A stretch of 64,000 nt of DNA from contig JAFCGC010000001.1 of the NCBI GenBank assembly GCA_017608305.1, forward strand, positions 38,744 through 102,743, read 5' to 3'. The translations under genes were made by a program, and so were the position numbers. How positions within the stretch are numbered: position 1 is the first letter of the stretch; every line of letters begins with the position of its first letter. The notes beneath the pieces are model-generated. The model did not search any database and was not told the DNA's origin. It saw only the letters and a program-made list of their open reading frames with translations. This document shows positions 1 through 64,000 of this stretch, piece after piece. Source of the stretch: Candidatus Pacearchaeota archaeon. GTDB taxonomy: Archaea > Nanobdellota > Nanobdellia > Pacearchaeales > GW2011-AR1.

Positions 1-73
1 AGGGAATAAATCAAGATTTGTTAAAAAAAGGTCAAAAAATTTTAAACAAAGTTTATCCATCAAAGGCACAAAA

Positions 74-1165
74 TTGGGAAGAGGCCAGCATAGACTATGC
101 AAATGCTTATATAGCATTTTTTCTTCAAAAAATCTAATCAAAATGGAGATAGGTGAAGCGAGAAGAATAGCTACAAAAATTTATGTTGGGTTGGCTAGAG
201 TTCTAAAATTTCCTTCATTTATCCAGTTTGAACCTTCTAAAAAGTGTAATTTACAGTGTGAAATGTGTGAATATAATAAGATTTCAGGGGGCAAAGTTAT
301 GAATTTTAAGGAATTTAAACCTATTTTCAAAGACATAATCAAGGCCAATCCTTTATCAAAAATATTTCCAAAAATAATGTTGTTTGATATAACTGGAATA
401 GGGGAAGGATTAATGAATCCCGATTTTCTCAAAATTCTTAGATATATGAAATCAAAAGGAGTTACAATTACTTTCGCTACTAATGCTACCCTCTTAACAA
501 AATCAAATTCAAAGATGTTAATTGAGAATAATATTGACATTGTGTTTCTTTCTATTGATGGAGCAACAAAAAAAACCTATGAAAAAATAAGAAAAGGGGC
601 TAAATTTGATCATATTAAAAAAAAGATAAAAGAATTTAGTCTTTTAAAAAGACAATTGAAAAAAAATAAACCAAAATTAATGATTAGATTTTTAGCTTCT
701 AGTTTCAATATAGAAGAGATGCCCCTTATGGTTGATTTGGCTGAAGAGATTGGGGTCCAAGGCATAAGCATTACTAATATGAATACTGCTCCAGGAGAAG
801 AATATTTAAAAGCAGATAAAAAAAGATTTGATGAACTTGTAAATATTGTGAAAAAAAAGGCTAAAGAAAAAAATATCCAACTAGATGTAGGATTTACAAA
901 AAGGAGACCAATAACAGCCTGCAAAAGAGCCCTAAACTCTATGTATGTAAGTTGTGAAGGGTTTGTCTTACCTTGTTGTTTTATAAATCAGGGGGGAAGA
1001 TATGAAGAAATTACTAAAAAATACAATTTTGGTAATGTTAACAAGATAAATATAAAAGATATATGGAATTCTCAAAAATATAAAAAATTTAGAAATCAAA
1101 TAAGAAAGGGGATTGCCCCTCCGGTATGTCAAGGATGTTATTTATTTTATCCTATTAAAAAATGA
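74..1165 (+). CDS. Radical SAM protein with C-terminal SPASM-like Cys cluster
   Basis: CX3CX2C motif 'CNLQCEMCEY' near the N-terminus. C-terminal cysteine-rich region 'CEGFVLPCCF...PPVCQGCY'. Confidence 0.7.
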   Translation: MGRGQHRLCKCLYSIFSSKNLIKMEIGEARRIATKIYVGLARVLKFPSFIQFEPSKKCNLQCEMCEYNKISGGKVMNFKEFKPIFKDIIKANPLSKIFPKIMLFDITGIGEGLMNPDFLKILRYMKSKGVTITFATNATLLTKSNSKMLIENNIDIVFLSIDGATKKTYEKIRKGAKFDHIKKKIKEFSLLKRQLKKNKPKLMIRFLASSFNIEEMPLMVDLAEEIGVQGISITNMNTAPGEEYLKADKKRFDELVNIVKKKAKEKNIQLDVGFTKRRPITACKRALNSMYVSCEGFVLPCCFINQGGRYEEITKKYNFGNVNKINIKDIWNSQKYKKFRNQIRKGIAPPVCQGCYLFYPIKK

Positions 1166-2274
1166 AAACTGCTATAATCTGCATTGATGGGCTTGGAAAA
1201 GATTTAGTTACAAAAGAAAATACTCCTTTTTTGTATAAATTCGGGAAAGAGAATTATTTTTCTGAATTAAAAACCCTATTTGCGTTTACAGAGGAGTATA
1301 GTTTTTTTAGTGGACAAACCCCAAAACAACACGGGAAATGGTTTGAATTTGAAAAAACTAAAAAATCAATTTTTGGAAATATCTTTGTAAGGTTTTTCTC
1401 ATTTAATAAAAAGATAAGAGATTATGTTGGATCTTTAGTACAAATTTTGAAAAAAAGAACATGGCTAGCAAGAACATATAATATTCCTTCAAGTAAATTA
1501 AAATTTTTTGATTCAATAATCAAGGAAGGGTTATGGAATCTAGATTTTCTTAAGGATAAAAAAGTTGCCATGTATAAATGGCCCTTTATGATAAGTAAAA
1601 ATAAAGAAAATATCAAAAAAAAATTAATATTAAAATATGAAAATGATTCAGAAAGATTAAATAGGCTCTTTAGTATAAAAAACAAAGAGATTTATTATAC
1701 TCAATTAATGGAAATAGATAAAAATCTTCATAAATTTGGAAAAAAGAGTGAACAAGCAAAAAAATCTTTAAGAAAAATTGATAATTTAATAAAAAAATAT
1801 GTAGATAATTTTGAAAAAGAATGTGGATGGAATATTATTATTTGGTCGGATCATGGATTTGCAGACATACATAAATATATTGATATTGAAAAAATTCTTC
1901 CTAAAAGAAAAAATTATCTTTATTTTATTGCTGGAACAACAGTTCATTTTTGGTTTAAAGATAAAAAAACCAAAGAAGAAATTCTTTCCCAGATTTCGAG
2001 AAAAAAAGAGATTAAAATTTTAACAAAAAACCTGGCAGATAAATATAAAATTCCTTTTTCATCTAATTTTGGGGAAGTTATTTTGTATGTGGAAAAGGGT
2101 TCTTATTTTTTTCCAAATTTTTATCAGAAAGAAGAAAATGAAAAATTCCTAGGAATGCATGGATATCCCGACGACAAAGAATTAAATGGTATTTTTATTA
2201 CAAATATTGAAAAATTTAAGAAAAATAAAGTAAATAAAAGTTTAAAAATTGAAGAAGTAATCAAGAGAATATAA
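1162..2274 (+). CDS. Alkaline-phosphatase superfamily enzyme (type I phosphodiesterase/nucleotide pyrophosphatase-like)
   Basis: N-terminal 'IICIDGLG' metal-binding motif, 'WSDHGF' and 'GMHGYPDD' motifs typical of the AP/NPP core. Start overlaps the upstream stop (ATGA). Confidence 0.55.
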   Translation: MKTAIICIDGLGKDLVTKENTPFLYKFGKENYFSELKTLFAFTEEYSFFSGQTPKQHGKWFEFEKTKKSIFGNIFVRFFSFNKKIRDYVGSLVQILKKRTWLARTYNIPSSKLKFFDSIIKEGLWNLDFLKDKKVAMYKWPFMISKNKENIKKKLILKYENDSERLNRLFSIKNKEIYYTQLMEIDKNLHKFGKKSEQAKKSLRKIDNLIKKYVDNFEKECGWNIIIWSDHGFADIHKYIDIEKILPKRKNYLYFIAGTTVHFWFKDKKTKEEILSQISRKKEIKILTKNLADKYKIPFSSNFGEVILYVEKGSYFFPNFYQKEENEKFLGMHGYPDDKELNGIFITNIEKFKKNKVNKSLKIEEVIKRI

Positions 2275-2275
2275 A

Positions 2276-3517
2276 ATGGAAACAATAAAATATGATTTTG
2301 AGAAAGATAATTTAACTTTATATAAGCCCAAGAAAATGGAGGAAGTAGAAAAATGTATTGAAGAAATAATGGAAAGGAATAAGAAAACTCTTCCAAAAAA
2401 CAAAAAAGCTAAAATTCTAATTAAACCTAATTTCAATAATGATTTAAATGGCCTAACAGGAAATTCTAGTGATTTAAGAATTATAATTTCTGTAATAAAA
2501 TCTTTAAAAAAAAGAAAATATCAAAATCTAACTCTAGCCGATGGACCAAATTGTGGAGTTAATCATATTGGGATAGATGTGTTTTCTAGGTTATGTTTAA
2601 AAGAAATAGCAAAAAAATTCAAGATAAAATTAATTAATTTAAATAAGAGTGAAGGAAAAGAAATCCGCCTTACAACAAGTAAAAGTATTATTTCTAAATT
2701 ATGTTTAGAAGCAGATTTTATAATAAATATTCCTAAGATAAAAACCCATATGGAAGCAGGAATTACTGTATCTTGTAAGAATTATATAGGTTGTTTTCTC
2801 GGGACCGATAAAAGAAGGATGCATGATAATCTTGCTGCTAATATTATTAAATTAAATGAAATTATAAAAACAGATTTAATCATTGTAGATGGGCTAATTT
2901 GCATGGAAGGAAATGGCCCTGGAGATGGTATTTCTAAAAAAGTAGGTATTATTCTAGAAGGGCATAATCCCTATACTTTAGATTTCTTATGTAGTAAATT
3001 AATGGGGCTAAATTACAAAAAAATTGAATTTCTAAAATTAGCCATAAAGAAAGGATATATTTCTAACAAAGATGAAGAAAAACTAAAGAAAATAGCTCCT
3101 ATTGCAAAATTTCTTCCTGCAAAAAAAACAGTTTTTGGAAAAATATTTTTAAATAATTTTTTTATAGGAATAAGATTTCTAAAACCTCTTCAAAAAATCT
3201 TTGATAAAGGTTTTGTTCCTTGGTTTTTATTTAAATTAGGAATTAGACAAGATATCTATGTCCATGAAGAAAAAAACATAAAAAGATTATATGAAAAACC
3301 TAATTTAAACTCAAAAGAAAAGGGAGAAATAAAAAAATGCCTTGAAATTTATTGTCCTGTTAAATTAAAAAATCCAGATGACAAAAAATGTATTCAATGC
3401 ATGTATTGTTATCAGATTCTTCCTGAACTCATAAAATATGAAGGTTCACTAGGAGCATTTAAAATGCAAATAGATAGATTTGGAAAATATCTTAGGGGAA
3501 AATGGAAGACGAATTAA
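2276..3517 (+). CDS. DUF362-family protein with C-terminal 4Fe-4S ferredoxin-like Cys motif
   Basis: 'KILIKPNFN' N-terminus typical of DUF362. 'CPVKLKNPDDKKCIQCMYC' Cys cluster near the C-terminus. Confidence 0.45.
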   Translation: METIKYDFEKDNLTLYKPKKMEEVEKCIEEIMERNKKTLPKNKKAKILIKPNFNNDLNGLTGNSSDLRIIISVIKSLKKRKYQNLTLADGPNCGVNHIGIDVFSRLCLKEIAKKFKIKLINLNKSEGKEIRLTTSKSIISKLCLEADFIINIPKIKTHMEAGITVSCKNYIGCFLGTDKRRMHDNLAANIIKLNEIIKTDLIIVDGLICMEGNGPGDGISKKVGIILEGHNPYTLDFLCSKLMGLNYKKIEFLKLAIKKGYISNKDEEKLKKIAPIAKFLPAKKTVFGKIFLNNFFIGIRFLKPLQKIFDKGFVPWFLFKLGIRQDIYVHEEKNIKRLYEKPNLNSKEKGEIKKCLEIYCPVKLKNPDDKKCIQCMYCYQILPELIKYEGSLGAFKMQIDRFGKYLRGKWKTN

Positions 3518-4035
3518 ATGCTACTTATTTCAATAAAAATCCCTTAGTAAGGGTATTTTTTAAGGCAAAAACAAATTTGGCTATTAGAATGCTAAATTTA
3601 AAAAAAAAGGATTCTATACTTGATTTTGGGTGTGGGGCTGGCTGGTTGAAGAATAAATTAAAGAAACAAGGATATAATGTGGTTGGATTTGATGTCACTC
3701 CAGAACATACAGATATAAAAGATTATAAAAAAGTAAAGGCCAATAAAATATTTGCATTAGATGTATTTGAACATATTTCAAAGGATAAAATAAAAGAAAT
3801 AATTAAAAATTTCAAAAAAAATCCTGTATTTGATCTTGTTGTGGCCATACCCACAGAAAATTTAATTTCAAGAAAGATAAGAAGACTTTGTGGGAAAAAA
3901 GAAAAAGTTCCAGATCACATAACTTCTCTAAAAGAAATAAAGGAAATTTTGAAAAAAGAAAAACTATGTCTTGTAAAAAAAATTAATTATTTTACTATAA
4001 GTCATCTGTTTTTATTCAGGAAGCCTTGTAATTGA
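3502..4035 (+). CDS. Class I SAM-dependent methyltransferase
   Basis: Motif I 'ILDFGCGAGW'. Size about 177 aa. Confidence 0.55.
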   Translation: MEDELNATYFNKNPLVRVFFKAKTNLAIRMLNLKKKDSILDFGCGAGWLKNKLKKQGYNVVGFDVTPEHTDIKDYKKVKANKIFALDVFEHISKDKIKEIIKNFKKNPVFDLVVAIPTENLISRKIRRLCGKKEKVPDHITSLKEIKEILKKEKLCLVKKINYFTISHLFLFRKPCN

Positions 4036-5656
4036 ATTCGTATATTATTAAAACAGGTTGTTCTCCTTGATAAAAAGCTTGAACAGGGGTTACTCTATCT
4101 GGATATTCTTGAGGATAATTTGGGGCCCAAGTATATCGGGAATTTGCTGCTTGTTCATACATTGAAAGTACAAGATATTTGGGTTTTTCTCTTTCAATAA
4201 ATTCATAAAAACCCGTAGCATTTTGAGGTTCCATTCCTCTCCTAGGAGCAAGATAAAAATTATAGGTGGGTCTTTCTGAATAATAGGTATTTTGGGGAGT
4301 AGATGCAGTAATTATAATATCATCAGGCTCGGAATTTGCTTTTATCCATTCTCCTGCTTGTTTGACTTCTAAAAAAGAAGGTTTTTTTGACTCAACTAAG
4401 TCATTTCCAAATTTCATATTTGGAGTGAGTAATAATAAAAGAGCGAGAAAAATAACTAAAAATGTGGCTTTTTTCCTTATTTTAAAACTTCTATGGATAT
4501 AATTAGCAAGTTTGGGAAGAGGGAAAATAGCAATTAAGAATAAAAAAGGAAGAGTTTGCATCATATACCTTTGTTCTAAATGAGGAGCAATACGTCCTAA
4601 GATTAAAAAACAAGAAACAATCCAAGTGAATATAAACAATCTTTTTTGAATTTTTTTATTTGAAAAAATCTTATCAAATCCTAAAACCAAATCTCCAAAA
4701 AAATAAATAACTCCTATGAGGAAAAGTATATAGATTGGACTAAATACAAACAAAGAACTATATCCTTTGGAATTTCCATCTAAAATATAAGGCAAATTTG
4801 TAAAATACACAAGAAGTTTTGAACTATCTCCAACCCCTCCTACTTCCCCTGTCTCTGAAATTCCTTCAACCCCAAAATAATAATTTAAAACATCTGAAAC
4901 CGGATTTCCAAAATGTGTTGTGTGCATAACCATTTGGGGGACAAAAATCAGGGCAAAAATACCTACTGCACCCCAAAGTTTTTTATTTTTTAGAAATTTG
5001 AATTTCTCTTTCATGAAAACCATTGTTAAAAAAGGGATAGCAAACATAGAATACTGCATTCTTGTTAAACAAGTTAAAGCAAAAAATAGGCCAAAAAGAT
5101 AAATAAATTTATTACCTTCTTTTAAAACATAACCTTTCCAAAAAAATAGAGTTGCCGTCAGTAGAAAAAAAGTTGCAGGGATATTTGTTAAGGGTCTTCC
5201 ACTGAAAAAGATATATATCCAAGAAGAAGCTAAAGCAAGTGAAGTGAGTAAGGCTAATTTGCTGTTAAACATCTTTTTTATTAAAAGATAAGAAACAAAA
5301 ATTATCCCTGTTGAAAATAAAACTATAAAAAATCTCAGGGTTATTTCTCCTAAACCTAGCTTGAATAAAATCGCACCAAATAAAGCCCAGAAAAAACCTC
5401 TCCGATAATACCACATATCAATAAGATTAGAGTTCACTCCTGCCCATTTTTTTGCTGTAGCAAGATAGTCTGCAGCATCCCACCATATTGCTTGGTCTTT
5501 TGTTTTAAGAAACATCCAAAATCTTGCTATAAAAGCTAAAATCAAAATTGCCAAGAAAGCTTTATCATAATTATTTTCTACCCAGCCAAATAATCTTTTT
5601 TTCCATTTGTTCTTTGTTTTTTCAATTGTTTCTTCTCTTCTTTCAGAGTCTGTCAT
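4016..5656 (-). CDS. Multi-pass membrane glycosyltransferase, GT-C fold (ArnT/PMT/dolichyl-phosphate-mannose mannosyltransferase-like)
   Basis: 546 aa with more than 10 hydrophobic segments. Sits in a glycan locus. Architecture resembles GT39/GT83. Confidence 0.5.
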   Translation of the reverse strand: MTDSERREETIEKTKNKWKKRLFGWVENNYDKAFLAILILAFIARFWMFLKTKDQAIWWDAADYLATAKKWAGVNSNLIDMWYYRRGFFWALFGAILFKLGLGEITLRFFIVLFSTGIIFVSYLLIKKMFNSKLALLTSLALASSWIYIFFSGRPLTNIPATFFLLTATLFFWKGYVLKEGNKFIYLFGLFFALTCLTRMQYSMFAIPFLTMVFMKEKFKFLKNKKLWGAVGIFALIFVPQMVMHTTHFGNPVSDVLNYYFGVEGISETGEVGGVGDSSKLLVYFTNLPYILDGNSKGYSSLFVFSPIYILFLIGVIYFFGDLVLGFDKIFSNKKIQKRLFIFTWIVSCFLILGRIAPHLEQRYMMQTLPFLFLIAIFPLPKLANYIHRSFKIRKKATFLVIFLALLLLLTPNMKFGNDLVESKKPSFLEVKQAGEWIKANSEPDDIIITASTPQNTYYSERPTYNFYLAPRRGMEPQNATGFYEFIEREKPKYLVLSMYEQAANSRYTWAPNYPQEYPDRVTPVQAFYQGEQPVLIIYEFNYKAS

Positions 5657-5680
5657 TATACTACCATAAAATACTAGTTT

Positions 5681-7075
5681 TTATTTGTTATTATTCAAAT
5701 AGGCTATTGAAGCTTCTTTATCTAAACCCTCTATAATGTCCATTTTTTCAAATTCACTCAAATCAACCCACTTAAAATCTTCTATATCTTGGGTTTTTGA
5801 AGCATAATTATTTTTAGTCTTTACGAGATAACATTCCCCGTTAGTTTTTGATCCATCTTCTCTAGGATATTCATATTCTGAAATCTTGATAATTATTTTT
5901 TCAATCTCTAAATTCGTTTCTTCTTTTATTTCTCTACTTAAAGCTTGTTCTATAGATTCTCCTTCTTTAACAACCCCTCCTGGAAAAGCCCATTTATTTG
6001 CATGTATTTCTCCTTTTTTTCTTTTTATAATTAAAAATTTGTTATTTTCTTTATCTAAAATTATTGCATTAACAGCTTTAACTGGAGCTTTTTCATTTAA
6101 ACTCCCAATAACTTCTTGAACAGAAATACTATTCACAAGCTCTTCATCATAAAGATCCATTTTTTCTGGAAAAAAGCTCTCTAATAAAGGAGAAGTGATT
6201 TTAGTAAGAAGGCCATACCCTTCTACCTCATGGGGGGTGGTGCAAAAAAACAAAGCTATTGTTGGTTTTTTTAAGGCAAGAGAAACATGTAATGCAAAAC
6301 TATCTAAACACACTACCTTATCACAAACACTTATTAAAGAAGCAAATTCTCCATTTGTATTTAAGGGGTTATTTCTGATAATTTCTATTCCTTTTTCCTT
6401 TAATTCTTCATATAGTCTAGAATGGTCTTCTGTTTCATTAGGACCTCCGAAAAATAAAATGCTGTGTCCTAGGTTTGCTGCTTTTTCTATAAACTCTTTT
6501 ATTTTTTCCTTAGACCATTTTTTAGAAGGCCACCTAGGAGAAGCACCTATATGGATTCCTAAGATTTTTTTAGAAATTAATGAATTGTCTTCAATAAATT
6601 TTTTAGCATAATTCTGATCTTTTTCTGTTAAAAGAATTTCTGGGAGGTTTTTCTTATGAGGTAATTTGGCTGCTTCAAACATCATTTCTTGATAGGTTTT
6701 TCTATTAGCTTTTTTCAATTCGTCGTCGAATAAAGTATTAAGATAATATTCTGCTTCAAGATTAAATGCTGCTGGAAAGCCTTGTTCAGAATAAAAACCA
6801 CATTTTTCTTTGGCTTCAATTTCTATGGCTATTTTAGTCGCTTCATCTTCTATGTCAAAGTTATATAAAATATCAACAGGTTCTTTAGGATAACTATCTA
6901 AATTAAAGATTTTATTAATTAAGGGGTTATTTTCAATAAGGTCACTAATATTGGATTTAGTTATCCAACTTATTTCTGAAACAGGAAATTTTTCTTTAAT
7001 TGCCTTGAGTAAGGGAAGTGTCCTAATTACGTCCCCTTTCGCTCCTAATTTGATAATTAATATTTTTTTCATCAT
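5681..7075 (-). CDS. GT9 (ADP-heptose:acceptor heptosyltransferase-like) glycosyltransferase fused to a C-terminal NUDIX hydrolase domain
   Basis: N-terminus 'KILIIKLGAKGDVIRTLPLLKAIKEKFP' is typical of RfaC/RfaF. C-terminal Nudix box 'GGVVKEGESIEQALSREIKEETNLE' fits GX5EX7REUXEEXGU. Confidence 0.65.
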   Translation of the reverse strand: MMKKILIIKLGAKGDVIRTLPLLKAIKEKFPVSEISWITKSNISDLIENNPLINKIFNLDSYPKEPVDILYNFDIEDEATKIAIEIEAKEKCGFYSEQGFPAAFNLEAEYYLNTLFDDELKKANRKTYQEMMFEAAKLPHKKNLPEILLTEKDQNYAKKFIEDNSLISKKILGIHIGASPRWPSKKWSKEKIKEFIEKAANLGHSILFFGGPNETEDHSRLYEELKEKGIEIIRNNPLNTNGEFASLISVCDKVVCLDSFALHVSLALKKPTIALFFCTTPHEVEGYGLLTKITSPLLESFFPEKMDLYDEELVNSISVQEVIGSLNEKAPVKAVNAIILDKENNKFLIIKRKKGEIHANKWAFPGGVVKEGESIEQALSREIKEETNLEIEKIIIKISEYEYPREDGSKTNGECYLVKTKNNYASKTQDIEDFKWVDLSEFEKMDIIEGLDKEASIAYLNNNK

Positions 7076-7111
7076 AGTTAAATTTAAAACTAAAGTGCAT
7101 TTTTAAGGATT

Positions 7112-7534
7112 ATGAAGAAAAAATCTAAGAAAATATATCTTGCGGGAAAATTAGAAACAAAAAATGAAAGAGAACAATTAGAAGAAATCGATAAAATCTG
7201 TAAATTGTTAGGATTTGAAACTTTTCTTCCCCATAGAGAAATAGGAATTTGTAAGGGAATAGATGATGTAAAAAGAGTCTTTGAGGGAGATATAATCAAA
7301 GGTATGAAAAAGGTTGATTTAGTAATAGCTATTTTAGATGGTTTACATGTTGGTGCTGGAACTGCTTGGGAGTTAGGTTATGCTTATGCAAAAAAAATTC
7401 CCACAGTGGGATTAAAAACAGATGAGCCTGTAGAAGAAGCTATAGAATATTTAAGTTCAATTTTAATTGGATCTATGCCTATTGTTAAAAGTGTAGAAGA
7501 ATTAAAAGAATTTTTAATCAAAAGGCTTAGTTGA
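7112..7534 (+). CDS. Nucleoside 2-deoxyribosyltransferase-like protein
   Basis: 'KIYLAGKL...' N-terminus and a ~140 aa flavodoxin-like pattern. Confidence 0.35.
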   Translation: MKKKSKKIYLAGKLETKNEREQLEEIDKICKLLGFETFLPHREIGICKGIDDVKRVFEGDIIKGMKKVDLVIAILDGLHVGAGTAWELGYAYAKKIPTVGLKTDEPVEEAIEYLSSILIGSMPIVKSVEELKEFLIKRLS

Positions 7535-8422
7535 GTTAATTTCTGTTTCTCTCCATCCATCAGAATACTTCTGTTTAGATCTTATTTGCTTTAAAGCCTG
7601 AATATAAAGATATAATCTAGCAAAATAAAGTTGAAAGGCCCACCAAAACTCGTTTATTGTTTTGGGGTGTTTTAAAATAAAAAATACTCCTTCCTTAATT
7701 TCATTGAAAAAAGATTTTGTCCTTGGCATATTAGGTGCTATTTTATTAAGATTTTCATGAGCTTTAATATTTCTTATTTTTTGATTGATCCAATCTTTCC
7801 AACCAGTTGGATTTTTTACATAAACTTCTGCTCTTTCTACATAATTTGTTCTATATCCTTTTTTCCAAAATAAATAAGGAATAATAGCATCCTCTGAAGT
7901 TTCTAAAGGAAATTCTTGAATAATTCCATTTCTAATTGCAAAAAGATAACCAGAACATTCAAAAAATTTCTTGTTTTTTGATAATTTCTTTCTTGTTTTG
8001 TGTATTCCTGAAAAAAGAAAATGAGACCAATATCCATATTTTGTATTTCTGGCATCAATTGAAATAGGCCTCCCTGTAATACAGCCTATTTTTGGATCTT
8101 CAAATTCCTCTATTATTTCCCTTATTGTGTTTTCTGAAACATAAACATCTCCGTCTGTTAAAATAAAAATATCTTTTTTATTATCTGAAAAGTTTTCTTG
8201 AAAGAGAATATTTAAGGCATAACTTTTTCCTTCTCCAGGATCTAAAAAGAATTCTACTCTTTTGTCATTAATTTCTCTTTGTAAAAATTCTCCAACTTCT
8301 GGAAAAGGATCAACCACTATTATCTTGAATTTTTGTTTTATTTTTTGGTTTAAAAAAACCTTTACGGCTCTTATAGTGGCTTTTGGTTCATTGTAAGAAG
8401 TTATTATTATAGTTATCATCAT
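7514..8422 (-). CDS. Family 2 glycosyltransferase
   Basis: 'ITIIITSYNEPKATIRAV' N-terminus and a DxD-type 'TDGDVY' motif. Confidence 0.65.
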   Translation of the reverse strand: MMITIIITSYNEPKATIRAVKVFLNQKIKQKFKIIVVDPFPEVGEFLQREINDKRVEFFLDPGEGKSYALNILFQENFSDNKKDIFILTDGDVYVSENTIREIIEEFEDPKIGCITGRPISIDARNTKYGYWSHFLFSGIHKTRKKLSKNKKFFECSGYLFAIRNGIIQEFPLETSEDAIIPYLFWKKGYRTNYVERAEVYVKNPTGWKDWINQKIRNIKAHENLNKIAPNMPRTKSFFNEIKEGVFFILKHPKTINEFWWAFQLYFARLYLYIQALKQIRSKQKYSDGWRETEINSTKPFD

Positions 8423-8431
8423 TAAAAAATT

Positions 8432-8626
8432 TTAAACAAGATCTATGGGGTAGTCTTCAGGCCGAATAAGAATTATCTTTTCATTTAAAGGAGTTATTAC
8501 TGAAATTCTTACCTTGCTTTTTCCATGTTTTCCAATATTGGATATCTCTACATCTTCAACACCACATTCATTACCTGCAATTTTTATTTTATCTCCTTTT
8601 TTTATGTCTTTAGCTTGTTTTTTCAT
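8432..8626 (-). CDS. aif5A: Translation initiation factor 5A-like, N-terminal SH3-like domain only (truncated aIF5A)
   Basis: 'GKHGKSKVRISV' matches the hypusine-loop 'GKHGHAK' region. Only 64 aa. The C-terminal OB domain is absent. Confidence 0.45.
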   Translation of the reverse strand: MKKQAKDIKKGDKIKIAGNECGVEDVEISNIGKHGKSKVRISVITPLNEKIILIRPEDYPIDLV

Positions 8627-8657
8627 GGCAGAATAGTGTAAAGAGGCCTTATAAATT

Positions 8658-9320
8658 TTATTTAGAATAAAAATATCTTACAAAGTATATAAAAGGGGTA
8701 TCTAAAACAGCTACCAACAACTTTGCTATAAATAATCCAATCATTATTGGTAAAATAGGAAACAGGCCATAAAAGGCTATTACAACAAAAATAACAGTGT
8801 CAATTGCTTGACTTATGGTTGTTGAAAGATTATTTCTAAACCATAAATGTTTTGATTTTGTTTTTTTCTTCCAAAATGCAAAAGACCATATATCATGAGT
8901 TTGGCTAGATATATATGCTACTACAGAAGCCAAGACAATTCTCCAAGTATTTCCGAGAACTAAAGAAAACTGTTCTTGATAGCCCCAAAAACTGGCTCCT
9001 TGCCATTCAATAGCAATAAAAATTACTGCTAAAGAAAGTATGCTTGCAAAAAATCCACTCCAAACAGCTTTTTTGGCTATTTTTTTTCCATAAAATTCAA
9101 CTAAAATATCTGTTAATAAAAAGCTAGCAGAATAGGCAATTATTCCGGCAGGTATTGCAAAACTCCAAAAAGACACTAATTTATTAGCCACAACATTAGA
9201 AATTACAATCAACCCCACAAAAGCTCCAATTATTAATTCAACTCCTTGTTTTTTAGCAAGAATAGCGATTAGACTAACAAAAAATAAAAGTGCTAAAATA
9301 TAAATTAAGAGATCTAACAT
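8658..9320 (-). CDS. YhhQ/QueT-like (queuosine/preQ precursor transporter family) membrane protein
   Basis: About 220 aa with 6 TM segments. Adjacent and divergent to queC. Confidence 0.45.
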   Translation of the reverse strand: MLDLLIYILALLFFVSLIAILAKKQGVELIIGAFVGLIVISNVVANKLVSFWSFAIPAGIIAYSASFLLTDILVEFYGKKIAKKAVWSGFFASILSLAVIFIAIEWQGASFWGYQEQFSLVLGNTWRIVLASVVAYISSQTHDIWSFAFWKKKTKSKHLWFRNNLSTTISQAIDTVIFVVIAFYGLFPILPIMIGLFIAKLLVAVLDTPFIYFVRYFYSK

Positions 9321-9361
9321 TTCTGCATAAAATTTATATAGCTTAAAAAGATTGCGGAACT

Positions 9362-10063
9362 ATGGTAAATGCTATTGTGTTATGTTCGGGGGGAATTGAT
9401 AGTGTTACAACCGCGTATTATGTTAAAAAAAAGTTAAACTATGAAAAAATAATTTTTTTGTTTTTTGATTATGGGCAAAAAACAGTTCAAGAAGAAAAAA
9501 GAGCTTCAATAATTAGTGCAAAAAAACTAGGTGCAAAATTTATAGAGATTAAATTAGGGTGGTTAGGAAAAATTTCTAATTCCTTAATAAACAAGGAAGG
9601 AGAAATTAAAAAATTAAAAAGAGAGGAACTAAAAGATACTGCAGAAGAATCTAAAAACTGGTATGTTCCTTGTAGAAATACTGTTTTCTTAACTTCTGCT
9701 TTAGGTTTAGCAGAAGCTTTTTTTATAAAAAATAAAGAAATTTATGATCTTTTTGTTGGTTTTAAAAATGAAGGTAAAGAAGGTTATCCAGATACCACTC
9801 CAGAATTTGTCAAAGAAATGAATAAATTATCAAAAGTTTCTTGTGCAAGGGCCTTCAAAATTAAAGCTCCTCTAATAAAAAAAGATAAAGAAGAGATAAT
9901 AAAATTAGGAACTAAACTTGGAGTAGATTATAAAGATAGTTTTAGTTGTTATGTTGGGAAAAAGATTCATTGTGGATCTTGTTTAGCGTGTAAATTAAGG
10001 CAAGAAGGATTTTATTGGGCGGGATTAAAAGATCCAACTTCTTATCAAATAAAAGATAATTAA
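9362..10063 (+). CDS. queC: 7-cyano-7-deazaguanine synthase QueC (archaeosine/queuosine precursor)
   Basis: PP-loop 'LCSGGIDSVTTAYY'. C-terminal Zn ligands 'CGSCLACKLR'. Confidence 0.8.
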   Translation: MVNAIVLCSGGIDSVTTAYYVKKKLNYEKIIFLFFDYGQKTVQEEKRASIISAKKLGAKFIEIKLGWLGKISNSLINKEGEIKKLKREELKDTAEESKNWYVPCRNTVFLTSALGLAEAFFIKNKEIYDLFVGFKNEGKEGYPDTTPEFVKEMNKLSKVSCARAFKIKAPLIKKDKEEIIKLGTKLGVDYKDSFSCYVGKKIHCGSCLACKLRQEGFYWAGLKDPTSYQIKDN

Positions 10064-10064
10064 C

Positions 10065-11603
10065 CTAAACCCTATATCTTACTCTATCATACCAAACTTT
10101 AAATCCAACAGGCATACTCCTATATGCTGGTTTAAGAATTCTTTCTCTAATCAAATCCATATAACTAACAAAAAATAAAACAATTCTTGTTCTAAAGGGG
10201 TTTCTCAAATTTCTTTTGATTCTGTGTGGTTTTAAAAGATAATTTATTAATTTATTTGGAAGAAGTCCAAATCTTTTTCCTGTGCTAACTCCTCTCATTA
10301 AATTTAAGATCAAAACAAGGTATATATTTTTTCTTTTTAACAAAATATGGGCACTCCTATCCCAATAATTAAGAGTGACTGCTGAATCTTTTGTAGTTTT
10401 TATTATTCCTTCTTCTACAGCTCTTTGATGTAGTTTTGACCCATGAAAAAAGACCAAATTATTCACAGAAAGAAAATAGGGCTTAGGAATCTTTTGTAGT
10501 AATCTAATCATATTTACAACATCTTCTGGCCTTTCATAGGGGTTACAAGTAATCACATCATACATCACAGCCAAGTTATCCTTATACTTATTAATTATTC
10601 TTGCAGCATCTAAAACTTGTTTATCTGTTTGAAATCTATGGTAAACTTCTTTATTTACTCTTTCAGAACCTTGAATACCTATAATTATGTCTGTGCAACC
10701 CGCTTCTACTAAGAGATTTATTTTTTCTTCTGAAATTGTATGGGGATCAGATAAACATTTAAATCTCAATCCGATTTGTTCTTTATATTTTTGAGAAAAT
10801 TCCTTTATTTGTTCAAGTGGTCTAAGGGAGAAAGTATCATCCCTTATATCAAAATAACTTAAACTTGGAAATTTTTTTCTTAATTTTAAAATACCATCTA
10901 TAATGTAATCTATACTATGCCATCTAACTATTTTTTTTCTTTTTCCTTTATACAATTCATTCAATAGACTATTACTGCAATAATCACATCCATGAGGACA
11001 ACCTCTTCCTGTTAAAAAGAATATTGCTCCATCAAGATCTTGTTCTGAAAATTTCCTTATTTTATGTTTATCTAGGATAAAATGGTCTTGAGTATTATAG
11101 TCTGGCAAGGGTATTTCATCTAGGTTATCTATCAAAGACCTTACGGGATTTTTTGTTATCTTATTTTCTTGTTTAATCCATAAATTTTTAATTTTATTTA
11201 CTGATTTTCCTTTCTCAAGAGCATTAACTAAATCTATTATCACTCCTTCTCCTTCTCCAACGCAAACAAGATTACAATGTTTAATGCATTCTTCAGGAGA
11301 AATTGTAGCATGTATTCCTCCCCAAACAAGAGTTTTTTCAGGAAATTTTTTTTCTAGAAATTTTATTATTTGTTTTGCTCTTGGAGCTGTAGAAACAAAA
11401 GATGAAATTCCAATTAGTTGAGAATCAGCACAAATTCTCACCAATTGATTAAGTTCTTTTTTAGTGTAAAATTTAGAATAATCCTCACTGAGAGTCATAA
11501 AGACGGTCTTTACTTGATGTTTTTTTTCTTTTAACACAGAGGAGATTGTTCTTATTCCTTGATCAGAAGGATAAGTTGCAGCAGAGATAAGAGTTATTTG
11601 CAT
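10065..11603 (-). CDS. B12-binding domain radical SAM enzyme (class B; putative methyltransferase, Fom3-like candidate)
   Basis: N-terminal B12-binding-like Rossmann region. Radical-SAM 'GCPHGCDYCS' motif. 512 aa. Confidence 0.65.
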   Translation of the reverse strand: MQITLISAATYPSDQGIRTISSVLKEKKHQVKTVFMTLSEDYSKFYTKKELNQLVRICADSQLIGISSFVSTAPRAKQIIKFLEKKFPEKTLVWGGIHATISPEECIKHCNLVCVGEGEGVIIDLVNALEKGKSVNKIKNLWIKQENKITKNPVRSLIDNLDEIPLPDYNTQDHFILDKHKIRKFSEQDLDGAIFFLTGRGCPHGCDYCSNSLLNELYKGKRKKIVRWHSIDYIIDGILKLRKKFPSLSYFDIRDDTFSLRPLEQIKEFSQKYKEQIGLRFKCLSDPHTISEEKINLLVEAGCTDIIIGIQGSERVNKEVYHRFQTDKQVLDAARIINKYKDNLAVMYDVITCNPYERPEDVVNMIRLLQKIPKPYFLSVNNLVFFHGSKLHQRAVEEGIIKTTKDSAVTLNYWDRSAHILLKRKNIYLVLILNLMRGVSTGKRFGLLPNKLINYLLKPHRIKRNLRNPFRTRIVLFFVSYMDLIRERILKPAYRSMPVGFKVWYDRVRYRV

Positions 11604-11653
11604 TTCTTAACACAAAAAATACAATTTATAAGGATTATGGAGCTCAAACAAAA

Positions 11654-12796
11654 TTATACTAATAATTGCTTGTATTCTTTCATATATCTTTTATAGATAG
11701 TATCCCAATCAAAATCCTTGGATTTTTCAAAGTTATTCTTAGAAAATTTTTTGGCGAGTTTGGGATTATCTAAAACTTCTAAAATACGTTTTTTTAAATT
11801 TTTTAAATCTCCATATTCAACTAAAAAACCATTTTTTCCATCTTCCATCTCATAAGGAATTCCATTTACAGGAGAAGCCACAATAGGCAATTCAGATGCC
11901 ATTGCTTCAAACAAGGTCAAAGGAAGGCCTTCCCTATAACTTGGAAGAGCGTAAACATCTGCAGCCTGATACATTTCAGCAATATTCTCTTTTCCACGAA
12001 TTGGTCCAAGATATTTCATATTTTTATGGCCTTTAATTAAATTCTCAACTTCATTTGCCTTGCCTTCATCAGGACCTACCCAAACAAAAGCAATGTCTTT
12101 TCTTTCTTTAGAAATTTCTATTGCTACTTGTGCAAGTTTTTCAGGTCCCTTAGTAGGATTTAATCTACCAAAAAATAAAACTAGTTTTTTTTCTTTTATT
12201 TTATTTTTCTTCTTAAAATTATTTTTCTTTACTTTCTTAAAGAGAATTTTATCTGTTCCATTTGGAATAACTTCTGTTTTATTTTTCCCACCATATTTAT
12301 TTAAGATACCTAATTCCCAAGGAGTTATTGAAACTATTTTATTGATGAACCTAAAAGAAAGTTTGTTTAAAAAAAAATCATTTATAATCAAGAAAAATTT
12401 TAATTTGGCAGGCCTAAAAGAGATATCTGTCCAAGGACAATGAGTTGTGTGCACATGTTTGAATCCTTTTAATTTGGCAAGAATTCCTACAAACAAAATA
12501 TAATCATGTCCTGAAACATGGCTATGGACAATATCAAATTTTCCTTTAAGACCCCACAATAAAGAAGGCCAAAAAAAAGTATTAAAAGACAATCTAAACC
12601 AATAAGGAAGTCTATGAACATGAACTCCTTCAATTATTTCTTCTTTTATTTTTATTCTTTTATTTTTATCTGAATCACAACAAAAAACATGTACTTCGTG
12701 ACCTTCTTTTACTTGTCTTTGTGCTAGCTCATACATAACTTGCTCTACACCCCCAAAAGTAGGAATATAAAACATATTAACATGAGCTATTCTCAT
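11654..12796 (-). CDS. Family 4 (GT-B) glycosyltransferase
   Basis: 'MRIAHVNMFYIPTFGGVEQ' N-terminus. C-terminal 'EGLPLTLFEAMA' EX7E-like motif. Confidence 0.7.
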   Translation of the reverse strand: MRIAHVNMFYIPTFGGVEQVMYELAQRQVKEGHEVHVFCCDSDKNKRIKIKEEIIEGVHVHRLPYWFRLSFNTFFWPSLLWGLKGKFDIVHSHVSGHDYILFVGILAKLKGFKHVHTTHCPWTDISFRPAKLKFFLIINDFFLNKLSFRFINKIVSITPWELGILNKYGGKNKTEVIPNGTDKILFKKVKKNNFKKKNKIKEKKLVLFFGRLNPTKGPEKLAQVAIEISKERKDIAFVWVGPDEGKANEVENLIKGHKNMKYLGPIRGKENIAEMYQAADVYALPSYREGLPLTLFEAMASELPIVASPVNGIPYEMEDGKNGFLVEYGDLKNLKKRILEVLDNPKLAKKFSKNNFEKSKDFDWDTIYKRYMKEYKQLLV

Positions 12797-12888
12797 ATTT
12801 TTTCAGAGAAAAAATTATTTATAAATATATATGTACTCAATAAAAACTGATACATAAGAATTAAAAAGGTTTTTTTCTTTTATTCGAA

Positions 12889-13548
12889 ATGACTGTGTAT
12901 AAAGACTTAAAAAAATTTCAAAAAAGTGTGGAGGAAGATGATTATGTGGTTTACTATTTTTACAGAAAACTTTCTAGGCCAATTAGTGCTTTAATGATTA
13001 AACTGGGGCTCAATACTTTTGTTGCATCATGGTTTACCTTTTTTTCAGATCTTTTTGCAATGTATCTTATCTATAAAGGAAGTTTTGTGATTGCTGGATT
13101 ATTTGTGATTTTAGCTTATGTTTTTGATTGTTGTGATGGGGAAATAGCAAGATATGACAAAGCAAGAAAGAAAATGAATCCAAACAGGATGTATGGGGCC
13201 TATCTTGATGAAATTTTGGGTGTTTTAGGTTTTTTTGGAGTAATTATATTCTTCAGCTATAAAATAGATCTTCTTTTGTTTGGAATTTTAGGAGGTTTAG
13301 GTTTATTAATGATAAATTTTAGCTGTTATGTTGCAAAGGATATTTTTCCAGAGAAACAAAAATTAGCTAAAAATCTTGAAAAAAAAGTTTTTGGAAATTT
13401 AAAAGGAAGAATTGGGTTTAGTGGGGGGGTTCAAAGAATATTAATTGCCTTAGCGATTATCTTTCATAGTGCTTTTTTACTATTTGTATTTGTGGCTTTG
13501 ATGAATGCTTTTTGGATTTTGAAATTTTGGATATATAGAAAACAATAA
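12889..13548 (+). CDS. CDP-alcohol phosphatidyltransferase family membrane protein
   Basis: 'DCCDGEIARYDKA...GAYLDEILG' resembles the DG(x)2AR...G(x)3D(x)3D motif. Several TM segments. Confidence 0.5.
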   Translation: MTVYKDLKKFQKSVEEDDYVVYYFYRKLSRPISALMIKLGLNTFVASWFTFFSDLFAMYLIYKGSFVIAGLFVILAYVFDCCDGEIARYDKARKKMNPNRMYGAYLDEILGVLGFFGVIIFFSYKIDLLLFGILGGLGLLMINFSCYVAKDIFPEKQKLAKNLEKKVFGNLKGRIGFSGGVQRILIALAIIFHSAFLLFVFVALMNAFWILKFWIYRKQ

Positions 13549-13554
13549 ACAAAA

Positions 13555-14244
13555 TTATTTTATGAGTGATTCTGCTTTTTTTAGATCATTTATGTCATCA
13601 ATCTCCATACATAATTCTTTATCATAAAACAAGGGTTTTAATCTAATTTTATCTGCATAAGGTTCAATTGCTTCTTCAGCATAACAATTAATTTTTCCTT
13701 GATCAACAAATTCCTTGATAGATTTAAGCCAAGTTAAAAAAGATTTTTTTGAAAATTTATACAAGGGCATGACTAAATTACCCTTAAAATCCACACCTAT
13801 TTTTTTAATTAAACCTTTTTCTATTTTTGCCTTAAAATCTTTTCCAGTAGAATATGGATTTATATGTGTTAATGCCGAATTTTTTTCTCTATGCTGTATT
13901 AATTTTTTTAATAACTTCTCTTCACAAACCAAATCTCCATGAATAAAGAGTATATCGTCATCAATCAAATTTTCTAGGTTTAATAAAGAACATATGTAAC
14001 TTCCTTTTTGTTCCGGAGGATCTTGAATAATCTTTGAATCTAAAGAAGGATACTCTCTGTATAAGAACTCTTGAATTAATTCAGATTTATATCCTGTTAA
14101 AAAAATTATTTCTTTTATTTCTAACTTCATTAAAGAATCAAGCATATAATTAGCTAAAGGTTTTTCTTTTATAGGAACAAGGAATTTTGGAACTGTTAAA
14201 TTCATTCTAGTTCCTAATCCTCCTGCAAGGATAATAGCTTTCAT
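13555..14244 (-). CDS. LicC-like nucleotidyltransferase (CTP:phospho-base / phosphonate cytidylyltransferase family)
   Basis: '[14 protein letters not shown]' N-terminus. 229 aa, the same size as LicC/PntC-type enzymes. Confidence 0.6.
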   Translation of the reverse strand: MKAIILAGGLGTRMNLTVPKFLVPIKEKPLANYMLDSLMKLEIKEIIFLTGYKSELIQEFLYREYPSLDSKIIQDPPEQKGSYICSLLNLENLIDDDILFIHGDLVCEEKLLKKLIQHREKNSALTHINPYSTGKDFKAKIEKGLIKKIGVDFKGNLVMPLYKFSKKSFLTWLKSIKEFVDQGKINCYAEEAIEPYADKIRLKPLFYDKELCMEIDDINDLKKAESLIK

Positions 14245-14245
14245 T

Positions 14246-15349
14246 TTAGTATAAATTATTTAAAATTTTTCTTAAAGAATCTTTTGTTAATAATCTAGGA
14301 TTGTTTTTAACTCTTTCTGGAGAAAATCCTTTTTCAACAAGAATCTCAAGATCTTTTACATGTACTCCTAAATTTGATAAGTTTGTTTCAAGCCCAATAT
14401 TACTCATTAAGTTTTTTATTTTTTCTCGAGCTTGGCTTACATTTTTTACTCCTAAAAGATTTACTAGATTGTTTATTATATTTTGAACATATTTTTCTCC
14501 TCTTTTATCTAAACAATCTTCTGGTGTTACTCCAAAATTATATTCTAACATCTGCCCTAGAGTTAATCCTACAGCATGGCCATGAGGTATATTGAAGTAA
14601 GAGGTGATTGGATAAGAAATTGAGTGACAAGCAGTTGTTTTTGAAATATTTATTGCTTTACCAGCTAAATTAGCTGCTTTCATAACATTCTCTTTAGATT
14701 CATTTGTAGGATTATTTACTGCTTGTTCTAGATTATTTAAAAGTAATTTTATTGATTTCTGTGCAAATTGTTTTGATTTTTCTATTGAATTAATAGACCA
14801 ATAAGACTCTATTGCTTGGCCTAAAGCATCTATTCCTGTTGAAGCAGCTATTTTTTTTGGAAGAGAAAAAGTTAATTCTGGATCACAAATTGAATAATTT
14901 GGGAGAGTTATATCTAAATTTCCTTTAGATTGTTTTTCTTTTCCAGTATAATAAACAATAAAAGAAGTTGCTTCACTTCCACTTCCTGCAGTTGTAGGTA
15001 TTGCTATTAAAGGTTTTTTATGACTAATTTTTTTATAAATTTTAATTGCCTTAGCAACATCTATTGCACTTCCTCCTCCTACAGCAATAATTGAATCATA
15101 TTTTCCTTTATTAAAAATTTTTGTGGCTTTTTTTATTTCACTTAATTGGGGATTTGGAGAGAAATTAGAAAATCTTTCATAATCTATGTTATTTTTATCC
15201 AAAATATTCTCTATTTTTTTTCTTGCCCCTGACAAGATAAATGAATTTTTTCCAGTGACTAAAAAAACTTTTTTTAGATTTTCTTTTTTTAAAATTGTTT
15301 CTAATTTATTTAAACTTCCAAGTCCAAAATATTCTTCTTGAGAGATCAT
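14246..15349 (-). CDS. Iron-containing alcohol dehydrogenase (phosphonoacetaldehyde reductase candidate, FomC/PhpC-like)
   Basis: 'IAVGGGSAIDVAKA' Fe-ADH motif. Position directly follows Ppd. Confidence 0.6.
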   Translation of the reverse strand: MISQEEYFGLGSLNKLETILKKENLKKVFLVTGKNSFILSGARKKIENILDKNNIDYERFSNFSPNPQLSEIKKATKIFNKGKYDSIIAVGGGSAIDVAKAIKIYKKISHKKPLIAIPTTAGSGSEATSFIVYYTGKEKQSKGNLDITLPNYSICDPELTFSLPKKIAASTGIDALGQAIESYWSINSIEKSKQFAQKSIKLLLNNLEQAVNNPTNESKENVMKAANLAGKAINISKTTACHSISYPITSYFNIPHGHAVGLTLGQMLEYNFGVTPEDCLDKRGEKYVQNIINNLVNLLGVKNVSQAREKIKNLMSNIGLETNLSNLGVHVKDLEILVEKGFSPERVKNNPRLLTKDSLRKILNNLY

Positions 15350-16476
15350 TTATTCAAAAATTCCATAAAAAATCTTTTATTTTCTAAAGGAGTATTTGTA
15401 GGCCTTCCTAACTCTTGTCTTGAACCTTTTTTTACTTTAACCACAACCATTTTAGGTCCTTTTTCATTCTTTAAGATACTCATTGTTTGAATTAACTCTT
15501 GGCTTGTTTCAACTTGGGATGCAAATCTATAACCACATCCCAATGCAATTTTTGAAAAATCAATATTATCTGAAATAGTTGGTTGGCCTCCTGTTGAATC
15601 ATAAGAACCATTATCAAAAATTAAATGTGTTAAATTTTCTGCTTTACTTGATCCAATATTTGCTAAAGCCCCCATTTGCATTAATGCTGCTCCATCTCCA
15701 TCAAAAACATAAATAGGTTTAGAAGGTTTTTGTAATGCTATTTCATTAGCAATAGAGGCTGAGCACCCCATACTTCCTACTGTTAAAAAATCTTTTTCAT
15801 GGCTTTGTTTTTTTTCTTTTCTATATTCAAATAATTCTCTAGATGTTTTTCCTGTTGTTGAAACAATTATTGCTTGTTTTTCTAATCCTCCCAAAATGGT
15901 ATGAATGGCTTGTTCTCCAGTCATTTCATACTTTCTTTTAGAAATATTTTGGGTTTCATATTTTTCAAAAATGCCTTTTTTAATTATAATTGCTGAAGCA
16001 TATTGGGTTTTTTCTGCTTTTGTTTTTGCCCATTCTATGGTCTGTTGCGCTTGCTCAATATTATCTGGTAAAATCTGAAAAGGAATCTCTAAAGTTTCTA
16101 ACTGAGATAACATAACTCTCCCCATCATTTTGTGTTGGGGCTCGTCTTTTAACTCGGGCTCTCCTCTCCATCCAACCATCAAAACTACAGGCATCGAATA
16201 TACTTCTTTAGCCATTAAAGAGGTTAAAGGATTTACTGTTTTTCCTAAACCAGAATTTTGCATATAAATTACTCCAATATTTCCGGTTGAAAGATGATAT
16301 CCTGCAGCAAGAGCAGTAGCTTCACATTCATTTACAGCAATTCTATTTGTCAATTTTGTCCCATTATTGTCTGCTAAAAATTTCATCCAATCCTTAAAAG
16401 TTGAGTCTGGAACTCCTGAAAAAAAAGTTAAATCATTTTTACTGAATATTTCTGCAATTTTTTCACATTTTATCAT
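15346..16476 (-). CDS. ppd: Phosphonopyruvate decarboxylase (TPP-dependent)
   Basis: TPP-binding '[16 protein letters not shown]'. About 376 aa. Immediately downstream of PEP mutase. Confidence 0.7.
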
Positions 16477-17795
16477 TTTCTTTCTGGAATTAAATCTAAT
16501 ATTTCTTTAATCGGTAAACAAAATTCATCTGCCTCTAGACTTCTTTCATTTTCAAGAATTGATTTTGCTGTTTTTACCATAGCAGGATAAGCACTCCTAA
16601 TTAAATGATTAGCATAGATTATTATGTTTGCTCCAATTTCTTCAAGTTGTTTTTCAGTAAGATGATTATAAGTTGTAGGAACAACTACAAGAGGTACTTT
16701 GTGTGGAAAATTGGAATATTCTTTGCAAAATTCAATTAATTCCCTTGCATCTTTCTCCTTACTATGGATCATTATTGCATCTGCTCCTGCCTCTATATAT
16801 GCTCTTGCTCTTAATAGGGCTTCATAAATCCCTTTTTTTAAAATAAGGCTTTCAATTCTAGCAATAATCATAAAATCATCTGTTACTTGTGATTTTTTGC
16901 CTCTAGAAATTTTTTCTGAAAAATTTGATATTTCATCTTGGATTTGAACCACATCTGTTCCAAGTAGAGAATTTCTTTTCAACCCTACTTTATCTTCTAT
17001 AATAACTGCAGAAACACCTAATCTTTCAAGACTTCTCACCATAAAAGCAAAATGTTCAATTTCTCCCCCATTATCTGCATCTAAAATAAGAGGTTTAGTT
17101 GTTGATTCTAATATTTGAGAAACAGTTTCTAGTCTTGAAGTTAAATCTATGACTCCAATGTCTGGTTTTCCTTTTGCTGTTGAATCTGTTAAACTACTAA
17201 TCCAAATGCCATCAAACTCTTTTACCCCCCCTTCTTTTACTACAGATGTTTTTTCAACAATTAATCCTGTAATTCCATTATGGGCTTCTAAAAATCTTAC
17301 AACTGGTTTGGCCTCTAATAATCTTTTTAAAGTTCTTTTTCTAATTTCAGGAGTTGTTCCTATTTCACGTAAAGCTTTATTTAATTGGTCTGAGGAAACA
17401 TCTTGGATGCGAGGGACTTCAATTAATTGACCTCCCCATTCTTCAAGAACTTTTATTACTTTTTCTCTTGTTGAACTTTGAATTCCGGTTTTCCAATCAT
17501 CACCATGAACAACATAATGAGGCCTTAATTGCCTTAAATTATCAGTATAATCTAATGTATTTTGAGGAATAACTTCTTTCACTCCTTTTATATTTTCAGC
17601 AATAATTTTTCTTTGGTCATAAGTCAAAAAAGGTAGGCGTTTATAACTTGCAATTGCTTTATCCGTTAATAATCCGATAATGATTTCTCCTAATTCTCTT
17701 GCCTTTTCTATTGTTTCTAAGTGTCCGTGATGCAACAAATCAGCACTAATGGCAACATAGACTTTTTTTATTATACTAAAATCTTGATTTTCCAT
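16473..17795 (-). CDS. pepM: Bifunctional cytidylyltransferase (HxGH type) / phosphoenolpyruvate phosphomutase (Fom1-like architecture)
   Basis: N-terminal '[19 protein letters not shown]' cytidylyltransferase motif. C-terminal ICL/PEP-mutase fold with 'AVIIEDKVG' (EDK motif). Confidence 0.75.
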
Positions 17796-18063
17796 CTTCT
17801 ATTTTTCTTCTTTCAATAAGAGAATAATTAATTGAAGTTTTAATTATTTAGGTGGTATTTTATCCTATCTTTTTATTATTTTTTTGCATAAAAGATATTT
17901 TAAATATGTTTAGTAGGATAAATATAAATTATTTGTATCTTAAAAAAATAAAAAGAATCTTTATTAGACCTTAATAATCTTTAAAAGTAAAAACCACAAT
18001 ATTAAATGAAAATATCTCTTAGAAAAAATAAATACTTATAAGAGATGTTGAGTTTTAAAAAAA

Positions 18064-19929
18064 ATGAGAGTTTTAGTTACAGGTGGGTGTGGTTTTATAG
18101 GGAGTAATTTTATTGGATTTTTGTTGGAAAATTTTGAAGAATTTAAAATAGAAGAAATTGTTAATCTAGATAAACAAACATATGCAGGAAGAGGGAAAAA
18201 TTTAGAACATATGAGCCTTACAATTCATCCAAGGTATGAATTTGTCAAAGGAGATATTTGTGATAAAAAGCTTGTTGATGAACTTTTTTCCAAACATAAA
18301 TTTGATTTAGTTTTTAATTTTGCAGCAGAAAGTCATGTGGATAGGAGCATAGAGGATCCAAATGCTTTCACCCAGACAAATATTTTTGGTACTCAAAATT
18401 TATTAGATGCTTGTCTAAAACATGGAATTTCAAAATTTATTCAAATTTCAACTGATGAAGTATATGGTAGTCTTTCTTCAGATTCTCCAAGTTCAAGAGA
18501 GTCAGATAGATTAAATCCAAGAAGCCCCTATTCTGCATCAAAAGCAAGTGCAGAAATGTTGTGTTTATCTTATTTTGAGACCCACAAGATTCCAATTTAC
18601 ATCACTAGAAGTTCAAATAACTATGGGCCTTATCAATTTACAGAAAAACTCCTTCCTTTATTTATTACAAATCTGATTCAAGGGAAAAAAGTTCCGTTGA
18701 TGTGGAGTGATGAAAATCCAGGGTTAAATGTTAGAGATTGGTTACATGTTAAAGATAATTGCAGAGGAATCTGGTTTGTTTCACAAAAAGGGCAACCAGG
18801 ACAAATATATAATATTGGAGGTAAAAATGAAAGAACAAACATAGAAATAACAGAATTTTTACTTAGATACTTTAGATATGATTCCACAATGATTGAAAAA
18901 ATTACTCATAGAAAAGGCCATGATTTTAGATATTCTATAAATACAGAAAAAATACAAAATCTTGGGTTTGAATTAAAATATTCTAATTTAGAGGAAGAAC
19001 TCTCAAAATTATGTGAATGGTATAAACAAAATGAAAATTGGTGGAAATCATTAAGCCAAACAAAAGGAATTATCTTAGCAGGAGGATTAGGAACACGGCT
19101 TTATCCTGCGACTAAAGTGGTTTGCAAACAATTATTACCAATATATGATAAACCCCTAATTTATTATCCTTTATCAACTTTAATGTTGGTGGGAATACGT
19201 GAAGTATTGATTATTAGTTGTCCAGAAGATGTGGAAAAATTCAAAAATTTATTGGGAGACGGTTCTAACCTAGGAATGAGAATTTCATATAAAGAGCAAC
19301 TTGAACCAAAAGGAATTGCTGAAGCGTTTATAATCGGAGAAAATTTCATTGGAAAAGATAATGTTTGTTTAATTTTAGGAGATAATATTTTTTATGGGCA
19401 AGGATTAACACCTCTATTACTAGAAGCAGCACAAATAAAAGAAGGAGCAATCTCATTTGCTTATCATGTTAGTGATCCTGAAAGATTTGGAGTTGTTGAG
19501 TTTGATAAAAATTATAATGTTTTATCAATTGAAGAAAAACCCCAAAATCCTAAATCAAACTATGCAGTAACTGGATTGTATTTTTATGATAATGATGTAA
19601 TTAATATTTCTAAAAATTTGGTTCCTTCTGGAAGAGGTGAACTTGAAATAAGTGATGTTAATAAAGAATATCTAAGAAGGGGAAAATTAAAGGTAAAGGT
19701 TATGGGAAGGGGTCTTGTTTGGATGGACGCTGGAACACAAGATTCTATGGCAGATATAACCTCTTATGTTAAATCTGTTCAAGATCGGCAAGCTCTAAAA
19801 ATAGCCTGCATTGAGGAAATTGCATATAGGAACAAATTCATAAATCTAGACCAACTACTTAAAAATGCTGAAGCTCTAAAAGCCTCTGATTATGGAAAAT
19901 ATCTTTTTAGAGTTGCTGAAGAAACATAG
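18064..19929 (+). CDS. Fused dTDP-glucose 4,6-dehydratase (RfbB) / glucose-1-phosphate thymidylyltransferase (RfbA)
   Basis: N-terminal '[14 protein letters not shown]' with 'YSASKAS' (YxxxK). C-terminal '[37 protein letters not shown]' RmlA motif. Confidence 0.8.
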
Positions 19930-19963
19930 AAATTTTTAAAAAGATTTAGATCTGAGAAAGGAA

Positions 19964-20854
19964 ATGGTTTGGGATGAAGTTAAAGGAGTAAGAAATAGAA
20001 ATTCAGAGCTAATTGGCCTACGTCATCCTCTAAAAAAATTTATTAATTCTATTTTGGGAATAAAAATTCCTGCATATCTTAATTATGCTAATGCTAAAAA
20101 AACCCTTAAAAAAGAATCAAAAAAAACAATTGCAAAAAAACAATTGCAAAAATGTGGTAAAATTGCATTGATATTTATGGGCACTCAAAAATACGTAAAG
20201 TTCTTTCCAAGGTATTATGCTAGTATTAAAAAAAATTTCTTACCTGATGTAAAAAAAGATTTCTATATTTTAACAGACCAAATAGATTATCTCCCAATTC
20301 AGAAGAAAAAAGATGTATTTATAAGAAAAATTAAACATGAGAATACTTCTTTTTCAACTTTATTTAGATTTAAGTATGTAAACAACCTTACAAAAGAATT
20401 AAAAAAATATTCCCATATAATTTATATTGATGTAGATATTTATGCTAAAAATCTTGTTTTAAAAGAAGAATTCTTTTGTCACAATAAATCTTTATTTGGT
20501 GTTCAACATCCAAATTTTGTAAATAAAAGAGGCCAATTTGAATTTGATCCTAGGTCAAAAGCATCAGTCAATGAAAAAAATGATTTATCCACATATTGGC
20601 AATGTAGTTTTTGGGGAGGAAAAAGTAAAGAGATTCTAAAAATGTGTAAGGAATTAAATAAAAGAATTAATTTAGATTTAAAAAATAAAATAATTGCTAT
20701 TTGGCTTGATGAATCTCATTTAAATAAATATTTTGTTGAAAACAAAAAAAAGGTTCATACTTATTCTCCTTCTTATACTTATCCTGGATTATGGCCTCGT
20801 CTTAGAGGGTATAAAAGAAGATTAATTCATGATAAAGGAAATGTTTTAAAATAA
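19964..20854 (+). CDS. Family 6 glycosyltransferase (ABO / alpha-1,3-galactosyltransferase-like)
   Basis: 'FLPDVKKDFYILTDQ', 'YIDVDIYA' (DVD) and 'FGVQHPNF' motifs, plus a match to the metazoan GT6 signature 'W(H/L)DESHLNKY(F/L)'. Confidence 0.7.
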   Translation: MVWDEVKGVRNRNSELIGLRHPLKKFINSILGIKIPAYLNYANAKKTLKKESKKTIAKKQLQKCGKIALIFMGTQKYVKFFPRYYASIKKNFLPDVKKDFYILTDQIDYLPIQKKKDVFIRKIKHENTSFSTLFRFKYVNNLTKELKKYSHIIYIDVDIYAKNLVLKEEFFCHNKSLFGVQHPNFVNKRGQFEFDPRSKASVNEKNDLSTYWQCSFWGGKSKEILKMCKELNKRINLDLKNKIIAIWLDESHLNKYFVENKKKVHTYSPSYTYPGLWPRLRGYKRRLIHDKGNVLK

Positions 20855-20926
20855 CCTCTAAATAAATTTAAGAAGATAATATTAAACCTCAATAAAACTT
20901 ATAAAGAATTTATCAAAAATAATTCA

Positions 20927-21928
20927 ATGATTGATCTAAAAAAAGAGTATAAAGACAAAAAAGTTCTAATTATCGGAGGATTAGGATTTATTGGGGGGAA
21001 TCTTGCAGAAAAACTAGTTGATCTTGAAGCAAGAGTAAGTGTAATGGATTCTTCATTAAAAAGATATGGTGCAAACCAATTTAATGTGCTTGAATTTAGA
21101 AATAAAATTGATATTGATTTTGGAGATACAAGAAACATATATGATGTTCAAAGAAATATATTAGATAAAGAAGTTATTTTTAATTTGTCTGGGCAAATTG
21201 ATCATAATTACAGTATGAAAGATCCCTCTTTAGATATAGATCTTAATTGTAAGGGACATATTAATGTATTACAAGAATGCAAAGAACATAATCCTAATTG
21301 TAGATTAATTTTTCCTGGGTCAAGAATGCAATATGGTAAAATAGCGGACCATGATCTCCCTGTTAATGAAAACCACCCTCTTAATCCCTTAAGCATTTAT
21401 GCAATAAATAAAACAGCAGGGGAAGGATATTATAAGGCCTATCATTTACAGCATAATCTAGACACTGCTGTAGTAAGGATTTCTAATCCATATGGCCCAA
21501 AGGCCCAAATAAAACATCCGGGATATTGTATTGTAAATTGGTTTATTAGACAATCCTTAGAAAGAAAAGATTTAACAATATTTGGGAATGGAACTCAATT
21601 AAGAGATTACATATTTATTGATGATTTAATAGAAGCCTTAATGGTTGTGGGAATACACCCTAATGCAAAGGGACAAATATTTAATATAGGTTCTGGTAAA
21701 GGGGCTGCTTTTGGAGATATGGCAAAAAAAATAGTGGAAATAACCGGATCTGGAAAAGTAAAAAATATGCCCTGGCCTAAAGAATACGAAAATGTAGAAA
21801 CTGGAAACCATTATTCTGATATATCAAAAATAGGTGATCATTTAGGATGGAGGCCAAAAATTGGTCTTGAAGAAGGAATTAAAAAAACAGTAGAATTTTA
21901 TAAAGAACATTTAGATAAATATATATAA
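20927..21928 (+). CDS. NAD-dependent nucleotide-sugar epimerase/dehydratase (extended SDR)
   Basis: 'VLIIGGLGFIGGNL' and 'YAINKTAGE' (YxxxK) motifs. Confidence 0.7.
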   Translation: MIDLKKEYKDKKVLIIGGLGFIGGNLAEKLVDLEARVSVMDSSLKRYGANQFNVLEFRNKIDIDFGDTRNIYDVQRNILDKEVIFNLSGQIDHNYSMKDPSLDIDLNCKGHINVLQECKEHNPNCRLIFPGSRMQYGKIADHDLPVNENHPLNPLSIYAINKTAGEGYYKAYHLQHNLDTAVVRISNPYGPKAQIKHPGYCIVNWFIRQSLERKDLTIFGNGTQLRDYIFIDDLIEALMVVGIHPNAKGQIFNIGSGKGAAFGDMAKKIVEITGSGKVKNMPWPKEYENVETGNHYSDISKIGDHLGWRPKIGLEEGIKKTVEFYKEHLDKYI

Positions 21929-21930
21929 AA

Positions 21931-22386
21931 ATGATACAAGATGTTCAAATAAAAAAAATAATAAAACATTGTGATGATAGGGGTTCTCTTGCTGAAATTT
22001 TGAAAAAAAGTGATACTTTTTTCAAAAAAATAAAACAAACTACTTATACTGAAAGTTATCCCGAGGTAATTAAAGCATTTCATTATCATAAAAAACAAGA
22101 TGATATTTGGTTTGTTGCAAAAGGAATGGCACAAATAGTTCTATATGATTTACGAAAAAGATCTAAAACAAAAGGGGAGACTCAAGTAATATATGCTGGA
22201 GAAGAAAATCCTGTTTTAGTTTTTATTCCGAGAGGTGTTGCGCATGGGTATAGAGTATTAGGAAATCAAAAAGTCTGTTTATTTTACCACACAACAGAAG
22301 AATATAATTCTAAAAAACCTGATGAGTTCAGGATTCCATATGACGACGAAGAAATTGGTTTTAATTGGACTACTCAAAATAAATAA
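21931..22386 (+). CDS. RmlC-like cupin (dTDP-4-dehydrorhamnose 3,5-epimerase or sugar 3,4-ketoisomerase-like)
   Basis: 'AFHYHKKQ' matches the RmlC 'RGLHYQ' region. 'FIPRGVAHGY'. Confidence 0.55.
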   Translation: MIQDVQIKKIIKHCDDRGSLAEILKKSDTFFKKIKQTTYTESYPEVIKAFHYHKKQDDIWFVAKGMAQIVLYDLRKRSKTKGETQVIYAGEENPVLVFIPRGVAHGYRVLGNQKVCLFYHTTEEYNSKKPDEFRIPYDDEEIGFNWTTQNK

Positions 22387-22439
22387 GAAGCCATTTAATA
22401 AAGAATATAAATTGGAATACATAGTAAAAAACATTAAAA

Positions 22440-23300
22440 ATGCTCTTAAAAAAGAAACTATACTCGCTTGTTCCTAAAAAACATAGAAGAAAAATTAAAT
22501 TTATTTATTATGGAAAAATTCTACATTTCTTATATAATTTAAAACACCAATTTTACTATAACCAAAAAGATTTTTTTGACGTTATTGCTTTAGAAACAAC
22601 AACATATTGTAATTTGCGTTGCAAATTTTGTCCAAATAGTATTTATGATCGAGGAATATTAAAAAATAAAAAATTAATGGACATTAAAATATTTAAAAAA
22701 ATTATAGATGAATTGTCTGAAATAAATTATCGTGGAAGGGTTTTGCTCTTTTCTTATGGAGAACCCTTAACTGATACTAGGCTTCCAGATTTAATCTCTT
22801 ATTGTAAACAAAAACTATCTAAAGCAAAAGTAGAAATAAATTCAAATGGAATTCTGTTGACAGTTCAAAAATATAAAACTCTTATTGATAGGGAGATAGA
22901 TAAAGTATGTATCACCCAATATGGGAAACAAATGCCTCCAAATACAAAAAAAGTGTTTGAATATCTTAAAACTAGACCTAAAAAAGAAAATAAAATTCAT
23001 TATAGGGTTTTAAATGAAATGGAGCTTTCTAATCGTGGTGGAGAAATTGAACTAAACTCTTCTGTTAACGACGAAGTTCCCATCTGCCTATATCCTACGC
23101 AAGCTTTAACAATAGATTATGCTGGAAATTTGATTTTGTGTTGTAATGACTACCATAGCTCTGCAAAATTTGGAAATCTTAAGAATAAAAAATTATTAGA
23201 AATTCTGGGAAAGTCAAATTATAAAAAGATACTAAAAAGAATAAAAAAAGGAATATATGATTTAGAAATTTGTAAAAAATGTGTTGGAATTAAAAGATAA
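22440..23300 (+). CDS. Radical SAM protein with C-terminal Cys-rich (SPASM/twitch-like) region
   Basis: 'TTTYCNLRCKFCPNS'. C-terminal 'LCCNDY...CKKCVG'. Confidence 0.65.
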   Translation: MLLKKKLYSLVPKKHRRKIKFIYYGKILHFLYNLKHQFYYNQKDFFDVIALETTTYCNLRCKFCPNSIYDRGILKNKKLMDIKIFKKIIDELSEINYRGRVLLFSYGEPLTDTRLPDLISYCKQKLSKAKVEINSNGILLTVQKYKTLIDREIDKVCITQYGKQMPPNTKKVFEYLKTRPKKENKIHYRVLNEMELSNRGGEIELNSSVNDEVPICLYPTQALTIDYAGNLILCCNDYHSSAKFGNLKNKKLLEILGKSNYKKILKRIKKGIYDLEICKKCVGIKR

Positions 23301-23301
23301 G

Positions 23302-24813
23302 CTAATGTTTTTTTCTTTTTATTAAAATTTTAATGAGTTCTAAGTCTTCTTTTGTAATTGCCTTAAGAAAAAACATTGAAAGGAGATAAATAGAAGCACC
23401 AAAAAAGATGATCAAGGCTCCTGAAATTAGACTTAATTCATTAATTAATCTTAAAACAAGAGTTAATATGCCCCACATTATTATGCTTGATATTATTGGT
23501 TTTATAGTTGGTTTTAATGAAATTTTCATTTTAAATCTTCTTTTTGAAATTAAAAGGGCTGCAAAGAAATAAAATGTCCAACTCAAAAATGTTGCCATTC
23601 CTACTCCTATCATCGCCCATGAAGGAGATATTAATAATAAAAACTTGATAAAAATCAAATTGAGTAAGATATTTAACCCAACAGAAATTATTATTAATTT
23701 GGCAAATATTTTTGGTTTTTCTTTTGCAGAAAAAAAGGAAAGAAAAATACCTACAAAAACTATTGGGAAAATTAAAAATGCTAAAACATACAAGGGACAT
23801 GCTGATAAAAGGTAATCTTCCCCAAAAAGAAGCTTAATAAAATATCTTGCAAAAAGAATTAATCCAAATGAGCAAGGAAAACTCAACATTGCTACGTATT
23901 TTACTGCCCGATTTATAATTTTTTCTGAAACAAAATTATCTATTTTAGTGAAAACAGGCAAAAGAATTGCATTTGGAAATGAAGCAATAGTTGTTAATCC
24001 AAGAATAATTGAAAAAGCTGCTTGATAATACCCTACATATACTGTTGGAAGAAATAATCCCAACATAATTGAATCAATATAAGAGAAAAAAACTGCCGAA
24101 ACACTTGCAATAGTTATAAATTTGATAAAAGTTTTTATTTTTCTCTTATCTATCTTTTCTTTCGCTTTGTGATATATCTCAGGAATTAATTTTTTTAAAG
24201 AAAAAAGAACCCAAATAAGTACAATAAAATGAATAAAAGCTAATAAAAGAAAAATGGCAGTAATTTGATAAACTGAGGATACAAAATAAAAAATTAAAAG
24301 AACTAATCCCACTCTTAAAACTTGTGTTAAAAATTGTCTATAGCCCATATATTTTGCTTTTTCAATAGAATAAAACACTTGGGCATGAAACATATCAAAG
24401 GAAATTGCAACAACAAAAATTGGAGCAATTAAAAAAGGTAGAAAAAGGATAGGATTATCATAGAAATAAAACGCAAGAGGATATGCTAATAAAATTAAGA
24501 TAAAGAAAACAGAAAGAGTTAAAATTATTTTTATTTTAAGCAAATATTTATAATAAGAAGAAATTTTATTTTTATTTTTTTCTACAGCCTCAGACAAATA
24601 TCTTACTAAAGTGGAGCTTATTCCTAAATCAGCAAAAATAAAAAAAATCATAATTGTTGAAAAAACAATTGTATACATTCCATAACCTTCTGGCATTAAG
24701 AATCTCGCTAAAATTATTGTGAATGCTAGTCCCCCAAATCTATTTATTACTGTTGCAAATAAATTCCAAAAAGAATTTTTAACTAGCCTCTCTTTAAGAT
24801 TTATATTTTTCAT
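23302..24813 (-). CDS. Oligosaccharide/polysaccharide flippase (Wzx, MOP superfamily)
   Basis: 503 aa with about 12-14 TM segments. Glycan-locus context. Confidence 0.6.
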   Translation of the reverse strand: MKNINLKERLVKNSFWNLFATVINRFGGLAFTIILARFLMPEGYGMYTIVFSTIMIFFIFADLGISSTLVRYLSEAVEKNKNKISSYYKYLLKIKIILTLSVFFILILLAYPLAFYFYDNPILFLPFLIAPIFVVAISFDMFHAQVFYSIEKAKYMGYRQFLTQVLRVGLVLLIFYFVSSVYQITAIFLLLAFIHFIVLIWVLFSLKKLIPEIYHKAKEKIDKRKIKTFIKFITIASVSAVFFSYIDSIMLGLFLPTVYVGYYQAAFSIILGLTTIASFPNAILLPVFTKIDNFVSEKIINRAVKYVAMLSFPCSFGLILFARYFIKLLFGEDYLLSACPLYVLAFLIFPIVFVGIFLSFFSAKEKPKIFAKLIIISVGLNILLNLIFIKFLLLISPSWAMIGVGMATFLSWTFYFFAALLISKRRFKMKISLKPTIKPIISSIIMWGILTLVLRLINELSLISGALIIFFGASIYLLSMFFLKAITKEDLELIKILIKRKKH

Positions 24814-24925
24814 TGGATTAGGAGAATAGGGTGGTTTAAAAAGTATATCTACAAAAAGTATGGGTTGGAAAAGAGATAAAAATAAAAAGGTTTTTTGTGA
24901 AGTAAAAGAGAAATTTAGATAAAAA

Positions 24926-25606
24926 ATGAATACAAATATAAAAATTGATTTTTTCCTTAATCATCAAATAGGATTATTTGTCTTGGATGAGCTCTCTATT
25001 CAAAATACTTCAAATTTAATTACATATGATGAGAAAATTGCTAAAAAAGCAAAGGAAAGGGGTTTTGATCCTTTAAGAGGACATGATAAAATTAAGAATT
25101 TTGGGAATATAGGGTTTTCAATTCATTATGAAAAAATTTTTAATCCAGAATTTATTGAAAAATACGATAGGCTCTATAATCTACATCCAGGGTATTTGCC
25201 TTGGGGAAGAGGGAGACATCCTACTTTTTGGGCATTATGGCACCATGAACCAGCAGGAGCAACAATCCATGAAATTACAAAAGGGTTAGATAAAGGACCA
25301 ATTGTGATGCAAGAATTAGTAAATAAAACAAGTAATGAAACAGGATATGAAATTTTTCAAAAAGTAAAAAAGGCAGAACAAAGAATTTTTAAAAAATGTT
25401 TAGATTCAATCTTAAAAGGAATAAATCTTCCTACAACCCTTCAACATTATGTTGGAAGTTATCATAAAAAATGCCAAATTCACGAATTAAAAAACAAAGA
25501 ATTTTGGTCAAAACTTTCTAAAGAAGAAGTAACAAGATTATATCGTTGTTTAGATTTTCCAGGTTATAGTAATTTAGAAGATTGGGTAAAAGAGGATAAA
25601 AAATGA
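24926..25606 (+). CDS. Formyltransferase-domain protein (sugar N-formyltransferase candidate)
   Basis: 'YNLHPGYLPWGRGRHP' resembles the Fmt/PurN 'HPSLLPxxRG' motif. Confidence 0.55.
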   Translation: MNTNIKIDFFLNHQIGLFVLDELSIQNTSNLITYDEKIAKKAKERGFDPLRGHDKIKNFGNIGFSIHYEKIFNPEFIEKYDRLYNLHPGYLPWGRGRHPTFWALWHHEPAGATIHEITKGLDKGPIVMQELVNKTSNETGYEIFQKVKKAEQRIFKKCLDSILKGINLPTTLQHYVGSYHKKCQIHELKNKEFWSKLSKEEVTRLYRCLDFPGYSNLEDWVKEDKK

Positions 25607-26004
25607 TGGATTTAATAGAACAATATAAAGAATTAACAGAGAAATGTTATCCTGCTCCTCCTAAAAGTTTTTTTAGTGAAATAAAATCAATTGTTCAAAA
25701 ATATCCTCACAGATTAGAACACATCATGGAAGAGGATAAAATGATTGGGGGGTGTTTTGTTTTGGAATTGGGAAAGAATATTTATGGGATTTCTGGAGTA
25801 GTTATTGATCCAAAATATCAAGGAAAAGGTTATGGGAAAAAACTTATGGAAAAAATTCACAAAGAGGATAGGGGAATATTCATATTAAAATGTAACCAGA
25901 ATATTAAAGAGTTTTATTTAAAAATAGGTTATAAGGTTATTAAACAAAAGGGAGGAAAAAATTACATGGTGTACATAAATAACAGTGAGGTTATTGATTT
26001 TTAG
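25603..26004 (+). CDS. GNAT family N-acetyltransferase
   Basis: 'VIDPKYQGKGYGKKLMEKI' acetyl-CoA binding motif. Confidence 0.6.
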   Translation: MMDLIEQYKELTEKCYPAPPKSFFSEIKSIVQKYPHRLEHIMEEDKMIGGCFVLELGKNIYGISGVVIDPKYQGKGYGKKLMEKIHKEDRGIFILKCNQNIKEFYLKIGYKVIKQKGGKNYMVYINNSEVIDF

Positions 26005-26839
26005 AATGACTTCCCCTTTAGTTTCAATAATCCTTCCTACATATAACGGAGAAGAATTTGTAGAAGAGTGTTTAAATTCAATTAAAAAACAGACATTTAA
26101 AGATTATGAGTTAATCATAATAGATGATTGTAGTCAAGATAATACTGTTAAAATTCTAGAAAAAAGAAGATACAAAGTTAGAAAAAATAAAGAAAATCTT
26201 GGTGCAGTAAAAACTTTTAACAAAGGGATAAAATTAGCTAAAGGAGATTTTATATTTCCCATTGATCAAGATATGGATTATGATAAAAATTGTATAGAAG
26301 AATGCTTAAATGCTATTAAATCAGATAAAAAAGCAGGAATGTCTGGGATTAAGTGTTATTATTATAAACAAAAAAATAAAATTAGGTCATTTGGGCTTAA
26401 AGTAAATCTTTTAACAAGTAAAACAACAAATATTGGAAGAGATGAAATCGATAGAGGACAATTTGATCATTTAAGAGAAAGAAACTCTATTGGATTAGGT
26501 CTTGGTTTAATAAGAAAAGAAGTTTTTGAAAAAGCGGGGTTGTTTTCTGAAGATTATCATATGTATTATTGTGATGTTGATTTTTCATTAAAAGTAGGTA
26601 GAGCAAAATACAAAATAATGTTTTCAAAGGCTAAAGCTTGGCACAAAAAACAAGAAAAAGAAAAACTTAGTAAAAAACAGTTTATTACATTTGTCCAAGA
26701 TAAAATAACTTTTATGAAAAAAAATTCTAATTTCTATGTATTATTTTTATTAGGTTTGTTGTGTTTCTATCTTCCTTTTAAAATCCTAAGGGGAAATTTC
26801 TCAATTAAATTTTTAAGAGATATTTTGGAGAAAATTTGA
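25985..26839 (+). CDS. Family 2 glycosyltransferase
   Basis: 'VSIILPTYNGEEFVEECLNSIKKQTFKDYELIIIDDCSQDNT'. Confidence 0.75.
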   Translation: MRLLIFRMTSPLVSIILPTYNGEEFVEECLNSIKKQTFKDYELIIIDDCSQDNTVKILEKRRYKVRKNKENLGAVKTFNKGIKLAKGDFIFPIDQDMDYDKNCIEECLNAIKSDKKAGMSGIKCYYYKQKNKIRSFGLKVNLLTSKTTNIGRDEIDRGQFDHLRERNSIGLGLGLIRKEVFEKAGLFSEDYHMYYCDVDFSLKVGRAKYKIMFSKAKAWHKKQEKEKLSKKQFITFVQDKITFMKKNSNFYVLFLLGLLCFYLPFKILRGNFSIKFLRDILEKI

Positions 26840-26891
26840 ATCCCATATTTTAAAACATATAAATATTTTTAAAATCCCAATATCTAAAAAA

Positions 26892-28280
26892 GTGATGAGT
26901 AAAAAGAGAATAATTAATCTTTTTTGGCCTGCTATTCCTAATAAAGAGGCTCTTATGCCTCAAATAGAAGAGTTAATCTGGCCAAAAAATGGTAAAAGGC
27001 CTTTTATTGGGGAAGGGCATTTAGTTGATAAATTTGAAGAAGAATGTGAAAAAAGATTTGGATTTGATTATGCTTTATTCACAAATTCTGGAACTTCTGC
27101 TTTTAATCTTGCATTACTTGGAGCAGGCATTAATGCAGGAGATGAGGTAATTACTACTCCCCTAACATGTACAGCTACAAATCTTCCTATTTTAGGGCGG
27201 CAAGCAAAGCCTGTTTTTGCAGATGTACAATATGAAACAGGAAATATTGATCCTAAAGATATTGAACATAGAATAACAGATAAAACCAAAGCAATAGTTG
27301 TTGTTCACTGGGGAGGATATCCTTGTGAGATGGATGAAATAAATGAAATAGCAAACAGACATAGTCTTTCTGTAATTGCGGATGGGGCCCATGCACTAGG
27401 AGCAATGTATCATGGAAAACCTATCTCTAAATCTGCAGATTTTACTATGATTTCTTTGCAAGCTATAAAGCACATGAATACATTAGATGGAGGATTATTA
27501 ACTATTCCATTTAAAAATTCCAAAAAAAGTTTAGTGGATTTATGCCAAAATCAAGATACTAGAAAAAAACTTAGGAAATTTTTTGGAGAAAAAATTAATT
27601 CTTATTTTGATGGAAATCCAAAATACACAAATATTCCAGAAGACTATTTTGTGGAAGAAATATATGAAAAATTAAAAGAAAAAGAGTCTTTGGAAGAGAA
27701 TATAAGAAAAGAGTTAATAGAGAATAAAGAGGAATTTGAAAAGTTTTGGAAAGATTGGCAAAAAGCAGAATCATTAAAAAGAACCAGGTGGTTTGGAATT
27801 GGTAGAGATGAGCGGGCCCCTGATCCTGGTTTAGGATATTTTGCTTATCCTATAATTGAGGTTGGGGGAAAATTCCATGCACACAATATTAGTGCGGCAA
27901 TAGGTTTAGCATCACTTGAGAAGATAGACGAATGGCAAGAAAAAAGAGATAAAATTGTTGAATTATATAATAAAGAGTTAGTAGGAGTTAAAGGAGTTAG
28001 TTTATTCGAACAAAAAAATGACAGAAAAAGTGGAAATTGGCTTTACAATATACATGTAGAAAAAAGGCCTGAATTTGTAAAAACGATGTTGCAAAGGGGA
28101 GTTGAATGTTCTATTGTACATGAAAGAAACGATCTTCTTCCTATTTTTAGAAATTTTGGAAAAGGCCCTTATAAGAATTTAGATAGAATAAATGAAGATA
28201 GAATTTGTATTCCTCTCCACCAGAACATGGACTATGAAGATGCAGAATATGTTATTAATTCTATCAAAAAAGGGTGGTAA
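26892..28280 (+). CDS. DegT/DnrJ/EryC1/StrS-family PLP-dependent sugar aminotransferase carrying a ~90-aa internal insertion
   Basis: 'FTNSGTSAFNLALLGAGINAGDEVITTPLTCTATN' and 'AIKHMNTLDGG'. 462 aa against a typical ~370 aa. Confidence 0.65.
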   Translation: MMSKKRIINLFWPAIPNKEALMPQIEELIWPKNGKRPFIGEGHLVDKFEEECEKRFGFDYALFTNSGTSAFNLALLGAGINAGDEVITTPLTCTATNLPILGRQAKPVFADVQYETGNIDPKDIEHRITDKTKAIVVVHWGGYPCEMDEINEIANRHSLSVIADGAHALGAMYHGKPISKSADFTMISLQAIKHMNTLDGGLLTIPFKNSKKSLVDLCQNQDTRKKLRKFFGEKINSYFDGNPKYTNIPEDYFVEEIYEKLKEKESLEENIRKELIENKEEFEKFWKDWQKAESLKRTRWFGIGRDERAPDPGLGYFAYPIIEVGGKFHAHNISAAIGLASLEKIDEWQEKRDKIVELYNKELVGVKGVSLFEQKNDRKSGNWLYNIHVEKRPEFVKTMLQRGVECSIVHERNDLLPIFRNFGKGPYKNLDRINEDRICIPLHQNMDYEDAEYVINSIKKGW

Positions 28281-28282
28281 AA

Positions 28283-28696
28283 TCACCATTGCTTATTTCT
28301 AAAAACAATTATCTTTGTGCTAAGAAAATTCATGAATACAATTATTGGTTGAACAATTAAATTAGATATAATTGGGTTTAAGTCAAGAGATTCCACTAAA
28401 AAAGCTATTGAAAACATTGCGAAAGTGAAAGATATCCCATACACTAAAAAATATTGGGGGATTGTAACGAGATTTCTTCTTTTTGATCTAAAAGTATATA
28501 CTTTATTGAGTGCAAACCCTGCGATAACCCCAGATATAAAACTTATTGCTGCTGAAATCAGATAATTAATTGAAAAAAAGTAAAATAAAACAAAAAAGAC
28601 AATATATGCAAAGATAGTTATCAAAATTCCAACACCACAAAATCTTAAAAACTGTTTACTTACTTCTCTTTTAATTATATTCTGAAAAAACCCCAT
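28283..28696 (-). CDS. GtrA-family small membrane protein
   Basis: 'FLRFCGVGILITIFAYIVFF...' with 4 TM segments, about 137 aa. Confidence 0.6.
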   Translation of the reverse strand: MGFFQNIIKREVSKQFLRFCGVGILITIFAYIVFFVLFYFFSINYLISAAISFISGVIAGFALNKVYTFRSKRRNLVTIPQYFLVYGISFTFAMFSIAFLVESLDLNPIISNLIVQPIIVFMNFLSTKIIVFRNKQW

Positions 28697-28804
28697 TTAC
28701 TAATAATCTTCGATATCCTTATAAAGATATTGTAAGATAAATGATTTTTTATATGATTATGAAATGCATAAATCTTTTTAAAATTAAGAGAAGATGTCAA
28801 AAGA

Positions 28805-29743
28805 ATGAGTAAAAAGAGAAAAAAGGTAATAATTACAGGAGCTACAGGATTAGTTGGACTAAATCTTTTAACATTACTTGATTTTCAAAAATATGACATA
28901 ATAGCCATAAGTAAAGAAAAAACTAAAGAAAACTTACTCAAACAAATAAATTCTAAAATAAAGTTTGTTTGTGCAGACCTTTCTGTTTATGATGAAAAAT
29001 GGGTTGATTTTTTTAAAAGGGCTGACTGTGTTATACAATTACAAGCGCAAATTTCTGCGCCTGAAAAAGGACCTTATATTAAAAATAACATACTTTCTGT
29101 AAAAAATGTGGTTTTGGCTTGTGAAAAATACAAAATCAAACATCTTATTCATGTAAGTTCTTCTGTAGTTATTTCGATTGCAAAAGATAATTATACAAAT
29201 ACTAAGAAAACAGGAGAAAATTTAGTTGCCAAAAGCAATCTTCCTTACACTATTTTAAGACCTCCTTTAATGTATGGTCCTTTCAATACAAAACATCTTG
29301 AATTTATTATAAGAAAGTTTGATAAATTTCCTGTGGTCTTGTTCCCGGGAGATGGAAAATATCTAAGACAACCCTTGTATGTTGCAGATTTTGCTAAAAT
29401 TATTATTAAATTACTATCTAAAAAACCCAGGAGAAAAATATATGGGATAATAGGAAAAGAAAAGATCTATTTTATAGAACTAATAAAAATTATTTTTAGG
29501 GAGAAGAAACAGAAAAAAATTTTTGTAAAAATACCAATTTTTTTATTTATTTTTCTTCTTAAAATCTATGGTTTATTGACAGGAAAAAAGCCTTTTATAC
29601 CTGATCAATTGGATGCATTAACAGCAGGGGATCTTTTTCCTGTAACAAATTGGGAAAAAGAATTTGGAATTAAATATACTTCTTTTAGAGAAGGTATCAA
29701 AAAATCACTTGAATCAAAATATTGTACTATAAAAAACCAATAA
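28805..29743 (+). CDS. NAD-dependent epimerase/dehydratase (SDR)
   Basis: 'VIITGATGLVGLNL'. About 312 aa. Confidence 0.6.
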   Translation: MSKKRKKVIITGATGLVGLNLLTLLDFQKYDIIAISKEKTKENLLKQINSKIKFVCADLSVYDEKWVDFFKRADCVIQLQAQISAPEKGPYIKNNILSVKNVVLACEKYKIKHLIHVSSSVVISIAKDNYTNTKKTGENLVAKSNLPYTILRPPLMYGPFNTKHLEFIIRKFDKFPVVLFPGDGKYLRQPLYVADFAKIIIKLLSKKPRRKIYGIIGKEKIYFIELIKIIFREKKQKKIFVKIPIFLFIFLLKIYGLLTGKKPFIPDQLDALTAGDLFPVTNWEKEFGIKYTSFREGIKKSLESKYCTIKNQ

Positions 29744-31008
29744 AAATGAGGAAAAGAGTTCTTATTCTAGGGGCAGGGCTTTCTGGACTTGTTGCAGGGG
29801 AAATTTTATCAAAAAATTTTGAAGTTAAAATATTTGAAAAAGAATCTTTTTTAGGAGGTCTCGCAGCAAGCTTTGAACATGATGGGAAAAAAATACCAAG
29901 ATTTTATCACCACATAATAAAAAAGAACAAATATACCCAAGATTACTTTAAAAGATTTGGGGGAAAAGAAAAACTAAAGTGGAAAAAAATCAAAGTTGCA
30001 ATAGGAGTAAATGAAAAAGTTTCAATTATTAATTCTTTTTTAGGCCCTTTAAATTTTGATTATCTTAATTTCTATGAAAAAATTAGATTTGGATTATTTG
30101 GAATTTATTCATTATTGTTTATGAAACCTTATAAAATTCCAGAAGAAATGAATGCTGAAACTTGGTTAAAAAAATATGTTGGAAAGAATGTTACTCAAAA
30201 AGTTTTTTTTCATTTATACTCTAGAAACAAGTTTGGTATTCCTCTTAATAAAATTTCCGCAAAACAATTTGCTTATAGATTATCTGAAAAAGAAATTCAA
30301 GATAAATTTACTTTTCCAAAACAAGGATATCAATGTGTAATTGATGGGCTTGAAAAAGCAATAAAAAACAATAAAGGGATTATTAAGAAGGAAGCAAAAA
30401 TAAAAGAGATAAATGTAAAGAAAAAATATGTGATTGAATCAGGTAAAAAAATAAAATATGATATTTTAATCAATACTATTCCTTTTGAAATTTTTATAAA
30501 TTTATCAAAAGGTTTGCCTTCTGATTTGGAAAAGAATTTATCTAAAATAAAATATTGTCCTGGAGTCGGTTTTTGTTTTGGGTCTGAGAATTTCTTAAAA
30601 AAAGGTATTTATTGGACTAACATATTGAACGAGAGAGTCCATATAGTAATGCAACATTCTGATATTTGTGATGTTTATAGGGATAAAATAAATTGGTGTT
30701 TAAGATATGGGGAAAGTGAAGAAGATTTCAAGTTGGATGATGAAGATATCCAGAGAGAATATCTAAAAGTCATTAAAAAATATTTTCCAAAGGCAAAAAT
30801 TAAGTGGATAAAAGTCTTTAAAACAAAATATGGAGAACCAATATATGATATTGATTATCCAAAATATATGCCTAATTACAAATCTCCTGTTGAGGGATTG
30901 TATTTTGCTGGAATTCAACTAACATATCCAAAAATAAGAAACATGGATGTAGCATTAGAATCTGGCATTAAAGTTGCTAGAACAATTTTAAAGGATTTTC
31001 TTAAATAA
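29722..31008 (+). CDS. FAD/NAD(P)-binding oxidoreductase (amine-oxidase/UDP-galactopyranose-mutase-like Rossmann)
   Basis: 'RVLILGAGLSGLVAGEIL...FEKESFLGG' dinucleotide-binding motif. Confidence 0.45.
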   Translation: MYYKKPIKMRKRVLILGAGLSGLVAGEILSKNFEVKIFEKESFLGGLAASFEHDGKKIPRFYHHIIKKNKYTQDYFKRFGGKEKLKWKKIKVAIGVNEKVSIINSFLGPLNFDYLNFYEKIRFGLFGIYSLLFMKPYKIPEEMNAETWLKKYVGKNVTQKVFFHLYSRNKFGIPLNKISAKQFAYRLSEKEIQDKFTFPKQGYQCVIDGLEKAIKNNKGIIKKEAKIKEINVKKKYVIESGKKIKYDILINTIPFEIFINLSKGLPSDLEKNLSKIKYCPGVGFCFGSENFLKKGIYWTNILNERVHIVMQHSDICDVYRDKINWCLRYGESEEDFKLDDEDIQREYLKVIKKYFPKAKIKWIKVFKTKYGEPIYDIDYPKYMPNYKSPVEGLYFAGIQLTYPKIRNMDVALESGIKVARTILKDFLK

Positions 31009-32031
31009 CCCTAAAATCCCTTGGCTCCAAGCGACTCTATGAGTAACTCCTGTTCCTCCAAGAAGAAATTTATTGTCAAGATACCATTGATATGATCTAA
31101 TAAGAGCCTTAGAATTACTATATTTAGGTTTCCAACCCAGATTTTTCTTGATTTTATCTATTGAAACAAAAGAATCTTTTTCGGCAGTTCCATAAACCCA
31201 CTTATAAAGTGGGGAAATTTTGAGGATATCAAAAAATCTTAAGGCCAAAATAACAGGAGCTGCTGGAGTTCTCAGAACTTTTGCACCAGAATTAGCAAAA
31301 TTACATAGTGATGAAACATCTTCCAAAACTGTTCTAAACTCTTCTGCACCCACATTGAAAGTGTCGTTTGCTTTAGATTTAGGATTAGTTAATGTTAAAT
31401 GAATTGCATCAACCAAATCTTCGACTTCTAATAATTGGTACTTATTTTTTCCATTCCCTATTATAGGTATTTTTTTTCCATTTTCTACCCAATCATATAA
31501 AATCTGAAATACTCCTAATCTTGCAGTGCCAATAAAAGTTTTAGGCCGAATTATAGGCACACACAACCCTTTAGACCTATATTTTTCACATAATTTTTCA
31601 GATATTATTTTAGTCTCTCCATAGGGTCCTACCCCTATTCTTGGGTCTTCTTCATAAATAGGATGTTTTTTTGGAACACCATATACTGCTGTAGAGGAAA
31701 TAAACACAACTCTTTTTACTCTATTTTGAAGGGCAGATTCTAAGATATTTTTAGTTCCCCCCACATTAACCTCCCAAATTGTTTGTTTTTTATACAAAGG
31801 AAGAGCAGCGGCACCATGAATTATAAAATCTGGGTTTTCTTTTTTAATTAAATCATTTATTTTTTGTTTATTTCTCACATCTATTTTAAAATATTCTACA
31901 TTATCTGCATACTCTTCTTTATGAAATTCGTCTATGTCCATTACAATTATCTTCTTAAATTTAGGAGCGAGTTTCTTACAGATGTGATAGCCTAAAAATC
32001 CTGCGCCCCCAGTAACCACCAATTTTGTCAT
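30988..32031 (-). CDS. NAD-dependent nucleotide-sugar epimerase/dehydratase
   Basis: 'LVVTGGAGFLGYHI' and 'YGETK'. Confidence 0.65.
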   Translation of the reverse strand: MTKLVVTGGAGFLGYHICKKLAPKFKKIIVMDIDEFHKEEYADNVEYFKIDVRNKQKINDLIKKENPDFIIHGAAALPLYKKQTIWEVNVGGTKNILESALQNRVKRVVFISSTAVYGVPKKHPIYEEDPRIGVGPYGETKIISEKLCEKYRSKGLCVPIIRPKTFIGTARLGVFQILYDWVENGKKIPIIGNGKNKYQLLEVEDLVDAIHLTLTNPKSKANDTFNVGAEEFRTVLEDVSSLCNFANSGAKVLRTPAAPVILALRFFDILKISPLYKWVYGTAEKDSFVSIDKIKKNLGWKPKYSNSKALIRSYQWYLDNKFLLGGTGVTHRVAWSQGILGLFKKIL

Positions 32032-32081
32032 AAATAAAAACTTGAAGAAAGGTATTTAAAGATTATTCGTATGTTTCATAT

Positions 32082-32945
32082 ATGTTTGGTTTTAAGGATT
32101 TTTTAAGATTATTGAGGGTTGAACAATGGTATAAGAATATAATAATTTTTATTTCAATAATTTTTACATCTAATCTTTTTAATCAAAAAATGTTGTTTTT
32201 GACCCTACTTGGATTTATTTCTCTTTGTTTTATCTCTTCTTCATCATACATAATTAATGATATTTTAGATAGGGAAAAAGACAAAAACCACCCAGAAAAA
32301 AAGAATAGGCCAATAGCTTCTGGTAAAATAAAAAAATCTGGTGCAATAACTGTCTCTCTTTTACTATTTATTGCCTCAATATTAATAGCATGTAATCTGT
32401 CTTTTCTTTTTCTGTACTCTGTATTGGGGTTGTTTATTCTATCTCAAATTTATAGTCTTTATATAAGAAGTATTGCATTTTTAGACATAATTTTCATATC
32501 ATTTAATTTTATTATTAGGGCTATTTCAGGGGCATTTATAATTGAAAAAGGCTTTCCAATATCTTTTTGGGTAGTATTATGTACTTTTTTCTTGTCAATG
32601 TTTTTAGTTAGTTTGAAAAGATCCTTGGAAATTGATTTAAAAGATGCAAAAAAATATCGTCCTAGTTTTAAAGAGAGGGATAAAAAAACTTTAGAAATTT
32701 TATCTATTGTTGCTATTACTTGTGTTTTTATTTTCTTTTGTATATACAGTATTTTGTTTGAAAAACCCTATTTATTAATAAGCGTTCCAATTGCATTATA
32801 TATTATTTTAATGTTTTTTCAGGGTTTTTATAATTGTCCTGAAAAAATTAGAAATCCTGAAAAATTCATTTTCCAGAAAAAAATTATCACGGCAATTATA
32901 CTCTGGATTCTTACTATAATAATAGGATTCTACATTATTACCTAA
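32082..32945 (+). CDS. UbiA-family prenyltransferase (polyprenyl-phosphate sugar-phosphate transferase candidate)
   Basis: 'NDILDREKDKNHP' (NDxxDxxxD). 8-9 TM segments. Confidence 0.6.
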   Translation: MFGFKDFLRLLRVEQWYKNIIIFISIIFTSNLFNQKMLFLTLLGFISLCFISSSSYIINDILDREKDKNHPEKKNRPIASGKIKKSGAITVSLLLFIASILIACNLSFLFLYSVLGLFILSQIYSLYIRSIAFLDIIFISFNFIIRAISGAFIIEKGFPISFWVVLCTFFLSMFLVSLKRSLEIDLKDAKKYRPSFKERDKKTLEILSIVAITCVFIFFCIYSILFEKPYLLISVPIALYIILMFFQGFYNCPEKIRNPEKFIFQKKIITAIILWILTIIIGFYIIT

Positions 32946-33381
32946 ATAAGAAAGCAAGAATAAAAGAAACTATTCCCAACATGATTCCCCCAACAACATC
33001 AACCCAATCATGCTTTTTTAAATATATTCTAGAATAAATAACTAAAAAACTCAAAATCAAAATTAAGGATAAAATCCAAAGATTATTTAAAAAATTAAAA
33101 ACCAAGAAAATAAAAAGAAAGGTGGTTCTGGCTGTGTGAATACTTGGAAAAGAAGAAGCATCTATTTTTTCTATAAAATTGTTGTGTTTAATTTTTTTGG
33201 GACGAGGTTTAAAATAAAATAAACGTATCAATAAAGTAACTGCATAAATTATTACTAAACCAGCAACTAATTGGGTAAGAAAGATATATTCTTTATTAAA
33301 TAAGAAATAAAGAGAGAAAATAATGTAAAATAAAATTCCCCCTAAAAAAGTTAATTCCTCGAAAAATTTTTTTATGATCAT
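32938..33381 (-). CDS. PAP2-family phosphatase
   Basis: 'KPRPKK', 'SFPSIHTA' and 'SRIYLKKHDWVDVVGG' motifs. Confidence 0.6.
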   Translation of the reverse strand: MIIKKFFEELTFLGGILFYIIFSLYFLFNKEYIFLTQLVAGLVIIYAVTLLIRLFYFKPRPKKIKHNNFIEKIDASSFPSIHTARTTFLFIFLVFNFLNNLWILSLILILSFLVIYSRIYLKKHDWVDVVGGIMLGIVSFILAFLFR

Positions 33382-33382
33382 T

Positions 33383-34426
33383 TTAATCCTTGAAATAGAG
33401 TTTATAATTTGGGTGATCTTTTAATCTTACTGGAACTTGTTTCACTTTGCTCAAAGGATTTAACCATTTTTCTCTAAATTCCTTATTAAATGTGTGCTTA
33501 CAAATTGATTTTTCCCTTATTAAAGGATGTTGAATAAATCTTTTATAGATTTCTTTTAGAGGTTCTTCTAAAATATTTCCAAAACTTATTTGACAAAAAG
33601 TACATTGCATAACATCTCCATAACAAGTAATATAGAGTTTTTCTATTCCTCCAGGACATAAATTAGGTCCTCTATAATTGTAAGAAGTATCACTCCTTGC
33701 AAGCGGATGTTTTTGTAAAAAACCATAATAATAATTCTTAAATTCAGTTAATCGAAGCTCTGCTTTTCCTGTAAGTTTCCCTGTTGGAGCAGCTAAATTT
33801 AGTAAAGTAAAAAGATTGTATTTTTCACACCACCTAGTTAATTCTTCTATATCTTCTTTGTTGTAGGTCCCAAAACAAGTATTGATACAAACATTTAGCC
33901 CTTCTTCTTGAGCAATAGGTATTAAAGATTTTATTTTTTCCAAATTTCCAGGATCTTTCACAATCTTATCATGAATTTTAGGATTTAAGGATTGCAAATT
34001 AAAAAGAACTGAGTTTAATCCTGCTTTTCTTAATTCTCTTAACCATTTTCTATCAAGCAGTTTTGCATTTGTTGCAATTGAAACTATTCTGTCTTTTTCT
34101 TTAGTTATATGAGCGATTAATTTTTTCAAAAAATCTAGGCCTTTAAGGGTGGGTTCTCCCCCAGTTAAATCAAAATGTGTACATCCAAGACCCTTTAGCT
34201 GATCAACAGCATCACACCATTGATTAAGAGACATTTCCTGTTTTTTTTGAAGAAGGAAGTTGCTAGAACACATCTCACAATTATGATTGCACACAAAAGT
34301 CAAAGCTAGTTGACAATTTCTTACCCTATTTTGACCTAATTTTGCCTTGATAACTCCTTCTGCTAACCTAAATGTGGCTTTTGGAGTTTTAGTCAAAAAT
34401 CTCATGTGTTTTAATAAAGAGGTCAT
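33383..34426 (-). CDS. Radical SAM/SPASM domain protein
   Basis: 'FVCNHNCEMCSS'. C-terminal 'CPGG...CYGDVMQCTFCQ'. Confidence 0.7.
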   Translation of the reverse strand: MTSLLKHMRFLTKTPKATFRLAEGVIKAKLGQNRVRNCQLALTFVCNHNCEMCSSNFLLQKKQEMSLNQWCDAVDQLKGLGCTHFDLTGGEPTLKGLDFLKKLIAHITKEKDRIVSIATNAKLLDRKWLRELRKAGLNSVLFNLQSLNPKIHDKIVKDPGNLEKIKSLIPIAQEEGLNVCINTCFGTYNKEDIEELTRWCEKYNLFTLLNLAAPTGKLTGKAELRLTEFKNYYYGFLQKHPLARSDTSYNYRGPNLCPGGIEKLYITCYGDVMQCTFCQISFGNILEEPLKEIYKRFIQHPLIREKSICKHTFNKEFREKWLNPLSKVKQVPVRLKDHPNYKLYFKD

Positions 34427-34538
34427 TTTCTTAGTAGATATTGCAAAAAGAAAAACCTTTGGTCTATAAAAAGATTATTATTATAGATAGTTATTTTAAA
34501 TACAAATCTTTTTAAAATTAGGAAAAGAATTCAGAATA

Positions 34539-35885
34539 ATGGAGAAAAAAGATAAGATAATCTTAATTCTTTTTGCACTCGGATTGATTTTGTTTGCAAT
34601 ATTTACTACAAAAATAGGTTTTCATGATTCTTATGAATATATCACTATTGCAAAAAATTTTGCAGGAATAGAAAATGTAAATCTTTTTAGCGGGCATTCC
34701 CTAATGTACCCTCTTATTATATCTATATTTCTAAAAATATGGCCCAGTTTTATAATGGTAAAATTTGTTAATGTTTTATGGGTTTTTCTTATTGCAGCCA
34801 TACTCTTATTTTGGTTAAAAAATAAAAAAGCTTTTCTTCTTTTTGTTTTTTCCCCTTTAACATGGTATGTTGGAGTTCAAACAACCCCTATTCTTCCTGC
34901 AAGTTTTTTCTTTTTACTTGCTTTTTTATTTTTTTATAAAAAAGATATCAGATTTAATCTAATTTATTCTGGAATTTTTTTCGGGCTGGCTTGTGCATTT
35001 TATACTCCTATGATTTTGGTTGCAGGAATTTTCATTTTAGTTTATTTTTGGAAAAAGCCTTTAGTTGAGATAATAAAATACTCTTTAGCATTATTTGTAG
35101 GATTTATTCCTAGACTTCTTCAAGACTATTATCTGTTTAAAATGCCAATATATTCTTTAATAAGATATTTTGGATCTAATTTTATTATTAGTTTTGGGCT
35201 ACATCCTAGTACTCCTGAAGTATTATTTCTATCTAATTTAGGGATTTTTCTTATTGTTTTGCTTATTTCACCATTTTTATTTAAAATTTACAAAATGGGT
35301 TTTCATAAAGATAAAGCACTAGTTATTTTCTTGGTTATAAGCGGGTTACTTTTTCTCTTGAAAACAGCAAAATTAAAGTATTTCCTAATTCTTTCACCAA
35401 TAATCTTAATCATACTGAGTAGTAGATTAAGTGAAAAACAAATAAAATGGCATTGTATTTTATCTGTTTTTTTAGTAATTTTTATGTGTTGGAATTTTTT
35501 TATTGTTGGGGAAGATAGAATTATAAGAAAAGATATTAACAATATCATTCAAGAATATGATGTTGATTATATTGTGGTTGGACCTTATGAAGCGCTTAAA
35601 TTTGGGGTTTCTTCTTGGCAAAATCAACCTTATTTTGTGTGGTGGCAAGATTTTACGACTAGTTTAAAAAATGAGACCAGAATAAGAGGGTATGATTTTA
35701 AATTTGATTCTAAAATTCCTCTGAAAGATAAATTAGAGATTAGTGCTTCATTCAATAGATTTGAAGAAAAATCTTATGAAAATTATATTCTAGTAACAAA
35801 ACAAGAATTTCCAGAACTTTCTGAATTTAGATTAGATAAATGTTATGAGAAACTATGTGTATATCAAAAAAATGAAAACAATTAG
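34539..35885 (+). CDS. Polytopic membrane protein, probable GT-C-type glycosyltransferase
   Basis: More than 10 TM segments in the first 320 aa, followed by a soluble C-terminal region. Confidence 0.35.
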   Translation: MEKKDKIILILFALGLILFAIFTTKIGFHDSYEYITIAKNFAGIENVNLFSGHSLMYPLIISIFLKIWPSFIMVKFVNVLWVFLIAAILLFWLKNKKAFLLFVFSPLTWYVGVQTTPILPASFFFLLAFLFFYKKDIRFNLIYSGIFFGLACAFYTPMILVAGIFILVYFWKKPLVEIIKYSLALFVGFIPRLLQDYYLFKMPIYSLIRYFGSNFIISFGLHPSTPEVLFLSNLGIFLIVLLISPFLFKIYKMGFHKDKALVIFLVISGLLFLLKTAKLKYFLILSPIILIILSSRLSEKQIKWHCILSVFLVIFMCWNFFIVGEDRIIRKDINNIIQEYDVDYIVVGPYEALKFGVSSWQNQPYFVWWQDFTTSLKNETRIRGYDFKFDSKIPLKDKLEISASFNRFEEKSYENYILVTKQEFPELSEFRLDKCYEKLCVYQKNENN

Positions 35886-36570
35886 TAGAGTAAAACAAAA
35901 AGGAGAAATTGTCAAAAAAATATATGAAAATAGGTTTTCTAAAACAATTTTATTTAGAAATGAAATTTATAAAATTCTTTGTGATAATTTTTTTCAAAAA
36001 TATGTTCCTAGGAATTCTGTTGTTTTAGATGTTGGGGCAGGATATTGTGAATTCATAAATAACATAAAAGCTAAGACAAAAATTGCTTTAGATTTAAATC
36101 CTGATGTTAAAAAATTTGCAAGAGAAGGGGTAACCCCTATTATTTCTAGTTGTACAAGTATGAAAAAAATAAAAAGTAATAGTGTTGGGGTTATATTTGT
36201 GAATAATCTTTTTGAACATTTAACAAAACAAGAAATTGTTAAAACAATTAAAGAAATCTATAGGGTTTTGGGAAATAAAGGAAGATTATTGGTTCTTCAA
36301 CCCAATATAAGATATTGTTATAAAGATTATTGGATGTTCTTTGACCATATAACTCCTATAGATGATAGGGGTTTGTGTGAAGTTTTAAGGACTAATAATT
36401 TTAAAATAGTAAGATGCAAACCAAAATTTCTTCCATATACAACAAAAAGTAGATTATCAAATCTTCCTAGTTTTTTTTTAAAATTATATCTTAAAGTCCC
36501 TATTTTATCGGGGATTATGCAAAAAATTTTAGGAAAACAAGCTTTTATTTTTGCCATAAAAGATATCTAA
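35845..36570 (+). CDS. Class I SAM-dependent methyltransferase
   Basis: 'VLDVGAGYCEF'. Confidence 0.55.
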   Translation: MRNYVYIKKMKTISRVKQKGEIVKKIYENRFSKTILFRNEIYKILCDNFFQKYVPRNSVVLDVGAGYCEFINNIKAKTKIALDLNPDVKKFAREGVTPIISSCTSMKKIKSNSVGVIFVNNLFEHLTKQEIVKTIKEIYRVLGNKGRLLVLQPNIRYCYKDYWMFFDHITPIDDRGLCEVLRTNNFKIVRCKPKFLPYTTKSRLSNLPSFFLKLYLKVPILSGIMQKILGKQAFIFAIKDI

Positions 36571-36571
36571 A

Positions 36572-37465
36572 CTATCCTATGCTTTTAAAACGCAAATTTT
36601 CTTTATTAAAATCTTGGTTGTCTGATGTTGCTCCTGCAATATTTAACCAATTTTTATCTGATCTAACTCTCTCATTTGATCTCCACATTTCTTCAAGAAG
36701 ATAAGGCCTATACATGTTTTCTCTAGCTAAATAAATTAATGCGTTTAAATCTTTTGGGAGACATTTACCTCCAAACCCAAAATCTCCATCAGGCCCTGGA
36801 ACTCGTAAATGAGTACCTATTCTTTTATCTAATTCTACCACTTTTTTCACTATTTGATAATCTACCCCTACATATTTACAAACTTGATACAATTCATTTG
36901 CCAAAGAAACTTGTCCTACTAAGAAAACATTGTTACAATATTTTATCATTTCTGCGGTTTTTCTGTCTACATTAATATATCTTGCATAAGGAAAAATAGG
37001 AAAATAAACTTGCTGAACTTTTTGAAAATCTTCTAGAGTAGAAGTTCCTATAACAACATAATCTGTATTTTCCATGTCTTGTACAGCGTTTTCTTCTGTT
37101 AAAAATTCAGGATTAAAGGCAATACGGAACTTAAATTTTTCAGTCAGTTTATCTGTTGTTCCTGAAACTGCTGTTGAACGAATAACAATCAGAATATCTT
37201 GAGGATTTCTCCCACATTTCTCTACGGCTTGGGTAAGCTGTTCCATTGAATTATGAACTGGAGAATAATCTATTTCTCCACTTGGTTTCATTGGAGTTGG
37301 GACACAAAGAAAAATAATTTCAGAATTTTCAGCTAAAAATCTAAGATTCTCTTCTGTATTGTAAGGTTCTTTATATTTATCATAAGGAAAAACTTCATGT
37401 GCTCTTTCAATAATTTGCTTAGTTGCCCCTCCTACAACACCTACCCCAATAAATCCTATTTTCAT
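36572..37465 (-). CDS. Nucleotide-sugar (UDP-glucose/GDP-mannose-type) dehydrogenase, unusually short (297 aa)
   Basis: 'MKIGFIGVGVVGG'. Catalytic Cys loop 'GFGGKCLPKD'. No obvious C-terminal UDP-binding domain. Confidence 0.55.
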   Translation of the reverse strand: MKIGFIGVGVVGGATKQIIERAHEVFPYDKYKEPYNTEENLRFLAENSEIIFLCVPTPMKPSGEIDYSPVHNSMEQLTQAVEKCGRNPQDILIVIRSTAVSGTTDKLTEKFKFRIAFNPEFLTEENAVQDMENTDYVVIGTSTLEDFQKVQQVYFPIFPYARYINVDRKTAEMIKYCNNVFLVGQVSLANELYQVCKYVGVDYQIVKKVVELDKRIGTHLRVPGPDGDFGFGGKCLPKDLNALIYLARENMYRPYLLEEMWRSNERVRSDKNWLNIAGATSDNQDFNKENLRFKSIG

Positions 37466-37479
37466 TTTATTTCTAAATT

Positions 37480-38439
37480 TTATTCTTCTTGAATTTTTCT
37501 TTGAAAAAAATCTGCATTTTCTTTTAATCCTTCAAGAAAATCTATTTTAGGCCTCCACCCTAATTCTTTTTTAATTTTTTTTGAATCTGCTACCAGAATA
37601 GAAGGGTCTCCAAGTCTTCTTTCTGATTCAACAACCTTAAAATCTCTTTTAGTTACTTTTTTAACTGCATCAATTACTTGTTTAACAGAAACTCCTTTTC
37701 CTGTACCCACATTATATATTTTTGATTCTTGATCTAAGTCTTGTAATGCTAAAATGTGAGCATCTGCTAAATCCTGAACATGAACATAATCTCTAATACA
37801 AGTTTTGTCTGGGGTTTTATAATCTGTTCCAAAAATATTTATCTGAGATCTTTTACCGAGTGCTGCTAGCAATACTAAAGGGACTAAATGTGTCTCTGGA
37901 TCGTGTCTTTCTCCTAAATCCCCCATACTTCCAGTAGCATTAAAATATCTCAAAGAGGTAGACTTTATCTCATAAAGAGAATCATACCATTGTAATATTT
38001 GTTCAAACATGAGTTTTGTTTCTCCGTAAAAATTAGCAGGTTTTCTTGTATCTTCTTCTTTAAGGGGCCTGTTTTTTGGAGCATATACTGCTGCTGATGA
38101 AGAATAAATTATTTTCTTCACATTATTTTTTAACATTGTGTCAAGAAGTCTCAATCCATTGATTACATTATTTCCAAAAAATTTAGGAGGATTTTGCATT
38201 GATTCTCCTGCTTCTATAAATCCTGCAAAATGCACAACTGCTTCTGGATTAAATTTTTTAAAGGTTTGATCAAGAAGTTCTTTATTACTTAAACATCCTT
38301 GAACAAAATGAGTATTAACAGACTTCCTGTGACCTTTTATTAAACTATCATAAACTAAAACCTTGTGCCCTTCTTCAATTAATTTTCTTGTTGCTACACT
38401 ACCAATATAGCCCGCACCTCCTGTAATTAGAACTCTCAT
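37480..38439 (-). CDS. galE: UDP-glucose 4-epimerase
   Basis: 'MRVLITGGAGYIGS', 'YGETK' and a GalE-like C-terminus. Confidence 0.75.
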   Translation of the reverse strand: MRVLITGGAGYIGSVATRKLIEEGHKVLVYDSLIKGHRKSVNTHFVQGCLSNKELLDQTFKKFNPEAVVHFAGFIEAGESMQNPPKFFGNNVINGLRLLDTMLKNNVKKIIYSSSAAVYAPKNRPLKEEDTRKPANFYGETKLMFEQILQWYDSLYEIKSTSLRYFNATGSMGDLGERHDPETHLVPLVLLAALGKRSQINIFGTDYKTPDKTCIRDYVHVQDLADAHILALQDLDQESKIYNVGTGKGVSVKQVIDAVKKVTKRDFKVVESERRLGDPSILVADSKKIKKELGWRPKIDFLEGLKENADFFQRKIQEE

Positions 38440-38552
38440 TTTTAAAAAGAATTGTAAAAACTTTTAAAAGTATTTATGTATCAGAAATATGTTTTTCAAA
38501 TATAGCTTTCTATTAACTAATTGTTTAAAAGATTGAAAATAAAAGAACTATT

Positions 38553-39392
38553 ATGAATATTTTCATAACAGGAAATAAAGGGTTGATTGGTGATGCCTTA
38601 GAAAAAAGATTGGTTAAAGAAGGTCATAAAATTGTAGGAAGTATTGATCATAGATCTGGTTCTGATCTTTCTTGGTTAAAATATTTAAAAGTTGATACTC
38701 CAATAGATATGTTTGTGCATACTGCAGCACATGTTAAGATAAATCAAATGGTGGGTTTTCCTCCAAATGCACATATTAATAATTCAGACGGAACTTTTTA
38801 TGCAATAGATTTTTGTAGAAAACACAATATTCCAAAATTTGTATTTTTTTCTTCTTCAAGAGTCTTAAGTAAAGAAAAAAATGCTTATACTGCTTCTAAA
38901 CTTTATGGTGAAGAATTATGTAAGGGATTTTGTGATTCTTATGGAATGGACTATATTATTATTAGGCCTTCAACAGTCTATGGTGGTTTTTGGGATTTAA
39001 GCAATAGGCTTGTCCATATTTATATAAATGCTGCATTAAAAAATGAAGAATTAAAAATTTTTGGAGATCCTGAAACTAAAACTCTTGATTTTACTTATCT
39101 TGATGATTTTATTGATGGAACAATGTTAGCAATAAATCATCCAGAATGGAATAAAGAATATAATATAAGTGGGGGGGAAGAACTTAAAGTTCAAGAATTA
39201 GCAGAATATATCAAAGAATTAACCCAAAGTGAGAGTAATATTAAAGCATACCCTCAGGAAACAGCACAACCTCAAAAAGTAAGATTAGATTTATCTGAAA
39301 TAAAAAAATTAGGATATAATCCTAAAATTAAAATTCATGAAGGAATAAGAAGAACAGTTGATTGGTATAAAACTTATTTAGGGAAAAATTAA
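38553..39392 (+). CDS. NAD-dependent epimerase/dehydratase family protein
   Basis: 'IFITGNKGLIGDAL' and 'YTASKLYGE'. Confidence 0.55.
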   Translation: MNIFITGNKGLIGDALEKRLVKEGHKIVGSIDHRSGSDLSWLKYLKVDTPIDMFVHTAAHVKINQMVGFPPNAHINNSDGTFYAIDFCRKHNIPKFVFFSSSRVLSKEKNAYTASKLYGEELCKGFCDSYGMDYIIIRPSTVYGGFWDLSNRLVHIYINAALKNEELKIFGDPETKTLDFTYLDDFIDGTMLAINHPEWNKEYNISGGEELKVQELAEYIKELTQSESNIKAYPQETAQPQKVRLDLSEIKKLGYNPKIKIHEGIRRTVDWYKTYLGKN

Positions 39393-40912
39393 TCTTGTTC
39401 TATTTTCTTTACCATGTCTGTGAAAGCAGGCCTTGTTATTAAAACTCCTGTTGTTATTCCTATTATTGTGGTGACTGCAAATCCTTTTAATAATCCTGCT
39501 CCTGCCCATAACAAAGGAATTAATGCTACTACTGCGGTAAAATAAGCTCCTAAAATAATTGAAAAAGCTCTTTTTAATTTTTGCTTTAAACTTAAAAATG
39601 CACTTTGTTTTGCTTCATCTAAGATAATTATTTGTTGGTCTATTCCTGTACCTATTGTTGCTAAAATTCCTGCAATGCTTGGAAGATCAAGATTCCACTC
39701 GATAAGAGACGCTATTCCTAAAATAATTACTATTTCTGAAATGCTGGTAAATAATAATGCAATTGAAGATTTGAATTTTTTATATCTAAAGAAGATAATA
39801 ATTGATACTGCTACAAGAGCTACTAGGCCTGCTAATAAAATAGTTTTAATAAATTCCTTTCCAAGGATTGGGGAGATTGTGTCTAGTTTGACTATTTCTA
39901 ATTTATATGGTAAACTCCCTGTAATCAAAATTGTTTGTAATTTATGCATTGCTTGTTGGGCATCATCTATTGCTTGGTCTTGGGTTTGGCCTGAGCCTGA
40001 GCCTGAGATTTGAATTTGGGTTGTTACTCTTCCTTTAAGATCTTTTGAAATAAAAAGACTATCAACTAAATTGTCATCTAAATAAAGATCTAATTTTTCA
40101 GATAAATATTCAGGATTATCTAGAGCTACTTCTAAATTATCTGTTATGTCTGCATGTTTTTGTGCTGCTTCACCACTTAGAGTAATAGTAAACATAAAAC
40201 GTGAAGCATATCCTGCTTCAATTTGTTGAGGAACTTCTATTCTAGCACAAGTTGCATCATTTCTACAAACAGATGCTATATCTCTATCTCCTCCAATAAA
40301 AACAGTATCATTTCCTATTTTTGCTTCAAATTTTCCTTGTTTAGAAATTAGGTCTTGTAAATCTTTAGGTGTTGCTCCTGCAATTTCAATCAACATAAAA
40401 TGGTTCCCAGATAAATCTGAAACAGAACGCACATTCATGTCTGCAATCCCATAGACATTTAATCTATTACTAATAACATCTACAAGATCATTTATTTCTG
40501 TTGAAGAAAGTTTTTTACCTTCAGCTTGGACCAATGCCCTAGAACCTCCTGCTAAATCTAATCCTGTTTTGATATTTGTTTTGGGGATCTCTGAAACAGT
40601 TATTTCAGGTGTTTTATTAGAAAAGAATATTATTTCAGAATTTTCAGTTGTAAAGACTGTTTTGATGTTTTCATCAGAATCAGATTTTCCTTGCATAGAA
40701 GCAGAAAAATCTTCAATACTAGTAATTTGTTTTCCATCTACACCCATAATTATTTGGCCTTGTCTTAATCCTTGTTCAAAAGCAGTTGAATTTGCTTCAA
40801 CACTTGTTATTAATACTCCTTTTTCAAAAGAAGGAATTCCAAATATAGATAATAAAGAAAGTGCAAGTACAACTATTAAAATCCATATTCTCCAAGTTAG
40901 TTTAAGTGCCAT
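39389..40912 (-). CDS. secD: Protein-export membrane protein SecD
   Basis: N-terminal TM, a large periplasmic domain and a 6-TM C-terminus. Downstream of secF. Confidence 0.7.
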   Translation of the reverse strand: MALKLTWRIWILIVVLALSLLSIFGIPSFEKGVLITSVEANSTAFEQGLRQGQIIMGVDGKQITSIEDFSASMQGKSDSDENIKTVFTTENSEIIFFSNKTPEITVSEIPKTNIKTGLDLAGGSRALVQAEGKKLSSTEINDLVDVISNRLNVYGIADMNVRSVSDLSGNHFMLIEIAGATPKDLQDLISKQGKFEAKIGNDTVFIGGDRDIASVCRNDATCARIEVPQQIEAGYASRFMFTITLSGEAAQKHADITDNLEVALDNPEYLSEKLDLYLDDNLVDSLFISKDLKGRVTTQIQISGSGSGQTQDQAIDDAQQAMHKLQTILITGSLPYKLEIVKLDTISPILGKEFIKTILLAGLVALVAVSIIIFFRYKKFKSSIALLFTSISEIVIILGIASLIEWNLDLPSIAGILATIGTGIDQQIIILDEAKQSAFLSLKQKLKRAFSIILGAYFTAVVALIPLLWAGAGLLKGFAVTTIIGITTGVLITRPAFTDMVKKIEQD

Positions 40913-49275: not shown

Positions 49276-50354
49276 AGATGGGAATTATGAAAGAAATAAT
49301 TAATGCTTATAGTGTAGATAAAGTTAGTGAAACTTATGAGGGAACTGTAGAAATTACAGATTTAAAAAAAGAACTTGGAACAAAAGGCCATGTTTTAGTA
49401 GTTAGGGGAGATAAAGCCTATGCCGATAAATTAGGGGGAAACAAAGATTTGGCAAATCCAAAATTTTGGATGTATGAGAATTTGATAAAAACCCCTAGAA
49501 TTCAGGAAGCATTAAACCAGAATCCAAATCATAAATTATTTGATGGTGTCGGATTTTCAGCACTAGACGCCTTAGGGTTTCATTCAGGAAAATTAGGAAG
49601 AAAGGCTGTTGCAGTTATGGCCCGGGAACACATCCCGGACAAAGAAGTATTTGAGAGATATCCTATTGAAGTGATCCATGGAGAAGGTTTGGGAGAAGAA
49701 GGTTATGTGGATAAGCAAGCAGAAGTTCTTTCTTCTAGAAATGATTTAATTCCTTTCCACCAAGCATTATATGGTGCCCAAGCTTTGGCCCCAATCGGAA
49801 ACAAAGTTGTTAATAAACTTGAGGAATTATCTATTAAACCTGATGAAACATATTGGTGTATTGCGAGTGGGTCAAATTTATATGGAATTGGACATAAAAT
49901 AAAACAAAAATTTTCTGATTGTAGTACTTTTGTTGTTGAACCTAAAATTAATATGACAGTAGATTCAAAAATAGACTTAACAAATTCTTCACAAATTAAA
50001 TCTTTTGCTAAAAATAAATTAAGAAATTATTCTTTAAAAAATTGGAACAAACATTATGCGGTGGCCCCTCTTCATGCTGCTGGGCCAAGTAGGTATTTGT
50101 TGCTTTTATGGGCAAACACAGGAAAAATAGGATTTGATAAAGTAATGCATCTTCCTTCAAAAGATTTTATTAATACAAAAAAGAAATTACAAGAATTAAA
50201 TTCTGATTATAATTGGACTAAAACAACTGCGCTTACTATTTATCCTGCCATTGAATCTGCAAAAAGAGGGAAGAATGTTGTAGTAATGGCTTATGGGAAG
50301 CATAGGGAGCATAATCTAAAAGATCTTATTATAAATGGAGAAATTAAAAAATGA
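49272..50354 (+). CDS. Hypothetical soluble enzyme (weak resemblance to PLP fold-type II / ACC-deaminase-like)
   Basis: 'FHSGKLGRKAVAV' and 'GSNLYGIGH'. Low certainty. Confidence 0.2.
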   Translation: MKMGIMKEIINAYSVDKVSETYEGTVEITDLKKELGTKGHVLVVRGDKAYADKLGGNKDLANPKFWMYENLIKTPRIQEALNQNPNHKLFDGVGFSALDALGFHSGKLGRKAVAVMAREHIPDKEVFERYPIEVIHGEGLGEEGYVDKQAEVLSSRNDLIPFHQALYGAQALAPIGNKVVNKLEELSIKPDETYWCIASGSNLYGIGHKIKQKFSDCSTFVVEPKINMTVDSKIDLTNSSQIKSFAKNKLRNYSLKNWNKHYAVAPLHAAGPSRYLLLLWANTGKIGFDKVMHLPSKDFINTKKKLQELNSDYNWTKTTALTIYPAIESAKRGKNVVVMAYGKHREHNLKDLIINGEIKK

Positions 50355-50695
50355 AATATAAACAAACTTCAAAAAAATATTTTAATAGTCAAGGGCAAAC
50401 AATAGATTATCTTGTTCATGAACACCAATACGATCGTTTTATTGCATGGAAGAAAGTTAATTTATTTAAAAAACAATATGATCATGCAATTAATTCTGGT
50501 TATGGTGCAGAATATGTTATAGAAGTTTTTGAGAAAAAAAGATTTGATTCTAAAAAAATCAAAATAGATCTAGAATTTTCTGGAAAAAACCTTACTCCAG
50601 AAGAAAATATAAGATTAGAACACACTCATCAAAATTTAGATAAACCCACACTAAAAAAATTAATTGAATTAAAAGTAGGGAAAAATAAAAAATGA
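50351..50695 (+). CDS. Hypothetical protein
   Basis: ORF translationally coupled between the two permease genes. Confidence 0.3.
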   Translation: MKYKQTSKKYFNSQGQTIDYLVHEHQYDRFIAWKKVNLFKKQYDHAINSGYGAEYVIEVFEKKRFDSKKIKIDLEFSGKNLTPEENIRLEHTHQNLDKPTLKKLIELKVGKNKK

Positions 50696-51900
50696 TATCA
50701 GACTATTTCACATTAGCAATTAGAAACTTGAAAAATAGAAAGTTAAGAACACTCTTAACCATGTTAGGAATTTTTGTAGCTATTGCGACAATATTCATGC
50801 TTGTTAGTTTATCCTTGGGCTTGCAAAATGCAGTTAAAGAACAATTTGAGTTGCTTGGTGCAGATAAATTTTTTGTGCAGCCTGCAACAGGATTTTTAGG
50901 TCCTCCTGGAAGTGTTGGAGGAGTTCTTTTAACAGAAGATGATGTTGAAACAATAAAAAAAGTTAGAGGAGTAAAACAAGTCTCTTATTATCTTGCTGGA
51001 AATGCTAAGCTAGAGTTTGGAGACAAAACAAGATACTCTCTTGTTTGGGGGGTTTCTACAGACACAGATCTTTATATTGAAACAGGAAGTCTTGAAGTAG
51101 AAGATGGAAGATTTATCCAAGAAGGAGATTCTGGAATTGTTATTGGTAATTTATACAAGACAGGAAATACTTTAGGAAAACAAGTTAGAGTTGGAAATAA
51201 AATAACAATTAATGATCAAGATTTCAAGGTAAAAGGAATTTTAAAACTCATAGGAAATCCAGATGATGATAGAATAATTATTATGGATATAGGGGTAGCA
51301 AGAAATTTATTTAATGAACCAGAAAGAGTGGATTGGATTGTTGTTCAAGTCGATGAAGGGGAAGATGTTAAAGAAGTTGCGCAAAGAGTCGAGGAAAAAT
51401 TAAGAAAAGCAAGAGGCGTTACTGAAAAAACTCAAGACTTTGGCATAATGACTCCTGAAGAACTTTTAGAAAGTTTTGGGAATATACTTAATATTGTTAC
51501 TAGTTTTTTAGCAGGTGTTGCGGCTATTTCTCTAATTGTTGGGGGAATTGGAATTGCAAACACAATGTACACTTCTGTGATTGAAAGAACAAGTGAAATA
51601 GGGGTAATGAAAGCTATTGGTGCACAAAATAAAGATGTTTTAATGATCTTTTTAATTGAGTCTGGACTATTGGGTCTTGTAGGGGCTATAATTGGGGTTG
51701 GTCTGGGTTTTGGAGTCAGTAAATTAATTGAATTTATTGCAATTAATCAATTAGGAACAACCCTTTTACAAGCAGCTGCACCTGCATATTTAATTTTTGG
51801 TTGTTTAGGTTTTGGTTTTATTATTGGGGCTGTTTCCGGAGTTCTTCCGGCAATGCAGGCAAGTAAAACAAATGTAGTGGACGCTTTACGTTATGAGTAA
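50692..51900 (+). CDS. ABC transporter permease, MacB/FtsX family (paralog)
   Basis: 'GIANTMYTSVIERTSEIGVMKAIGA'. Same architecture as 48040..49275. Confidence 0.8.
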   Translation: MISDYFTLAIRNLKNRKLRTLLTMLGIFVAIATIFMLVSLSLGLQNAVKEQFELLGADKFFVQPATGFLGPPGSVGGVLLTEDDVETIKKVRGVKQVSYYLAGNAKLEFGDKTRYSLVWGVSTDTDLYIETGSLEVEDGRFIQEGDSGIVIGNLYKTGNTLGKQVRVGNKITINDQDFKVKGILKLIGNPDDDRIIIMDIGVARNLFNEPERVDWIVVQVDEGEDVKEVAQRVEEKLRKARGVTEKTQDFGIMTPEELLESFGNILNIVTSFLAGVAAISLIVGGIGIANTMYTSVIERTSEIGVMKAIGAQNKDVLMIFLIESGLLGLVGAIIGVGLGFGVSKLIEFIAINQLGTTLLQAAAPAYLIFGCLGFGFIIGAVSGVLPAMQASKTNVVDALRYE

Positions 51901-52024
51901 AACTTGTAATGTTTTACTATCTTTAATTTGAGTTTGAGTATGAATAACTTTCAAAACACAACAAAAGTTTATATACTAATTTTATTTTCAAAAAGAATTA
52001 AAATAAAAAATTGGTGATTATGAA

Positions 52025-52222
52025 ATGAGTAAAAAATGTCTTTATTGTCAAATTGAACTCCCTGACGAGAGTGTGATAGATTTTTGCGAAAAATGTGGGA
52101 AAAGGGTGTGGGGAGATAAAATGTTCAATGCAATAGTCCAAAATATGGAAAATGCGAGAAGCAATGGAGACTTGTGCAAACCAGGTACTATTTCTAATTT
52201 TTCTAGTGAATTTCAAGTTTAG
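52025..52222 (+). CDS. Small zinc-ribbon protein
   Basis: 'CLYCQ...CEKCG'. Confidence 0.35.
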   Translation: MSKKCLYCQIELPDESVIDFCEKCGKRVWGDKMFNAIVQNMENARSNGDLCKPGTISNFSSEFQV

Positions 52223-52256
52223 ATAGTTTTTTAAATAGAATTTTTCTCGGTAGTTT

Positions 52257-52523
52257 ATGGTTAGGAAAAAAAAGATTAGAACAAGGGGAAAAATAAAACT
52301 TAGTAAGTACTTTCAAGAGCTTAAAAAAGGAGATAGTGTGGCAATTAGTCAAGATAGGACTTTACAACCCAAATTTCCTTCTAGAATAAATGGGAAAACA
52401 GGAATTATTGAAGGGAAAAGAGGAAAAGCATATATTATAAATATAAAGGACCAGAATAAAGAAAAGAAATTTTTAATAGAACCAGTACATTTAAAAAAAA
52501 TAAAACAAATTAAAGTACAATGA
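52257..52523 (+). CDS. rpl21e: 50S ribosomal protein L21e
   Basis: 'RTRGKIKLSKYFQELKKGDSVAI...INGKTGIIEG' L21e pattern. Synteny with rpoF and DUF655. Confidence 0.7.
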   Translation: MVRKKKIRTRGKIKLSKYFQELKKGDSVAISQDRTLQPKFPSRINGKTGIIEGKRGKAYIINIKDQNKEKKFLIEPVHLKKIKQIKVQ

Positions 52524-52825
52524 TAAAAAATACAGAACCAATAAACCTTGTTGAAATCCAAGATATTCTTGATAAAACTAAAGAAAATGAAGGGGAATTA
52601 TTGGGATTTGTAAAAAAATTCACAAAACTAAAACAAACACAATCTAAAGATCTTAGAAATAAAATTGAAGCGTTGGATCTAATTAAAATAGATGAAAAAC
52701 ACATAAATAAATTAATAGAATTACTTCCAAAAAACAAAGAAGACATAAACCAGATTTTCAGTGATGTTAGTCTAAATGAAGATGAAATTCAAAAACTACT
52801 TGACACAATTAAAGAGTTTAACTAA
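52520..52825 (+). CDS. rpoF: DNA-directed RNA polymerase subunit F (Rpo4)-like
   Basis: About 100 aa acidic protein in the conserved archaeal L21e-RpoF-DUF655 cluster. Confidence 0.5.
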   Translation: MIKNTEPINLVEIQDILDKTKENEGELLGFVKKFTKLKQTQSKDLRNKIEALDLIKIDEKHINKLIELLPKNKEDINQIFSDVSLNEDEIQKLLDTIKEFN

Positions 52826-52830
52826 AGAAA

Positions 52831-53367
52831 ATGGCAAAAGAAGAACATGCAATAATCTTAGAATACTTACCAAATGGATATCCTTTGGACAGGAAAATGA
52901 TGCCTATAGCCCAAGCTATAGGTGAAAGTAATTTTACACTTCTAGAACTAGTTCCCAGGAGAGGGGTTAGTCTTGAAATTGGGGAAAAAGTTTATATTGG
53001 TGAGGGAAAAAGACCCAAAATTTATTATATCCTTGGAAGATTAAACAAGGAGAAATTGACTGAATCAGCTAAACAACAATTAGAAGAGTTCATAAATAAT
53101 ATGGTAAGAAGTAATAAGCAAAAATTTGTGAATTTTTTCAATGAATCAGATGCAATAAATAAAAGAATACATCAAATAGAGCTTTTGCCTGGATTTGGAA
53201 AAAAACACATGAAGGAAATAATAACCCAAAGAAAAGAAAAGAAGTTTGAGAATTTTGAAGAAATGAAAAAAAGAATTCAAAATCTACCAGACCCTCAAAA
53301 AGCTATTGAAAGAAGAATTATTCAAGAACTAACTAATGTGGAAAGATATAATTTATTTATAAATTAA
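52831..53367 (+). CDS. DUF655-family predicted RNA-binding protein
   Basis: 'IILEYLPNGYP...LPGFGKKHMKEII' (HhH). Synteny. Confidence 0.55.
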   Translation: MAKEEHAIILEYLPNGYPLDRKMMPIAQAIGESNFTLLELVPRRGVSLEIGEKVYIGEGKRPKIYYILGRLNKEKLTESAKQQLEEFINNMVRSNKQKFVNFFNESDAINKRIHQIELLPGFGKKHMKEIITQRKEKKFENFEEMKKRIQNLPDPQKAIERRIIQELTNVERYNLFIN

Positions 53368-53368
53368 A

Positions 53369-53836
53369 ATGGAATCAATTCAACAAAAACAAACTAAAGA
53401 AGAAGAAAGAGTTATTAGAATCCTTTCTACAGACATAGAAGGAAAAACAAGCATTTATGCGGGCTTGGCAAAGATAAAAGGAGTTTCGTGGAGTTTATCA
53501 AATGCTATATGTCAAATTCTAAAGCTTGATAAAAAAAGAAAAGTGGGTTCTTTAACTGAAGGGGAAATAAAAAAAATATCAGAATTTATCAAAGACCCTA
53601 AAGTTCCCGAATACTTATTGAATAGAAAAAAAGATCCAGAAACAGGTGAAAATAAACACCTAAATGGAAGTGATCTTGAATTAAGAAATGAATTTGATTT
53701 GAAGAGACTCAAACAAATAAAAAGTTATAGAGGAATAAGACATTCTGCAGGACTTCCTGTAAGAGGGCAAAGAACTAAAGGAAATTTCAGAAAAAATAGA
53801 AAAAAAGGAACAGGAATTAAAAAGAAGAAAAAATAA
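53369..53836 (+). CDS. rps13: 30S ribosomal protein S13 (uS13)
   Basis: 'RILSTDIEGKTSIYAGLAKIKGV...SYRGIRHSAGLPVRGQRTK'. Confidence 0.85.
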   Translation: MESIQQKQTKEEERVIRILSTDIEGKTSIYAGLAKIKGVSWSLSNAICQILKLDKKRKVGSLTEGEIKKISEFIKDPKVPEYLLNRKKDPETGENKHLNGSDLELRNEFDLKRLKQIKSYRGIRHSAGLPVRGQRTKGNFRKNRKKGTGIKKKKK

Positions 53837-53852
53837 ATAAAAACAATTTCAA

Positions 53853-54323
53853 ATGAAAAGAAAACACAAACAGTATTCAAGACCAAAAAGACCTTTTGAC
53901 AAATTAAGAATAGACGAAGAATCAAAAATCAAAAAGGATTTTGGATTAAAAAATAAAAAAGAAATTTGGAAAGCAAATGCTAAAATTAAATCTATGAGAG
54001 AAAAGGCAAAAAAATTAATTTCTGCAGATCCAAAAGAACAACAAGCATTATTTGAAAGATTAAAAAAAATGGGTTTAAAAGTAAATTCTATTTCAGATAT
54101 TTTGGGTTTAGAAAAAAAAGATTATCTGAAAAGAAGACTTCAAACAGTTGTGTTTGAGAAAAAACTTACTACCACTCCAAAACAAGCTAGACAATTAATT
54201 GTTCACAAAAAAGTTCTTGTAGATAAAAAAGTAGTCAATAGTCCTTCTTATATTGTTTCATTAGATCTAGAGGACAAAATAAGTGTTAAGAAAAAGGAGG
54301 CTAAAAAAACAAATAAAGGATAA
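53853..54323 (+). CDS. rps4: 30S ribosomal protein S4 (uS4)
   Basis: 'RPKRPFDKLRIDEE...RRLQTVVF' S4 pattern. Confidence 0.8.
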   Translation: MKRKHKQYSRPKRPFDKLRIDEESKIKKDFGLKNKKEIWKANAKIKSMREKAKKLISADPKEQQALFERLKKMGLKVNSISDILGLEKKDYLKRRLQTVVFEKKLTTTPKQARQLIVHKKVLVDKKVVNSPSYIVSLDLEDKISVKKKEAKKTNKG

Positions 54324-54751
54324 TGGTAGAAAAAGAAACAACAAAACTAGAAAAAGCCCCTGAAAAGAAAAAAGACAAAAATATAGAGGCAGTGGTCAAT
54401 ATTTATACCTCTTTTAATAATACAATTGTTCATGTCACAGACATGTCTGGAAAAACCATTTCAAAGGTTACTGGGGGAATGGTTACAAAACATGGGAGAC
54501 TTAAAGCAAATCCTACAATCGCCATGTTTATCACAAAAAGAATAGCAGAAAATATTAAAGACCTTGGGGTAAAATCTTTGTATGTGAGAATAAGAGCTAA
54601 AACAAGAAATCCTGCACCTGGACCTGGTGCCCATGCAATAGTTAAAAGCCTATCAAGAGAGGGTTTTAGAATTTTAAATATACTCGATACAACAAGAATC
54701 CCTAGAGGAGGCCCAAAGAAAAAAGGAGGCCGAAGAGGAAGGAGGCCTTAA
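54323..54751 (+). CDS. rps11: 30S ribosomal protein S11 (uS11)
   Basis: 'IVHVTDMSGKTISKVTGGM...AAKTRNPAPGPGAHAIVKSL'. Confidence 0.85.
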   Translation: MVEKETTKLEKAPEKKKDKNIEAVVNIYTSFNNTIVHVTDMSGKTISKVTGGMVTKHGRLKANPTIAMFITKRIAENIKDLGVKSLYVRIRAKTRNPAPGPGAHAIVKSLSREGFRILNILDTTRIPRGGPKKKGGRRGRRP

Positions 54752-54810
54752 AAATAAGTCCTAGGGGAGGAGACCTTAAGATTTAAATAGGCATTTTATG
54801 ATATTTTAAG

Positions 54811-55533
54811 ATGAAAATAACAAATAAAAAAGATAATAAGATCTCATTTGTGGCAGAGATAGAAGAGAGCTTAGCAAATTCTATAAGAAGATATACTAAT
54901 CAAATCCCAGTAATGGCTATTGATGAAGTGGAAATATCTCTAAACGATTCTCCATTATATGATGAAACAATTGCCCATAGAATGGCATTAATCCCTTTAA
55001 AATCAGAAAAAAAAGAAGGTAAAAAAGAACCCTTTAAGCTTAAATTAAATTCAAAAAAAGAAGGAATAGTTTATTCTGGAGAATTAATTGGGCCCATAAA
55101 ACAAGTATATGATAAAATTCCTATCACTGTTTTAAAAAAAGGCCAAGAATTAGAAATTGTGGCTTTTGTAAAATCAGGTAAGGGAACAGAGCATTCAAAA
55201 TTTTCCCCAGGACTAATGTTTTACAGAAATATTGTTGATCTAAAAATAAATAAAGATTGTCCTAAGGAAGTCGTTGAAGTTTGCCCACAAAAAATATTGG
55301 GCCTAGAAAATGGAAAAATAATTGTTAAAGACAATTATTTGTGTGATATTTGTGATTCTTGTGTTGAAGAGTGTAAAAAACAAGGAAAAGAACCTATTCA
55401 AATTGTTCCTACAAAAGAATTGATGATTAGTATTGAATCTTTTGGTCAAATAAGTGTGGAAGATATTTTCAAAAAAGCTATTAATGTGCTTAAAAAAGAT
55501 TTAACAGAAGCTTCAAAAAAGATTGGTAAGTGA
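54811..55533 (+). CDS. rpoD: DNA-directed RNA polymerase subunit D (Rpo3) with 4Fe-4S Cys motif
   Basis: 'SLANSIRR' dimerisation motif. 'CPKEVVEVCPQ...CDICDSCVEEC'. Confidence 0.8.
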   Translation: MKITNKKDNKISFVAEIEESLANSIRRYTNQIPVMAIDEVEISLNDSPLYDETIAHRMALIPLKSEKKEGKKEPFKLKLNSKKEGIVYSGELIGPIKQVYDKIPITVLKKGQELEIVAFVKSGKGTEHSKFSPGLMFYRNIVDLKINKDCPKEVVEVCPQKILGLENGKIIVKDNYLCDICDSCVEECKKQGKEPIQIVPTKELMISIESFGQISVEDIFKKAINVLKKDLTEASKKIGK

Positions 55534-55576
55534 TAATTCTAAACCTTTTTATATAGATAATTAGTTGTAAAAATAA

Positions 55577-55660
55577 GCGGAGTTGCCGGAGCGGTCAAAC
55601 GGGACAGACTCAAAATCTGTTAGCTTAGTGCTTACGAAGGTTCGAATCCTTTACTCCGCA
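55577..55660 (+). tRNA. tRNA-Leu(CAA)
   Basis: 'GCGGAGT TG CCGGAGCGGTCAAACGGG ACAGA CTCAAAA TCTGT TAGCTTAGTGCTTAC GAAGGTTCGAATCCTTT ACTCCGC A'. Confidence 0.85.
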
Positions 55661-55704
55661 TAGGGAGTAGAAGGTTTTATAAGTTAATTCTTAAATCCAA
55701 CAAT

Positions 55705-56397
55705 ATGGAAATTATCTCCGACCAGAAAATTACTGATTCTATTTTATTTAAGTTAGAGAGAATTAAATATGAAAAAGAACATAATGAAATAATCAAATTA
55801 TTTCCTTTAGAAAAGATTTTTATTTGGGGGGGTTTTATCAGAGATTGTATTGTGGAAAAAGAGTATGGCCTCTCAATTCAAACAAAGGACCTAGATTTAC
55901 TCGTAGATGATTTGTCTTTTGAAAAAAAGACCAACCACCTTGAAAGGAGAATATTTTCTGGTAAAGGTTCTCTTAAATTAACTTCTCTTAATTTTAACAT
56001 AGATATTTTGAATTTGCAAGAAATTTATTTTCTAAACCAAACCCCGCCCTTAGAAAAAAATTTGGAAAATGCTTTGAAGGGGGTGGATTTTTCTACAAGC
56101 TCCTTAGCATATAACCTCAAAAGCGGCCATCTTTATAATTATCGCGCCCTTCAAGATATCTATAAAAAAGAGATTAATGTTCTAAATAACTATATGAAAG
56201 TTGGACCTACAATTGCTAAACTAATTATTCATGCCAATAAGATGAATTTTAACCTAGGGAAAAGTGCAAAAGAATATATCAAAAACAACTATTCCGAAAA
56301 GATTGAGGGAGATATTTTAGAATACTTGGGGATAAAAAATCAAACCTCTTTTTTCCCTACAATTAAAGAAGAAATAGGGAATTTATTGAAAAAATAA
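55705..56397 (+). CDS. Pol-beta-superfamily nucleotidyltransferase with class-II (CCA/polyA polymerase head-like) signature
   Basis: 'GGFIRDCIVEKEYGLSIQTKDLDLLV' fits GGxVRD...DxD. Confidence 0.4.
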   Translation: MEIISDQKITDSILFKLERIKYEKEHNEIIKLFPLEKIFIWGGFIRDCIVEKEYGLSIQTKDLDLLVDDLSFEKKTNHLERRIFSGKGSLKLTSLNFNIDILNLQEIYFLNQTPPLEKNLENALKGVDFSTSSLAYNLKSGHLYNYRALQDIYKKEINVLNNYMKVGPTIAKLIIHANKMNFNLGKSAKEYIKNNYSEKIEGDILEYLGIKNQTSFFPTIKEEIGNLLKK

Positions 56398-56556
56398 ACT
56401 CATACCCCATAATTAGGAGGTTTTAAATACTCAAATCATCTTGGTTTTTTTACCTGCGAGTCAAAAGCTCGTTCAAGATCTCGGGATGAATTTAAAATTC
56501 TCTCGTCCTTAAACTCGGCGTTAGCGGGAAGTTAATTACTTCTTGCTAGATTAAAA

Positions 56557-56904
56557 ATGAAAAGTAAAACAAAAATAGAAAAACAAACAAAAAGAAAAAC
56601 AAATCCAGAATTAGTTGAAACTATTCGGATCGCAAAAAAACATAAAAATTGGAATAAAATTGCTGAAGTTCTTTCTGGTCCAAGGAAAAATTGGGCAAAT
56701 ATTAATCTTAGTGAAATAAAAGAAGATGTTGTGATTCCTGGAAAAGTTTTGAGTCAAGGAGAGGTTGGAAAAAATAAAGTAGTTGCATTTAATTTTAGTA
56801 ATAAAGCAAAAGAAAAAATAATTAAAGCTGGAGGAAAAGCTATTAATATAATAGATGAAATTAAATCTAACCCTGAACTGAAAGGGGTAAAAATATTAAA
56901 ATGA
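56557..56904 (+). CDS. rpl18e: 50S ribosomal protein L18e (eL18)
   Basis: Size, basic N-terminus, 'PGKVLSQGEV' and operon position before L13/S9. Confidence 0.7.
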   Translation: MKSKTKIEKQTKRKTNPELVETIRIAKKHKNWNKIAEVLSGPRKNWANINLSEIKEDVVIPGKVLSQGEVGKNKVVAFNFSNKAKEKIIKAGGKAINIIDEIKSNPELKGVKILK

Positions 56905-57296
56905 CAAAAATAATCGATGGAAAAGGAGCTATTTTGGGTAGGCTTGCTAGTTATGTTGCTAAAGAAGCGCTAAAAGGAGAAGAAATTATAGTTTTAAATT
57001 GTGAAGAGATAAGAATAACTGGAAGTAAAATAAATCTCCAAAAAGATTTTGAAATAAAAAGGAGAAGAGTGGGAAGTAGTCAAAAAGGACCAAAACATCC
57101 AAGAGCATCTTATATTGTTGTTAAAAGAACAATAAGAGGTATGCTCCCTGATCATAGAAAAGGAAGAGGGAGAGAGGCATTCAAGAGAATAAAGTGTTAT
57201 AAGGGAATTCCAAAAGAATTTGAAGATGAAAAGAAAATAACTTCTAAAAAAGAAAGAAAAAGTAAATATATCCTACTGAAAGAAATTGCAAAATGA
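56901..57296 (+). CDS. rpl13: 50S ribosomal protein L13 (uL13)
   Basis: 'IIDGKGAILGRLASYVAK...' typical archaeal L13. Confidence 0.8.
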   Translation: MTKIIDGKGAILGRLASYVAKEALKGEEIIVLNCEEIRITGSKINLQKDFEIKRRRVGSSQKGPKHPRASYIVVKRTIRGMLPDHRKGRGREAFKRIKCYKGIPKEFEDEKKITSKKERKSKYILLKEIAK

Positions 57297-57697
57297 GTAA
57301 GATAATAATTACATCAGGAAAAAGAAAAAGGGCTGTTGCAAGAGCGATAATTAAAGAGGGAACAGGCAAAATTTTATTAAATAAAAAAGACTATTCAAAA
57401 CTCCAATATTTTGACAAACTTCAAATAGAAGAACCTCTTAAAATTGCTGAAGCAACTCTTGGGAAACTAAATTTTGATGTTTCTATTGGTGTGAGGGGAG
57501 GAGGAGAGAAAAGTCAAATTGAAGCTGCTAGACTTGCTTTGGCAAGATCAATTATAAAATTTTCTGGATCTAAAAAACTCAAAGAAGAATTTTTAAAATA
57601 TGATTGGAGCCTTCTTATAGCTGATGTTAGGAGAAAAGAAGCATATAAACCAGGGGATAGTAAGGCTAGGAAAAAGAGACAGACAAGTTATAGATGA
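57293..57697 (+). CDS. rps9: 30S ribosomal protein S9 (uS9)
   Basis: 'SGKRKRAVARA...GGGEKSQIEAARLALARS...KARKKRQTSYR'. Confidence 0.85.
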   Translation: MSKIIITSGKRKRAVARAIIKEGTGKILLNKKDYSKLQYFDKLQIEEPLKIAEATLGKLNFDVSIGVRGGGEKSQIEAARLALARSIIKFSGSKKLKEEFLKYDWSLLIADVRRKEAYKPGDSKARKKRQTSYR

Positions 57698-58249
57698 TTA
57701 TTTGATAAAATTTCTTCTCTTTGGATTTCTAGAAAGTTTTTCTGGAGAACATTTTCTAAAAAGATAGTGTGCAAGATTATCAGCCCAATTAACTAAAGGA
57801 TATTGTCTATCAAAATTTGCTCCATAATTAAGATTAATGTTTTTTCTTGGAAAGAAACACCGTTCTGAAATAATATCCTTAACATATTTTCTATAAGGGA
57901 GTCTATGTTCTCCATCAACAAATAATTCTAAAAATTCCAAATTTGGAAGACCTATAGACTCTTCAATTAAACTTACAATAGTTACTCCAAGAAGTTCTTT
58001 TGGAGGAATTCTTTTACAATCTACTTCAGAAGCCAGAAGAAAAAAATAGTCTTTGTAAGGGCCTGTTCTGAGAGAAGGTAGTTTTTTCCTTTGTTTGGGA
58101 AAAGTTCCTTTTTTTATATATTTTTCCAAGCCAGATAAAGTTACAACATCTATTTCGGGAAATTTTCCATGATTAGATTCATCATAGGCAACATAAAGAG
58201 TATTTTTTGGAAGAATTAAATTAGGTTTTTGCCCTCCTTTTTTATGCAT
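57698..58249 (-). CDS. Hypothetical protein
   Basis: 183 aa ORF with no recognisable motif. Confidence 0.3.
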   Translation of the reverse strand: MHKKGGQKPNLILPKNTLYVAYDESNHGKFPEIDVVTLSGLEKYIKKGTFPKQRKKLPSLRTGPYKDYFFLLASEVDCKRIPPKELLGVTIVSLIEESIGLPNLEFLELFVDGEHRLPYRKYVKDIISERCFFPRKNINLNYGANFDRQYPLVNWADNLAHYLFRKCSPEKLSRNPKRRNFIK

Positions 58250-58324
58250 ATAATAAAAAATCTTATTGTTTTAAAAGAATAATTGTTCAAGAAAGGATAT
58301 GTTTGAGTGAGAATTTGTTTGGAA

Positions 58325-58783
58325 TTATTTTTTTGAGTTTAAGTGATCCAAGATATAAGTTTCAAACAAAACCACTTCATCTGCTTTTTCTTGTATCCCT
58401 TTAGGAAACGGCTTTTCATAAACAGGCATTTTATCCCCCATTCTTGGCCAAGATATTTTATCTGCTGAGCCATCTTCATCAAAATCATCCACTCTACAAA
58501 GCCAATAAAATTCTTTATCATTTCCGGCCATTTTTGAGAAATAATTCTTATGATCAACTAACTTTCTTGCAACATCTAATGCATATTCTCCTGCAGAGTC
58601 TCCTTGCCCTCTTTGATAAACAGGTCCTTTAGCCTTGAATTTGCCAAATTCTCTATGCCCATAGAAGTAATTTCTATGGGGGGTTACTAACTCATCATAT
58701 TTTCCATCACAACCATTATCTATTATATTCCAACTAACTTGGTTTAGTTGCTTTCTGCCAAAACTCCTTCCACTTCTTCCAGT
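58325..58783 (-). pseudogene. Soluble-domain ORF lacking a start codon for its first ~85 codons. Probably frameshifted relative to the upstream membrane ORF 58734..58952.
   Basis: A continuous frame 'TGRSGRSFGRKQLNQVSWNIIDNGCDGKYDEL...MAGNDKEFYWLC...' is open from 58783. The only ATG is at 58531. Confidence 0.35.
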
Positions 58784-58952
58784 TTATTCCAATAATCAAT
58801 CCCACCACAATTCCTAGGATCCAGGCCCCCCTTATTGTGTTAAGTGCAGCTGTTGAAGTAATATTAAGATAATCAGTTATAAGCCACCCAACAAATCCTC
58901 CTAGAATTATTGCAAACAATAAGAGAATTATGTATTTTAATATTGTTTTCAT
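58734..58952 (-). CDS. Small 2-TM membrane protein (possibly the N-terminal part of a frameshifted gene)
   Basis: 'ILLLFAIILGGFVGWLITDY...GAWILGIVVGLIIGI'. Confidence 0.35.
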   Translation of the reverse strand: MKTILKYIILLLFAIILGGFVGWLITDYLNITSTAALNTIRGAWILGIVVGLIIGINWKKWKEFWQKATKPS

Positions 58953-59509
58953 TTTATCTTTGCCAGCATATCTATTTTTTCTTTTAACTTTACTTTATCT
59001 TCACTTGAACGGCCGTGGGCCATTTTATAGAACTTCTTCAAACTTTCTAAACTCAAAACATTACATTTTAATCCATTTAAATTAAAATATTTAAAATCTT
59101 TTGGAAAGGGTTTGTTTTTCTTTGGATCTTTATAATGATATTCAATTGAATCCAAAGAGACTTTAAGATCCTTTGAGATTTTTTTATTATTTCTTTTCTC
59201 TTTGGGATTGTATTCAATGGAATCGATCTCTATCTTTAATCTATTCTTAAAGATCTGAAGAACATGCCACTCTTTTATATTTTTGTGACTAATTTTTTTA
59301 CTTTTTACTATTTTGATAACTTTATCATAACACCTATCTGGAACTAAAAAATCAATATCATGAATTTCCATATTTTTATCTTTAGTATAATAATAATAAA
59401 CAGCTAGACTACCATGCACAACTGGCATGATGTTTAATTTATTACATAAAGCAACAATTTCTTTTCCAAAGTTAATAAGTTCAAAAAATTGTTTTGATGT
59501 TGTTTTCAT
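58949..59509 (-). CDS. Nucleotidyltransferase (KNTase/ANT/LinB-like Pol-beta fold)
   Basis: 'VVHGSLAVYYYT...HDIDFLV' (GS...DxD). Confidence 0.5.
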   Translation of the reverse strand: MKTTSKQFFELINFGKEIVALCNKLNIMPVVHGSLAVYYYYTKDKNMEIHDIDFLVPDRCYDKVIKIVKSKKISHKNIKEWHVLQIFKNRLKIEIDSIEYNPKEKRNNKKISKDLKVSLDSIEYHYKDPKKNKPFPKDFKYFNLNGLKCNVLSLESLKKFYKMAHGRSSEDKVKLKEKIDMLAKIK

Positions 59510-59510
59510 T

Positions 59511-60164
59511 TTATACTTTCTTTATCCCCAGCTTCTTTAATTCTCTAAAACATTGTTTATTATCCTTAAAAAGAATTGTTTTCATGCCTAGTTTTTTTGC
59601 TGGTTTGATATTCCAGGTCTGATTATCAATAAAAACAGTGTTTTTGGCAGGAAGTTTGAGTTTTTTTAATAATAACCTATAAATTTTAGGATTTGGTTTT
59701 CTCATGCCAACATTGCAAGAAACAATTACTTGATCAAAATTTTTGTAAAGTTTTTTTGGCATTAAAGCCTCTTGAGAAACAGGCCATTGGTCCGAAAGAA
59801 TTGCTATTTTATATCCTAATTTTTTTAATTTAAAGGCAAGAGAATATAGTTTTTTGTTTTGAGTAAAATTGTTTAAATAAGCTCTTAAAATTATTTTTTT
59901 TAATTTTCCTGGGTTTGTTTTGATGTTTCTAGAAATAACAGACAAGGCTTTTTTTTCAGTTGCTCTCCCTTCAATTGAATCAGCATAAATTGAATCAATT
60001 AAATCAAACCATTGATCTAATGATATTTTTAATTTATTTGAAATTTGTTGATGAACTCCAAGTGTGCAGTGTCCCCTTTTTTTAATTATAGTTGGATTTT
60101 TTGGTAAGAACAATACTCCCCCCACATCAAAGATTATTGCTTTTATTTGTGGTTTTTTTGTCAT
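59511..60164 (-). CDS. HAD-superfamily hydrolase
   Basis: Motif I 'IKAIIFDVGGVL'. Confidence 0.65.
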   Translation of the reverse strand: MTKKPQIKAIIFDVGGVLFLPKNPTIIKKRGHCTLGVHQQISNKLKISLDQWFDLIDSIYADSIEGRATEKKALSVISRNIKTNPGKLKKIILRAYLNNFTQNKKLYSLAFKLKKLGYKIAILSDQWPVSQEALMPKKLYKNFDQVIVSCNVGMRKPNPKIYRLLLKKLKLPAKNTVFIDNQTWNIKPAKKLGMKTILFKDNKQCFRELKKLGIKKV

Positions 60165-60904
60165 TTTTTCCTTAATACTGCAATATATTCCTCCTTTTTT
60201 TTGTTCAATGTCTTACTGCGAGTAAAATCTTTGTAAAGCTCCTTGACCTCAAACCCTGTTTGTTTAGCTAGTTTAATTAAAAGGACTAGGGGCAAATATC
60301 TCAAAACAATTGAAAAAGTCTCATTGACTTTTTTATCTTTGAGCAAACTTATGCAGGTAAATTTGGCTTGGGATTTAGAAGTTTTGGAAGGGGCATAAAT
60401 CATCTCTGTTGTCAAATCTCCCTTCTTAACGCTGTACTTTGCTGGTTTATTTGGGAATTCGAAAGGCAGACTGGATAAATCAATAATATACAATCCCCCT
60501 TTCTTTAAATTACTATTAACTGATTTAAAATGTGATACTAAATCTTTTTCTTTATTCATATGAAGTATTGAAGAAAACATTATGTATGCGGCATCAAATT
60601 TTCCAACTTTAAATTTCTTCATGTCTTTCTTATAAAGTTTTATTTTAACCCCCTCCTCCTTGGCTCTTTTGCTTGCCAACTTCAATAATGAACCAGATAA
60701 ATCAATTCCTGTAACCTTGTAGCCCTTTTTAGCTAATTTTCTTCCCTGAGGAGTATGCCCACATGCGATATCCAAAACACTTTTTACCTTGTATTTTAAA
60801 AATACTTTATCTAAGAAATTTACCTGTTGGTCTACTTTTCTGTAATCAAATCCTTTTTCATATAATTCTGGGTGTTTATGAAAAAAACTGAATTTTTTTG
60901 TCAT
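60161..60904 (-). CDS. Class I SAM-dependent methyltransferase
   Basis: 'VLDIACGHTPQGRKLAKKGYKVTGIDLS'. Confidence 0.65.
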   Translation of the reverse strand: MTKKFSFFHKHPELYEKGFDYRKVDQQVNFLDKVFLKYKVKSVLDIACGHTPQGRKLAKKGYKVTGIDLSGSLLKLASKRAKEEGVKIKLYKKDMKKFKVGKFDAAYIMFSSILHMNKEKDLVSHFKSVNSNLKKGGLYIIDLSSLPFEFPNKPAKYSVKKGDLTTEMIYAPSKTSKSQAKFTCISLLKDKKVNETFSIVLRYLPLVLLIKLAKQTGFEVKELYKDFTRSKTLNKKKEEYIAVLRKK

Positions 60905-60905
60905 T

Positions 60906-61679
60906 TTAAATCTTTTTTATTCCCAACTTCTCTAATTTATTTTGAACATGATTAAATAGCGTCGAGGAAATAAGTTGTTGGTGTGTTCCTTGGTGAACTT
61001 GTTTATCAAACTTATTCTTACCGAGATATGTTACATTAGTCAAAATTTTCTTGAGTCCATTAACACTAAACCCGTATTTTTTAGATATTTTAGTTAGACT
61101 ATCATTAGAATTCAGGAATTCTTGAAAAATTTCTTGAACTTGATAAGAGTGTTCTGTGGGAACTAGATTTTTATCTTCCATTCTATATCCAAATGGTGCT
61201 CTTGTAATTGGGCTACCATCTCTCACTTTTTTATCCATAGAGAATTTTGTCCTTTCTCCCGTAACATTTCTTTCAAATTCCGCCATAGCCGAGATTATAT
61301 GAAACATAAATTTCCCATTGGCGCTAGTTGTGTCTATTTTATCTTGTAAAGAAACAAACTCAATATCCCACTCTTTTAGTTTTTCTATAGTATTAATTAG
61401 ATCTCTTAAACTTCTTGAGAACCGATCAAGTTTATATATAAAAATAGCTTGGAATTTCTTAGCTTCAGCATCTTCTAATAATTGTGTTATTTCTGGTCTG
61501 CCTTTTAGATCTTTTCCTGATTTCCCTTCATCTTTGTAAATTCTACAGACCTCAAAACCTAGTGCCTTTGCATAATTTTGTAATGCCTCTTCTTGTGCTC
61601 CAAGCGAGACTCCGTGTCTGGCTTGTTCTTCTGTTGAAACACGGATATATATTGCTGCTAGGGGTTTAGTTTCTGTCAT
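60906..61679 (-). mobile_element. Serine recombinase (resolvase/invertase-type catalytic domain with C-terminal extension)
   Basis: 'AAIYIRVSTEEQARHGVSLGAQ' holds the catalytic Ser. Continues 'RFSRSLRDL...'. Confidence 0.75.
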
Positions 61680-62334
61680 TTTTTAGCATTTCGTTGAATT
61701 TCTTATAAGTGGGGGTGAATTTATAGATTTTCTTGAATAATTTATTGAATTGTGTCTGATTCTTTGCATCTTTGAGCGATTTGACTAATTGGAGGAGTTT
61801 TTGCTTCCCATAGTTATTAACAAGCAATCTTATCGCAAAGCCAGATTCTTTGTAAACCCCAGGCCCTGATTTCTTATAATAATCCAAGAACTCTGTAAAT
61901 CTGATTATTTTTCTTCTTCTAGGATATCCTCCATCCAAAAACATAGCTGTCCCTTCCCATAACCAATCCGGTTGGCAAATATCCTTTTTTGCTGCTATTT
62001 GAAAAAATAGGTGGGCTAGCTCGTGTTTTATTAATCTGGAATACTCTTGATCAGAATACTTGTGACAACTTTCTTTTTCGTAGCCCTTTTTATCTAGGAT
62101 ATAGATTGCTCTCCCTCCAACCCACCCTACTAACCAGTCAGGTGTTTTCTTCTCTCGAAATAAATCTATTGTCTTTCTATTCTTCATCAAAACGATTCGC
62201 GGCCTATTTCTTGTCCAATTTATTCCAAAAAATTTTCCTAATTCTGCCATGGATTTTTCATATCCTCGTTTGATTTTTATATCGACTCTAGAATTTAACT
62301 CAAATATCATCTTTCCTTTGTAATAAGCGTGCAC
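61666..62334 (-). CDS. HExxH zinc metallopeptidase-like protein (ImmA/IrrE/DUF955-like?)
   Basis: 'LIKHELAHLFFQ'. Confidence 0.35.
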   Translation of the reverse strand: MHAYYKGKMIFELNSRVDIKIKRGYEKSMAELGKFFGINWTRNRPRIVLMKNRKTIDLFREKKTPDWLVGWVGGRAIYILDKKGYEKESCHKYSDQEYSRLIKHELAHLFFQIAAKKDICQPDWLWEGTAMFLDGGYPRRRKIIRFTEFLDYYKKSGPGVYKESGFAIRLLVNNYGKQKLLQLVKSLKDAKNQTQFNKLFKKIYKFTPTYKKFNEMLKNDRN

Positions 62335-62502
62335 TTAGGTTTAAATAGTTATTGTTCACGGGCAACAAGGACCCCCTAAGTTAATGATTGTGCGAATCTT
62401 TTCAAAGGAAAAAGAGTGACAATGTACCTTGTGCGAACTATTTCAGAAGGAAATGTTATTTTTGTTCGCTAATGTTAACTTGTAAAGAGATTTAAATTAA
62501 AA

Positions 62503-62706
62503 TTAAACATTCTCATTAATAAATTTAGCGAGCTTATCATGACTATTACGATGTGTTAAGTGAAGTTTATAACATCCTTGTGGATCTTTCATTCTTCTAT
62601 ATTCAGAAACAAAGTTTACATCTTTTTTAATAGAGGGTTTTAAAAGGAAACTATTTTCTAATAATCTTCCGTCTAAATCATTAACAATAGACACCGAGCT
62701 TTCCAC
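62503..62706 (-). CDS. Hypothetical small protein
   Basis: 67 aa ORF with no recognisable motif. Confidence 0.2.
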   Translation of the reverse strand: MESSVSIVNDLDGRLLENSFLLKPSIKKDVNFVSEYRRMKDPQGCYKLHLTHRNSHDKLAKFINENV

Positions 62707-62906
62707 CCTTTATTATCTTCTCTCAAAAAAAAGCATATCCCTGACTCTTATGGTGAATATATAACCCTTCTCTTAGATTGTCTCCATCTCTATCTTTAAA
62801 TTTCATAAATTTATTTAAATTAAAAACTATTTAATAATTGTTGTACTAAAATATCTGTGGTTTTTCACCAAATTTTTCCATTAATTTTTATGGCCTGCAG
62901 GATGTG

Positions 62907-62927
62907 TGCACTAAGGTTGGCTAAGTG
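62907..62927. repeat. Direct repeat copy A 'TGCACTAAGGTTGGCTAAGT'
   Basis: 19/20 identical to 63394..63414. Confidence 0.7.
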
Positions 62928-62932
62928 AAGAA

Positions 62933-63307
62933 TTAATATTTTTTGTAAGGGTGGGGAGGATCACCTCCTTTTTTGTAAGGATTTTTTCCAAAAGGCCCCC
63001 AGTCTTCATTAGGGAAAAAAGGGCCACGGCCTCTTTCAGGCAAATCAGATTTTGGTTTCCAACCATCTGGAACCCTAGGATCTTTTAAACTAGGCCCAAG
63101 AATCATAGAATCGTCTGCTTTAAAATTTCCATTAAGATAATAATACTTTGCCTCAATAAATGTAAGGTGTATATCTTCTTCATCATTCCATACCACACCA
63201 AGAACCTCATAAATATATTCTTTATTTTGGGTATAAAGATAATAGTTCCCTTTATACCCCCCTTCTTTTAAATCATCTCCAAGTGTTCTCACCATAACTA
63301 AAGGCAA
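62933..63307 (-). CDS. Hypothetical protein (Pro/Gly/Lys-rich C-terminus)
   Basis: ORF flanked by ~21-bp direct repeats. Confidence 0.3.
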   Translation of the reverse strand: MPLVMVRTLGDDLKEGGYKGNYYLYTQNKEYIYEVLGVVWNDEEDIHLTFIEAKYYYLNGNFKADDSMILGPSLKDPRVPDGWKPKSDLPERGRGPFFPNEDWGPFGKNPYKKGGDPPHPYKKY

Positions 63308-63393
63308 TTGATTATTATTTTTAAAAATATCTGTGATATTTTGTTATCTTTTTTTCCAATTTTTTAATTCATCTTGATTTTTGGGGGGTGTTA

Positions 63394-63414
63394 TGCACTA
63401 AGGTTGCCTAAGTA
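63394..63414. repeat. Direct repeat copy B 'TGCACTAAGGTTGCCTAAGT'
   Basis: 19/20 identical to 62907..62927. Confidence 0.7.
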
Positions 63415-63441
63415 TCTGTCGTATTGAGTATTTATGTGTCG

Positions 63442-63996
63442 TAAACAGCTGTTTATTTGGTTTTATCGACGGAAAAGTCTTGGGTGTTTGCTTTATTTTA
63501 AACAGGGTGTTTGGCTGTTTATGAGTGTTTGTTGCTGTTTAAAACAGCTGTTTATGCTAAATTTTTTTCTATAAACAGCCCTTTTTCCACTGGAAATGCT
63601 GGGGCTTCGACACATAATTTGGTGTTTTTTGATTGGTGGATTTTAGAAGGTTTGTCGTCGAAAAAGAGAAAAATATTTAAAGAGATGGTGTTTTTATATG
63701 GTATGTTTGGGTGGTTTAAGAGAAAAAAAGAGGCAGAAGAACTAAAAGATGCGACACGAAAGGGTTTTGAAGATGTTAAAAAAGACATAAGTTCTGTAAG
63801 TGGTTGGATAAAACACCTTGATTCTGAAAAAAACTTGCAACAAAAAGAACTTGAGGGTATAAAAAAGTTTTTAGCGACGATAGAAAAAGAAATAGAAGGA
63901 ATAAAAAATGTGCTTTCAATTATGAATGATCTAAAAACAAACAGCCTGTTTAAAACACCCAAGGCTGTTTCTGATAAACAAACAGCTGTTTATGCT
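63442..63996. repeat. Cluster of palindromic 'AAACAGCTGTTTAT' sites and 'CTGTTTA' half-sites (iteron-like)
   Basis: Full sites at 63442..63456, 63542..63558 and 63980..63996. The last two are identical 17-mers 'AAACAGCTGTTTATGCT'. A degenerate site lies at ~63937..63955. Half-sites are at 63497, 63525 and 63571. Confidence 0.75.
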
Positions 63997-64000
63997 GTGC
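63685..64000 (+). CDS. Partial ORF (runs off the window): N-terminal hydrophobic segment plus coiled-coil-like K/E-rich region
   Basis: 'MVFLYGMFGWFKRKKEAEELKD...KELEGIKKFLATIEKEIEGIKN'. Its 3' part contains the palindromic repeats. Confidence 0.3.
   Translation, partial: MVFLYGMFGWFKRKKEAEELKDATRKGFEDVKKDISSVSGWIKHLDSEKNLQQKELEGIKKFLATIEKEIEGIKNVLSIMNDLKTNSLFKTPKAVSDKQTAVYAV

Follow-up and report, generated by a model that had tools for sequence, protein, structure and literature searches.

A GT9 glycosyltransferase fused to a Nudix hydrolase in a surface-glycan island of DPANN archaea

The window, i.e., the whole 64-kb stretch of DNA that was analysed, comes from a small symbiotic-type (DPANN) archaeon of the Pacearchaeota/Woesearchaeota group. 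Within it, an island of about 30 kb devoted to cell-surface glycan biosynthesis contains a gene that joins a GT9 glycosyltransferase to a Nudix hydrolase. The features of this gene and its neighbours are listed below, with the evidence for each in brackets.

4016..5656, minus strand: PMT_2/GT-C type membrane glycosyltransferase (Pfam PF13231, PF02366, PF03901; synteny)
5681..7075, minus strand: GT9-Nudix fusion gene, 464 aa, ATG start (ORF list, Pfam)
5702..6079, minus strand: Nudix hydrolase domain, aa 333-458, a minimal MutT-like fold of ~130 aa (PF00293, PF14815; NCBIfam MutT/PRK08999; PDB; Foldseek)
5909..5977, minus strand: Nudix box, GVVKEGESIEQALSREIKEETNL, aa 367-389 (translation, alignment)
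6080..6109, minus strand: inter-domain linker, aa 323-332, poorly conserved in sequence and constrained in length (junction comparison)
6101..7075, minus strand: GT9 glycosyltransferase domain of GT-B fold, aa 1-325 (Pfam PF01075, alignment, profile alignment, Foldseek)
7112..7534, plus strand: nucleoside 2-deoxyribosyltransferase-like gene (Pfam PF05014; synteny)
7514..8422, minus strand: GT2 glycosyltransferase, a conserved member of the locus (tblastn, 64% identity to the GT2 of locus L001; weak NCBIfam PgaC/NodC-like match; synteny)

The PMT_2/GT-C gene, also a conserved member of the locus, lies downstream of the fusion gene in the same direction, after a gap of 24 nt. The PF05014 gene is divergent from the fusion gene across a 36-nt spacer, and stands beside GT9 in nearly all syntenic loci, whether or not these have a Nudix gene. 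Many sugar-modifying enzymes are encoded at the locus. A scan for sigma-70 promoters and terminators gave nothing above chance, the sigma-70 model being inapplicable to archaea.

A reading of the sequence made before any database search (the sequence-only reading) had proposed that a single 464-aa ORF combines a GT9 fold with a complete Nudix box. This was borne out by the ORF list, by Pfam, which placed Glyco_transf_9 at aa 128-290 and NUDIX at aa 333-443, both above the Pfam cut-offs, and by an AlphaFold2 model (mean pLDDT 91.1) that resembled the GT9 structures 3tov, WaaF (1psw) and WaaC (2h1h) together with minimal Nudix structures (Foldseek). The identical protein is recorded in NCBI and JGI (P0001), and when the same fusion was sought in other genomes, about 50 further clusters at 90% identity were found to have the GT9+Nudix layout, in independent DPANN (Pacearchaeota/Woesearchaeota) assemblies or samples. 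Across 29 fusion proteins, mean pairwise identity was 55% in the GT9 domain, 52% in the Nudix domain and 25% in the linker, whose length was 16-21 residues in all but one. Because so many clusters from independent samples have the same architecture, and because linker length is conserved, a frameshift or assembly artefact was ruled out as the source of the reading frame; the fusion is a genuine, lineage-restricted (DPANN) version of known kinds of enzyme. The architecture is also uncommon overall, as had been supposed: among the best 150 matches in 1.84 billion representatives at 50% identity, GT9+Nudix was present in full length only in P0046 and P0079, plus a fragment.

A match to PF01075 (E = 8e-20, 71.6 bits; cut-off 22) assigns the N-terminal domain to the GT9 family. 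The solved structure of the GT9 protein 3tov aligned with aa 3-283 (E = 3e-14), and Foldseek recovered the GT-B fold with its two Rossmann domains (3tov, E = 4e-20, TM 0.72 on target; also 1psw and 2h1h). D15 of the N-terminal G-D-V motif, W182-P183-S184, D258 and H263 were invariant in 29 aligned family members, and by profile alignment the conserved W182-P183-S184-(K/R) motif and the D258...H263 donor site aligned to 3tov and WaaF (1psw). The catalytic and donor-binding motifs of the family, i.e., the N-terminal Asp, the Lys/Arg of PxKxW and the Asp of DS-x3-H, which we take to be the equivalents of D13, K192 and D261 in WaaC, are thus all present, and the domain appears from its sequence to be catalytically intact. 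It fell far below the NCBIfam equivalog cut-offs for the LPS heptosyltransferases WaaC, WaaF and WaaQ (TIGR02193, 69.3 vs 185.3; TIGR02195, 57.2 vs 134.6; TIGR02201, 58.1 vs 170.2), so that it is a family member and not an orthologue; the GT9 family (CAZy) is not exclusively heptosyl-transferring. An earlier remark that GT9 enzymes are rare in archaea did not hold for the present lineage, where they are common: a scan of species-representative genomes confirmed at least 574 relatives and, of the best 80 GT9 loci, about 40 were syntenic DPANN loci, and others lay in further Woesearchaeota and in Methanosarcinales MAGs.

Matches to PF00293 (E = 8e-18, 65.2 bits; cut-off 21.1) and PF14815 (36.8 bits; cut-off 35) place the C-terminal domain in the Nudix superfamily. 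Its box departs from the consensus G-x5-E-x7-R-E-U-x-E-E-x-G-U only in having N in place of the last G. G367, E373, R381, E382, E385, E386 and L389 were invariant in 29 diverged family members, and every fused or adjacent homologue had a Nudix box. The catalytic glutamates (E373, E382, E385 and E386) are thus present together with R381, and their invariance rules out a degenerate, inactive domain; the Nudix half is predicted to be a catalytically intact pyrophosphohydrolase.

The sequence-only reading had pointed to Nudix enzymes that hydrolyse ADP-sugars, but no ADP-sugar type was recognisable. The model for NudE, an ADP compounds hydrolase, gave only 20.6 bits against 169. A proline some 15-16 residues downstream of the box, which Dunn and colleagues are said to have described in 1999 as a mark of ADP-ribose pyrophosphatases, is present at position 404/405 of the window protein but variable (L, D, S, K and others) across the family. 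The best matches in sequence and structure were instead to NudI, MutT, NudG/CTPase, RppH and ApnA hydrolases (by Foldseek, BdRppH, Ap4A hydrolase, NudG and MutT2), i.e., the domain is closest to minimal enzymes of the MutT/NudI type and, more broadly, to those of the (d)NTP/CTP/ApnA/RNA-cap type. Among solved structures, MutT-type proteins aligned over aa 324-405, with no alignment to MutT past residue 405, and the scores lay below the MutT equivalog cut-offs (TIGR00586, 52.7 vs 97.9 bits; NF008044, 46.3 vs 148). By eye, the base-recognition stretch of E. coli MutT, which we take to lie around N119, has no counterpart in the window Nudix.

The fusion gene derives from a pair of adjacent genes whose translation was coupled. 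GT9 and Nudix are fused in the window and at L001, L007-L009 and L089; at L003, L006, L011, L032, L036, L038-L040, L091 and L169-L171, GT9 is followed by a separate Nudix gene that overlaps it or begins a few nucleotides away; the order is swapped at L005; and protein P0052 at L004 is a triple fusion, GT9-CTP_transf_like-Nudix. In the split relatives the stop and start codons between GT9 and Nudix overlap (ATGA), and the linker DNA of the window has AAATGAAAAAG, which is similar to this overlap.

Seen from the Nudix side, the pairing is obligate. All five of the stand-alone subfamily proteins that were looked up abutted GT9, as did every close member of the Nudix subfamily with usable context, whereas none of 76 loci with generic MutT-like Nudix genes had GT9 nearby (such genes dominated a metagenome scan with the Nudix profile, which was used as a negative control only). 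No close homologue was found outside a GT9 context, the nearest, at L092, having only ~40% identity. The reverse is not true: there was no Nudix gene within 10 kb at about 24-26 of 41 orthologous GT9 loci (~60%), nor at any of 46 more distant GT9 loci. Since most orthologous GT9 loci manage without it, the Nudix is not needed for transfer. An apparent bacterial pairing at L042 (Thermodesulfobacteriota), where a tblastn match ran to residue 436, was rejected, as neither a Nudix ORF nor a Nudix box was found there or at any other non-syntenic locus. The window contained no second ORF bearing a Nudix box. Comparative genomics supports a functional connection between GT9 and Nudix, which had first been proposed from the fusion itself.

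In relatives of the window gene, GT9 is also linked to genes of heptose activation. Both halves of HldE adjoin it (NCBIfam rfaE_dom_I, E = 5e-72; rfaE_dom_II, E = 3e-50 and 2e-45), a full HldE and a GmhB-like HAD protein are encoded at L087, and GT9 is fused to a GmhB-like domain in P0108 and to a CTP_transf_like domain in P0145. Adjacent rfaE genes were present at 8 of 15 Nudix-bearing loci vs 2 of 26 Nudix-less ones (odds ratio ~14, p = 0.002-0.005, phylogeny ignored), a correlation that could also result from one deletion removing the whole block from GT9 to PMT_2. The idea that the Nudix substitutes for the GmhB phosphatase was discarded, because L087 and L001 have both a HAD phosphatase and a Nudix. 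Within the 64-kb window there were no homologues of HldE, PfkB or GmhB. A weak rfaE_II-like match at 16473-17795 proved to be a CTP_transf_like+PEP-mutase phosphonate enzyme, the sole CTP_transf_like domain in the window being fused to PEP mutase. As the window has no heptose-activation genes, the heptose donor in this organism is only putative; support for ADP-L-glycero-beta-D-manno-heptose, the donor of the LPS heptosyltransferases, comes from the gene context of orthologues. That archaea have working enzymes of NDP-heptose biosynthesis was shown by Tang et al. (Science 2024; summarised in PMC11461863), who left the use of these sugars in archaea open.

We give a probability of about one half to the reading that the protein is a bifunctional cytoplasmic enzyme, in which heptosyl transfer by GT9 is combined with a dedicated Nudix activity towards a nucleoside-diphosphate compound of the same pathway. 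GT9 would most probably transfer heptose from a nucleotide-activated heptose (of the ADP-heptose type, made by HldE/GmhB-like enzymes) to a lipid-linked or glycan acceptor, which the adjacent GT2 and PMT_2/GT-C enzymes would then handle. The Nudix, once a separate, translationally coupled neighbour, would have been joined to GT9 on several occasions, each time through loss of the stop/start overlap. Its likeliest substrate would be surplus or wrong nucleotide-heptose donor, converted to NMP and heptose-1-P; the second candidate is the nucleoside-diphosphate by-product that inhibits GT-B enzymes, converted from NDP to NMP and Pi. With either substrate the pool of donor or by-product might be tuned at the transferase, as has been suggested for Gmm/WcaH, NudK and UDP-X diphosphatase with other glycan precursors. 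A point against donor hydrolysis is that, beside a donor-making enzyme, it would create a futile cycle unless regulated. Precedents for Nudix enzymes among glycan-precursor genes include GDP-mannose mannosyl hydrolase and GDP-mannose pyrophosphatase (PMC5389931), and UDP-X diphosphatase (PMC3655063). The original proposal, i.e., removal or proofreading of an ADP-sugar donor or by-product, is a plausible hypothesis and not a finding, because the Nudix is of no recognisable ADP-sugar type, is dispensable for GT9, and lies in a window without genes for ADP-heptose synthesis.

The alternative that survives best, although we think it rather unlikely, is that the Nudix is a hitch-hiking housecleaning enzyme, i.e., a MutT/NudI-like sanitiser of (d)NTPs or other non-sugar substrates that shares the operon by chance in a compact genome, with no biochemical coupling to GT9. 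It would account for the top family and structure matches (MutT, NudI, NudG and RppH), for the many GT9 loci that have no Nudix and for the single Nudix-box ORF in the window; moreover, as the stop and start codons overlap in split relatives, small indels can fuse the genes, and an accidental in-frame fusion would be easy and selectively neutral. However, GT9 and Nudix stayed together when gene order was swapped (L005) and when a third domain was inserted (P0052), and close subfamily members with context all abut GT9, which generic MutT-like genes never do. An essential housecleaning gene should also turn up elsewhere when the locus no longer has it, yet other contexts yielded no close homologue, and by eye the base-recognition stretch around N119 of E. 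coli MutT is not matched.

It is distinctly improbable that the Nudix serves as a scavenger of the GT9 by-product, turning the released ADP or other NDP into NMP and Pi and so relieving product inhibition, with the PF05014 protein possibly processing NMP to base and ribose-5-P where de novo nucleotide synthesis is absent. GT-B transferases are commonly inhibited by their own NDP product, several minimal Nudix relatives act on nucleoside di- or triphosphates (YmfB, 4nfx/3dku; MutT2 with bound CDP/CMP; NudI), and a PF05014 gene stands divergently beside GT9 in almost all syntenic loci. That gene is, however, equally conserved beside Nudix-less GT9 loci and so does not co-vary with the Nudix; general hydrolysis of ADP would drain the adenylate pool, and the sequence shows no NDPase signature.

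We are similarly doubtful that the Nudix is an integral catalytic part of a previously undescribed archaeal nucleotide-heptose "metabolon", whose members (GT9, HldE-type nucleotidyltransferase, GmhB-type phosphatase and Nudix) occur in differing fusions with one another, and where it would carry out a dedicated step absent from bacterial heptose pathways. It might, for example, edit the promiscuous ADP/CDP/UDP-heptose output of the archaeal nucleotidyltransferase and let no donor but the correct one through to GT9, or it might allow DPANN cells auxotrophic for nucleotides to recover them from donors that are spent or wrongly made.

EvaA-type enzymes, of about 470 aa, have two domains, against a single 130-aa unit in the window Nudix; none was among the top 50 structural matches (Foldseek), and a Pfam scan of the C-terminal domain gave no non-Nudix family of note, so that size, box and structural matches rule out an EvaA-like Nudix-fold dehydratase. 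A non-hydrolytic role of any kind, whether as such a 2,3-dehydratase or as a binding-only regulatory domain, is thus most improbable, even though sugar-modifying enzymes are abundant at the locus and 2,3-dehydratases of the Nudix superfamily act on NDP-sugars (PMC8987622): a canonical box with invariant catalytic Glu and Arg favours hydrolysis over mere binding.

The literature searched, on heptosyltransferases or ADP-heptose with Nudix and on heptose in DPANN/Woesearchaeota, contained nothing on a GT9-Nudix fusion and described no heptose-nucleotide Nudix. The locus offers a candidate consumer of archaeal nucleotide-heptoses, i.e., a GT9 enzyme in a surface-glycan island that is repeatedly fused to heptose-activation enzymes, and adds an accessory, a previously undescribed Nudix subfamily found only beside a GT9 transferase. 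Activity of the Nudix on a nucleotide-heptose or the by-product would make it both the first heptose-nucleotide Nudix and the first member of its superfamily to be physically joined to a glycosyltransferase, and control of the donor pool in uncultured DPANN archaea could then be studied in a simple system in vitro. If the metabolon reading is true, this would be the first physiological role of NDP-heptoses in archaea. If the Nudix is merely a housekeeping MutT, the locus would still show clearly how overlapping genes can fuse neutrally, and more than once, in streamlined genomes.

Among known systems, the LPS heptosyltransferases WaaC and WaaF (2h1h, 1psw) and the uncharacterised GT9 protein 3tov share with the window GT9 the GT-B fold, the N-terminal G-D, the P-x-K/R-x-W motif and the (N/S)DS-x3-H donor site, and the link of its relatives to heptose-activation genes of the HldE/GmhB type adds to the likeness. 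The window GT9 is, however, only 14-19% identical to solved GT9 structures and carries a C-terminal Nudix domain, its host is an archaeon without a lipid A/Kdo acceptor, and its gene lies with those of GT2, PMT_2/GT-C and radical-SAM enzymes, not with LPS core genes. The NadM-Nudix proteins (NMN adenylyltransferase/ADP-ribose pyrophosphatase; 2qjt, 2r5w) have a cytidylyltransferase-like adenylyltransferase upstream of the Nudix, as in P0052, and homology to the 2qjt Nudix domain is detectable (E = 2.8e-10); by contrast, the nucleotidyltransferase in our relatives is rfaE_dom_II-like (heptose-1-P adenylyltransferase) and not an NMNAT, and the window protein lacks a nucleotidyltransferase domain altogether. 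With MutT, NudI and NudG enzymes (1mut, 6dt3, 2rrk, 3gwy) the window Nudix shares the ~130-aa fold, the complete box and the "...KR...W-F-P-G-G" context upstream of it; it differs in scoring below every equivalog cut-off, in the MutT base-recognition region, which by eye is not conserved, and in belonging to a subfamily that is always fused or adjacent to a glycosyltransferase. Finally, Gmm/WcaH, NudK and the UDP-X diphosphatase SP_1669 are, like the window Nudix, encoded amid glycan-biosynthesis genes, and act on the nucleotide-sugar precursors of the pathway. They are separate proteins of other Nudix subfamilies, none of them fused to a glycosyltransferase, and the altered box of Gmm and the extra helical domain of the UDP-X diphosphatase set them further apart from the window Nudix.

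In the ORF list, one minus-strand ORF of 464 aa spans 5681-7075, exactly where the sequence-only reading had placed it, and the two domains claimed for it, Glyco_transf_9 (aa 128-290, E = 8e-20) and NUDIX (aa 333-443, E = 8e-18), were both found in this one ORF by Pfam, well over their curated cut-offs. In a search of solved structures, the GT9 protein 3tov aligned to aa 3-283 and MutT-type Nudix proteins to aa 324-405. The Nudix box, GVVKEGESIEQALSREIKEETNL (nt 5909-5977), lacks none of the catalytic Glu residues and keeps all catalytic positions; its sole deviation is Asn in place of the last, variable Gly. An AlphaFold2 model (input, 29 homologues) was confident, with a mean pLDDT of 91.1 and a pTM of 0.73. 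Using Foldseek, its N-terminal two-thirds resembled the GT9 enzymes 3tov, WaaF (1psw) and WaaC (2h1h), and its C-terminal third minimal Nudix proteins, i.e., BdRppH, Ap4A hydrolase, NudG, Ndx1, MutT, MutT2 and NudI. A 138-aa antisense ORF lies within the gene (6195-6611, plus strand), with smaller ones at 5886-6119 and 5548-5736; because they lie wholly or largely opposite genes conserved on the other strand, in AT-rich DNA, we take all three to be chance ORFs.

The fusion is no artefact. NCBI and JGI both list an identical protein, and other genomes yielded about 50 further 90%-identity clusters with GT9 and NUDIX (45-61% identity), from different samples and sources; those with a named source are Pacearchaeota or Nanoarchaeota. 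The closest homologues, among the matches listed, are all from DPANN archaea. Both halves are under selection. In an alignment of 29 fused proteins (numbered as in the window protein), the GT9 invariants were D15 of a G-D-V motif, W182-P183-S184, D258 and H263, and those of the Nudix box were G367, E373, R381, E382, E385, E386 and L389; the GT9 motifs of the family line up with those of 3tov and WaaF. Mean pairwise identity was 55% for GT9, 52% for Nudix and 25% for the linker, whose length was 16-21 residues in 28 of the 29. The architecture had been thought uncommon, and this was borne out: at 50% clustering the family has 2-3 representatives of 1.84 billion proteins among the top 150 matches listed, and is thus a narrow, lineage-restricted invention.

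Arrangements of the GT9/Nudix pair at homologous loci (L) and in a homologous protein (P)
Nudix fused to the GT9 C-terminus: the window, L001, L007-L009, L089
Nudix as its own gene directly after GT9: L003, L006, L011, L032, L036, L038-L040, L091, L169-L171
Nudix as its own gene directly before GT9: L005
Nudix as last domain of a GT9-CTP_transf_like-Nudix triple fusion: P0052/L004

Where the two genes are separate, the GT9 stop codon typically overlaps the Nudix start codon as ATGA, and the junction in the window has a similar string, AAATGAAAAAG, read through in frame, which points to small indels between genes coupled in translation as the origin of the fusion. In a neighbour-joining tree of GT9 domains, which is unbootstrapped, poorly resolved and indicative only, fused, adjacent and Nudix-less forms were interleaved and a basal clade had adjacent, separate genes, suggesting that the pairing is old and that fusion and loss have recurred.

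The core synteny, i.e., QueC, a 64-aa aIF5A-like ORF, GT2, a divergent Nuc_deoxyrib_tr-like gene, GT9 and, further on, PMT_2, was found in about 40 DPANN species-representative genomes (among the best 80 of at least 574 relatives) and in several metagenome contigs. The PF05014 nucleoside 2-deoxyribosyltransferase-like gene (7112-7534, plus strand) diverges from the GT9 across a 36-nt spacer, and its 3' end runs 21 nt into the convergent GT2 gene, an arrangement kept at nearly all syntenic loci, with or without Nudix. The 64-aa ORF (8432-8626, minus strand) matches only the N-terminal half of aIF5A (NF003076, E = 6.7e-8), has a hypusine-loop-like motif, GKHGKSKV, and is conserved in this place across about 40 DPANN loci; it may represent an aIF5A truncated to a single domain. 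One such neighbourhood (L006) also contains deoxyhypusine synthase, ornithine/arginine decarboxylase and arginase-family genes. A Vut_1 transporter (YhhQ-like, putatively for a queuosine precursor) adjoins QueC (8658-10063), the two forming a 7-deazaguanine module in constant synteny with the glycan locus.

Relatives carry the two halves of HldE between GT9(-Nudix) and PMT_2: a PfkB kinase resembling rfaE_dom_I (E = 5e-72) and a nucleotidyltransferase resembling rfaE_dom_II (E = 3e-50 and 2e-45). Locus L087 has a full HldE and a GmhB-like HAD phosphatase, and L001 a HAD-IIB phosphatase. Heptose-pathway enzymes are also fused to non-GmhA sugar isomerases, i.e., PfkB to a mannose-6-P-isomerase-like cupin (L038, 9266-10588) and an RpiB/LacAB-type isomerase to an rfaE_dom_II-like nucleotidyltransferase (L012, 10329-11210), a hint that other isomerases stand in for SIS-type GmhA in these archaea. 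L087 has the operon in its most complete form; there, HldE and the phosphatase flank a 338-aa protein (10852-11868) without a significant Pfam family, a candidate for a missing pathway enzyme, perhaps an isomerase or epimerase. Mainly because GT9 is also fused to a GmhB-like HAD (P0108) and to a nucleotidyltransferase alone (P0145), 'Rosetta-stone' fusions both, there is reason to think that it uses nucleotide-activated heptose. Orthology with WaaC, WaaF or WaaQ was ruled out by scores far under their cut-offs. Adjacent rfaE genes occurred at 8 of 15 Nudix-bearing versus 2 of 26 Nudix-less loci (odds ratio ~14, Fisher p = 0.002-0.005, with phylogeny ignored and part of the loci picked via the Nudix); one deletion of the GT9-to-PMT_2 block would remove Nudix and rfaE together. 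No PfkB, HldE or GmhB homologue was found in the 64-kb window, so the donor supply has to be encoded elsewhere or to be different. Synthesis of NDP-heptose in archaea has been demonstrated experimentally (Tang et al. 2024, as summarised in PMC11461863), its role being left open, and the GT9 locus is a candidate use for it.

The window (G+C ~29%; one 5S rRNA and four tRNA genes) carries a surface-glycan island in its first 30 kb:
transferases: PMT_2/GT-C membrane transferase, GT9-Nudix, nucleoside-2-deoxyribosyltransferase-like, GT2, GT4, GT6
other enzymes: radical-SAM/SPASM, B12-radical-SAM, phosphodiesterase, DUF362 protein, methyltransferase
dTDP-sugar genes: RmlB-RmlA fusion, RmlC, RmlD-like
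also: DegT aminotransferase, formyltransferase, Wzx-like flippase
phosphonate-type module, 12889-17795:
16473-17795, minus strand, CTP_transf_like+PEP-mutase fusion
15346-16476, minus strand, TPP decarboxylase
14246-15349, minus strand, Fe-ADH
13555-14244, minus strand, NTP transferase
12889-13548, plus strand, CDP-alcohol phosphatidyltransferase, adjoining the module

Such a module suggests that a DPANN archaeon decorates a lipid or glycan with phosphonate. At 18064-20854 (plus strand), a 621-aa RmlB-RmlA fusion (dTDP-glucose 4,6-dehydratase plus glucose-1-P thymidylyltransferase) precedes a glycosyltransferase of the GT6 family, which is uncommon in prokaryotes.

Stand-alone members of this Nudix subfamily directly abutted GT9 in all five cases with context examined. 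GT9 was near none of the generic MutT-like Nudix genes at 76 metagenome loci, and no Nudix lay within 10 kb of more distant GT9 genes at 46 loci (bacteria, Methanosarcinales, other Woesearchaeota paralogues). Among 41 orthologous GT9 loci, 7 were fused, 8-9 adjacent and 24-26 without Nudix; the dependence is one-way, of Nudix on GT9 and not of GT9 on Nudix. The sole near-subfamily Nudix outside a GT9 context, among loci examined, was a tandem double-Nudix protein (~40% identity) on an unrelated archaeal contig (L092); of the relatives without a link to GT9, the first domain of this protein is the nearest. Close by is an aRF1-like protein (the two at 1811-3301 and 4826-5671) with, as judged by eye, an apparent mini-intein directly after GGQ (GGQ|C...VVHN|S).

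Automated annotations already name such proteins, e.g., 'ADP-heptose:LPS heptosyltransferase/8-oxo-dGTP pyrophosphatase MutT'. We found no description of a heptosyltransferase-Nudix fusion or heptose-nucleotide Nudix in the searchable literature, and a comprehensive Nudix survey (PMC5389931) does not mention a glycosyltransferase link. The protein is a GT9 transferase plus a Nudix hydrolase, both of known kinds, in a lineage-restricted combination.

The best matches of the Nudix domain were NudI, MutT, NudG/CTPase, RppH and ApnA hydrolases, all under equivalog thresholds. The domain lacks the markers of ADP-sugar-type enzymes, NudE scoring 20.6 bits versus 169 and the downstream proline not being conserved; even so, the NadM-Nudix ADP-ribose pyrophosphatase domain is a detectable homologue (E = 2.8e-10). 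The most economical reading, to which we give a probability of about one half, is a pathway-dedicated pyrophosphohydrolase that would hydrolyse the nucleotide-heptose donor, or the NDP by-product, of the GT9 pathway; it draws on the invariant catalytic residues, the strict linkage of Nudix to GT9 and the association with donor-making enzymes. The main rival, a MutT-like housekeeping enzyme that shares the operon and was fused neutrally, is compatible with MutT being among the best matches and has to accommodate that same strict linkage; we consider it less likely. A by-product or salvage variant appears less probable still. A non-hydrolytic role would have to be squared with the intact catalytic positions and is close to excluded. 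As a pathway-dedicated hydrolase, the Nudix would be analogous to Gmm/WcaH and NudK (PMC5389931) and to UDP-X diphosphatase (PMC3655063) in other glycan pathways.

Follow-up and report, generated by a model that had tools for sequence, protein, structure and literature searches.

A phosphonate unit inside an archaeal surface-glycan island

The window, a 64,000-nt stretch of DNA from a DPANN (Pacearchaeota-like) archaeon that is a reduced-genome symbiont, carries seven neighbouring ORFs that an earlier note read as one fosfomycin-like phosphonate module. The coordinates, strands and domain content of all seven ORFs were verified as that note gave them. The phosphonate unit (12889-17795) comprises five genes, encoding a Fom1-type cytidylyltransferase-PEP mutase (PepM), a phosphonopyruvate decarboxylase (Ppd), an Fe-dependent alcohol dehydrogenase (Fe-ADH), a second nucleotidyltransferase (NT) and a protein resembling CDP-alcohol phosphotransferases (CDP-APs). 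The genes pepM-ppd-adh-NT are a translationally coupled operon of four, in which ppd shares 4 nt with the pepM stop, ppd and adh also overlap by 4 nt, and 1 nt lies between adh and NT. The CDP-AP-like gene is convergent with NT (gap of 6 nt) and divergent from a GT4 glycosyltransferase gene (gap of 92 nt), 50 nt past which a B12-binding radical SAM (rSAM) gene starts. The cassette lies inside a surface-glycan island and is surrounded by glycosyltransferases, nucleotide-sugar enzymes, a flippase and a PMT_2-family transferase, in agreement with the archaeal glycan setting proposed earlier. We consider it fairly probable that 12889-17795 is a 2-hydroxyethylphosphonate (HEP)-type "phosphonyl-tailoring" cassette, which would make CMP-HEP and attach the phosphonate to a surface glycoconjugate or lipid.

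The core enzymes point to CMP-activated HEP

The bifunctional Fom1-type protein of 440 aa (16473..17795, minus strand, PF01467 + PF13714) consists of an N-terminal PF01467 cytidylyltransferase domain (aa 12-145, about nt 17361-17762) and a C-terminal PEP mutase domain (aa 151-440, about nt 16476-17345), both on the minus strand. It scored 396 bits with the PepM equivalog TIGR02320 (cut-off 319.6), and Pfam gave 187 bits for PEP_mutase and 47 bits for CTP_transf_like. The HxGH motif is present as HHGH, and the N-domain is 59.7% identical (182 bits) to PDB 5x3d, the CyTase domain of Fom1, which PMC6697681 describes as a biochemically characterised HEP-cytidylyltransferase. The PepM active-site residues, a check named in the earlier note, were also found: EDKxxxxxNS is present, and LDADNG, ARIE and IHSK align with active-site segments of Mytilus PepM (1m1b). 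The proposed fusion with Fom1 architecture was thus borne out, as was the TPP-dependent Ppd/Fom2-type decarboxylase (15346..16476, minus strand), which reached 457 bits with the TIGR03297 equivalog against a cut-off of 312.5 and has homologues in 74/80 PepM-anchored loci. The third gene (14246..15349, minus strand) matched Pfam Fe-ADH and ADH_Fe_C, which upholds its family, but its product stayed under all NCBIfam equivalog cut-offs, including that of TIGR03405 Phn_Fe-ADH (179 bits, cut-off 423.7), so that its role as phosphonoacetaldehyde reductase was assigned from context, namely the 4-nt overlap with ppd and the homologues in 59/80 PepM loci. We infer a PhpC/FomC-type reductase yielding HEP; its failure to reach the cut-offs counts against the cassette reading. 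The Fom1/Fom2/FomC-like route to CMP-activated HEP put forward earlier was supported.

This type of pathway is widespread, with the PepM-Ppd-ADH core found at 62-71% identity across DPANN, CPR and many bacterial phyla, and the sole unusual part of the cassette is the membrane transferase. The label "fosfomycin-like" was overstated, since the Fom1-type fusion makes up 23.6% of RefSeq Ppm proteins and is typical for cell-surface phosphonate tailoring (PMC6697681). Homologues of Fom1/Fom2/FomC do begin the fosfomycin pathway, and methylphosphonate, phosphinothricin and dehydrophos all derive from HEP (PMC8942020); even so, a free diffusible phosphonate of antibiotic or methylphosphonate type, instead of a surface decoration, is a highly improbable product. 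Among the ORFs scanned (1-41 kb), no HppE-like epoxidase was detected, as the earlier note had said, and neither was MpnS/HEPD, FomD, a peptide ligase, a resistance gene or a dedicated exporter. The neighbours belong to glycosylation and the host is a reduced-genome symbiont, and in related loci teichoic-acid-type transferases and transporters lie within 8 kb of PepM (TagF-like in 34/81, LicD-like in 16, LtaS-like in 14, TagGH in 11/8, Wzx in 10). Wzx-type genes were found within 8 kb of Fom1-type PepM in 8/16 archaeal loci.

The GT4 and rSAM genes are a separate conserved pair

The GT4 (11654..12796, minus strand, Pfam matches) and the rSAM protein (10065..11603, minus strand, Pfam B12-binding + Radical_SAM) contain the domains reported earlier. 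Both had been made integral to a seven-gene fosfomycin-like module in which the rSAM, like Fom3, would C-methylate CMP-HEP to CMP-2-hydroxypropylphosphonate. The B12-binding domain and the CxxxCxxC motif (CPHGCDYC) are compatible with such a role, locus L009 repeats the order rSAM-GT4-CDP-AP-NT-ADH-Ppd-PepM, and 10/16 archaeal loci have some B12-rSAM no more than 8 kb from PepM. However, the rSAM is set apart from the pepM operon by a gene on the other strand and by a divergent intergenic region, which places it in another transcription unit, and none of the NCBIfam families came near its cut-off (TIGR04013, 81 against 251; the phosphonate P-methylase PhpK, 59 against 600). Of the loci with an rSAM orthologue (61-80% identity), 36/47 place GT4 immediately upstream, whereas PepM turned up within 8-10 kb in just 1/20, and there a different rSAM occupies the phosphonate operon; in the reverse test an orthologue was found in only 1/80 PepM loci. 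Furthermore, in L011 and L173, which retain both the phosphonate module and the orthologue of GT4, a paralogue (31-32% identical) fills the rSAM slot, and L144 holds a different rSAM (21% identical) inside its phosphonate operon while the orthologue remains next to GT4. Clustered B12-rSAMs occur in 0/61 bacterial PepM loci, and B12-rSAMs number 3-4 per 21 kb in DPANN islands, whether or not pepM is present. The rSAM, which is in no curated family and travels with GT4, was rejected as a Fom3-type member of the module, a role to which we give hardly any credence; the hydroxypropylphosphonate product therefore loses its support, and C-methylation is not expected. The GT4 is not phosphonate-specific either, as its orthologues (68-76% identity) stand directly upstream of the rSAM also in loci without phosphonate genes; it belongs to the conserved backbone of the Pacearchaeota glycan island, where it forms a conserved pair with the B12-rSAM. 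Synteny among window-type loci may stem partly from shared descent, which counts against the HEP cassette.

A candidate membrane transferase and its probable nucleotidyltransferase partner

The six-TM protein of 219 aa at 12889..13548 (plus strand) retained its earlier assignment to the CDP-alcohol phosphotransferase family by PF01066 (24.8 bits, barely over the gathering value of 22) and by fold, but the absence of the D4 Asp had been overlooked. It matched AF2299 with E=1e-5, and its AF2 model (pLDDT 83) retrieved CDP-APs as all top 15 Foldseek matches (TM 0.72 against AF2299), which confirmed the CDP-AP fold at the level of the model. In the signature D80xxD83G84xxA87R88-x14-G103xxxD107xxxG111, 1/8 signature residues is missing, the catalytic-base Asp position (D4) being Gly, and the TM2-TM3 loop is longer. 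Gly was found at D4 in all 18 best readable representatives from a search of 1.84 G proteins, and judged by sequence the protein belongs to a small D4->Gly subfamily. A D->N change at D4, the putative catalytic base, nearly abolishes PIP synthase activity (PMC4634129). With D4 missing, the protein may function differently or not as a transferase, and this loss counts against the cassette reading.

The adjoining NT (13555..14244, minus strand, PF12804/PF00483) had been called a LicC-type cytidylyltransferase. It is a nucleotidyltransferase with the motif GXGTRX5PK, but LicC aligns with its N-terminus only, PntC 6pd1 gave 22 bits, and LicC was rejected as nearest relative, the best solved one being the inositol-1-P cytidylyltransferase IPCT (2xme/4mnd as best full-length PDB match; 46 bits with the IPCT half of NF041135). 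NT adjoins the CDP-AP-like gene at the window, L009, L011, L173 and L144 and probably activates the donor for the membrane transferase. The cassette has two cytidylyltransferases, and the unexplained need for both also counts against it.

Halves of the bifunctional IPCT-DIPPS (4mnd / NF041135) are among the best matches of both proteins, and the Fom1-type domain, already a cytidylyltransferase for HEP, leaves NT formally free for another substrate. The two could accordingly be an independent split IPCT/DIPPS-like pair for an ordinary CDP-alcohol (inositol-, glycerol- or ethanolamine-type head group or solute), with HEP attached by another enzyme or acting only as acceptor alcohol. The closest homologue of the membrane protein (L010, 77% identical) lies beside an NT-sulfatase fusion with no PepM within 10 kb, so that the D4->Gly subfamily is not strictly phosphonate-bound, and at L172 a subfamily member stands beside a stand-alone cytidylyltransferase with no PepM in the available flank. 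Nevertheless, we regard an independent pair as unlikely. The pair lies beside phosphonate supply genes in five loci, including L144, where the D4=Gly member and NT accompany an AEP-type pathway instead of the HEP branch; no gene nearby encodes an inositol-phosphate synthase or a similar enzyme supplying an alcohol phosphate, and no LicD-, TagF- or LtaS-type phosphonyl transferase was found in 1-41 kb of the window. Moreover, in bacteria the core is partnered by TagF-like or LicD-like transferases, and in archaea by CDP-AP-like proteins (window, L005, L006, L008, L009, L011, L013, L015, L021, L031, L144 and L173); in related loci, divergent CDP-AP-like genes fill the core-flanking positions held by bacterial TagF/LicD. 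The membrane protein is a candidate CMP-phosphonate:acceptor phosphonotransferase and, as suggested earlier, the best candidate for installing the phosphonate.

A proposed route to a surface-bound phosphonate

In the HEP-tailoring cassette, the PepM domain would convert PEP to phosphonopyruvate, Ppd would decarboxylate this to phosphonoacetaldehyde, Fe-ADH would reduce the aldehyde to HEP, and the Fom1-type cytidylyltransferase domain would form CMP-HEP, with the IPCT-like NT possibly contributing or substituting. Working at the cytoplasmic membrane face, the CDP-AP-like protein would then use the CMP-linked donor to place the phosphonyl group on a membrane-associated acceptor (a lipid or a lipid-linked glycan precursor), releasing CMP, and flipping would expose the product at the cell surface. 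A Wzx-type flippase (Polysacc_synt/MurJ-like Pfam matches, 23302..24813, minus strand) is a putative exporter of the decorated lipid-linked glycan. For the first four steps, sequence shows the enzyme families; we infer the substrates, the acceptor, the transfer and the export. The proposal draws on PepM and Ppd scores over curated cut-offs, the PepM motif and active-site segments, the Fom1-like N-domain, the coupled operon, and the Ppd/ADH, phospho-alcohol transferase and exporter genes of related loci. It also draws on the CDP-AP-like genes beside archaeal cores, the CDP-AP fold, the glycosylation surroundings, the D4=Gly member and NT with the AEP-type pathway of L144, the D4=Gly member beside a stand-alone cytidylyltransferase at L172, and an analogue in Burkholderiales.

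Comparison with known systems

With Streptomyces fosfomycin biosynthesis (Fom1/Fom2/FomC), the window shares the CyTase-PepM architecture, the closely similar N-domain, the Ppd and Fe-ADH partners and the predicted CMP-HEP, whereas linked Fom3, HppE epoxidase and FomD hydrolase are missing. The fosfomycin genes form an antibiotic cluster in which CMP-HEP is a transient intermediate, while in the window the context is cell-surface glycan genes and CMP-HEP is the expected transfer donor. The closest described analogue is the Burkholderiales_CDP-OH (Group 1) phosphonolipid clusters (Yu et al. 2013), which according to PMC8942020 combine a CDP-OH gene with two PntCs, one of them fused to Ppm. Both systems have a Ppm-cytidylyltransferase fusion, a second cytidylyltransferase and a CDP-OH_P_transf-family gene, and in both a membrane- or surface-bound product is predicted and chemically uncharacterised. 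The Burkholderiales clusters are bacterial, follow the AEP / 1-hydroxy-AEP branch (AEPT + oxygenase) and have a PF12804-type fusion, according to PMC8942020; the window is archaeal, with the HEP branch and a PF01467-type fusion. Its transferase was placed in the D4->Gly subfamily. In Pnt pathways (PntC/LicC + LicD-type), as in the window, the phosphonate is nucleotidyl-activated by an enzyme fused to or beside Ppm and then moved to a surface polymer, but the characterised PntCs use AEP, with LicD-like proteins as proposed transferases (PMC6697681), in contrast to the predicted HEP and the integral-membrane CDP-AP-like candidate of the window.

Archaeoglobus fulgidus IPCT/DIPPS (4mnd) and AF2299 (4o6m) come closest, in structure and in sequence, to NT (IPCT half) and the membrane protein (DIPPS / AF2299 half), which shares their six-TM fold and conserves D1, D2, G, A, R, G and D3. 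In the window, however, the activities are split over two convergent genes, the membrane protein has no cytosolic N-domain, D4 is Gly, the AR...G spacer has 14 residues and not 8, and the genes lie with a phosphonate pathway in place of inositol-phosphate synthesis. Phosphonate-bearing exopolysaccharides are described in PMC8942020 for Stackebrandtia nassauensis (HEP conjugate) and Nitrosopumilus maritimus (methylphosphonate adduct). These share with the window PepM-Ppd-Fe-ADH to HEP and a phosphonate bound to a surface polymer, which for the window is a prediction; organisms and transferases differ, and in N. maritimus HEP is taken further by MpnS (PMC8942020), an enzyme not detected in 1-41 kb of the window. 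The N. maritimus adduct shows that archaea do bind phosphonate to a surface polymer (PMC8942020).

Results

Fom1-type PepM, Ppd and Fe-ADH share an operon with a nucleotidyltransferase

The seven ORFs described in the earlier note were all found (7/7) with exact coordinates and strands, and every domain call made for them was upheld by Pfam and NCBIfam. The ORF at 16473–17795 (− strand) encodes a PF01467 cytidylyltransferase–PEP mutase fusion (Pfam and NCBIfam), in which the CTP_transf_like domain spans aa 19–115 and the PEP_mutase domain aa 156–414. The HxGH of the cytidylyltransferase domain reads HHGH (aa 22–25), and this N-terminal domain matched the Fom1 CyTase structure (PDB 5x3d) with 182 bits (E=1e-52), 80 of 134 residues (59.7%) being identical. 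The active-site Asp/Arg/His segments of the solved Mytilus PepM (1m1b), LDADTG, ARVE and MHSK, have their aligned counterparts in LDADNG, ARIE and IHSK of the PepM domain. The protein scored 396 bits with the PepM equivalog model TIGR02320 (cut-off 319.6), and its translation contains the EDKxxxxxNS motif, which aligns with EDKLFPKTNSL of Mytilus PepM and is the mark separating Ppm from other PF13714 proteins (PMC6697681). A loss of active-site residues or a grouping with ICL or CPEP mutases had been raised beforehand as a possibility; the motif and the segments are conserved, and the scores of the protein with the models for phosphonopyruvate hydrolase (147), methylisocitrate lyase (103) and CPEP mutase (60) each stay far under the cut-off of the model.

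The phosphonopyruvate decarboxylase (Ppd) encoded at 15346–16476 (− strand) scored 457 bits with its equivalog model TIGR03297 (cut-off 312.5), and an Fe-ADH follows at 14246–15349 (− strand; Pfam). The pepM, ppd and adh genes and that of the nucleotidyltransferase NT form a single tight operon with 4-nt overlaps and a 1-nt gap. The pepM stop is overlapped by 4 nt by ppd, which couples PepM to a phosphonopyruvate consumer that pulls its unfavourable equilibrium, and the HEP supply expected from Ppd and Fe-ADH shares the operon with the predicted HEP cytidylyltransferase domain. Their sequences establish the enzyme families for conversion of PEP to phosphonopyruvate and on to phosphonoacetaldehyde, together with a Fom1-like cytidylyltransferase domain, which from its context and characterised homologues would form CMP-HEP. 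The locus is not categorically new. Automatic annotation already picks up the core pathway, relatives carrying the JGI name [quoted passage not shown]. From the fosfomycin-like seven-gene module proposed earlier, the Fom1/Fom2/FomC-type steps stand, whereas the seven-gene reading fails and the pathway type was already well recognised.

The operon lies in a surface-glycan island

The gene for the CDP-AP-like membrane protein (12889–13548) is on the opposite strand, convergent with NT and divergent from GT4 (11654–12796) over a 92-nt AT-rich spacer, and 50 nt separate GT4 from the rSAM gene (10065–11603) behind it. Because of this spacing and orientation, GT4 and rSAM form a transcription unit apart from the pepM operon. 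A scan of 9300–18200 with bacterial models, which are uninformative for an archaeon, gave 37 promoter-like sites compared with 44 in shuffles, and terminators at chance level. Homologues with 65–80% identity carry the names Pacearchaeota, Nanoarchaeota or Woesearchaeota. A recent horizontal insertion was considered; the GC content, 0.25–0.33 across the window, is uniform over the region (0.27–0.30) and therefore gives no compositional sign of such an event.

The first 39 kb of the window (1–39 kb) are a surface-glycan island encoding GT2, GT4, GT6 and GT9-NUDIX glycosyltransferases (Pfam), a PMT_2-family GT-C transferase, an RmlB-RmlA fusion with many further nucleotide-sugar enzymes, a DegT aminotransferase, a Wzx flippase, GtrA, UbiA and PAP2 proteins and several SPASM radical-SAM proteins. 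An AEP route was weighed for the window and discarded, since no Aminotran_5 AEPT occurs near the module and the Fe-ADH fills the AEPT place; as for the DegT-type gene at 26892, it encodes an aminotransferase of sugars. Among the larger, non-nested ORFs of 74–40912, which were those scanned with Pfam, no HppE epoxidase or FomD CMP-HPP hydrolase domain was present, in agreement with the earlier view that an HppE-like epoxidase is missing.

Several genes of the island have features of their own. The 621-aa protein at 18064–19929 joins an N-terminal RmlB (dTDP-glucose 4,6-dehydratase) to a C-terminal RmlA (glucose-1-phosphate thymidylyltransferase), both halves exceeding their NCBIfam equivalog cut-offs. 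The GT9 (heptosyltransferase-family) domain at 5681–7075 carries a fused C-terminal NUDIX hydrolase domain, and the counterpart of this gene in L001, a homologous locus syntenic with window 4016–12796, encodes 369 aa without the NUDIX part. Three adjacent genes at 32082–34426 encode a prenyltransferase of the UbiA family, a PAP2 phosphatase and a radical-SAM protein of the SPASM type, and the UbiA and PAP2 pairing resembles the mycobacterial decaprenyl-phosphoribose synthase/phosphatase pair, which leads to lipid-linked pentose donors. Genes for a queuosine-precursor transporter (Vut_1/TIGR00697) and for QueC, at 8658–10063, separate the glycan genes from rSAM; QueC adjoins the rSAM orthologue in L001 and lies about 1–6 kb away from it in two further loci, L009 and L010.

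The supply core is conserved and its transferase partners vary with lineage

The Fom1-type fusion is 62–71% identical across distant lineages (L012–L091). The archaeal ones are DPANN and a Thermoplasmatales MAG; the bacterial ones are CPR, Bacteroidales, Ignavibacteria, Neomarinimicrobiota, Zixibacteria, Scalindua, Spirochaetota, Syntrophomonadaceae and Clostridium, including the cultured C. collagenovorans DSM 3089. Such conservation among DPANN, CPR and at least 8 other bacterial phyla is unusually high, and points to inter-domain transfer of the cassette. PF01467 fusions make up 23.6% of RefSeq Ppm proteins (PMC6697681), and the HEP branch 8.5% of ppm neighbourhoods (PMC8942020). In four archaeal loci, L017 (4325–6033), L056 (10001–11721), L059 (8050–9771) and L082 (6282–7992), the PepM match extends over ~1.71 kb instead of 1.29 kb for the same ~430 query residues, and a ~140-aa insertion in the gene, possibly an intein or an extra domain, is therefore suggested.

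All seven window proteins were searched in two locus sets, 80 loci anchored on the rSAM orthologue and 80 on the Fom1-type PepM; in the latter, Ppd was found in 74/80 and ADH in 59/80. When all ORFs within 8 kb of PepM were clustered over 81 loci with annotation ignored, Ppd (75/81 loci) and Fe-ADH (63/81) were followed by the TagF-like CDP-glycerol glycerophosphotransferase family (34/81), NTP_transf_3 proteins resembling the window NT (18/81), LicD-like proteins (16/81), YidC-sulfatase (LtaS-like) proteins (14/81), a TagH-like ABC transporter ATPase (11/81) with its TagG-like permease (8/81), and Wzx flippases (10/81). TagF-like proteins occur in 32 and LicD-like proteins in 15 of the 61 bacterial loci, and where the flank is long enough an extra NT accompanies LicD. 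A CDP-AP-family membrane protein is present in 6/16 archaeal as compared with 3/61 bacterial loci, counts which are lower bounds because the precomputed Pfam labels behind them missed divergent genes in the archaeal L005 and L008 that a custom HMM added.

These two genes, at 9171–9914 in L005 and 14324–15115 in L008, lie directly beside the PepM-Ppd-ADH core and have His at D4, the fourth Asp of the CDP-AP signature; as they were found only by the custom HMM, standard annotation undercounts the association of CDP-AP with PepM.

The neighbourhoods taken together indicate that a conserved CMP-HEP supply core is plugged into the phospho-alcohol transferase of each lineage, and the logic would therefore be that of teichoic-acid or phosphocholine decoration and not of antibiotic synthesis. 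The literature is in agreement with this, nucleotidyl activation being the rule in surface “phosphonyl tailoring” (PMC6697681). The window has the layout of such systems, with ppm, ppd, a fused or nearby nucleotidyltransferase and a phospho-alcohol transferase in a glycan/lipid context, and the same layout logic was seen across 80 related loci.

NT and the CDP-AP-like protein resemble a split IPCT/DIPPS pair

NT (13555–14244, − strand) is an NTP_transf_3/NTP_transferase protein (Pfam; 55.8 bits for NTP_transf_3) whose GXG(T/S)RX4-8PK motif is GLGTRMNLTVPK (aa 9–20). Its best full-length solved relative is IPCT (2xme; 39 bits over the full length), and the IPCT model NF041135 was also matched; LicC (1jyk) aligned with 33 bits over the N-terminal 63 aa only, and Tde-PntC (6pd1) with 22 bits. 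The 219-aa protein encoded at 12889–13548 (+ strand) passed the gathering threshold of CDP-OH_P_transf (PF01066) marginally (24.8 bits against 22), and both AF2299 (phmmer E=1e-5) and the DIPPS half of IPCT-DIPPS align with it over the CDP-AP signature. Its AlphaFold (AF2) model reached a pLDDT of 83.3 and a pTM of 0.82, and all 15 significant PDB matches in Foldseek (15/15) were CDP-APs, with TMq of 0.72 to AF2299 (4o6m) and 0.68 to IPCT-DIPPS (4mnd), so that the modelled protein has the six-TM fold of AF2299, DIPPS and PIP synthase. Since IPCT, the best full-length relative of NT, is the natural partner of DIPPS, NT and the CDP-AP-like gene, which are convergent, resemble an IPCT/DIPPS-type pair for activation and transfer that has been split and recruited to phosphonates.

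[quoted passage not shown] The window protein reads D80xxD83G84xxA87R88-x14-G103xxxD107xxxG111, in which 7 of the 8 residues are present, D4 is Gly111 and the AR...G spacer has 14 residues as against the canonical 8. Gly is invariant at D4 in 15/15 close homologues, and 60 columns are invariant among these 15, which are functional, constrained proteins. When 1.84 billion cluster representatives were searched exhaustively with a profile, the picture became sharper, with Gly at D4 in 18/18 of the best 18 representatives with a readable motif and a spacer of 12–16 residues; canonical proteins with D4=Asp and a short spacer appeared only below about E=1e-15 and provided an internal check on how the motif was read. 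Where other CDP-AP-like proteins lie beside a Fom1-type PepM, D4 is His, Asn or Ser, and Asp in only a few.

The D4=Gly subfamily accompanies an HEP module and NT in the window and in L009, L011 and L173. In L144 it is found with an AEP-type module (a PepM-PF12804 fusion, Ppd, an Aminotran_5 AEPT and NT), in L010 with a sulfatase-NT fusion and an MFS transporter without pepM, and in L172, next to STT3/AglB, translational coupling links it to a stand-alone PF01467 cytidylyltransferase. Across these contexts the constant partner is a nucleotidyltransferase, and the phosphonate supply is swappable. Among the features of the locus, the D4-less CDP-AP subfamily and its NT partner are a new, specific point that lends itself to testing.

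The segment of L010 at 6932–9579 encodes the closest CDP-AP-like homologue (77% identical), a 644-aa sulfatase/phosphodiesterase-NTP_transf_3 fusion, a weak HD-domain protein and the MFS transporter, and could represent a salvage form of this system for installing head groups.

In a further reading, which we regard as improbable, the pepM-associated CDP-AP-like proteins would be a distinct class of membrane “phosphonotransferase” that lost the base because the donor is a CMP-phosphonate or the acceptor anionic, for example dolichyl or polyprenyl phosphate, and that places HEP or AEP on a lipid carrier or lipid. The TM2-TM3 loop is lengthened and Lys-rich in the window's D4=Gly subfamily, and D4 is His, Asn or Ser in the related subfamilies. 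If this were so, DPANN archaea would make a phosphonate-linked glycan primer or a phosphonolipid, the divergent GT4 could extend the primer at its free hydroxyl, and a phosphatase-resistant surface linkage would result in host-attached organisms.

The B12-binding radical SAM protein is paired with GT4

A Fom3-type role linked to the pepM genes had been proposed for the B12-binding radical SAM protein (rSAM) at 10065–11603 (− strand; B12-binding and radical-SAM domains with CPHGCDYC; Pfam), which lies behind the GT4 glycosyltransferase gene (11654–12796, − strand; Pfam). None of the curated NCBIfam rSAM families was matched at cut-off, the best score being 81 against 251 for TIGR04013, with 59 against 600 for the PhpK P-methylase family, and a PDB search returned only OxsB and TokK as solved relatives, marginally (E>=1e-3). 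Pacearchaeota hold hundreds of rSAM orthologues with 61–80% identity. In 3/3 long contigs carrying them a GT4-domain gene is beside rSAM and pepM/ppd are absent within 10 kb; in L001 and L003/L004 the GT4 gene immediately precedes rSAM and shares its strand, and L002 has an NT-GT4 fusion on the opposite strand.

In the rSAM-anchored set, 47 loci have a long enough flank, and in 36 of them a GT4 homologue immediately precedes rSAM on the same strand. Upstream sequence of at least 8 kb was available for 20 loci, of which one (L144) has PepM and Ppd and none has ADH; the rSAM orthologue occurs in 1/80 PepM-anchored loci, and a clustered B12-rSAM in 0/61 bacterial PepM loci. L011 and L173 share the same phosphonate module and a GT4 orthologue (73–74% identical), and their rSAM slot is occupied by another B12-rSAM paralogue (452–462 aa, 31–32% identical). 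In L144, a B12-rSAM only 21% identical to that of the window is inside the phosphonate operon, and the orthologue of the window rSAM (65% identical) is kept in its usual place after GT4. B12-rSAM genes number 3–4 per 21 kb in these islands, also without pepM. From these linkage counts, the L011/L173 paralogue, the L144 arrangement and the general abundance of B12-rSAMs, we concluded that GT4 and rSAM belong to the island backbone as a conserved pair of their own. The Fom3-type role proposed for rSAM, and with it the hydroxypropylphosphonate product that such a role would have provided, is not supported by these tests, which covered ±10 kb.

The GT4-then-B12-rSAM pair recurs in Pacearchaeota glycan islands (window 10065–12796, L001, L003, L098, L104, L121 and others), both proteins being 61–80% identical over many MAGs, and the islands also carry several SPASM rSAM genes per ~20 kb. 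Their number points to radical chemistry on a large scale, acting on the surface glycans or lipids of DPANN and CPR organisms. The 480-aa B12-rSAM of L144 (5921–7363) is within an AEP-type operon (PepM-PntC fusion, Ppd, AEPT, rSAM and NT) and ends 1 nt ahead of the NT gene; compared with the window protein, it is the stronger candidate for a class B rSAM that modifies phosphonates. B12-rSAMs adjoin PepM also in L059 and L082.

Discussion

In the pathway that we propose, the Fe-ADH would reduce phosphonoacetaldehyde to HEP and the Fom1-like domain would convert HEP to CMP-HEP, both steps being predicted from genomic context and characterised homologues. The CDP-AP-like protein could then transfer the hydroxyethylphosphonyl group to a lipid-linked glycan precursor or a lipid at the cytoplasmic face of the membrane, and the product would be flipped, with the Wzx gene at 23302–24813 as a candidate, so that the phosphonate may be displayed on surface glycoconjugates.

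Surface phosphonate decoration is predicted to be common and is almost uncharacterised, and transfer of the activated phosphonate to its acceptor has been demonstrated for no system. The locus and its relatives offer testable candidate transferases for one defined donor, CMP-HEP, namely TagF-like and LicD-like proteins in bacteria and CDP-AP-like proteins in archaea, of which the 219-aa protein is a compact example whose departure from the family at the catalytic base is conserved and informative. A near-identical HEP pathway is retained by genome-reduced DPANN archaea and CPR bacteria, which is relevant to host–symbiont surface interactions and to the question of where the hydroxyethylphosphonate of anoxic waters, sediments and groundwater comes from.

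There is nothing unusual about the supply core, which is widespread, and its DPANN setting is undescribed: a literature search on Pacearchaeota or DPANN with phosphonate or pepM found no paper linking them. A search on CDP-alcohol phosphotransferase with phosphonate returned only the Borg preprint, which notes a PepM-cytidylyltransferase fusion close to a CDP-alcohol phosphotransferase whose active site is intact (10.1101/2024.11.05.622173). The window shares the enzymes of the Fom1/Fom2/FomC steps with fosfomycin biosynthesis, but would put CMP-HEP to another use. HEP or methylphosphonate is carried by exopolysaccharides in Stackebrandtia and Nitrosopumilus, so the end result exists in nature, one archaeon included (PMC8942020). 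The Burkholderiales_CDP-OH Group 1 phosphonolipid clusters have the same architecture as the window, although they are bacterial, use the AEP branch and have a chemically uncharacterised product; like the window they hold two cytidylyltransferases, one fused to Ppm and one a separate PntC (PMC8942020).

Follow-up and report, generated by a model that had tools for sequence, protein, structure and literature searches.

A GT6-family glycosyltransferase encoded in a predicted surface-glycan gene island of a DPANN archaeon

Introduction

The GT6 family of glycosyltransferases comprises the human ABO enzymes and those that make the α-Gal xenoantigen. Its distribution is odd, covering vertebrates, a few host-associated bacteria and cyanophages, and has been used as an argument for gene transfer from prokaryotes to vertebrates. 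In the structural literature of 2014, the family was stated to be absent from archaea (PMC3961637), and prokaryotic members bearing a DXD motif are described there as rare exceptions (PMC3961637, PMC3516806). An open reading frame (ORF) in the 64-kb stretch of DNA analyzed here (the window) raises the question of whether an archaeon carries an authentic GT6 enzyme and, if so, how it was acquired and what it might make.

Results and Discussion

The ORF Encodes a GT6 Glycosyltransferase

The gene and its catalytic domain are located as follows:
19964..20854, + strand: GT6 glycosyltransferase ORF, with an ATG start and 296 amino acids; the end coordinate includes the stop codon (ORF list and sequence)
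20159..20818, + strand: GT-A catalytic domain, residues 66-285 (Pfam, NCBIfam and PDB alignments; HMM envelope 65-285)

Pfam family PF03414 (Glyco_transf_6) matched the ORF with E = 9.7e-21 and a score of 74.3 bits (gathering cut-off, 25), residues 66-273 aligning with profile positions 76-286 of 313, and it was found in all relatives. It was the sole significant Pfam family, the scan matching no other glycosyltransferase family. In a phmmer search of the PDB, the bacterial enzyme BoGT6a (E = 4e-21), human ABO transferases (E~3e-17) and bovine α3GalT (E~8e-11) were each matched in a single continuous alignment over residues 66-277, and 60/60 of the PDB sequence matches listed were GT6. An AlphaFold (AF2) model (pLDDT 91.9, pTM 0.91) was compared with the PDB using Foldseek; the best 50 matches were all GTA, GTB or BoGT6a, with E~1e-21 and TM up to 0.87. 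The ORF thus encodes a true GT6-family glycosyltransferase with a GT-A fold, the profile, the full-domain alignments and the predicted fold all agreeing with a first-pass annotation that had called it ABO/α3GalT-like from its motifs. Those motifs are all present, i.e., FYILTDQ (residues 100-106), YIDVDIYA (154-161), FGVQHPNF (178-185) and WLDESHLNKYF (247-257). It had also been considered that the best matches might belong to a different GT-A family such as GT8 and that no full-length alignment might support the signature; the GT6 matches spanned the full domain, so the GT6 assignment stands.

The curated bacterial model of NCBIfam (NF041524, Gltr_6) matched residues 66-277 with 149.1 bits (E = 1.4e-43) and its cut-off of 250 bits was not reached, so that the protein has diverged from the curated bacterial set and lies outside the NF041524 subfamily. 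No GT6 paralogue was found by tblastn elsewhere in the 64-kb window, where the gene is single-copy.

The Host Is a DPANN Archaeon

The taxonomic anchor of the window is a single cluster:
53369..57697, + strand: archaeal-type S13, S4, S11, RpoD, tRNA-Leu, L13 and S9, preceded by DUF655 at 52831-53367

Across this cluster, archaeal NCBIfam models outscored their bacterial counterparts 2-3-fold, and RpoD scored 183 bits with NF001988 against a cut-off of 153. The GC content of the window is uniform at 27-33% (~29%), with the GT6 gene equal to its flanks, and gene density is unbroken. From the presence of archaeal S13, S4, S11, RpoD, L13 and S9 genes on the contig that carries GT6, and from its uniform composition, we conclude that the host is an archaeon, as the first reading of the sequence had held; we place it in the DPANN group, as Woese-/Pacearchaeota-like. 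An intact DXD-type GT6 gene is therefore physically linked to archaeal core genes, and the family reaches a second prokaryotic domain.

A Conserved Catalytic Core with Altered Substrate Contacts

Three motifs define the active site:
20429..20437, + strand: DXD metal/UDP-binding motif D156-V157-D158, equivalent to human D211-V-D213 and BoGT6a N95-A-N97 (pairwise HMMER alignments and residue mapping)
20600..20608, + strand: donor-specificity triplet Q213-C214-S215, equivalent to human 266-268 (L-G-G in GTA, M-G-A in GTB) and to A-G-G in BoGT6a
20702..20728, + strand: family signature W247-L-D-E250-S-H-L-N-K, in which the catalytic glutamate E250 is equivalent to human E303, BoGT6a E192 and α3GT E317

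The DXD motif was invariant in the 27 relatives compared, as were signature residues D, E, S, L, N and K (DESxLNK), and the window protein retains the catalytic residues Y77, R135, D156, D158, H182, Y211, W247, D249 and E250. Whereas 55+ bacterial loci have NAN, NSN or NGT at the metal site, the window protein has DVD. Divalent-metal-dependent activity has been demonstrated for the vertebrate enzymes and for PaGT6 of Parachlamydia acanthamoebae, and in the experiments on PaGT6 metal dependence follows the DXD motif (PMC3516806, PMC3961637). PaGT6 belongs, with cyanophage P-SSM2 and marine-metagenome homologues, to the clade-1 GT6 of Brew/Acharya (PMC3516806), which like the window protein has DXD and no C-terminal basic-hydrophobic-basic (BHB) tail; since both have the motif, metal dependence would be expected here too, by analogy with PaGT6, GTA/B and α3GT.

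The best PDB sequence match, BoGT6a of Bacteroides ovatus (PDB 4AYJ, 4CJ8), is about 25-30% identical and also gave the best target-normalized structural overlap with the model (TM 0.87 over the BoGT6a chain). Its core residues H122, Y153, W189 and E192 are kept, but it has N95-A-N97 and is metal-independent, where the window protein has D156-V-D158. The human GTA and GTB structures share the GT-A fold of the model (E~1e-21) at a sequence identity of about 25%; compared with these and with bovine α-1,3-galactosyltransferase, DVD is identical to human D211-V-D213 and the WxDESHLNKY signature is near-identical, but the equivalents of vertebrate residues 235, 245, 266-268, 301 and 326 differ.

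These differences fall among the substrate contacts. The acceptor-contact set (human H233, T245, W300, E303 and D326; BoGT6a H122, T134, Y153, W189 and E192) was compared over the reliably aligned region, which ends short of the C-terminal determinants BoGT6a I228/K231 and human A343/K346. Of this set, H182, Y211, W247 and E250 are kept, but the acceptor-contacting threonine (human T245, BoGT6a T134) is E193, human D326 is P274 and the position equivalent to human 235 is Asn. In the donor-sugar pocket, L248 occupies the place of the usual His (human H301, BoGT6a H190). All three equivalents of human T245, H301 and D326 are thus altered, and given the L248, E193 and P274 replacements the substrates may differ from those of every characterized GT6. 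The donor triplet, which the earlier annotation had singled out for inspection, reads Q-C-S, neither A-type (L-G-G) nor B-type (M-G-A), and differs from the A-G-G (GalNAc) of BoGT6a. It is variable among archaeal subclades (QCS, QGC, QAC, QCC, AGT, VGA and others), as is the acceptor loop around H182, which varies widely within the archaeal clade. E193 and a triplet of the Q-G-C type are among the family-specific residues shared with clade-1 GT6. At 296 residues, the protein is a tractable candidate for studying the evolution of metal dependence and of donor and acceptor specificity.

A Putative N-Terminal Membrane-Association Module

The catalytic domain is preceded by an additional segment:
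19964..20158, + strand: helical BHB extension, residues 1-65, found specifically in the archaeal-type clade; proposed membrane-association module

The extension has a net charge of +12, is amphipathic around residues 16-33 and is helical over residues 12-18, 22-31 and 34-52 of the AF2 model. The highest 19-residue Kyte-Doolittle mean in the protein (KD19) was 0.74, so it contains no transmembrane segment, unlike the vertebrate GT6 enzymes, type II membrane proteins of the Golgi that have a transmembrane segment and stem at the N terminus. The extension is kept across the clade of ~300-residue proteins, with lengths of 44-77 residues, and in relatives it is under purifying selection (pN 0.066 vs pS 0.57). 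Phage and bacterial forms lack it, the phage and other short forms beginning at the catalytic domain; clade-1 enzymes are accordingly minimal catalytic domains of about 235-245 residues (~27 kDa). Only 11 residues follow the catalytic domain in the window protein, so that its BHB-like segment is N-terminal and there is no C-terminal BHB tail. Bacterial NXN enzymes, by contrast, carry a BHB tail at the C terminus, and neither extension nor tail is present in phage forms (PMC3516806 and the present comparison). By analogy, the N-terminal extension may attach the enzyme to the membrane, in which case the archaeal clade would add a third type of membrane-association module to GT6. A Pfam match to S1FA at residues 31-63 (E = 0.02) was below the cut-off and was dismissed as reflecting the lysine-rich composition of the N terminus.

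The Gene Lies in a Predicted Surface-Glycan Island

The neighboring genes are as follows:
12889..17795, strand marked '.': phosphonate block in the same glycan island, comprising CDP-OH_P_transf-like, NTP_transferase, Fe-ADH and TPP decarboxylase genes and a CTP-transferase+PEP-mutase fusion
18064..19929, + strand: fused dTDP-glucose 4,6-dehydratase and glucose-1-phosphate thymidylyltransferase (RfbB-RfbA), upstream and co-directional, its stop 34 nt before the GT6 start
20927-21928, + strand: SDR epimerase/dehydratase, downstream of GT6 and co-directional
21931-22386, + strand: RmlC-like cupin, downstream and co-directional
22440-23300, + strand: radical-SAM/SPASM protein, downstream and co-directional
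23302..24813, - strand: Wzx-type (Polysacc_synt) flippase, 503 amino acids, which repeatedly adjoins GT6 in DPANN loci

Both halves of the RfbB-RfbA fusion scored above their NCBIfam cut-offs (rmlA, 450 bits; dTDP_gluc_dehyt, 397 bits). Homologues of the downstream genes (20927..23300) adjoin GT6 in L002, L003, L162 and L163. Flippase homologues of 47-51% identity lie beside GT6 in L002, L003 and L006, and the flippase is present in L162 and L163 too. The phosphonate block adjoins GT6 also in L162 and in L015, where most of its genes are 57-70% identical. Taking L002, L003, L006, L014, L015, L162 and L163 together, genes for flippase, GT4, GT2, radical-SAM, SDR and phosphonate functions are repeatedly found next to GT6, and nine DPANN MAG contigs, each assembled independently, carry genes with 50-70% identity to the neighbors of GT6 in the window. 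The synteny of flippase, GT4, radical-SAM and phosphonate genes is common to Woese-, Pace- and Nanoarchaeota loci, even where the GT6 subclades are 40% identical. BoGT6a likewise lies in a surface-polysaccharide gene cluster and has a BHB accessory segment, C-terminal in bacteria and N-terminal here. No oligosaccharyltransferase (AglB) was found within the 64-kb window.

A role as dedicated UDP-Gal/GalNAc 4-epimerase was weighed for the SDR gene. The PDB entry matching it best was a UDP-glucose 4-epimerase (E = 2e-35), but the gene fell under every NCBIfam cut-off and dehydratases were equally similar, so no assignment was made. A scan of 17700-23400 for sigma-70 promoters and intrinsic terminators, which is inapplicable to archaeal promoters, gave 26 promoter-like sites vs 32 in shuffled sequences.

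Origin of the Archaeal GT6 Gene

Trees were built by neighbour-joining (NJ), with an uncertain root and with taxon labels taken from MAG bins. The window protein fell in a clade of about 38 sequences, whose bootstrap support rose from 71 to 87 after viral sequences were added. All 9/9 taxonomically labelled members of the clade are DPANN (Woese-/Pace-/Nanoarchaeota), and none of the sequences in it carries a viral or bacterial label in the NJ trees. The closest GTDB loci are Woese-, Pace- and Nanoarchaeota MAGs, and the nearest relatives of the protein (40-57% identity) are from DPANN archaea, not bacteria or phages. Within the clade, it groups with L002 and L003, both Woesearchaeota loci, in a subclade of 11 members ('WLDESH'). 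It has the features of this archaeal-type clade, i.e., a length of ~290-310 residues, DXD, an N-terminal BHB-like extension, monophyly and a glycan island with a Wzx flippase. The nearest non-archaeal relatives by sequence are of clade-1 type (cyanophage, IMG/VR; 34-46% identity), and the archaeal sequences differ from them in forming a separate clade and in the added 44-77 residues. The sister group of the archaeal-type clade (bootstrap of the union 85-87) consists of multidomain bacterial DXD-type fusions from Omnitrophota, Ca. Spongiihabitans, Acidobacteriota and Saprospiraceae (P0047-P0063), 42-52% identical over the catalytic domain and with a Q-G-C triplet. In these, GT6 is part of proteins of about 370-1240 residues with GT2/GT32-like, GT4, GT11, methyltransferase or PLOD-GT+PqqD modules, whereas the window enzyme stands alone.

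Could the gene nevertheless be a degenerate remnant, a contaminant or a recent arrival? Assignment to another GT-A family such as GT8 is refuted by the exclusively GT6 matches among the sequences listed and the best 50 structures; decay might be suspected from the sub-threshold NCBIfam score and from L248 at a normally conserved His, but the ORF is intact, the catalytic residues are all kept, related GT6 pairs have dN/dS of 0.05-0.23, and L248 is common to the 11-member subclade and is thus a lineage trait rather than decay. We give next to no credence to either version. Nor do we attach any appreciable probability to a bacterial gene made 'archaeal' by mis-assembly or mis-binning. The sequence is metagenome-derived (JGI 3300033153, contig Ga0366824_1001365) and MAG labels are fallible, as illustrated by a 1.7-kb 'Thermoplasmatales' contig and by L066/L067, contigs of 54% GC whose 'Woesearchaeota' label is doubtful; however, GT6 and the ribosomal-protein cluster lie on one continuous sequence of even composition, the identical protein is present on two contigs (41 and 105 kb), and the neighboring genes recur on the nine independent contigs. 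A recent one-off transfer of a bacterial or phage gene into this archaeon has more to recommend it, since GT6 is patchy, its other prokaryotic matches are almost all from bacteria or phages, the NJ trees place the archaeal clade within DXD-type sequences of phages and bacteria, and archaeal GT6 was not known to the 2014 literature (PMC3961637). Even so, we regard it as very improbable, because the gene shows no compositional anomaly, its closest relatives form a monophyletic DPANN clade with its own extension, synteny extends across all three archaeal groups, and the extension is missing from the best phage match, which has only 34-46% identity. The horizontal acquisition proposed in the first-pass annotation consequently survives in part: a lone recent event is disfavored, and any transfer, in either direction, would be old and at the level of the clade, given its DPANN-only labels, its own extension and its conserved synteny. 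The archaeal GT6 is a previously undescribed branch of an enzyme family that is well understood and whose PF03414 tag it already bears in sequence databases; it is not a new kind of system.

Proposed Function

We consider it probable that the product of the gene is a functional DPANN enzyme of CAZy family GT6, from an archaeal-type clade that joins an ancestral-type DXD site to an N-terminal BHB extension, and that it acts as follows. The enzyme would be held at the cytoplasmic face of the membrane by its extension, in a role analogous to that of the BHB tail at the C terminus of bacterial GT6 and of the transmembrane segment and stem at the N terminus of vertebrate GT6. A UDP-sugar would be bound via Mn2+ or Mg2+ coordinated by D156 and D158 and, with E250 as the key catalytic residue, the sugar would be transferred with retention (α) to the 3-OH of a β-Gal or β-GalNAc on a lipid-linked oligosaccharide. 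That glycan would have been assembled by neighboring GT2 and GT4 enzymes, with dTDP-derived 6-deoxy-amino sugars and probably phosphonate, and the adjacent Wzx-type flippase would export it to the cell surface. The likely activity is that of a retaining, metal-dependent α-1,3-Gal(NAc) transferase with a lipid-linked glycan as its substrate; retaining α-1,3-Gal/GalNAc transfer to a β-Gal/GalNAc acceptor is what family membership, by itself, would predict (PMC3516806). We also infer the linkage, the donor, the acceptor and the surface destination of the product.

The original suggestion of a blood-group-A/B-like epitope is not supported. A genuine histo-blood-group A/B-type synthase would need a Fucα1,2-Gal (H-type) acceptor, as do BoGT6a, PaGT6, WbnI and human GTA/GTB, and several observations are consistent with one: Y211, W247, E250 and His182 (= H233/H122; Gln in the non-fucose α3GT) are conserved, and an H-type acceptor is required by the DXD-type PaGT6 (PMC3516806); and GT11 is fused to GT6 in P0053, a relative with about 45% identity, and adjoins it in cyanophages B3/B23. 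However, a search for the GT11 family of fucosyltransferases revealed none by Pfam in the island and none by tblastn (E<=0.01) across the 64 kb of the window and 12 related DPANN loci, so that the locus differs from PaGT6, GalNAc-specific on H-antigen, in having no GT11 partner. The E193, P274 and Asn replacements, the Q-C-S triplet and the high variability of the acceptor loop around H182 also argue against it, and we judge such a synthase unlikely. A terminal α-Gal or α-GalNAc of some kind is the expectation at the level of the family.

The locus points to surface glycans capped with α-Gal(NAc), and possibly phosphonylated, in uncultured episymbiotic archaea, organisms with a largely uncharacterized surface chemistry. 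Extending the proposed function to the whole clade, we advance, as a tentative idea about which we are more doubtful than confident, that DPANN archaea hold their own long-resident, metal-dependent GT6 lineage, in which the N-terminal BHB segment is a third independent solution to membrane attachment, the enzymes cap a phosphonate-decorated, 6-deoxy-amino-sugar surface glycan with α-Gal/GalNAc, and variable donor and acceptor loops diversify the epitopes shown to hosts and viruses. If such a lineage exists, the published absence of GT6 from archaea would be overturned, and the pool of DXD-type prokaryotic GT6, thought to be the source of the vertebrate ABO and α-Gal enzymes, would be larger.

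As to the donor, UDP-GalNAc is used by PaGT6, the DXD-type enzyme from a prokaryote that has been tested (PMC3516806). For the window enzyme UDP-Gal is somewhat favored over UDP-GalNAc, on two positions only, because neither the equivalent of human position 266 nor that of 268 is Gly. UDP-Gal might be made by an epimerase of the island:
37480..38439, - strand: UDP-glucose 4-epimerase GalE, which could provide UDP-Gal (or UDP-GalNAc) as donor (372 bits with TIGR01179; cut-off, 262)

An Archaeal Genome Encodes a GT6 Glycosyltransferase

The first-pass annotation had placed a GT6-family (ABO/alpha-1,3-GalT-like) enzyme in this archaeon at 19964-20854. The ORF (+ strand, ATG-initiated, 296 aa) has exactly those coordinates, and it contains all of the motifs claimed, i.e., FYILTDQ (aa 100-106), YIDVDIYA (154-161, with D156-V-D158), FGVQHPNF (178-185) and WLDESHLNKYF (247-257). 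Glyco_transf_6 (PF03414) was the sole significant Pfam family, matching aa 66-273 at E=9.7e-21 with 74.3 bits, where the gathering score is 25. When all PDB sequences were searched with phmmer, the only matches were GT6 enzymes, i.e., BoGT6a from Bacteroides ovatus (E=4e-21), dozens of human ABO transferase (GTA/GTB) entries (~3e-17) and bovine alpha-1,3-galactosyltransferase (~8e-11), each aligned as a single stretch (aa 66-277). An AlphaFold2 model with 27 homologues as input was confident (pLDDT 91.9, pTM 0.91), and its best 50 Foldseek matches in the PDB were without exception GTA, GTB or BoGT6a (E~1e-21; TM 0.87, normalized to BoGT6a). Because Pfam, phmmer and Foldseek all pointed to GT6, rather than to GT8 or another GT-A family with an isolated motif match, the assignment is secure. 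The NCBIfam GT6 subfamily model NF041524 also matched (E=1.4e-43), yet the score of 149 bits fell below the curated cut-off of 250, so the protein is a GT6 that diverges from the curated bacterial set and lies outside it. Since only 34 nt separate the upstream stop codon from the GT6 start, and three further sugar-metabolism genes follow on the same strand, the gene is part of a run (18064-23300) that resembles an operon.

The archaeal host was also borne out, by a cluster physically linked to the GT6 gene:

52831-57697: DUF655, S13, S4, S11, RpoD (240 aa, Rpb3-type), tRNA-Leu, L13, S9

For the proteins of this cluster, archaeal NCBIfam models outscored bacterial ones two- to threefold (uS4_arch 144 bits vs rpsD_bact 51; uS9_arch 138 vs 79), and RpoD scored 183 bits with NF001988 (cut-off 153). 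GC content was 25-34% across the window and 27-30%, with no anomaly, in the GT6 region, and the identical protein occurs twice, on a 41-kb and on a 105-kb contig. The gene therefore lies physically within an archaeal genome, and the host is secure. Neighboring genes share 50-70% identity with their counterparts on MAG contigs of Woesearchaeota and Pacearchaeota; because no rRNA gene besides 5S was found in the 64-kb window, we infer, rather than observe, that the organism belongs among these DPANN lineages. The 5S rRNA gene (43119-43234, +) is directly abutted by a LAGLIDADG-domain ORF (43233-43901, -), with three tRNA genes (41991-42761) just upstream.

The Window Protein Belongs to a Rare DXD-Type Clade

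A word-indexed search of 5.8 billion proteins gave 45 matches, of which 32 were ~280-325 aa long and aligned (42-57% identity) over 78-100% of the query, into the N-terminal region; the others were mostly ~238-aa proteins without that region. Both DXD aspartates and the DESxLNK core were kept in 27 of 27 aligned sequences. When 1.84 billion representatives (50% identity) were scanned exhaustively with HMMER, 1,892 GT6 proteins reached E<=1e-3, whereas 56 reached E<=1e-30; among the matches listed from the latter set, about seven (~290-305 aa) aligned into the N-terminal extension. The family is small, and the sub-type of the window protein is rare.

In GTDB, searched with one genome per species, the best loci (40-53% identity) came from Woese-, Pace- and Nanoarchaeota MAGs (L002-L007, L009, L014, L015), with a few from bacteria (Omnitrophota, Ca. 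Spongiihabitans, Acidobacteriota, Saprospiraceae); the remaining ~65 were bacterial (25-37%). A motif table of 120 domains split cleanly. DXD was seen in the archaeal sequences, in the metagenomic proteins related to them and in a few bacteria, and NXN or NGT in nearly all other bacterial genomes (e.g., Bacteroidota, Lachnospiraceae, Acinetobacter, Akkermansia and Francisella). Relatives were also present on 210 IMG/VR viral contigs (34-46% identity) and in 72 GenBank phage records, nearly all cyanophages (34-39%). These matches were confined to aa ~64-289, and the best 80 viral loci had at the N terminus either nothing extra or an unrelated fusion of ~316 aa, the latter being seen in some IMG/VR genes.

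In neighbor-joining trees (Kimura distances, 200 bootstraps), the window protein fell in a 38-sequence clade, whose support rose from 71% in trees free of viral sequences to 87% once 31 viral representatives were included. All nine DPANN-labelled loci of ~300 aa fell in this archaeal-type clade, which contained no viral sequence and none labelled bacterial. Inside it, the window protein joined L002 and L003 of Woesearchaeota in a subclade of 11 members (71%) that have the unusual WLDESH state in common. The sister group (union support 85-87%) comprised GT6 domains in mostly bacterial multidomain proteins of 479-1027 aa, the close relatives carrying GT2+GT32-like, GT4, methyltransferase or PLOD-GT+PqqD modules and, once (P0053), GT11. 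Short phage-type forms branched outside. Because the rooting is uncertain and the method simple, we limit the conclusion to the archaeal-type group being monophyletic and lying nested within DXD-type sequences from the environment.

The sister-group proteins (L008, L010, L012, L013; P0047-P0063) are large (about 370-1240 aa), PLOD-type fusions having two PLOD-type GT domains and one PqqD domain, and are apparently single-polypeptide glycan assembly lines. Two identical 16.6-kb loci labelled Woesearchaeota (L066, L067; CAZHOH; match 8001-8612) encode a different GT6, with a DAD motif and the donor region YYAGGFNGG, that groups weakly with human GTA (bootstrap 52-67) outside the archaeal-type clade; given their high GC (54%), the archaeal label is doubtful. 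A 1.7-kb contig binned as Thermoplasmatales (L017, 222-905) encodes a short phage-type DXD GT6 (239 aa) that clusters with IMG/VR viral sequences, and is probably viral or mis-binned rather than a second archaeal lineage.

A search of the full-text literature covering archaea and DPANN lineages turned up no description of a GT6 from archaea, although the window protein and its relatives already carry the PF03414 tag in the sequence collection. Both the enzyme family and its chemistry are known; what is new is the domain of life in which they occur, along with a clade and an accessory module.

A Conserved N-Terminal Extension

That module, aa 1-65, is conserved across the archaeal-type clade and predicted to form three helices in the AlphaFold2 model. 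No transmembrane segment was found in it (19-residue Kyte-Doolittle mean peaking at 0.74). It has a net charge of +12 and a basic, hydrophobic/amphipathic, basic layout (RHPLKK / FINSILGIKIPAYLNY / KKTLKKESKK). In the closely related pair L004/L005, pN in the extension was 0.066 vs a pS of 0.57 (whole-gene dN/dS ~0.05), showing that it is translated and constrained. Three GT6 architectures have been described (PMC3516806), i.e., a minimal DXD form, a vertebrate form whose N terminus carries a TM and stem, and a bacterial NXN form whose C terminus is a basic-hydrophobic-basic tail for membrane association. We confirmed C-terminal tails of 35-60 aa in bacterial NXN loci; the window protein has none. 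With its clade-wide N-extension and no C-terminal tail, the archaeal-type clade represents a fourth architecture, in which the extension may, by analogy, serve in membrane association.

GT6 Resides in a Conserved Glycan Island

The GT6 gene lies within a ~40-kb glycan island:

18064-19929 (+), 621 aa: RfbB (dTDP-glucose 4,6-dehydratase) and RfbA (glucose-1-phosphate thymidylyltransferase) fused in one ORF
Additional genes: several SDRs, RmlC-like cupin, DegT aminotransferase, formyltransferase, GNAT
5681-7075 (-), 464 aa: GT9 (heptosyltransferase-like) domain with C-terminal NUDIX hydrolase domain
Other glycosyltransferases: GT2 (two copies), GT4, PMT-like GT-C
Further genes: GtrA, Wzx-type flippase, UbiA, PAP2, UDP-glucose dehydrogenase, clear GalE
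Several radical-SAM enzymes
12889-17795, phosphonate block: CTP-transferase+PEP-mutase fusion (16473-17795, -), TPP-dependent decarboxylase, Fe-ADH, NTP-transferase, CDP-alcohol-phosphatidyltransferase-like

The RfbB and RfbA halves scored 397 and 450 bits, both above NCBIfam equivalog cut-offs. Woesearchaeota L014 has a 53% identical GT9-NUDIX homologue. The flippase, GT4, B12-radical-SAM, radical-SAM/SPASM, GT2 and SDR genes again adjoin GT6 in L002, L003, L006, L014, L162 (a 339-kb contig) and L163, and the phosphonate block is likewise a neighbor of GT6 in L162 and in Pacearchaeota L015, where most of its genes are 57-70% identical. Recurrence even between GT6 subclades just 40% identical argues that GT6 has long resided in the island and helps to build a lipid-linked glycan for export. 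The phosphonate block suggests that a glycan or lipid of a DPANN archaeon is decorated with hydroxyethyl- or aminoethyl-phosphonate. At the end of the island lie homologues of SecD and SecF (39389-41792, -), the former with a PDZ domain at its N terminus. The pair is found in this place in L003 and L006 too, so that the boundary of the island appears conserved among DPANN genomes.

Active Site, Donor and Acceptor

Residues were mapped via HMMER alignments, excluding C-terminal determinants, where alignment was unreliable. D156-V-D158 corresponds to human D211-V-D213 and to N95-A-N97 of BoGT6a. Also kept are Y77 (= Y126), R135 (= R188), H182 (= H233/H122), Y211 (= Y264/Y153), W247 (= W300/W189), D249 (= D302) and E250 (= E303/E192); mutation of E192 to Gln in BoGT6a lowers kcat 2x10^4-fold (PMC3516806). 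Substituted positions are N184 for Gly/Ser235, E193 for Thr245/Thr134 (acceptor contact), L248 for His301/His190 (donor-sugar pocket) and P274 for human Asp326.

We infer the donor, acceptor and metal dependence of the window protein. Its donor-specificity triplet is Q213-C214-S215, vs L-G-G (GTA), M-G-A (GTB) and A-G-G (BoGT6a), and neither equivalent of human 266 and 268 is Gly. In GTA and BoGT6a, small side chains at these positions are generally credited with making room for the N-acetyl group. Because of the 266/268 equivalents we lean to UDP-Gal, which the GalE of the island could supply, but with low confidence, since PaGT6 of Parachlamydia acanthamoebae, a tested DXD-type enzyme, uses UDP-GalNAc (PMC3516806). 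The donor triplet and acceptor loop vary strongly between archaeal subclades, as expected of enzymes diversifying surface epitopes. With no GT11 detectable within the 64-kb window or among 12 DPANN loci, an H-antigen acceptor lacks its usual partner. GT11 does occur among relatives, in one GT11-GT6 fusion and in cyanophage genes adjoining GT11. In the Synechococcus cyanophages B3 and B23 (MN695334/MN695335, H7/H8), a GT11, of the fucosyltransferase family, is annotated under the GT6 match or next to it, the classical pairing of H-antigen and A/B transferases.

What the first reader, a model, noticed from the sequence alone, without database searches (positions are those of the whole stretch)
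28283..33381. Module resembling the mycobacterial decaprenyl-phospho-arabinose donor pathway (GtrA-SDR-FAD oxidoreductase-SDR-UbiA-PAP2)
Six adjacent genes encode a GtrA-like small membrane protein, two extended-SDR epimerase/reductases, an FAD Rossmann oxidoreductase, a UbiA-family polyprenyl transferase (NDxxDxxxD) and a PAP2 phosphatase.

Established knowledge: the Corynebacterineae DPA pathway uses a UbiA 5-phosphoribosyl transferase, a PAP2 phosphatase, an FAD oxidase plus an SDR reductase for 2'-epimerisation, and a GtrA-like protein.

Inference: this archaeon builds a polyprenyl-phosphate-linked pentose or other epimerised sugar donor. Such a donor would feed the two GT-C membrane glycosyltransferases in the island (4016..5656, 34539..35885). 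The FAD enzyme here is Rossmann-type, not VAO-type like DprE1, so this would be an analogous rather than an orthologous solution.
Basis: inference. Interest (0 to 1): 0.65.

Follow-up and report, generated by a model that had tools for sequence, protein, structure and literature searches.

The report
Archaeal lipid-linked pentose sugar donor module
A tiny DPANN archaeon carries a conserved gene cluster that most likely builds a ribose-derived sugar on a membrane lipid carrier and transfers it to the cell surface, as mycobacteria do for arabinose, but it remodels the sugar with an uncharacterised flavoenzyme/reductase pair that some soil bacteria also carry.

Summary
The six genes are real and lie at the stated coordinates. 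The only correction is the FAD gene start, which is probably the ATG at 29746.

- **UbiA:** it groups with PRPP-dependent polyprenyl-phosphate phosphoribosyltransferases. Its best PDB hit is M. tuberculosis Rv3806c, and that enzyme's PRPP/Mg contact residues are invariant in 114 homologues. It does not group with DGGGP or menaquinone prenyltransferases.
- **FAD enzyme:** it has a phytoene-desaturase/protoporphyrinogen-oxidase-like fold. It is not VAO-type and not closest to UGM. It just passes NCBI's cut-off for the uncharacterised family PRK07233.
- **Module extent:** the module extends to a neighbouring 448-aa protein with no Pfam hit (34539-35885). A confident model shows it is a GT-C glycosyltransferase. 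A methyltransferase (35845-36570) probably belongs too.
- **Conservation:** in 31 DPANN loci with full flanks, the FAD gene has the UbiA within 6 kb in 27 and a GT-C candidate in 28.
- **New finding:** SDR1 followed by the PRK07233 FAD gene is a cross-domain cassette. Rhizobium, Agrobacterium and Burkholderia plasmids carry UbiA, DprE1-like, DprE2-like, SDR1-like, PRK07233 and GtrA in one operon. The cassette therefore coexists with DprE1/E2-like genes and probably performs a different tailoring step. SDR2 homologues flank PPPRS genes in haloarchaea and rhizobia.

Verdict: a new variant of a known kind of system. The identity of the sugar is unresolved.

The parts
28283..28696 (-). GtrA-family small membrane protein; candidate flippase for the lipid-linked sugar
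   Evidence: PF04138, E 6.6e-21. A GtrA gene closes the homologous bacterial operons. In DPANN loci it was detected near the FAD gene in only 3 of 31, so it is a variable component.
28805..29743 (+). SDR1: extended SDR with NDUFA9-like features, the upstream partner of the FAD enzyme
   Evidence: PF01370. It is 38% identical over its full length (E 8e-70) to the Rhizobium SDR immediately upstream of the PRK07233 FAD gene. The S118-120/Y130/K134 triad is invariant in 28 DPANN and 4 bacterial orthologues. PDB relatives include complex-I NDUFA9. Its stop lies 2 bp before the FAD ATG.
29746..31008 (+). FAD-dependent oxidoreductase of the uncharacterised family PRK07233, with a phytoene-desaturase/protoporphyrinogen-oxidase-like fold
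   Evidence: NF005560: 256.7 bits against a cut-off of 252. Bacterial operon members score 510-548 bits on the same model. AlphaFold model pLDDT 94.3. Best Foldseek hits are rice PDS 5mog (TM 0.83) and PPOX; UGM ranks 37th. Cross-domain invariant residues: G9, G11, G14, E31, H55, W79, K162, R178, W290, N292, R398.
30988..32031 (-). SDR2: GalE-like extended SDR; candidate single-enzyme epimerase, or the reductase partner of the FAD enzyme
   Evidence: PF01370, E 1.7e-40. Best PDB hit is GalE-1, 3ehe, E 1e-22. Homologues at 46-48% identity occur in haloarchaea, where the one inspected lies next to a PGAP-named DPPRS gene. Homologues at 31-35% occur in the HAD-UbiA clusters of Rhizobium CCGE531 and NGR234.
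32082..32945 (+). UbiA-superfamily polyprenyl-phosphate 5-phosphoribosyltransferase (PPPRS/DPPRS type)
   Evidence: NCBIfam DPPRS models score 175.9, 133.8 and 99.5 bits and PRK08238 scores 150.8, against 63.7 or less for other prenyltransferases. Best PDB hit is Rv3806c, 8j8j, E 1.6e-20. The equivalents of R22, K28, Y70, N73, D77, K87 and Y138 are invariant in 114 homologues; R90 is kept in 110 of 114 (K in 3); K143 is R or K, and Y157 is F (residue roles from PMC10994848).
32938..33381 (-). PAP2 lipid phosphatase; candidate 5'-phosphoribose phosphatase (the Rv3807c role) or carrier-lipid pyrophosphatase
   Evidence: PF01569, E 6.7e-18. Weak matches to undecaprenyl-diphosphatase models. Best PDB hit is LpxE. 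It lies adjacent to UbiA in L001, L003 and L007-L011.
33383..34426 (-). Radical SAM/SPASM protein; membership uncertain
   Evidence: PF04055 plus PF13186. It is wedged between PAP2 and the GT-C (1 bp from PAP2), but no orthologue is conserved in related loci (only 28-37 bit hits). L001 has a B12-radical-SAM gene at the equivalent place.
34539..35885 (+). TM448: GT-C-fold membrane glycosyltransferase from a family with no Pfam hit, found only in DPANN; the predicted user of the lipid-linked donor
   Evidence: No Pfam or NCBIfam hit. All 78 homologues are unnamed or labelled hypothetical, from DPANN or metagenomes. Model pLDDT 91.6. The top 15 Foldseek PDB hits are all GT-C enzymes (ALG9, ArnT at TM 0.60-0.62, ALG12, Pmt, EmbB/C, ALG3), and everything below them is noise. 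D30 is invariant and H29, E33 and Y34 are near-invariant, matching the spacing of the essential D31/E34/Y35 of GT136 ORF12. It lies next to the module in L001, L003 and L007-L011.
35845..36570 (+). Class I SAM methyltransferase; probable accessory member
   Evidence: PF08241. It is 35% identical over its full length (E 2e-49) to the Burkholderia methyltransferase immediately upstream of the UbiA operon. An orthologue lies near the FAD gene in L016 (306 bits). PRK07233-like FAD domains occur fused to class I methyltransferases.

Best explanation
The cluster at 28283-36570 encodes a PRPP-derived, lipid-linked pentofuranose glycosylation system in a DPANN archaeon.

Proposed sequence of steps:
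1. The UbiA-type enzyme transfers 5-phosphoribose from PRPP to a polyprenyl or dolichyl phosphate. This rests on homology and on conservation of the PRPP-contact residues.
2. The PAP2 phosphatase removes the 5'-phosphate. This is inferred by analogy with Rv3807c.
3. Up to two tailoring units remodel the ribofuranosyl head group by oxidation and reduction while it is still lipid-bound. One unit is the tightly coupled SDR1 + PRK07233 flavoenzyme pair (oxidase plus NAD(P)H reductase). The other is the GalE-like SDR2. A methyltransferase may add a further modification. This step is inferred, and neither the carbon attacked nor the final sugar is known.
4. GtrA flips the donor to the outer face of the membrane (inferred).
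5. The GT-C enzyme TM448 transfers the pentofuranose to a surface glycan or glycoprotein. The fold is shown; the donor and acceptor are inferred.
For: **UbiA is a PRPP-type transferase**
- NCBIfam DPPRS models outscore every prenyltransferase model by more than 110 bits.
- The best PDB hit is Rv3806c, at E 1.6e-20 against 1e-7 for an archaeal UbiA.
- Nine of the twelve Rv3806c PRPP/Mg contacts listed in PMC10994848 are identical in the window protein (seven invariant across 114 homologues), and two more are conservatively replaced (K143 to R/K, Y157 to F).

**TM448 is a GT-C enzyme**
- The model is confident and its top 15 PDB hits are exclusively GT-C enzymes.
- It has a DxxEY motif after TM1, like GT136.

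**Linkage in DPANN genomes**
- In 31 loci with full flanks, the FAD gene has UbiA within 6 kb in 27, a GT-C candidate in 28 and both in 24.
- The full gene order is conserved in L001, L003 and L007-L011.

**Cross-domain context**
- Rhizobium, Agrobacterium and Burkholderia plasmids carry the operon (methyltransferase)-HAD-UbiA-DprE1-like-DprE2-like-SDR1-like-PRK07233-GtrA.
- A haloarchaeal plasmid has a PGAP-named DPPRS gene beside an SDR2 homologue and a GT-C gene.
- The Rhizobium CCGE531 locus is listed by Kelly et al. as a candidate three-component system. It has an SDR2 homologue with a HAD-UbiA and a GMC flavoenzyme.
- Flavoenzymes of three different folds (VAO, GMC, PRK07233) are therefore found next to PPPRS genes. 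This favours a role on the sugar.

**The tailoring enzymes look catalytically competent**
- The SDR1 catalytic triad and several polar FAD-enzyme residues (H55, K162, R178, N292, R398) are invariant across both domains.
Against: - No biochemistry exists for any component.
- UbiA falls below the curated DPPRS cut-off (175.9 against 234 bits).
- The flavoenzyme's nearest structures act on hydrophobic isoprenoid or tetrapyrrole substrates, not on sugars.
- PAP2 and GtrA were detected near the FAD gene in only 5 and 3 of 31 DPANN loci.
- One DPANN clade has only TM448-FAD-UbiA, with no SDR within 10 kb. The flavoenzyme therefore does not strictly need a neighbouring reductase.
- PAP2 could equally be a carrier-lipid pyrophosphatase.
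- No pentofuranose-containing archaeal glycan turned up in my literature searches.
Confidence: 0.72

Rival explanations
1. The PRK07233 flavoenzyme plus an SDR is a fold-independent functional replacement for DprE1/DprE2. It carries out 2'-epimerisation, so the donor is polyprenyl-phospho-D-arabinofuranose.
For: - No DprE1-like or DprE2-like gene occurs in the window or in 64 DPANN loci.
- The oxidase and reductase genes are tightly coupled (2 bp apart here; 4-bp overlaps in L001 and L003), like dprE1-dprE2.
- Arabinofuranose is the best-known product of such pathways.
Against: In four proteobacterial operons the orthologous SDR1 + PRK07233 pair sits directly downstream of DprE1-like and DprE2-like genes. 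The VAO-type enzyme's best NCBIfam match is DprE1 (NF053785) and the classical SDR also matches DprE2 (NF053786), both below cut-off. Two 2'-epimerases in one operon would be redundant, so the cassette more likely acts at another position.
Confidence: 0.22
2. The SDR1 + PRK07233 cassette acts at a carbon other than C2', most simply C3'. It would convert ribofuranose to xylofuranose. Combined with SDR2 in DPANN, or with DprE1/E2-like enzymes in the bacteria, it would give the doubly inverted lyxofuranose, or a methylated derivative.
For: - The cassette coexists with DprE1/E2-like genes in bacteria.
- A 3'-epimerase (ORF13, an SDR) is the documented route to lipid-linked Xylf.
- Kelly et al. note that Lyxf would need inversion at both centres and has not been seen.
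- Methyltransferases are linked to the system by synteny and by fusion.
Against: - This is pure inference from gene content, with no chemistry behind it.
- C3' epimerisation is already achieved by a single SDR in Citrobacter, so a two-enzyme route is not obviously needed.
- Other reactions, such as C5' oxidation or desaturation of a keto intermediate, are equally allowed.
Confidence: 0.3
3. The flavoenzyme works on the lipid and not on the sugar. It would desaturate, saturate or isomerise the polyprenyl/dolichyl carrier used by the UbiA enzyme, as its structural relatives do with isoprenoids.
For: - The closest structures are phytoene desaturase and protoporphyrinogen oxidase; a fatty-acid isomerase is also among the hits.
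- NCBIfam gives weak similarity to HpnE and the CrtI family.
- Some DPANN loci have FAD + UbiA + GT-C with no SDR.
- Archaeal carriers are partly saturated dolichols (my own general knowledge).
Against: - The same cassette occurs in proteobacteria, which use unmodified undecaprenyl phosphate. There it is embedded between DprE2-like and GtrA genes.
- Its constant partner where present is an NAD(P) SDR with an intact catalytic triad.
- Flavoenzymes of two other folds that act on alcohols occupy similar positions in other PPPRS clusters.
- Several invariant residues are charged or polar.
Confidence: 0.1
4. The genes are neighbours with unrelated functions. UbiA would be a membrane-lipid or quinone prenyltransferase, the SDRs would be nucleotide-sugar enzymes of the surrounding glycan island, and the FAD enzyme would be a UGM-like or amine oxidase.
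For: - The window is a dense glycan-biosynthesis island with many other SDR, glycosyltransferase and aminotransferase genes.
- The genes lie on alternating strands.
- A 44%-identical UbiA stands alone in L005.
Against: - UbiA scores 39 bits or less on DGGGPS models and 26 or less on MqnP models, and it has the PRPP contact residues.
- The FAD enzyme has no GLF domain.
- FAD-UbiA linkage holds in 27 of 31 loci.
- The same gene families co-occur in bacteria and haloarchaea.
Confidence: 0.04

Closest known systems
Decaprenyl-phospho-arabinose (DPA) pathway of Corynebacterineae (Rv3806c, Rv3807c, DprE1/DprE2, Rv3789, GT-C arabinosyltransferases) and its rhizobial counterpart noeC(N)HOP
   Same: A UbiA-type PRPP transferase with the same PRPP/Mg contact residues, a separate PAP2 phosphatase, a GtrA-family small membrane protein, an FAD oxidoreductase plus NAD(P) SDR, and a GT-C transferase.
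   Different: - There is no VAO-type DprE1 and no classical-SDR DprE2.
- In their place are a PDS/PPOX-fold PRK07233 flavoenzyme and two extended SDRs.
- The GT-C belongs to a family with no Pfam hit.
- The host is an archaeon, so the carrier is probably a dolichyl-type lipid.
- The product sugar is unknown.
Three-component extracytoplasmic pentofuranose systems (Kelly et al. 2024, PNAS; C. youngae ORF15 PPPRS-PRP, ORF14 MATE flippase, ORF12 GT136, ORF13 epimerase)
   Same: - The logic matches: a lipid-phospho-ribofuranose made from PRPP, optional cytoplasmic epimerase(s), a flippase and a GT-C.
- TM448 shares the DxxEY motif after TM1, and ArnT is among its closest structures, as it is for GT136.
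- SDR2 homologues occur in a locus that the paper lists.
   Different: - The phosphatase is PAP2 and not a fused HAD domain.
- The flippase candidate is GtrA and not MATE.
- There is an extra flavoenzyme/SDR cassette.
- The paper treats bacteria only and does not describe this type of flavoenzyme.
Uncharacterised proteobacterial operon UbiA(HAD)-DprE1-like-DprE2-like-SDR-PRK07233-GtrA (Agrobacterium salinitolerans pDG3-1a, Rhizobium tumorigenes pRt1078, Rhizobium sp. CB3090, Burkholderia stagnalis plas2)
   Same: - Orthologous SDR1 (38% identity, E 8e-70), with the SDR gene followed by the FAD gene in the same order.
- A FAD enzyme of the same NCBIfam family.
- A UbiA at 29% identity.
- GtrA, and in Burkholderia an orthologous methyltransferase.
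   Different: - The bacterial operons also carry DprE1/E2-like genes and a HAD-fused UbiA.
- They lack SDR2, PAP2 and TM448.
- All their genes are co-directional.
Haloarchaeal DPPRS locus (Halostagnicola larsenii XH-48 megaplasmid)
   Same: An archaeal UbiA named decaprenyl-phosphate phosphoribosyltransferase by PGAP (it passes NF008977), beside an SDR2 orthologue (47.5% identity) and a GT-C gene.
   Different: - There is no PRK07233 flavoenzyme, SDR1, PAP2 or GtrA.
- A PHP phosphoesterase and an LPG_synthase_TM protein are present instead.
- The GT-C is a Mannosyl_trans4 type and shows no sequence relationship to TM448.

Membership tests
DPA pathway (Corynebacterineae type) | UbiA-superfamily PRPP:polyprenyl-phosphate 5-phosphoribosyltransferase carrying the PRPP/Mg2+ contact residues of Rv3806c | tested here: met
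   Best PDB hit is 8j8j, E 1.6e-20. The equivalents of R22, K28, Y70, N73, D77, K87 and Y138 are invariant in 114 homologues; R90 is kept in 110 of 114; K143 is R or K and Y157 is F.
DPA pathway (Corynebacterineae type) | UbiA passes the curated NCBIfam cut-off for decaprenyl-phosphate phosphoribosyltransferase | tested here: not met
   NF008977 scores 175.9 bits against a cut-off of 234. The haloarchaeal relative does pass, at 240.5 bits.
DPA pathway (Corynebacterineae type) | VAO-type FAD oxidase DprE1 | tested here: not met
   The FAD enzyme here is PF01593, with a PDS/PPOX-like fold. A DprE1-like query found nothing in the window or in 64 DPANN loci.
DPA pathway (Corynebacterineae type) | Classical short-chain reductase DprE2 | tested here: not met
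   Both SDRs are extended PF01370 types. A DprE2-like query found nothing.
DPA pathway (Corynebacterineae type) | PAP2 phosphatase (Rv3807c role) and GtrA-family protein (Rv3789 role) | tested here: inconclusive
   Both Pfam families are present and adjacent. Orthology to Rv3807c and Rv3789, and substrate, were not tested. Both are only sporadically linked in DPANN loci.
Three-component pentofuranose systems (Kelly et al. 2024) | PPPRS generating a lipid-phospho-ribofuranose, with a HAD-type phosphoribose phosphatase domain | tested here: not met
   The UbiA is a stand-alone 287-aa protein with no HAD domain. PAP2 is the candidate phosphatase. The PPPRS part itself is met.
Three-component pentofuranose systems (Kelly et al. 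2024) | MATE-family flippase | tested here: not met
   No MATE gene lies in the module. GtrA is present instead. A Wzx-like Polysacc_synt gene lies at 23302-24813, but it is not part of the conserved set.
Three-component pentofuranose systems (Kelly et al. 2024) | GT-C glycosyltransferase of CAZy family GT136 | tested here: inconclusive
   The GT-C fold is shown and the DxxEY motif is shared. I could not obtain a GT136 sequence for a direct comparison.
NCBIfam NF005560 / PRK07233 (uncharacterised FAD oxidoreductase) | Full-length match above the curated cut-off | tested here: met
   256.7 bits against a cut-off of 252, covering model positions 2-431 of 435. Bacterial operon members score 510-548 bits.
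UDP-galactopyranose mutase | GLF domain; closest structural relatives are UGMs | tested here: not met
   There is no GLF hit. UGM 4dsg is rank 37, behind PDS, PPOX and amine oxidases.
Archaeal DGGGP synthase / menaquinone or ubiquinone prenyltransferases | Best profile match to those subfamilies | tested here: not met
   DGGGPS models score 39.2 and 33.7 bits, MqnP 26 and 19, and UbiA 44 bits, against 175.9 for DPPRS.
GT-C fold glycosyltransferases | Multi-helix membrane domain with an extracytoplasmic insert after TM1 carrying a conserved acidic residue, and structural similarity to solved GT-C enzymes | tested here: met
   Model pLDDT 91.6. The top 15 PDB hits are all GT-C enzymes. D30 is invariant.

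The most novel reading that the evidence does not exclude
The SDR1 + PRK07233 pair is a previously unrecognised, cross-domain, two-enzyme epimerase or tailoring system for lipid-linked pentofuranoses. It would act at a position other than C2'. DPANN archaea, using it with SDR2, and certain rhizobia and Burkholderia, using it with DprE1/E2-like enzymes, would then decorate their surfaces with xylofuranose. They might even use the doubly inverted D-lyxofuranose or a methylated derivative. According to Kelly et al., lyxofuranose has not been found in any solved glycan structure.
Probability: 0.2. Interest if true: 0.75.

Novelty: new variant of a known kind. Interest (0 to 1): 0.58.

Why it matters
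- **Extension to Archaea.** PRPP-derived lipid-linked pentofuranose donors are known from mycobacteria, where the pathway is a major drug target, and were recently generalised to Gram-negative O antigens. This locus extends the logic to Archaea, specifically DPANN organisms whose surface chemistry is essentially unknown and probably mediates attachment to hosts.
- **Three concrete uncharacterised targets.**
  - PRK07233, a flavoenzyme family (823 clusters at 50% identity reach E ≤ 1e-10) whose genomic context now points to a substrate.
  - Its obligate-looking SDR partner.
  - A GT-C family with no Pfam model.
- **Convergent recruitment.** If the cassette is an epimerase, it is a third or fourth independent flavoenzyme solution (VAO, GMC, PRK07233) to the same problem. 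It would also widen the set of pentofuranoses expected in microbial glycans.

Tried and rejected
2. I tried to fetch a GT136-type GT-C from the phage collection, using a HAD-UbiA query, for a direct comparison with TM448. Only a 6.6-kb fragment matched, so GT136 membership remains untested.
3. A viral-contig scan with the FAD family found nothing.
4. The iterated profile started from the 546-aa GT-C (4016-5656) picked up many ~590-aa membrane proteins near the FAD gene, but only 1 of 10 had a PMT_2 hit. I do not treat them as relatives of the 546-aa protein. A separate hhalign test showed they share the N-terminal catalytic region with TM448 (93% probability, E 3.4e-7). They also have a marginal AftA hit at E 0.013. 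They therefore count only as GT-C candidates.
5. TM448 against the haloarchaeal Mannosyl_trans4 GT-C gave no detectable relationship.
6. The fused methyltransferase domains of long PRK07233-like proteins are related to the window's methyltransferase only at the generic class I level (E 3e-4 or worse). The fusion evidence is therefore weak.
7. Literature searches for PRK07233, for archaeal DPPRS/DprE homologues and for archaeal pentofuranose systems found nothing relevant.
8. I considered and rejected a quinone- or carotenoid-type pathway (UbiA + methyltransferase + FAD enzyme). The reasons are the PRPP signature, the GtrA/PAP2/GT-C partners, and the DprE1/E2-like genes in the bacterial operons.

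Full report
**1. Observation**

The window is AT-rich, about 28% G+C. It is archaeal: it encodes an Rpb3-like RNA polymerase subunit and a DUF655 protein. Close homologues of its proteins come from Nanoarchaeota, Pacearchaeota and Woesearchaeota MAGs, which are DPANN lineages.

They carry the stated domains:
- GtrA: PF04138.
- Two extended SDRs: PF01370.
- An FAD enzyme: PF01593 plus PF13450.
- UbiA: PF01040, with NDxxDxxxD at N59-D67.
- PAP2: PF01569.

The database copy of the FAD protein is 420 aa. The real start is therefore probably the ATG at 29746, 2 bp after the SDR1 stop.

**2. The UbiA enzyme**

The result comes out clearly on the DPPRS side.
- NCBIfam DPPRS models score 175.9, 133.8 and 99.5 bits, and the PRK08238 model (482 positions, HAD-UbiA length) scores 150.8. 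The next unrelated prenyltransferase scores 63.7 bits, DGGGPS models 39 or less, and MqnP models 26 or less.
- The score is below the curated DPPRS cut-off of 234, so this is a divergent relative and not an equivalog.
- The best solved structure by sequence is M. tuberculosis Rv3806c (8j8j, E 1.6e-20). The archaeal UbiA 4tq3 reaches only 1e-7.
- The Rv3806c structure paper lists the residues that contact PRPP and Mg2+. It states that the phosphoribose-binding residues are not conserved in classical UbiA enzymes (PMC10994848).
- In an alignment of 114 DPANN homologues, the equivalents of R22, K28, Y70, N73, D77, K87 and Y138 are invariant, and R90 is kept in 110 of 114 (K in 3). K143 is R or K. 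Y157 is F, a replacement the paper notes in some mycobacteria. Q135 is displaced by one position.

I conclude that this is a PRPP:polyprenyl-phosphate phosphoribosyltransferase. The conclusion rests on homology and a conserved active site, not on an assay.

**3. The flavoenzyme**

- It passes the cut-off of NCBIfam NF005560 (PRK07233, named only 'hypothetical protein') at 256.7 against 252 bits, over the full length of the model.
- A 40-sequence alignment gave a confident model, with pLDDT 94.3.
- Foldseek places it nearest rice phytoene desaturase (TM 0.83, 20% identity), then protoporphyrinogen oxidases and amine oxidases. UGM first appears at rank 37.
- It is therefore neither VAO-type (DprE1) nor specifically UGM-like.
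- An exhaustive search of 1.84 billion representatives found 823 clusters at E ≤ 1e-10.

**4. The module is larger than the finding**

- The adjacent 448-aa protein at 34539-35885 has no Pfam or NCBIfam hit. All its homologues are unnamed or labelled hypothetical.
- Its model is confident, with pLDDT 91.6.
- Its 15 best PDB matches are all GT-C glycosyltransferases that use polyprenyl- or dolichyl-phosphate sugar donors: ALG9, ArnT (TM 0.60-0.62), ALG12, Pmt1/4, EmbB/C and ALG3. Everything below them is noise.
- The family has an invariant D30 and near-invariant H29, E33 and Y34 just after TM1. The spacing matches the essential D31/E34/Y35 of the ribofuranosyltransferase ORF12, the founder of GT136.
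- The next gene, a class I methyltransferase at 35845-36570, is 35% identical over its full length to a methyltransferase directly upstream of the homologous Burkholderia operon.
- The radical SAM/SPASM gene between PAP2 and the GT-C has no conserved orthologue in related loci.

**5. Conservation in DPANN genomes**

- Two contigs found through UbiA homologues carry SDR1, FAD, SDR2, UbiA and PAP2 plus the 445-aa GT-C; GtrA is present in L003 but not near the module in L001 (L001 and L003).
- A scan of 185,579 species genomes with the FAD alignment returned 59 loci. All are DPANN-type MAGs, although some carry automated labels.
- With single-sequence searches, UbiA is present in 40 of 59 loci, SDR2 in 26, SDR1 in 25 and TM448 in 18.
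- Among the 31 loci with at least 6 kb on both sides of the FAD gene, UbiA lies within 6 kb in 27, a GT-C candidate in 28, both in 24 and an SDR in 17. PAP2 is found in only 5 and GtrA in only 3.
- Three architectures recur: the full set, as in this window; UbiA-FAD-SDR1-SDR2 plus a ~590-aa membrane protein; and a minimal TM448-FAD-UbiA.
- The ~590-aa proteins lack Pfam hits. They align to the N-terminal catalytic region of the TM448 family at 93% probability (E 3.4e-7), with GGDxY falling on HDxxEY. They also give a marginal hit to the arabinofuranosyltransferase AftA at E 0.013.
- The evolutionary core is therefore flavoenzyme + PPPRS + GT-C. The SDRs, phosphatase and flippase candidate are variable additions.

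**6. Cross-domain context, the main new result**

*The proteobacterial operon*
- A tblastn search of 72,556 plasmids with the flavoenzyme gave one hit at E ≤ 1e-10, in Rhizobium sp. CB3090.
- The same search with SDR1 gave seven hits.
- In Agrobacterium salinitolerans, Rhizobium tumorigenes, Rhizobium sp. CB3090 and Burkholderia stagnalis the same co-directional operon recurs: (methyltransferase)-HAD-UbiA-'FAD-binding oxidoreductase'-SDR-'NAD-dependent epimerase/dehydratase'-'NAD(P)/FAD-dependent oxidoreductase'-GtrA.
- The last flavoenzyme in that operon scores 510-548 bits on PRK07233. The first flavoenzyme's best NCBIfam match is DprE1 at 372.6 bits; the short SDR matches PRK07102 best (247.4 bits) and then DprE2 (160.6 bits). 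All three are below their cut-offs.
- The window's SDR1 is 38% identical over its full length (E 8e-70) to the epimerase-family protein immediately upstream of PRK07233. SDR2 matches that protein only weakly, at E 1e-6.
- SDR1 followed by PRK07233 is therefore a conserved two-gene cassette shared by archaea and bacteria. In both it is attached to a PRPP-type UbiA and a GtrA.
- In the bacteria it coexists with a DprE1/E2-like pair.
- No DprE1-like or DprE2-like gene was found in the window or in 64 DPANN loci.

*SDR2*
- SDR2 is GalE-like.
- It has 46-48% identical homologues on haloarchaeal megaplasmids. It has 31-35% identical homologues on rhizobial symbiosis plasmids.
- In Halostagnicola larsenii the homologue lies between a gene that PGAP names decaprenyl-phosphate phosphoribosyltransferase and a GT-C gene. 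That UbiA passes NF008977 and is 28% identical to the window's UbiA.
- In Rhizobium sp. CCGE531 and S. fredii NGR234 the homologue sits with an SMR-family transporter gene and a small adjacent unnamed gene, a GMC flavoenzyme, a 658-aa protein with no Pfam hit, another extended SDR and a HAD-UbiA. Kelly et al. list the CCGE531 accession as a candidate system.

**7. Mechanism**

*Shown*
- The domain and fold identities.
- The PRPP signature in UbiA.
- Intact catalytic motifs in SDR1. The PAP2 motifs were read by eye.
- The conserved linkage.

*Inferred*
- UbiA makes a lipid-phospho-5-phosphoribose.
- PAP2 removes the 5'-phosphate, as Rv3807c does. It could instead recycle the carrier pyrophosphate.
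- The SDR1/flavoenzyme pair and SDR2 remodel the ribofuranose on the lipid.
- GtrA flips the donor.
- TM448 transfers the sugar.

*What the flavoenzyme acts on*

In favour of an action on the sugar:
- Flavoenzymes of three different folds (VAO, GMC, PRK07233) occupy similar positions in PPPRS clusters.
- The flavoenzyme's partner is a catalytically intact NAD(P) SDR, encoded 2 bp away here and overlapping by 4 bp in L001 and L003.
- Its cross-domain invariant residues include H55, K162, R178, N292 and R398.

Against:
- Its structural neighbours handle isoprenoids.
- One DPANN clade has no SDR nearby.

*Which carbon is attacked*

This is unresolved. The bacterial operons make simple redundancy with DprE1/E2 unlikely. 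I rate a distinct step, such as C3', above 2'-epimerisation, but neither is demonstrated.

**8. Comparison and novelty**

- The system works like the mycobacterial DPA pathway and like the three-component pentofuranose systems of Kelly et al..
- It is not a member of either in the strict sense. DprE1, DprE2, the HAD phosphatase domain and the MATE flippase were all tested and are absent.
- I found no paper describing such a system in archaea, and none on PRK07233. RefSeq does already name haloarchaeal UbiA proteins as DPPRS.
- I class it as a new variant of a known kind. The new elements are the archaeal host, an uncharacterised cross-domain flavoenzyme/SDR cassette and a GT-C family with no Pfam hit.

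**9. Limits**

- All functional statements are computational.
- Only 64 kb of the genome was visible, so a DprE1/E2-like pair elsewhere in the genome cannot be excluded.
- Fold comparisons used Foldseek against the PDB only.
- GT136 membership could not be tested.
- The GT-C status of the ~590-aa family rests on a single profile-profile match.

Noticed in passing
window 12889-17795: A phosphonate-type gene set. It comprises a PEP mutase fused to a cytidylyltransferase (16473-17795, -), a TPP enzyme resembling phosphonopyruvate decarboxylase (15346-16476, -), an Fe-alcohol dehydrogenase (14246-15349, -), an NTP transferase (13555-14244, -) and a CDP-alcohol phosphatidyltransferase-like gene (12889-13548, +). 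Together they suggest phosphonate decoration of glycans or lipids in this DPANN archaeon.
   Followed up: no
window 5681-7075 (-): A single ORF fuses a GT9 (heptosyltransferase-family) domain to a C-terminal NUDIX hydrolase domain.
   Followed up: no
window 18064-20854: An RmlB-like dehydratase is fused to an RmlA-like nucleotidyltransferase in one 621-aa ORF. It is followed by a GT6-family glycosyltransferase, a family mostly known from animals and a few bacteria.
   Followed up: no
window 74-1165, 10065-11603, 22440-23300, 33383-34426: Four radical SAM genes lie scattered through the glycan island: three with SPASM domains and one B12-binding. L001 has a B12-radical-SAM gene between UbiA and PAP2. 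Radical SAM enzymes recur near the FAD gene in 16 of 31 loci, but not as orthologues.
   Followed up: partly
window 43119-43901: A LAGLIDADG-domain ORF (43233-43901, -) directly abuts the 5S rRNA gene (43119-43234, +).
   Followed up: no
window 60906-61679 (-): A serine recombinase (Resolvase plus Recombinase domains) near the end of the window, possibly marking a mobile element.
   Followed up: no
L005:10001-10864: A UbiA 44% identical to the window's, from a Woesearchaeota MAG, stands alone with none of the module genes within 10 kb. Either the partners are dispersed there, or this clade has a different role.
   Followed up: no
proteins P0334, P0350, P0358, P0389: PRK07233-like FAD domains occur fused at the C-terminus to a class I SAM methyltransferase (three cases) or to a GT2 glycosyltransferase (one case). 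This links the flavoenzyme family to methylation and glycosylation. The fused methyltransferases resemble the window's methyltransferase only generically.
   Followed up: partly
L070 (Halostagnicola larsenii XH-48 plasmid NZ_CP007056.1, 218832-237869): A cultured haloarchaeon carries a DPPRS gene, a PHP phosphoesterase, an LPG_synthase_TM protein, an SDR2 orthologue and a Mannosyl_trans4 GT-C side by side. It would be a tractable organism for testing archaeal lipid-linked pentofuranose synthesis.
   Followed up: partly
L071 (S. fredii NGR234 pNGR234a, 297530-316534) and L069 (Rhizobium sp. CCGE531): On symbiosis plasmids close to nodS/nodU, a HAD-UbiA cluster uses a GMC-family flavoenzyme together with two extended SDRs, an SMR-family transporter gene with a small adjacent unnamed gene, and a 658-aa protein with no Pfam hit. 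This is a third flavoenzyme fold associated with PPPRS genes.
   Followed up: partly
window 36572-37465 (-): A UDP-glucose/GDP-mannose dehydrogenase-family ORF of only 297 aa. It has the N-terminal and central domains but apparently lacks the usual C-terminal domain.
   Followed up: no
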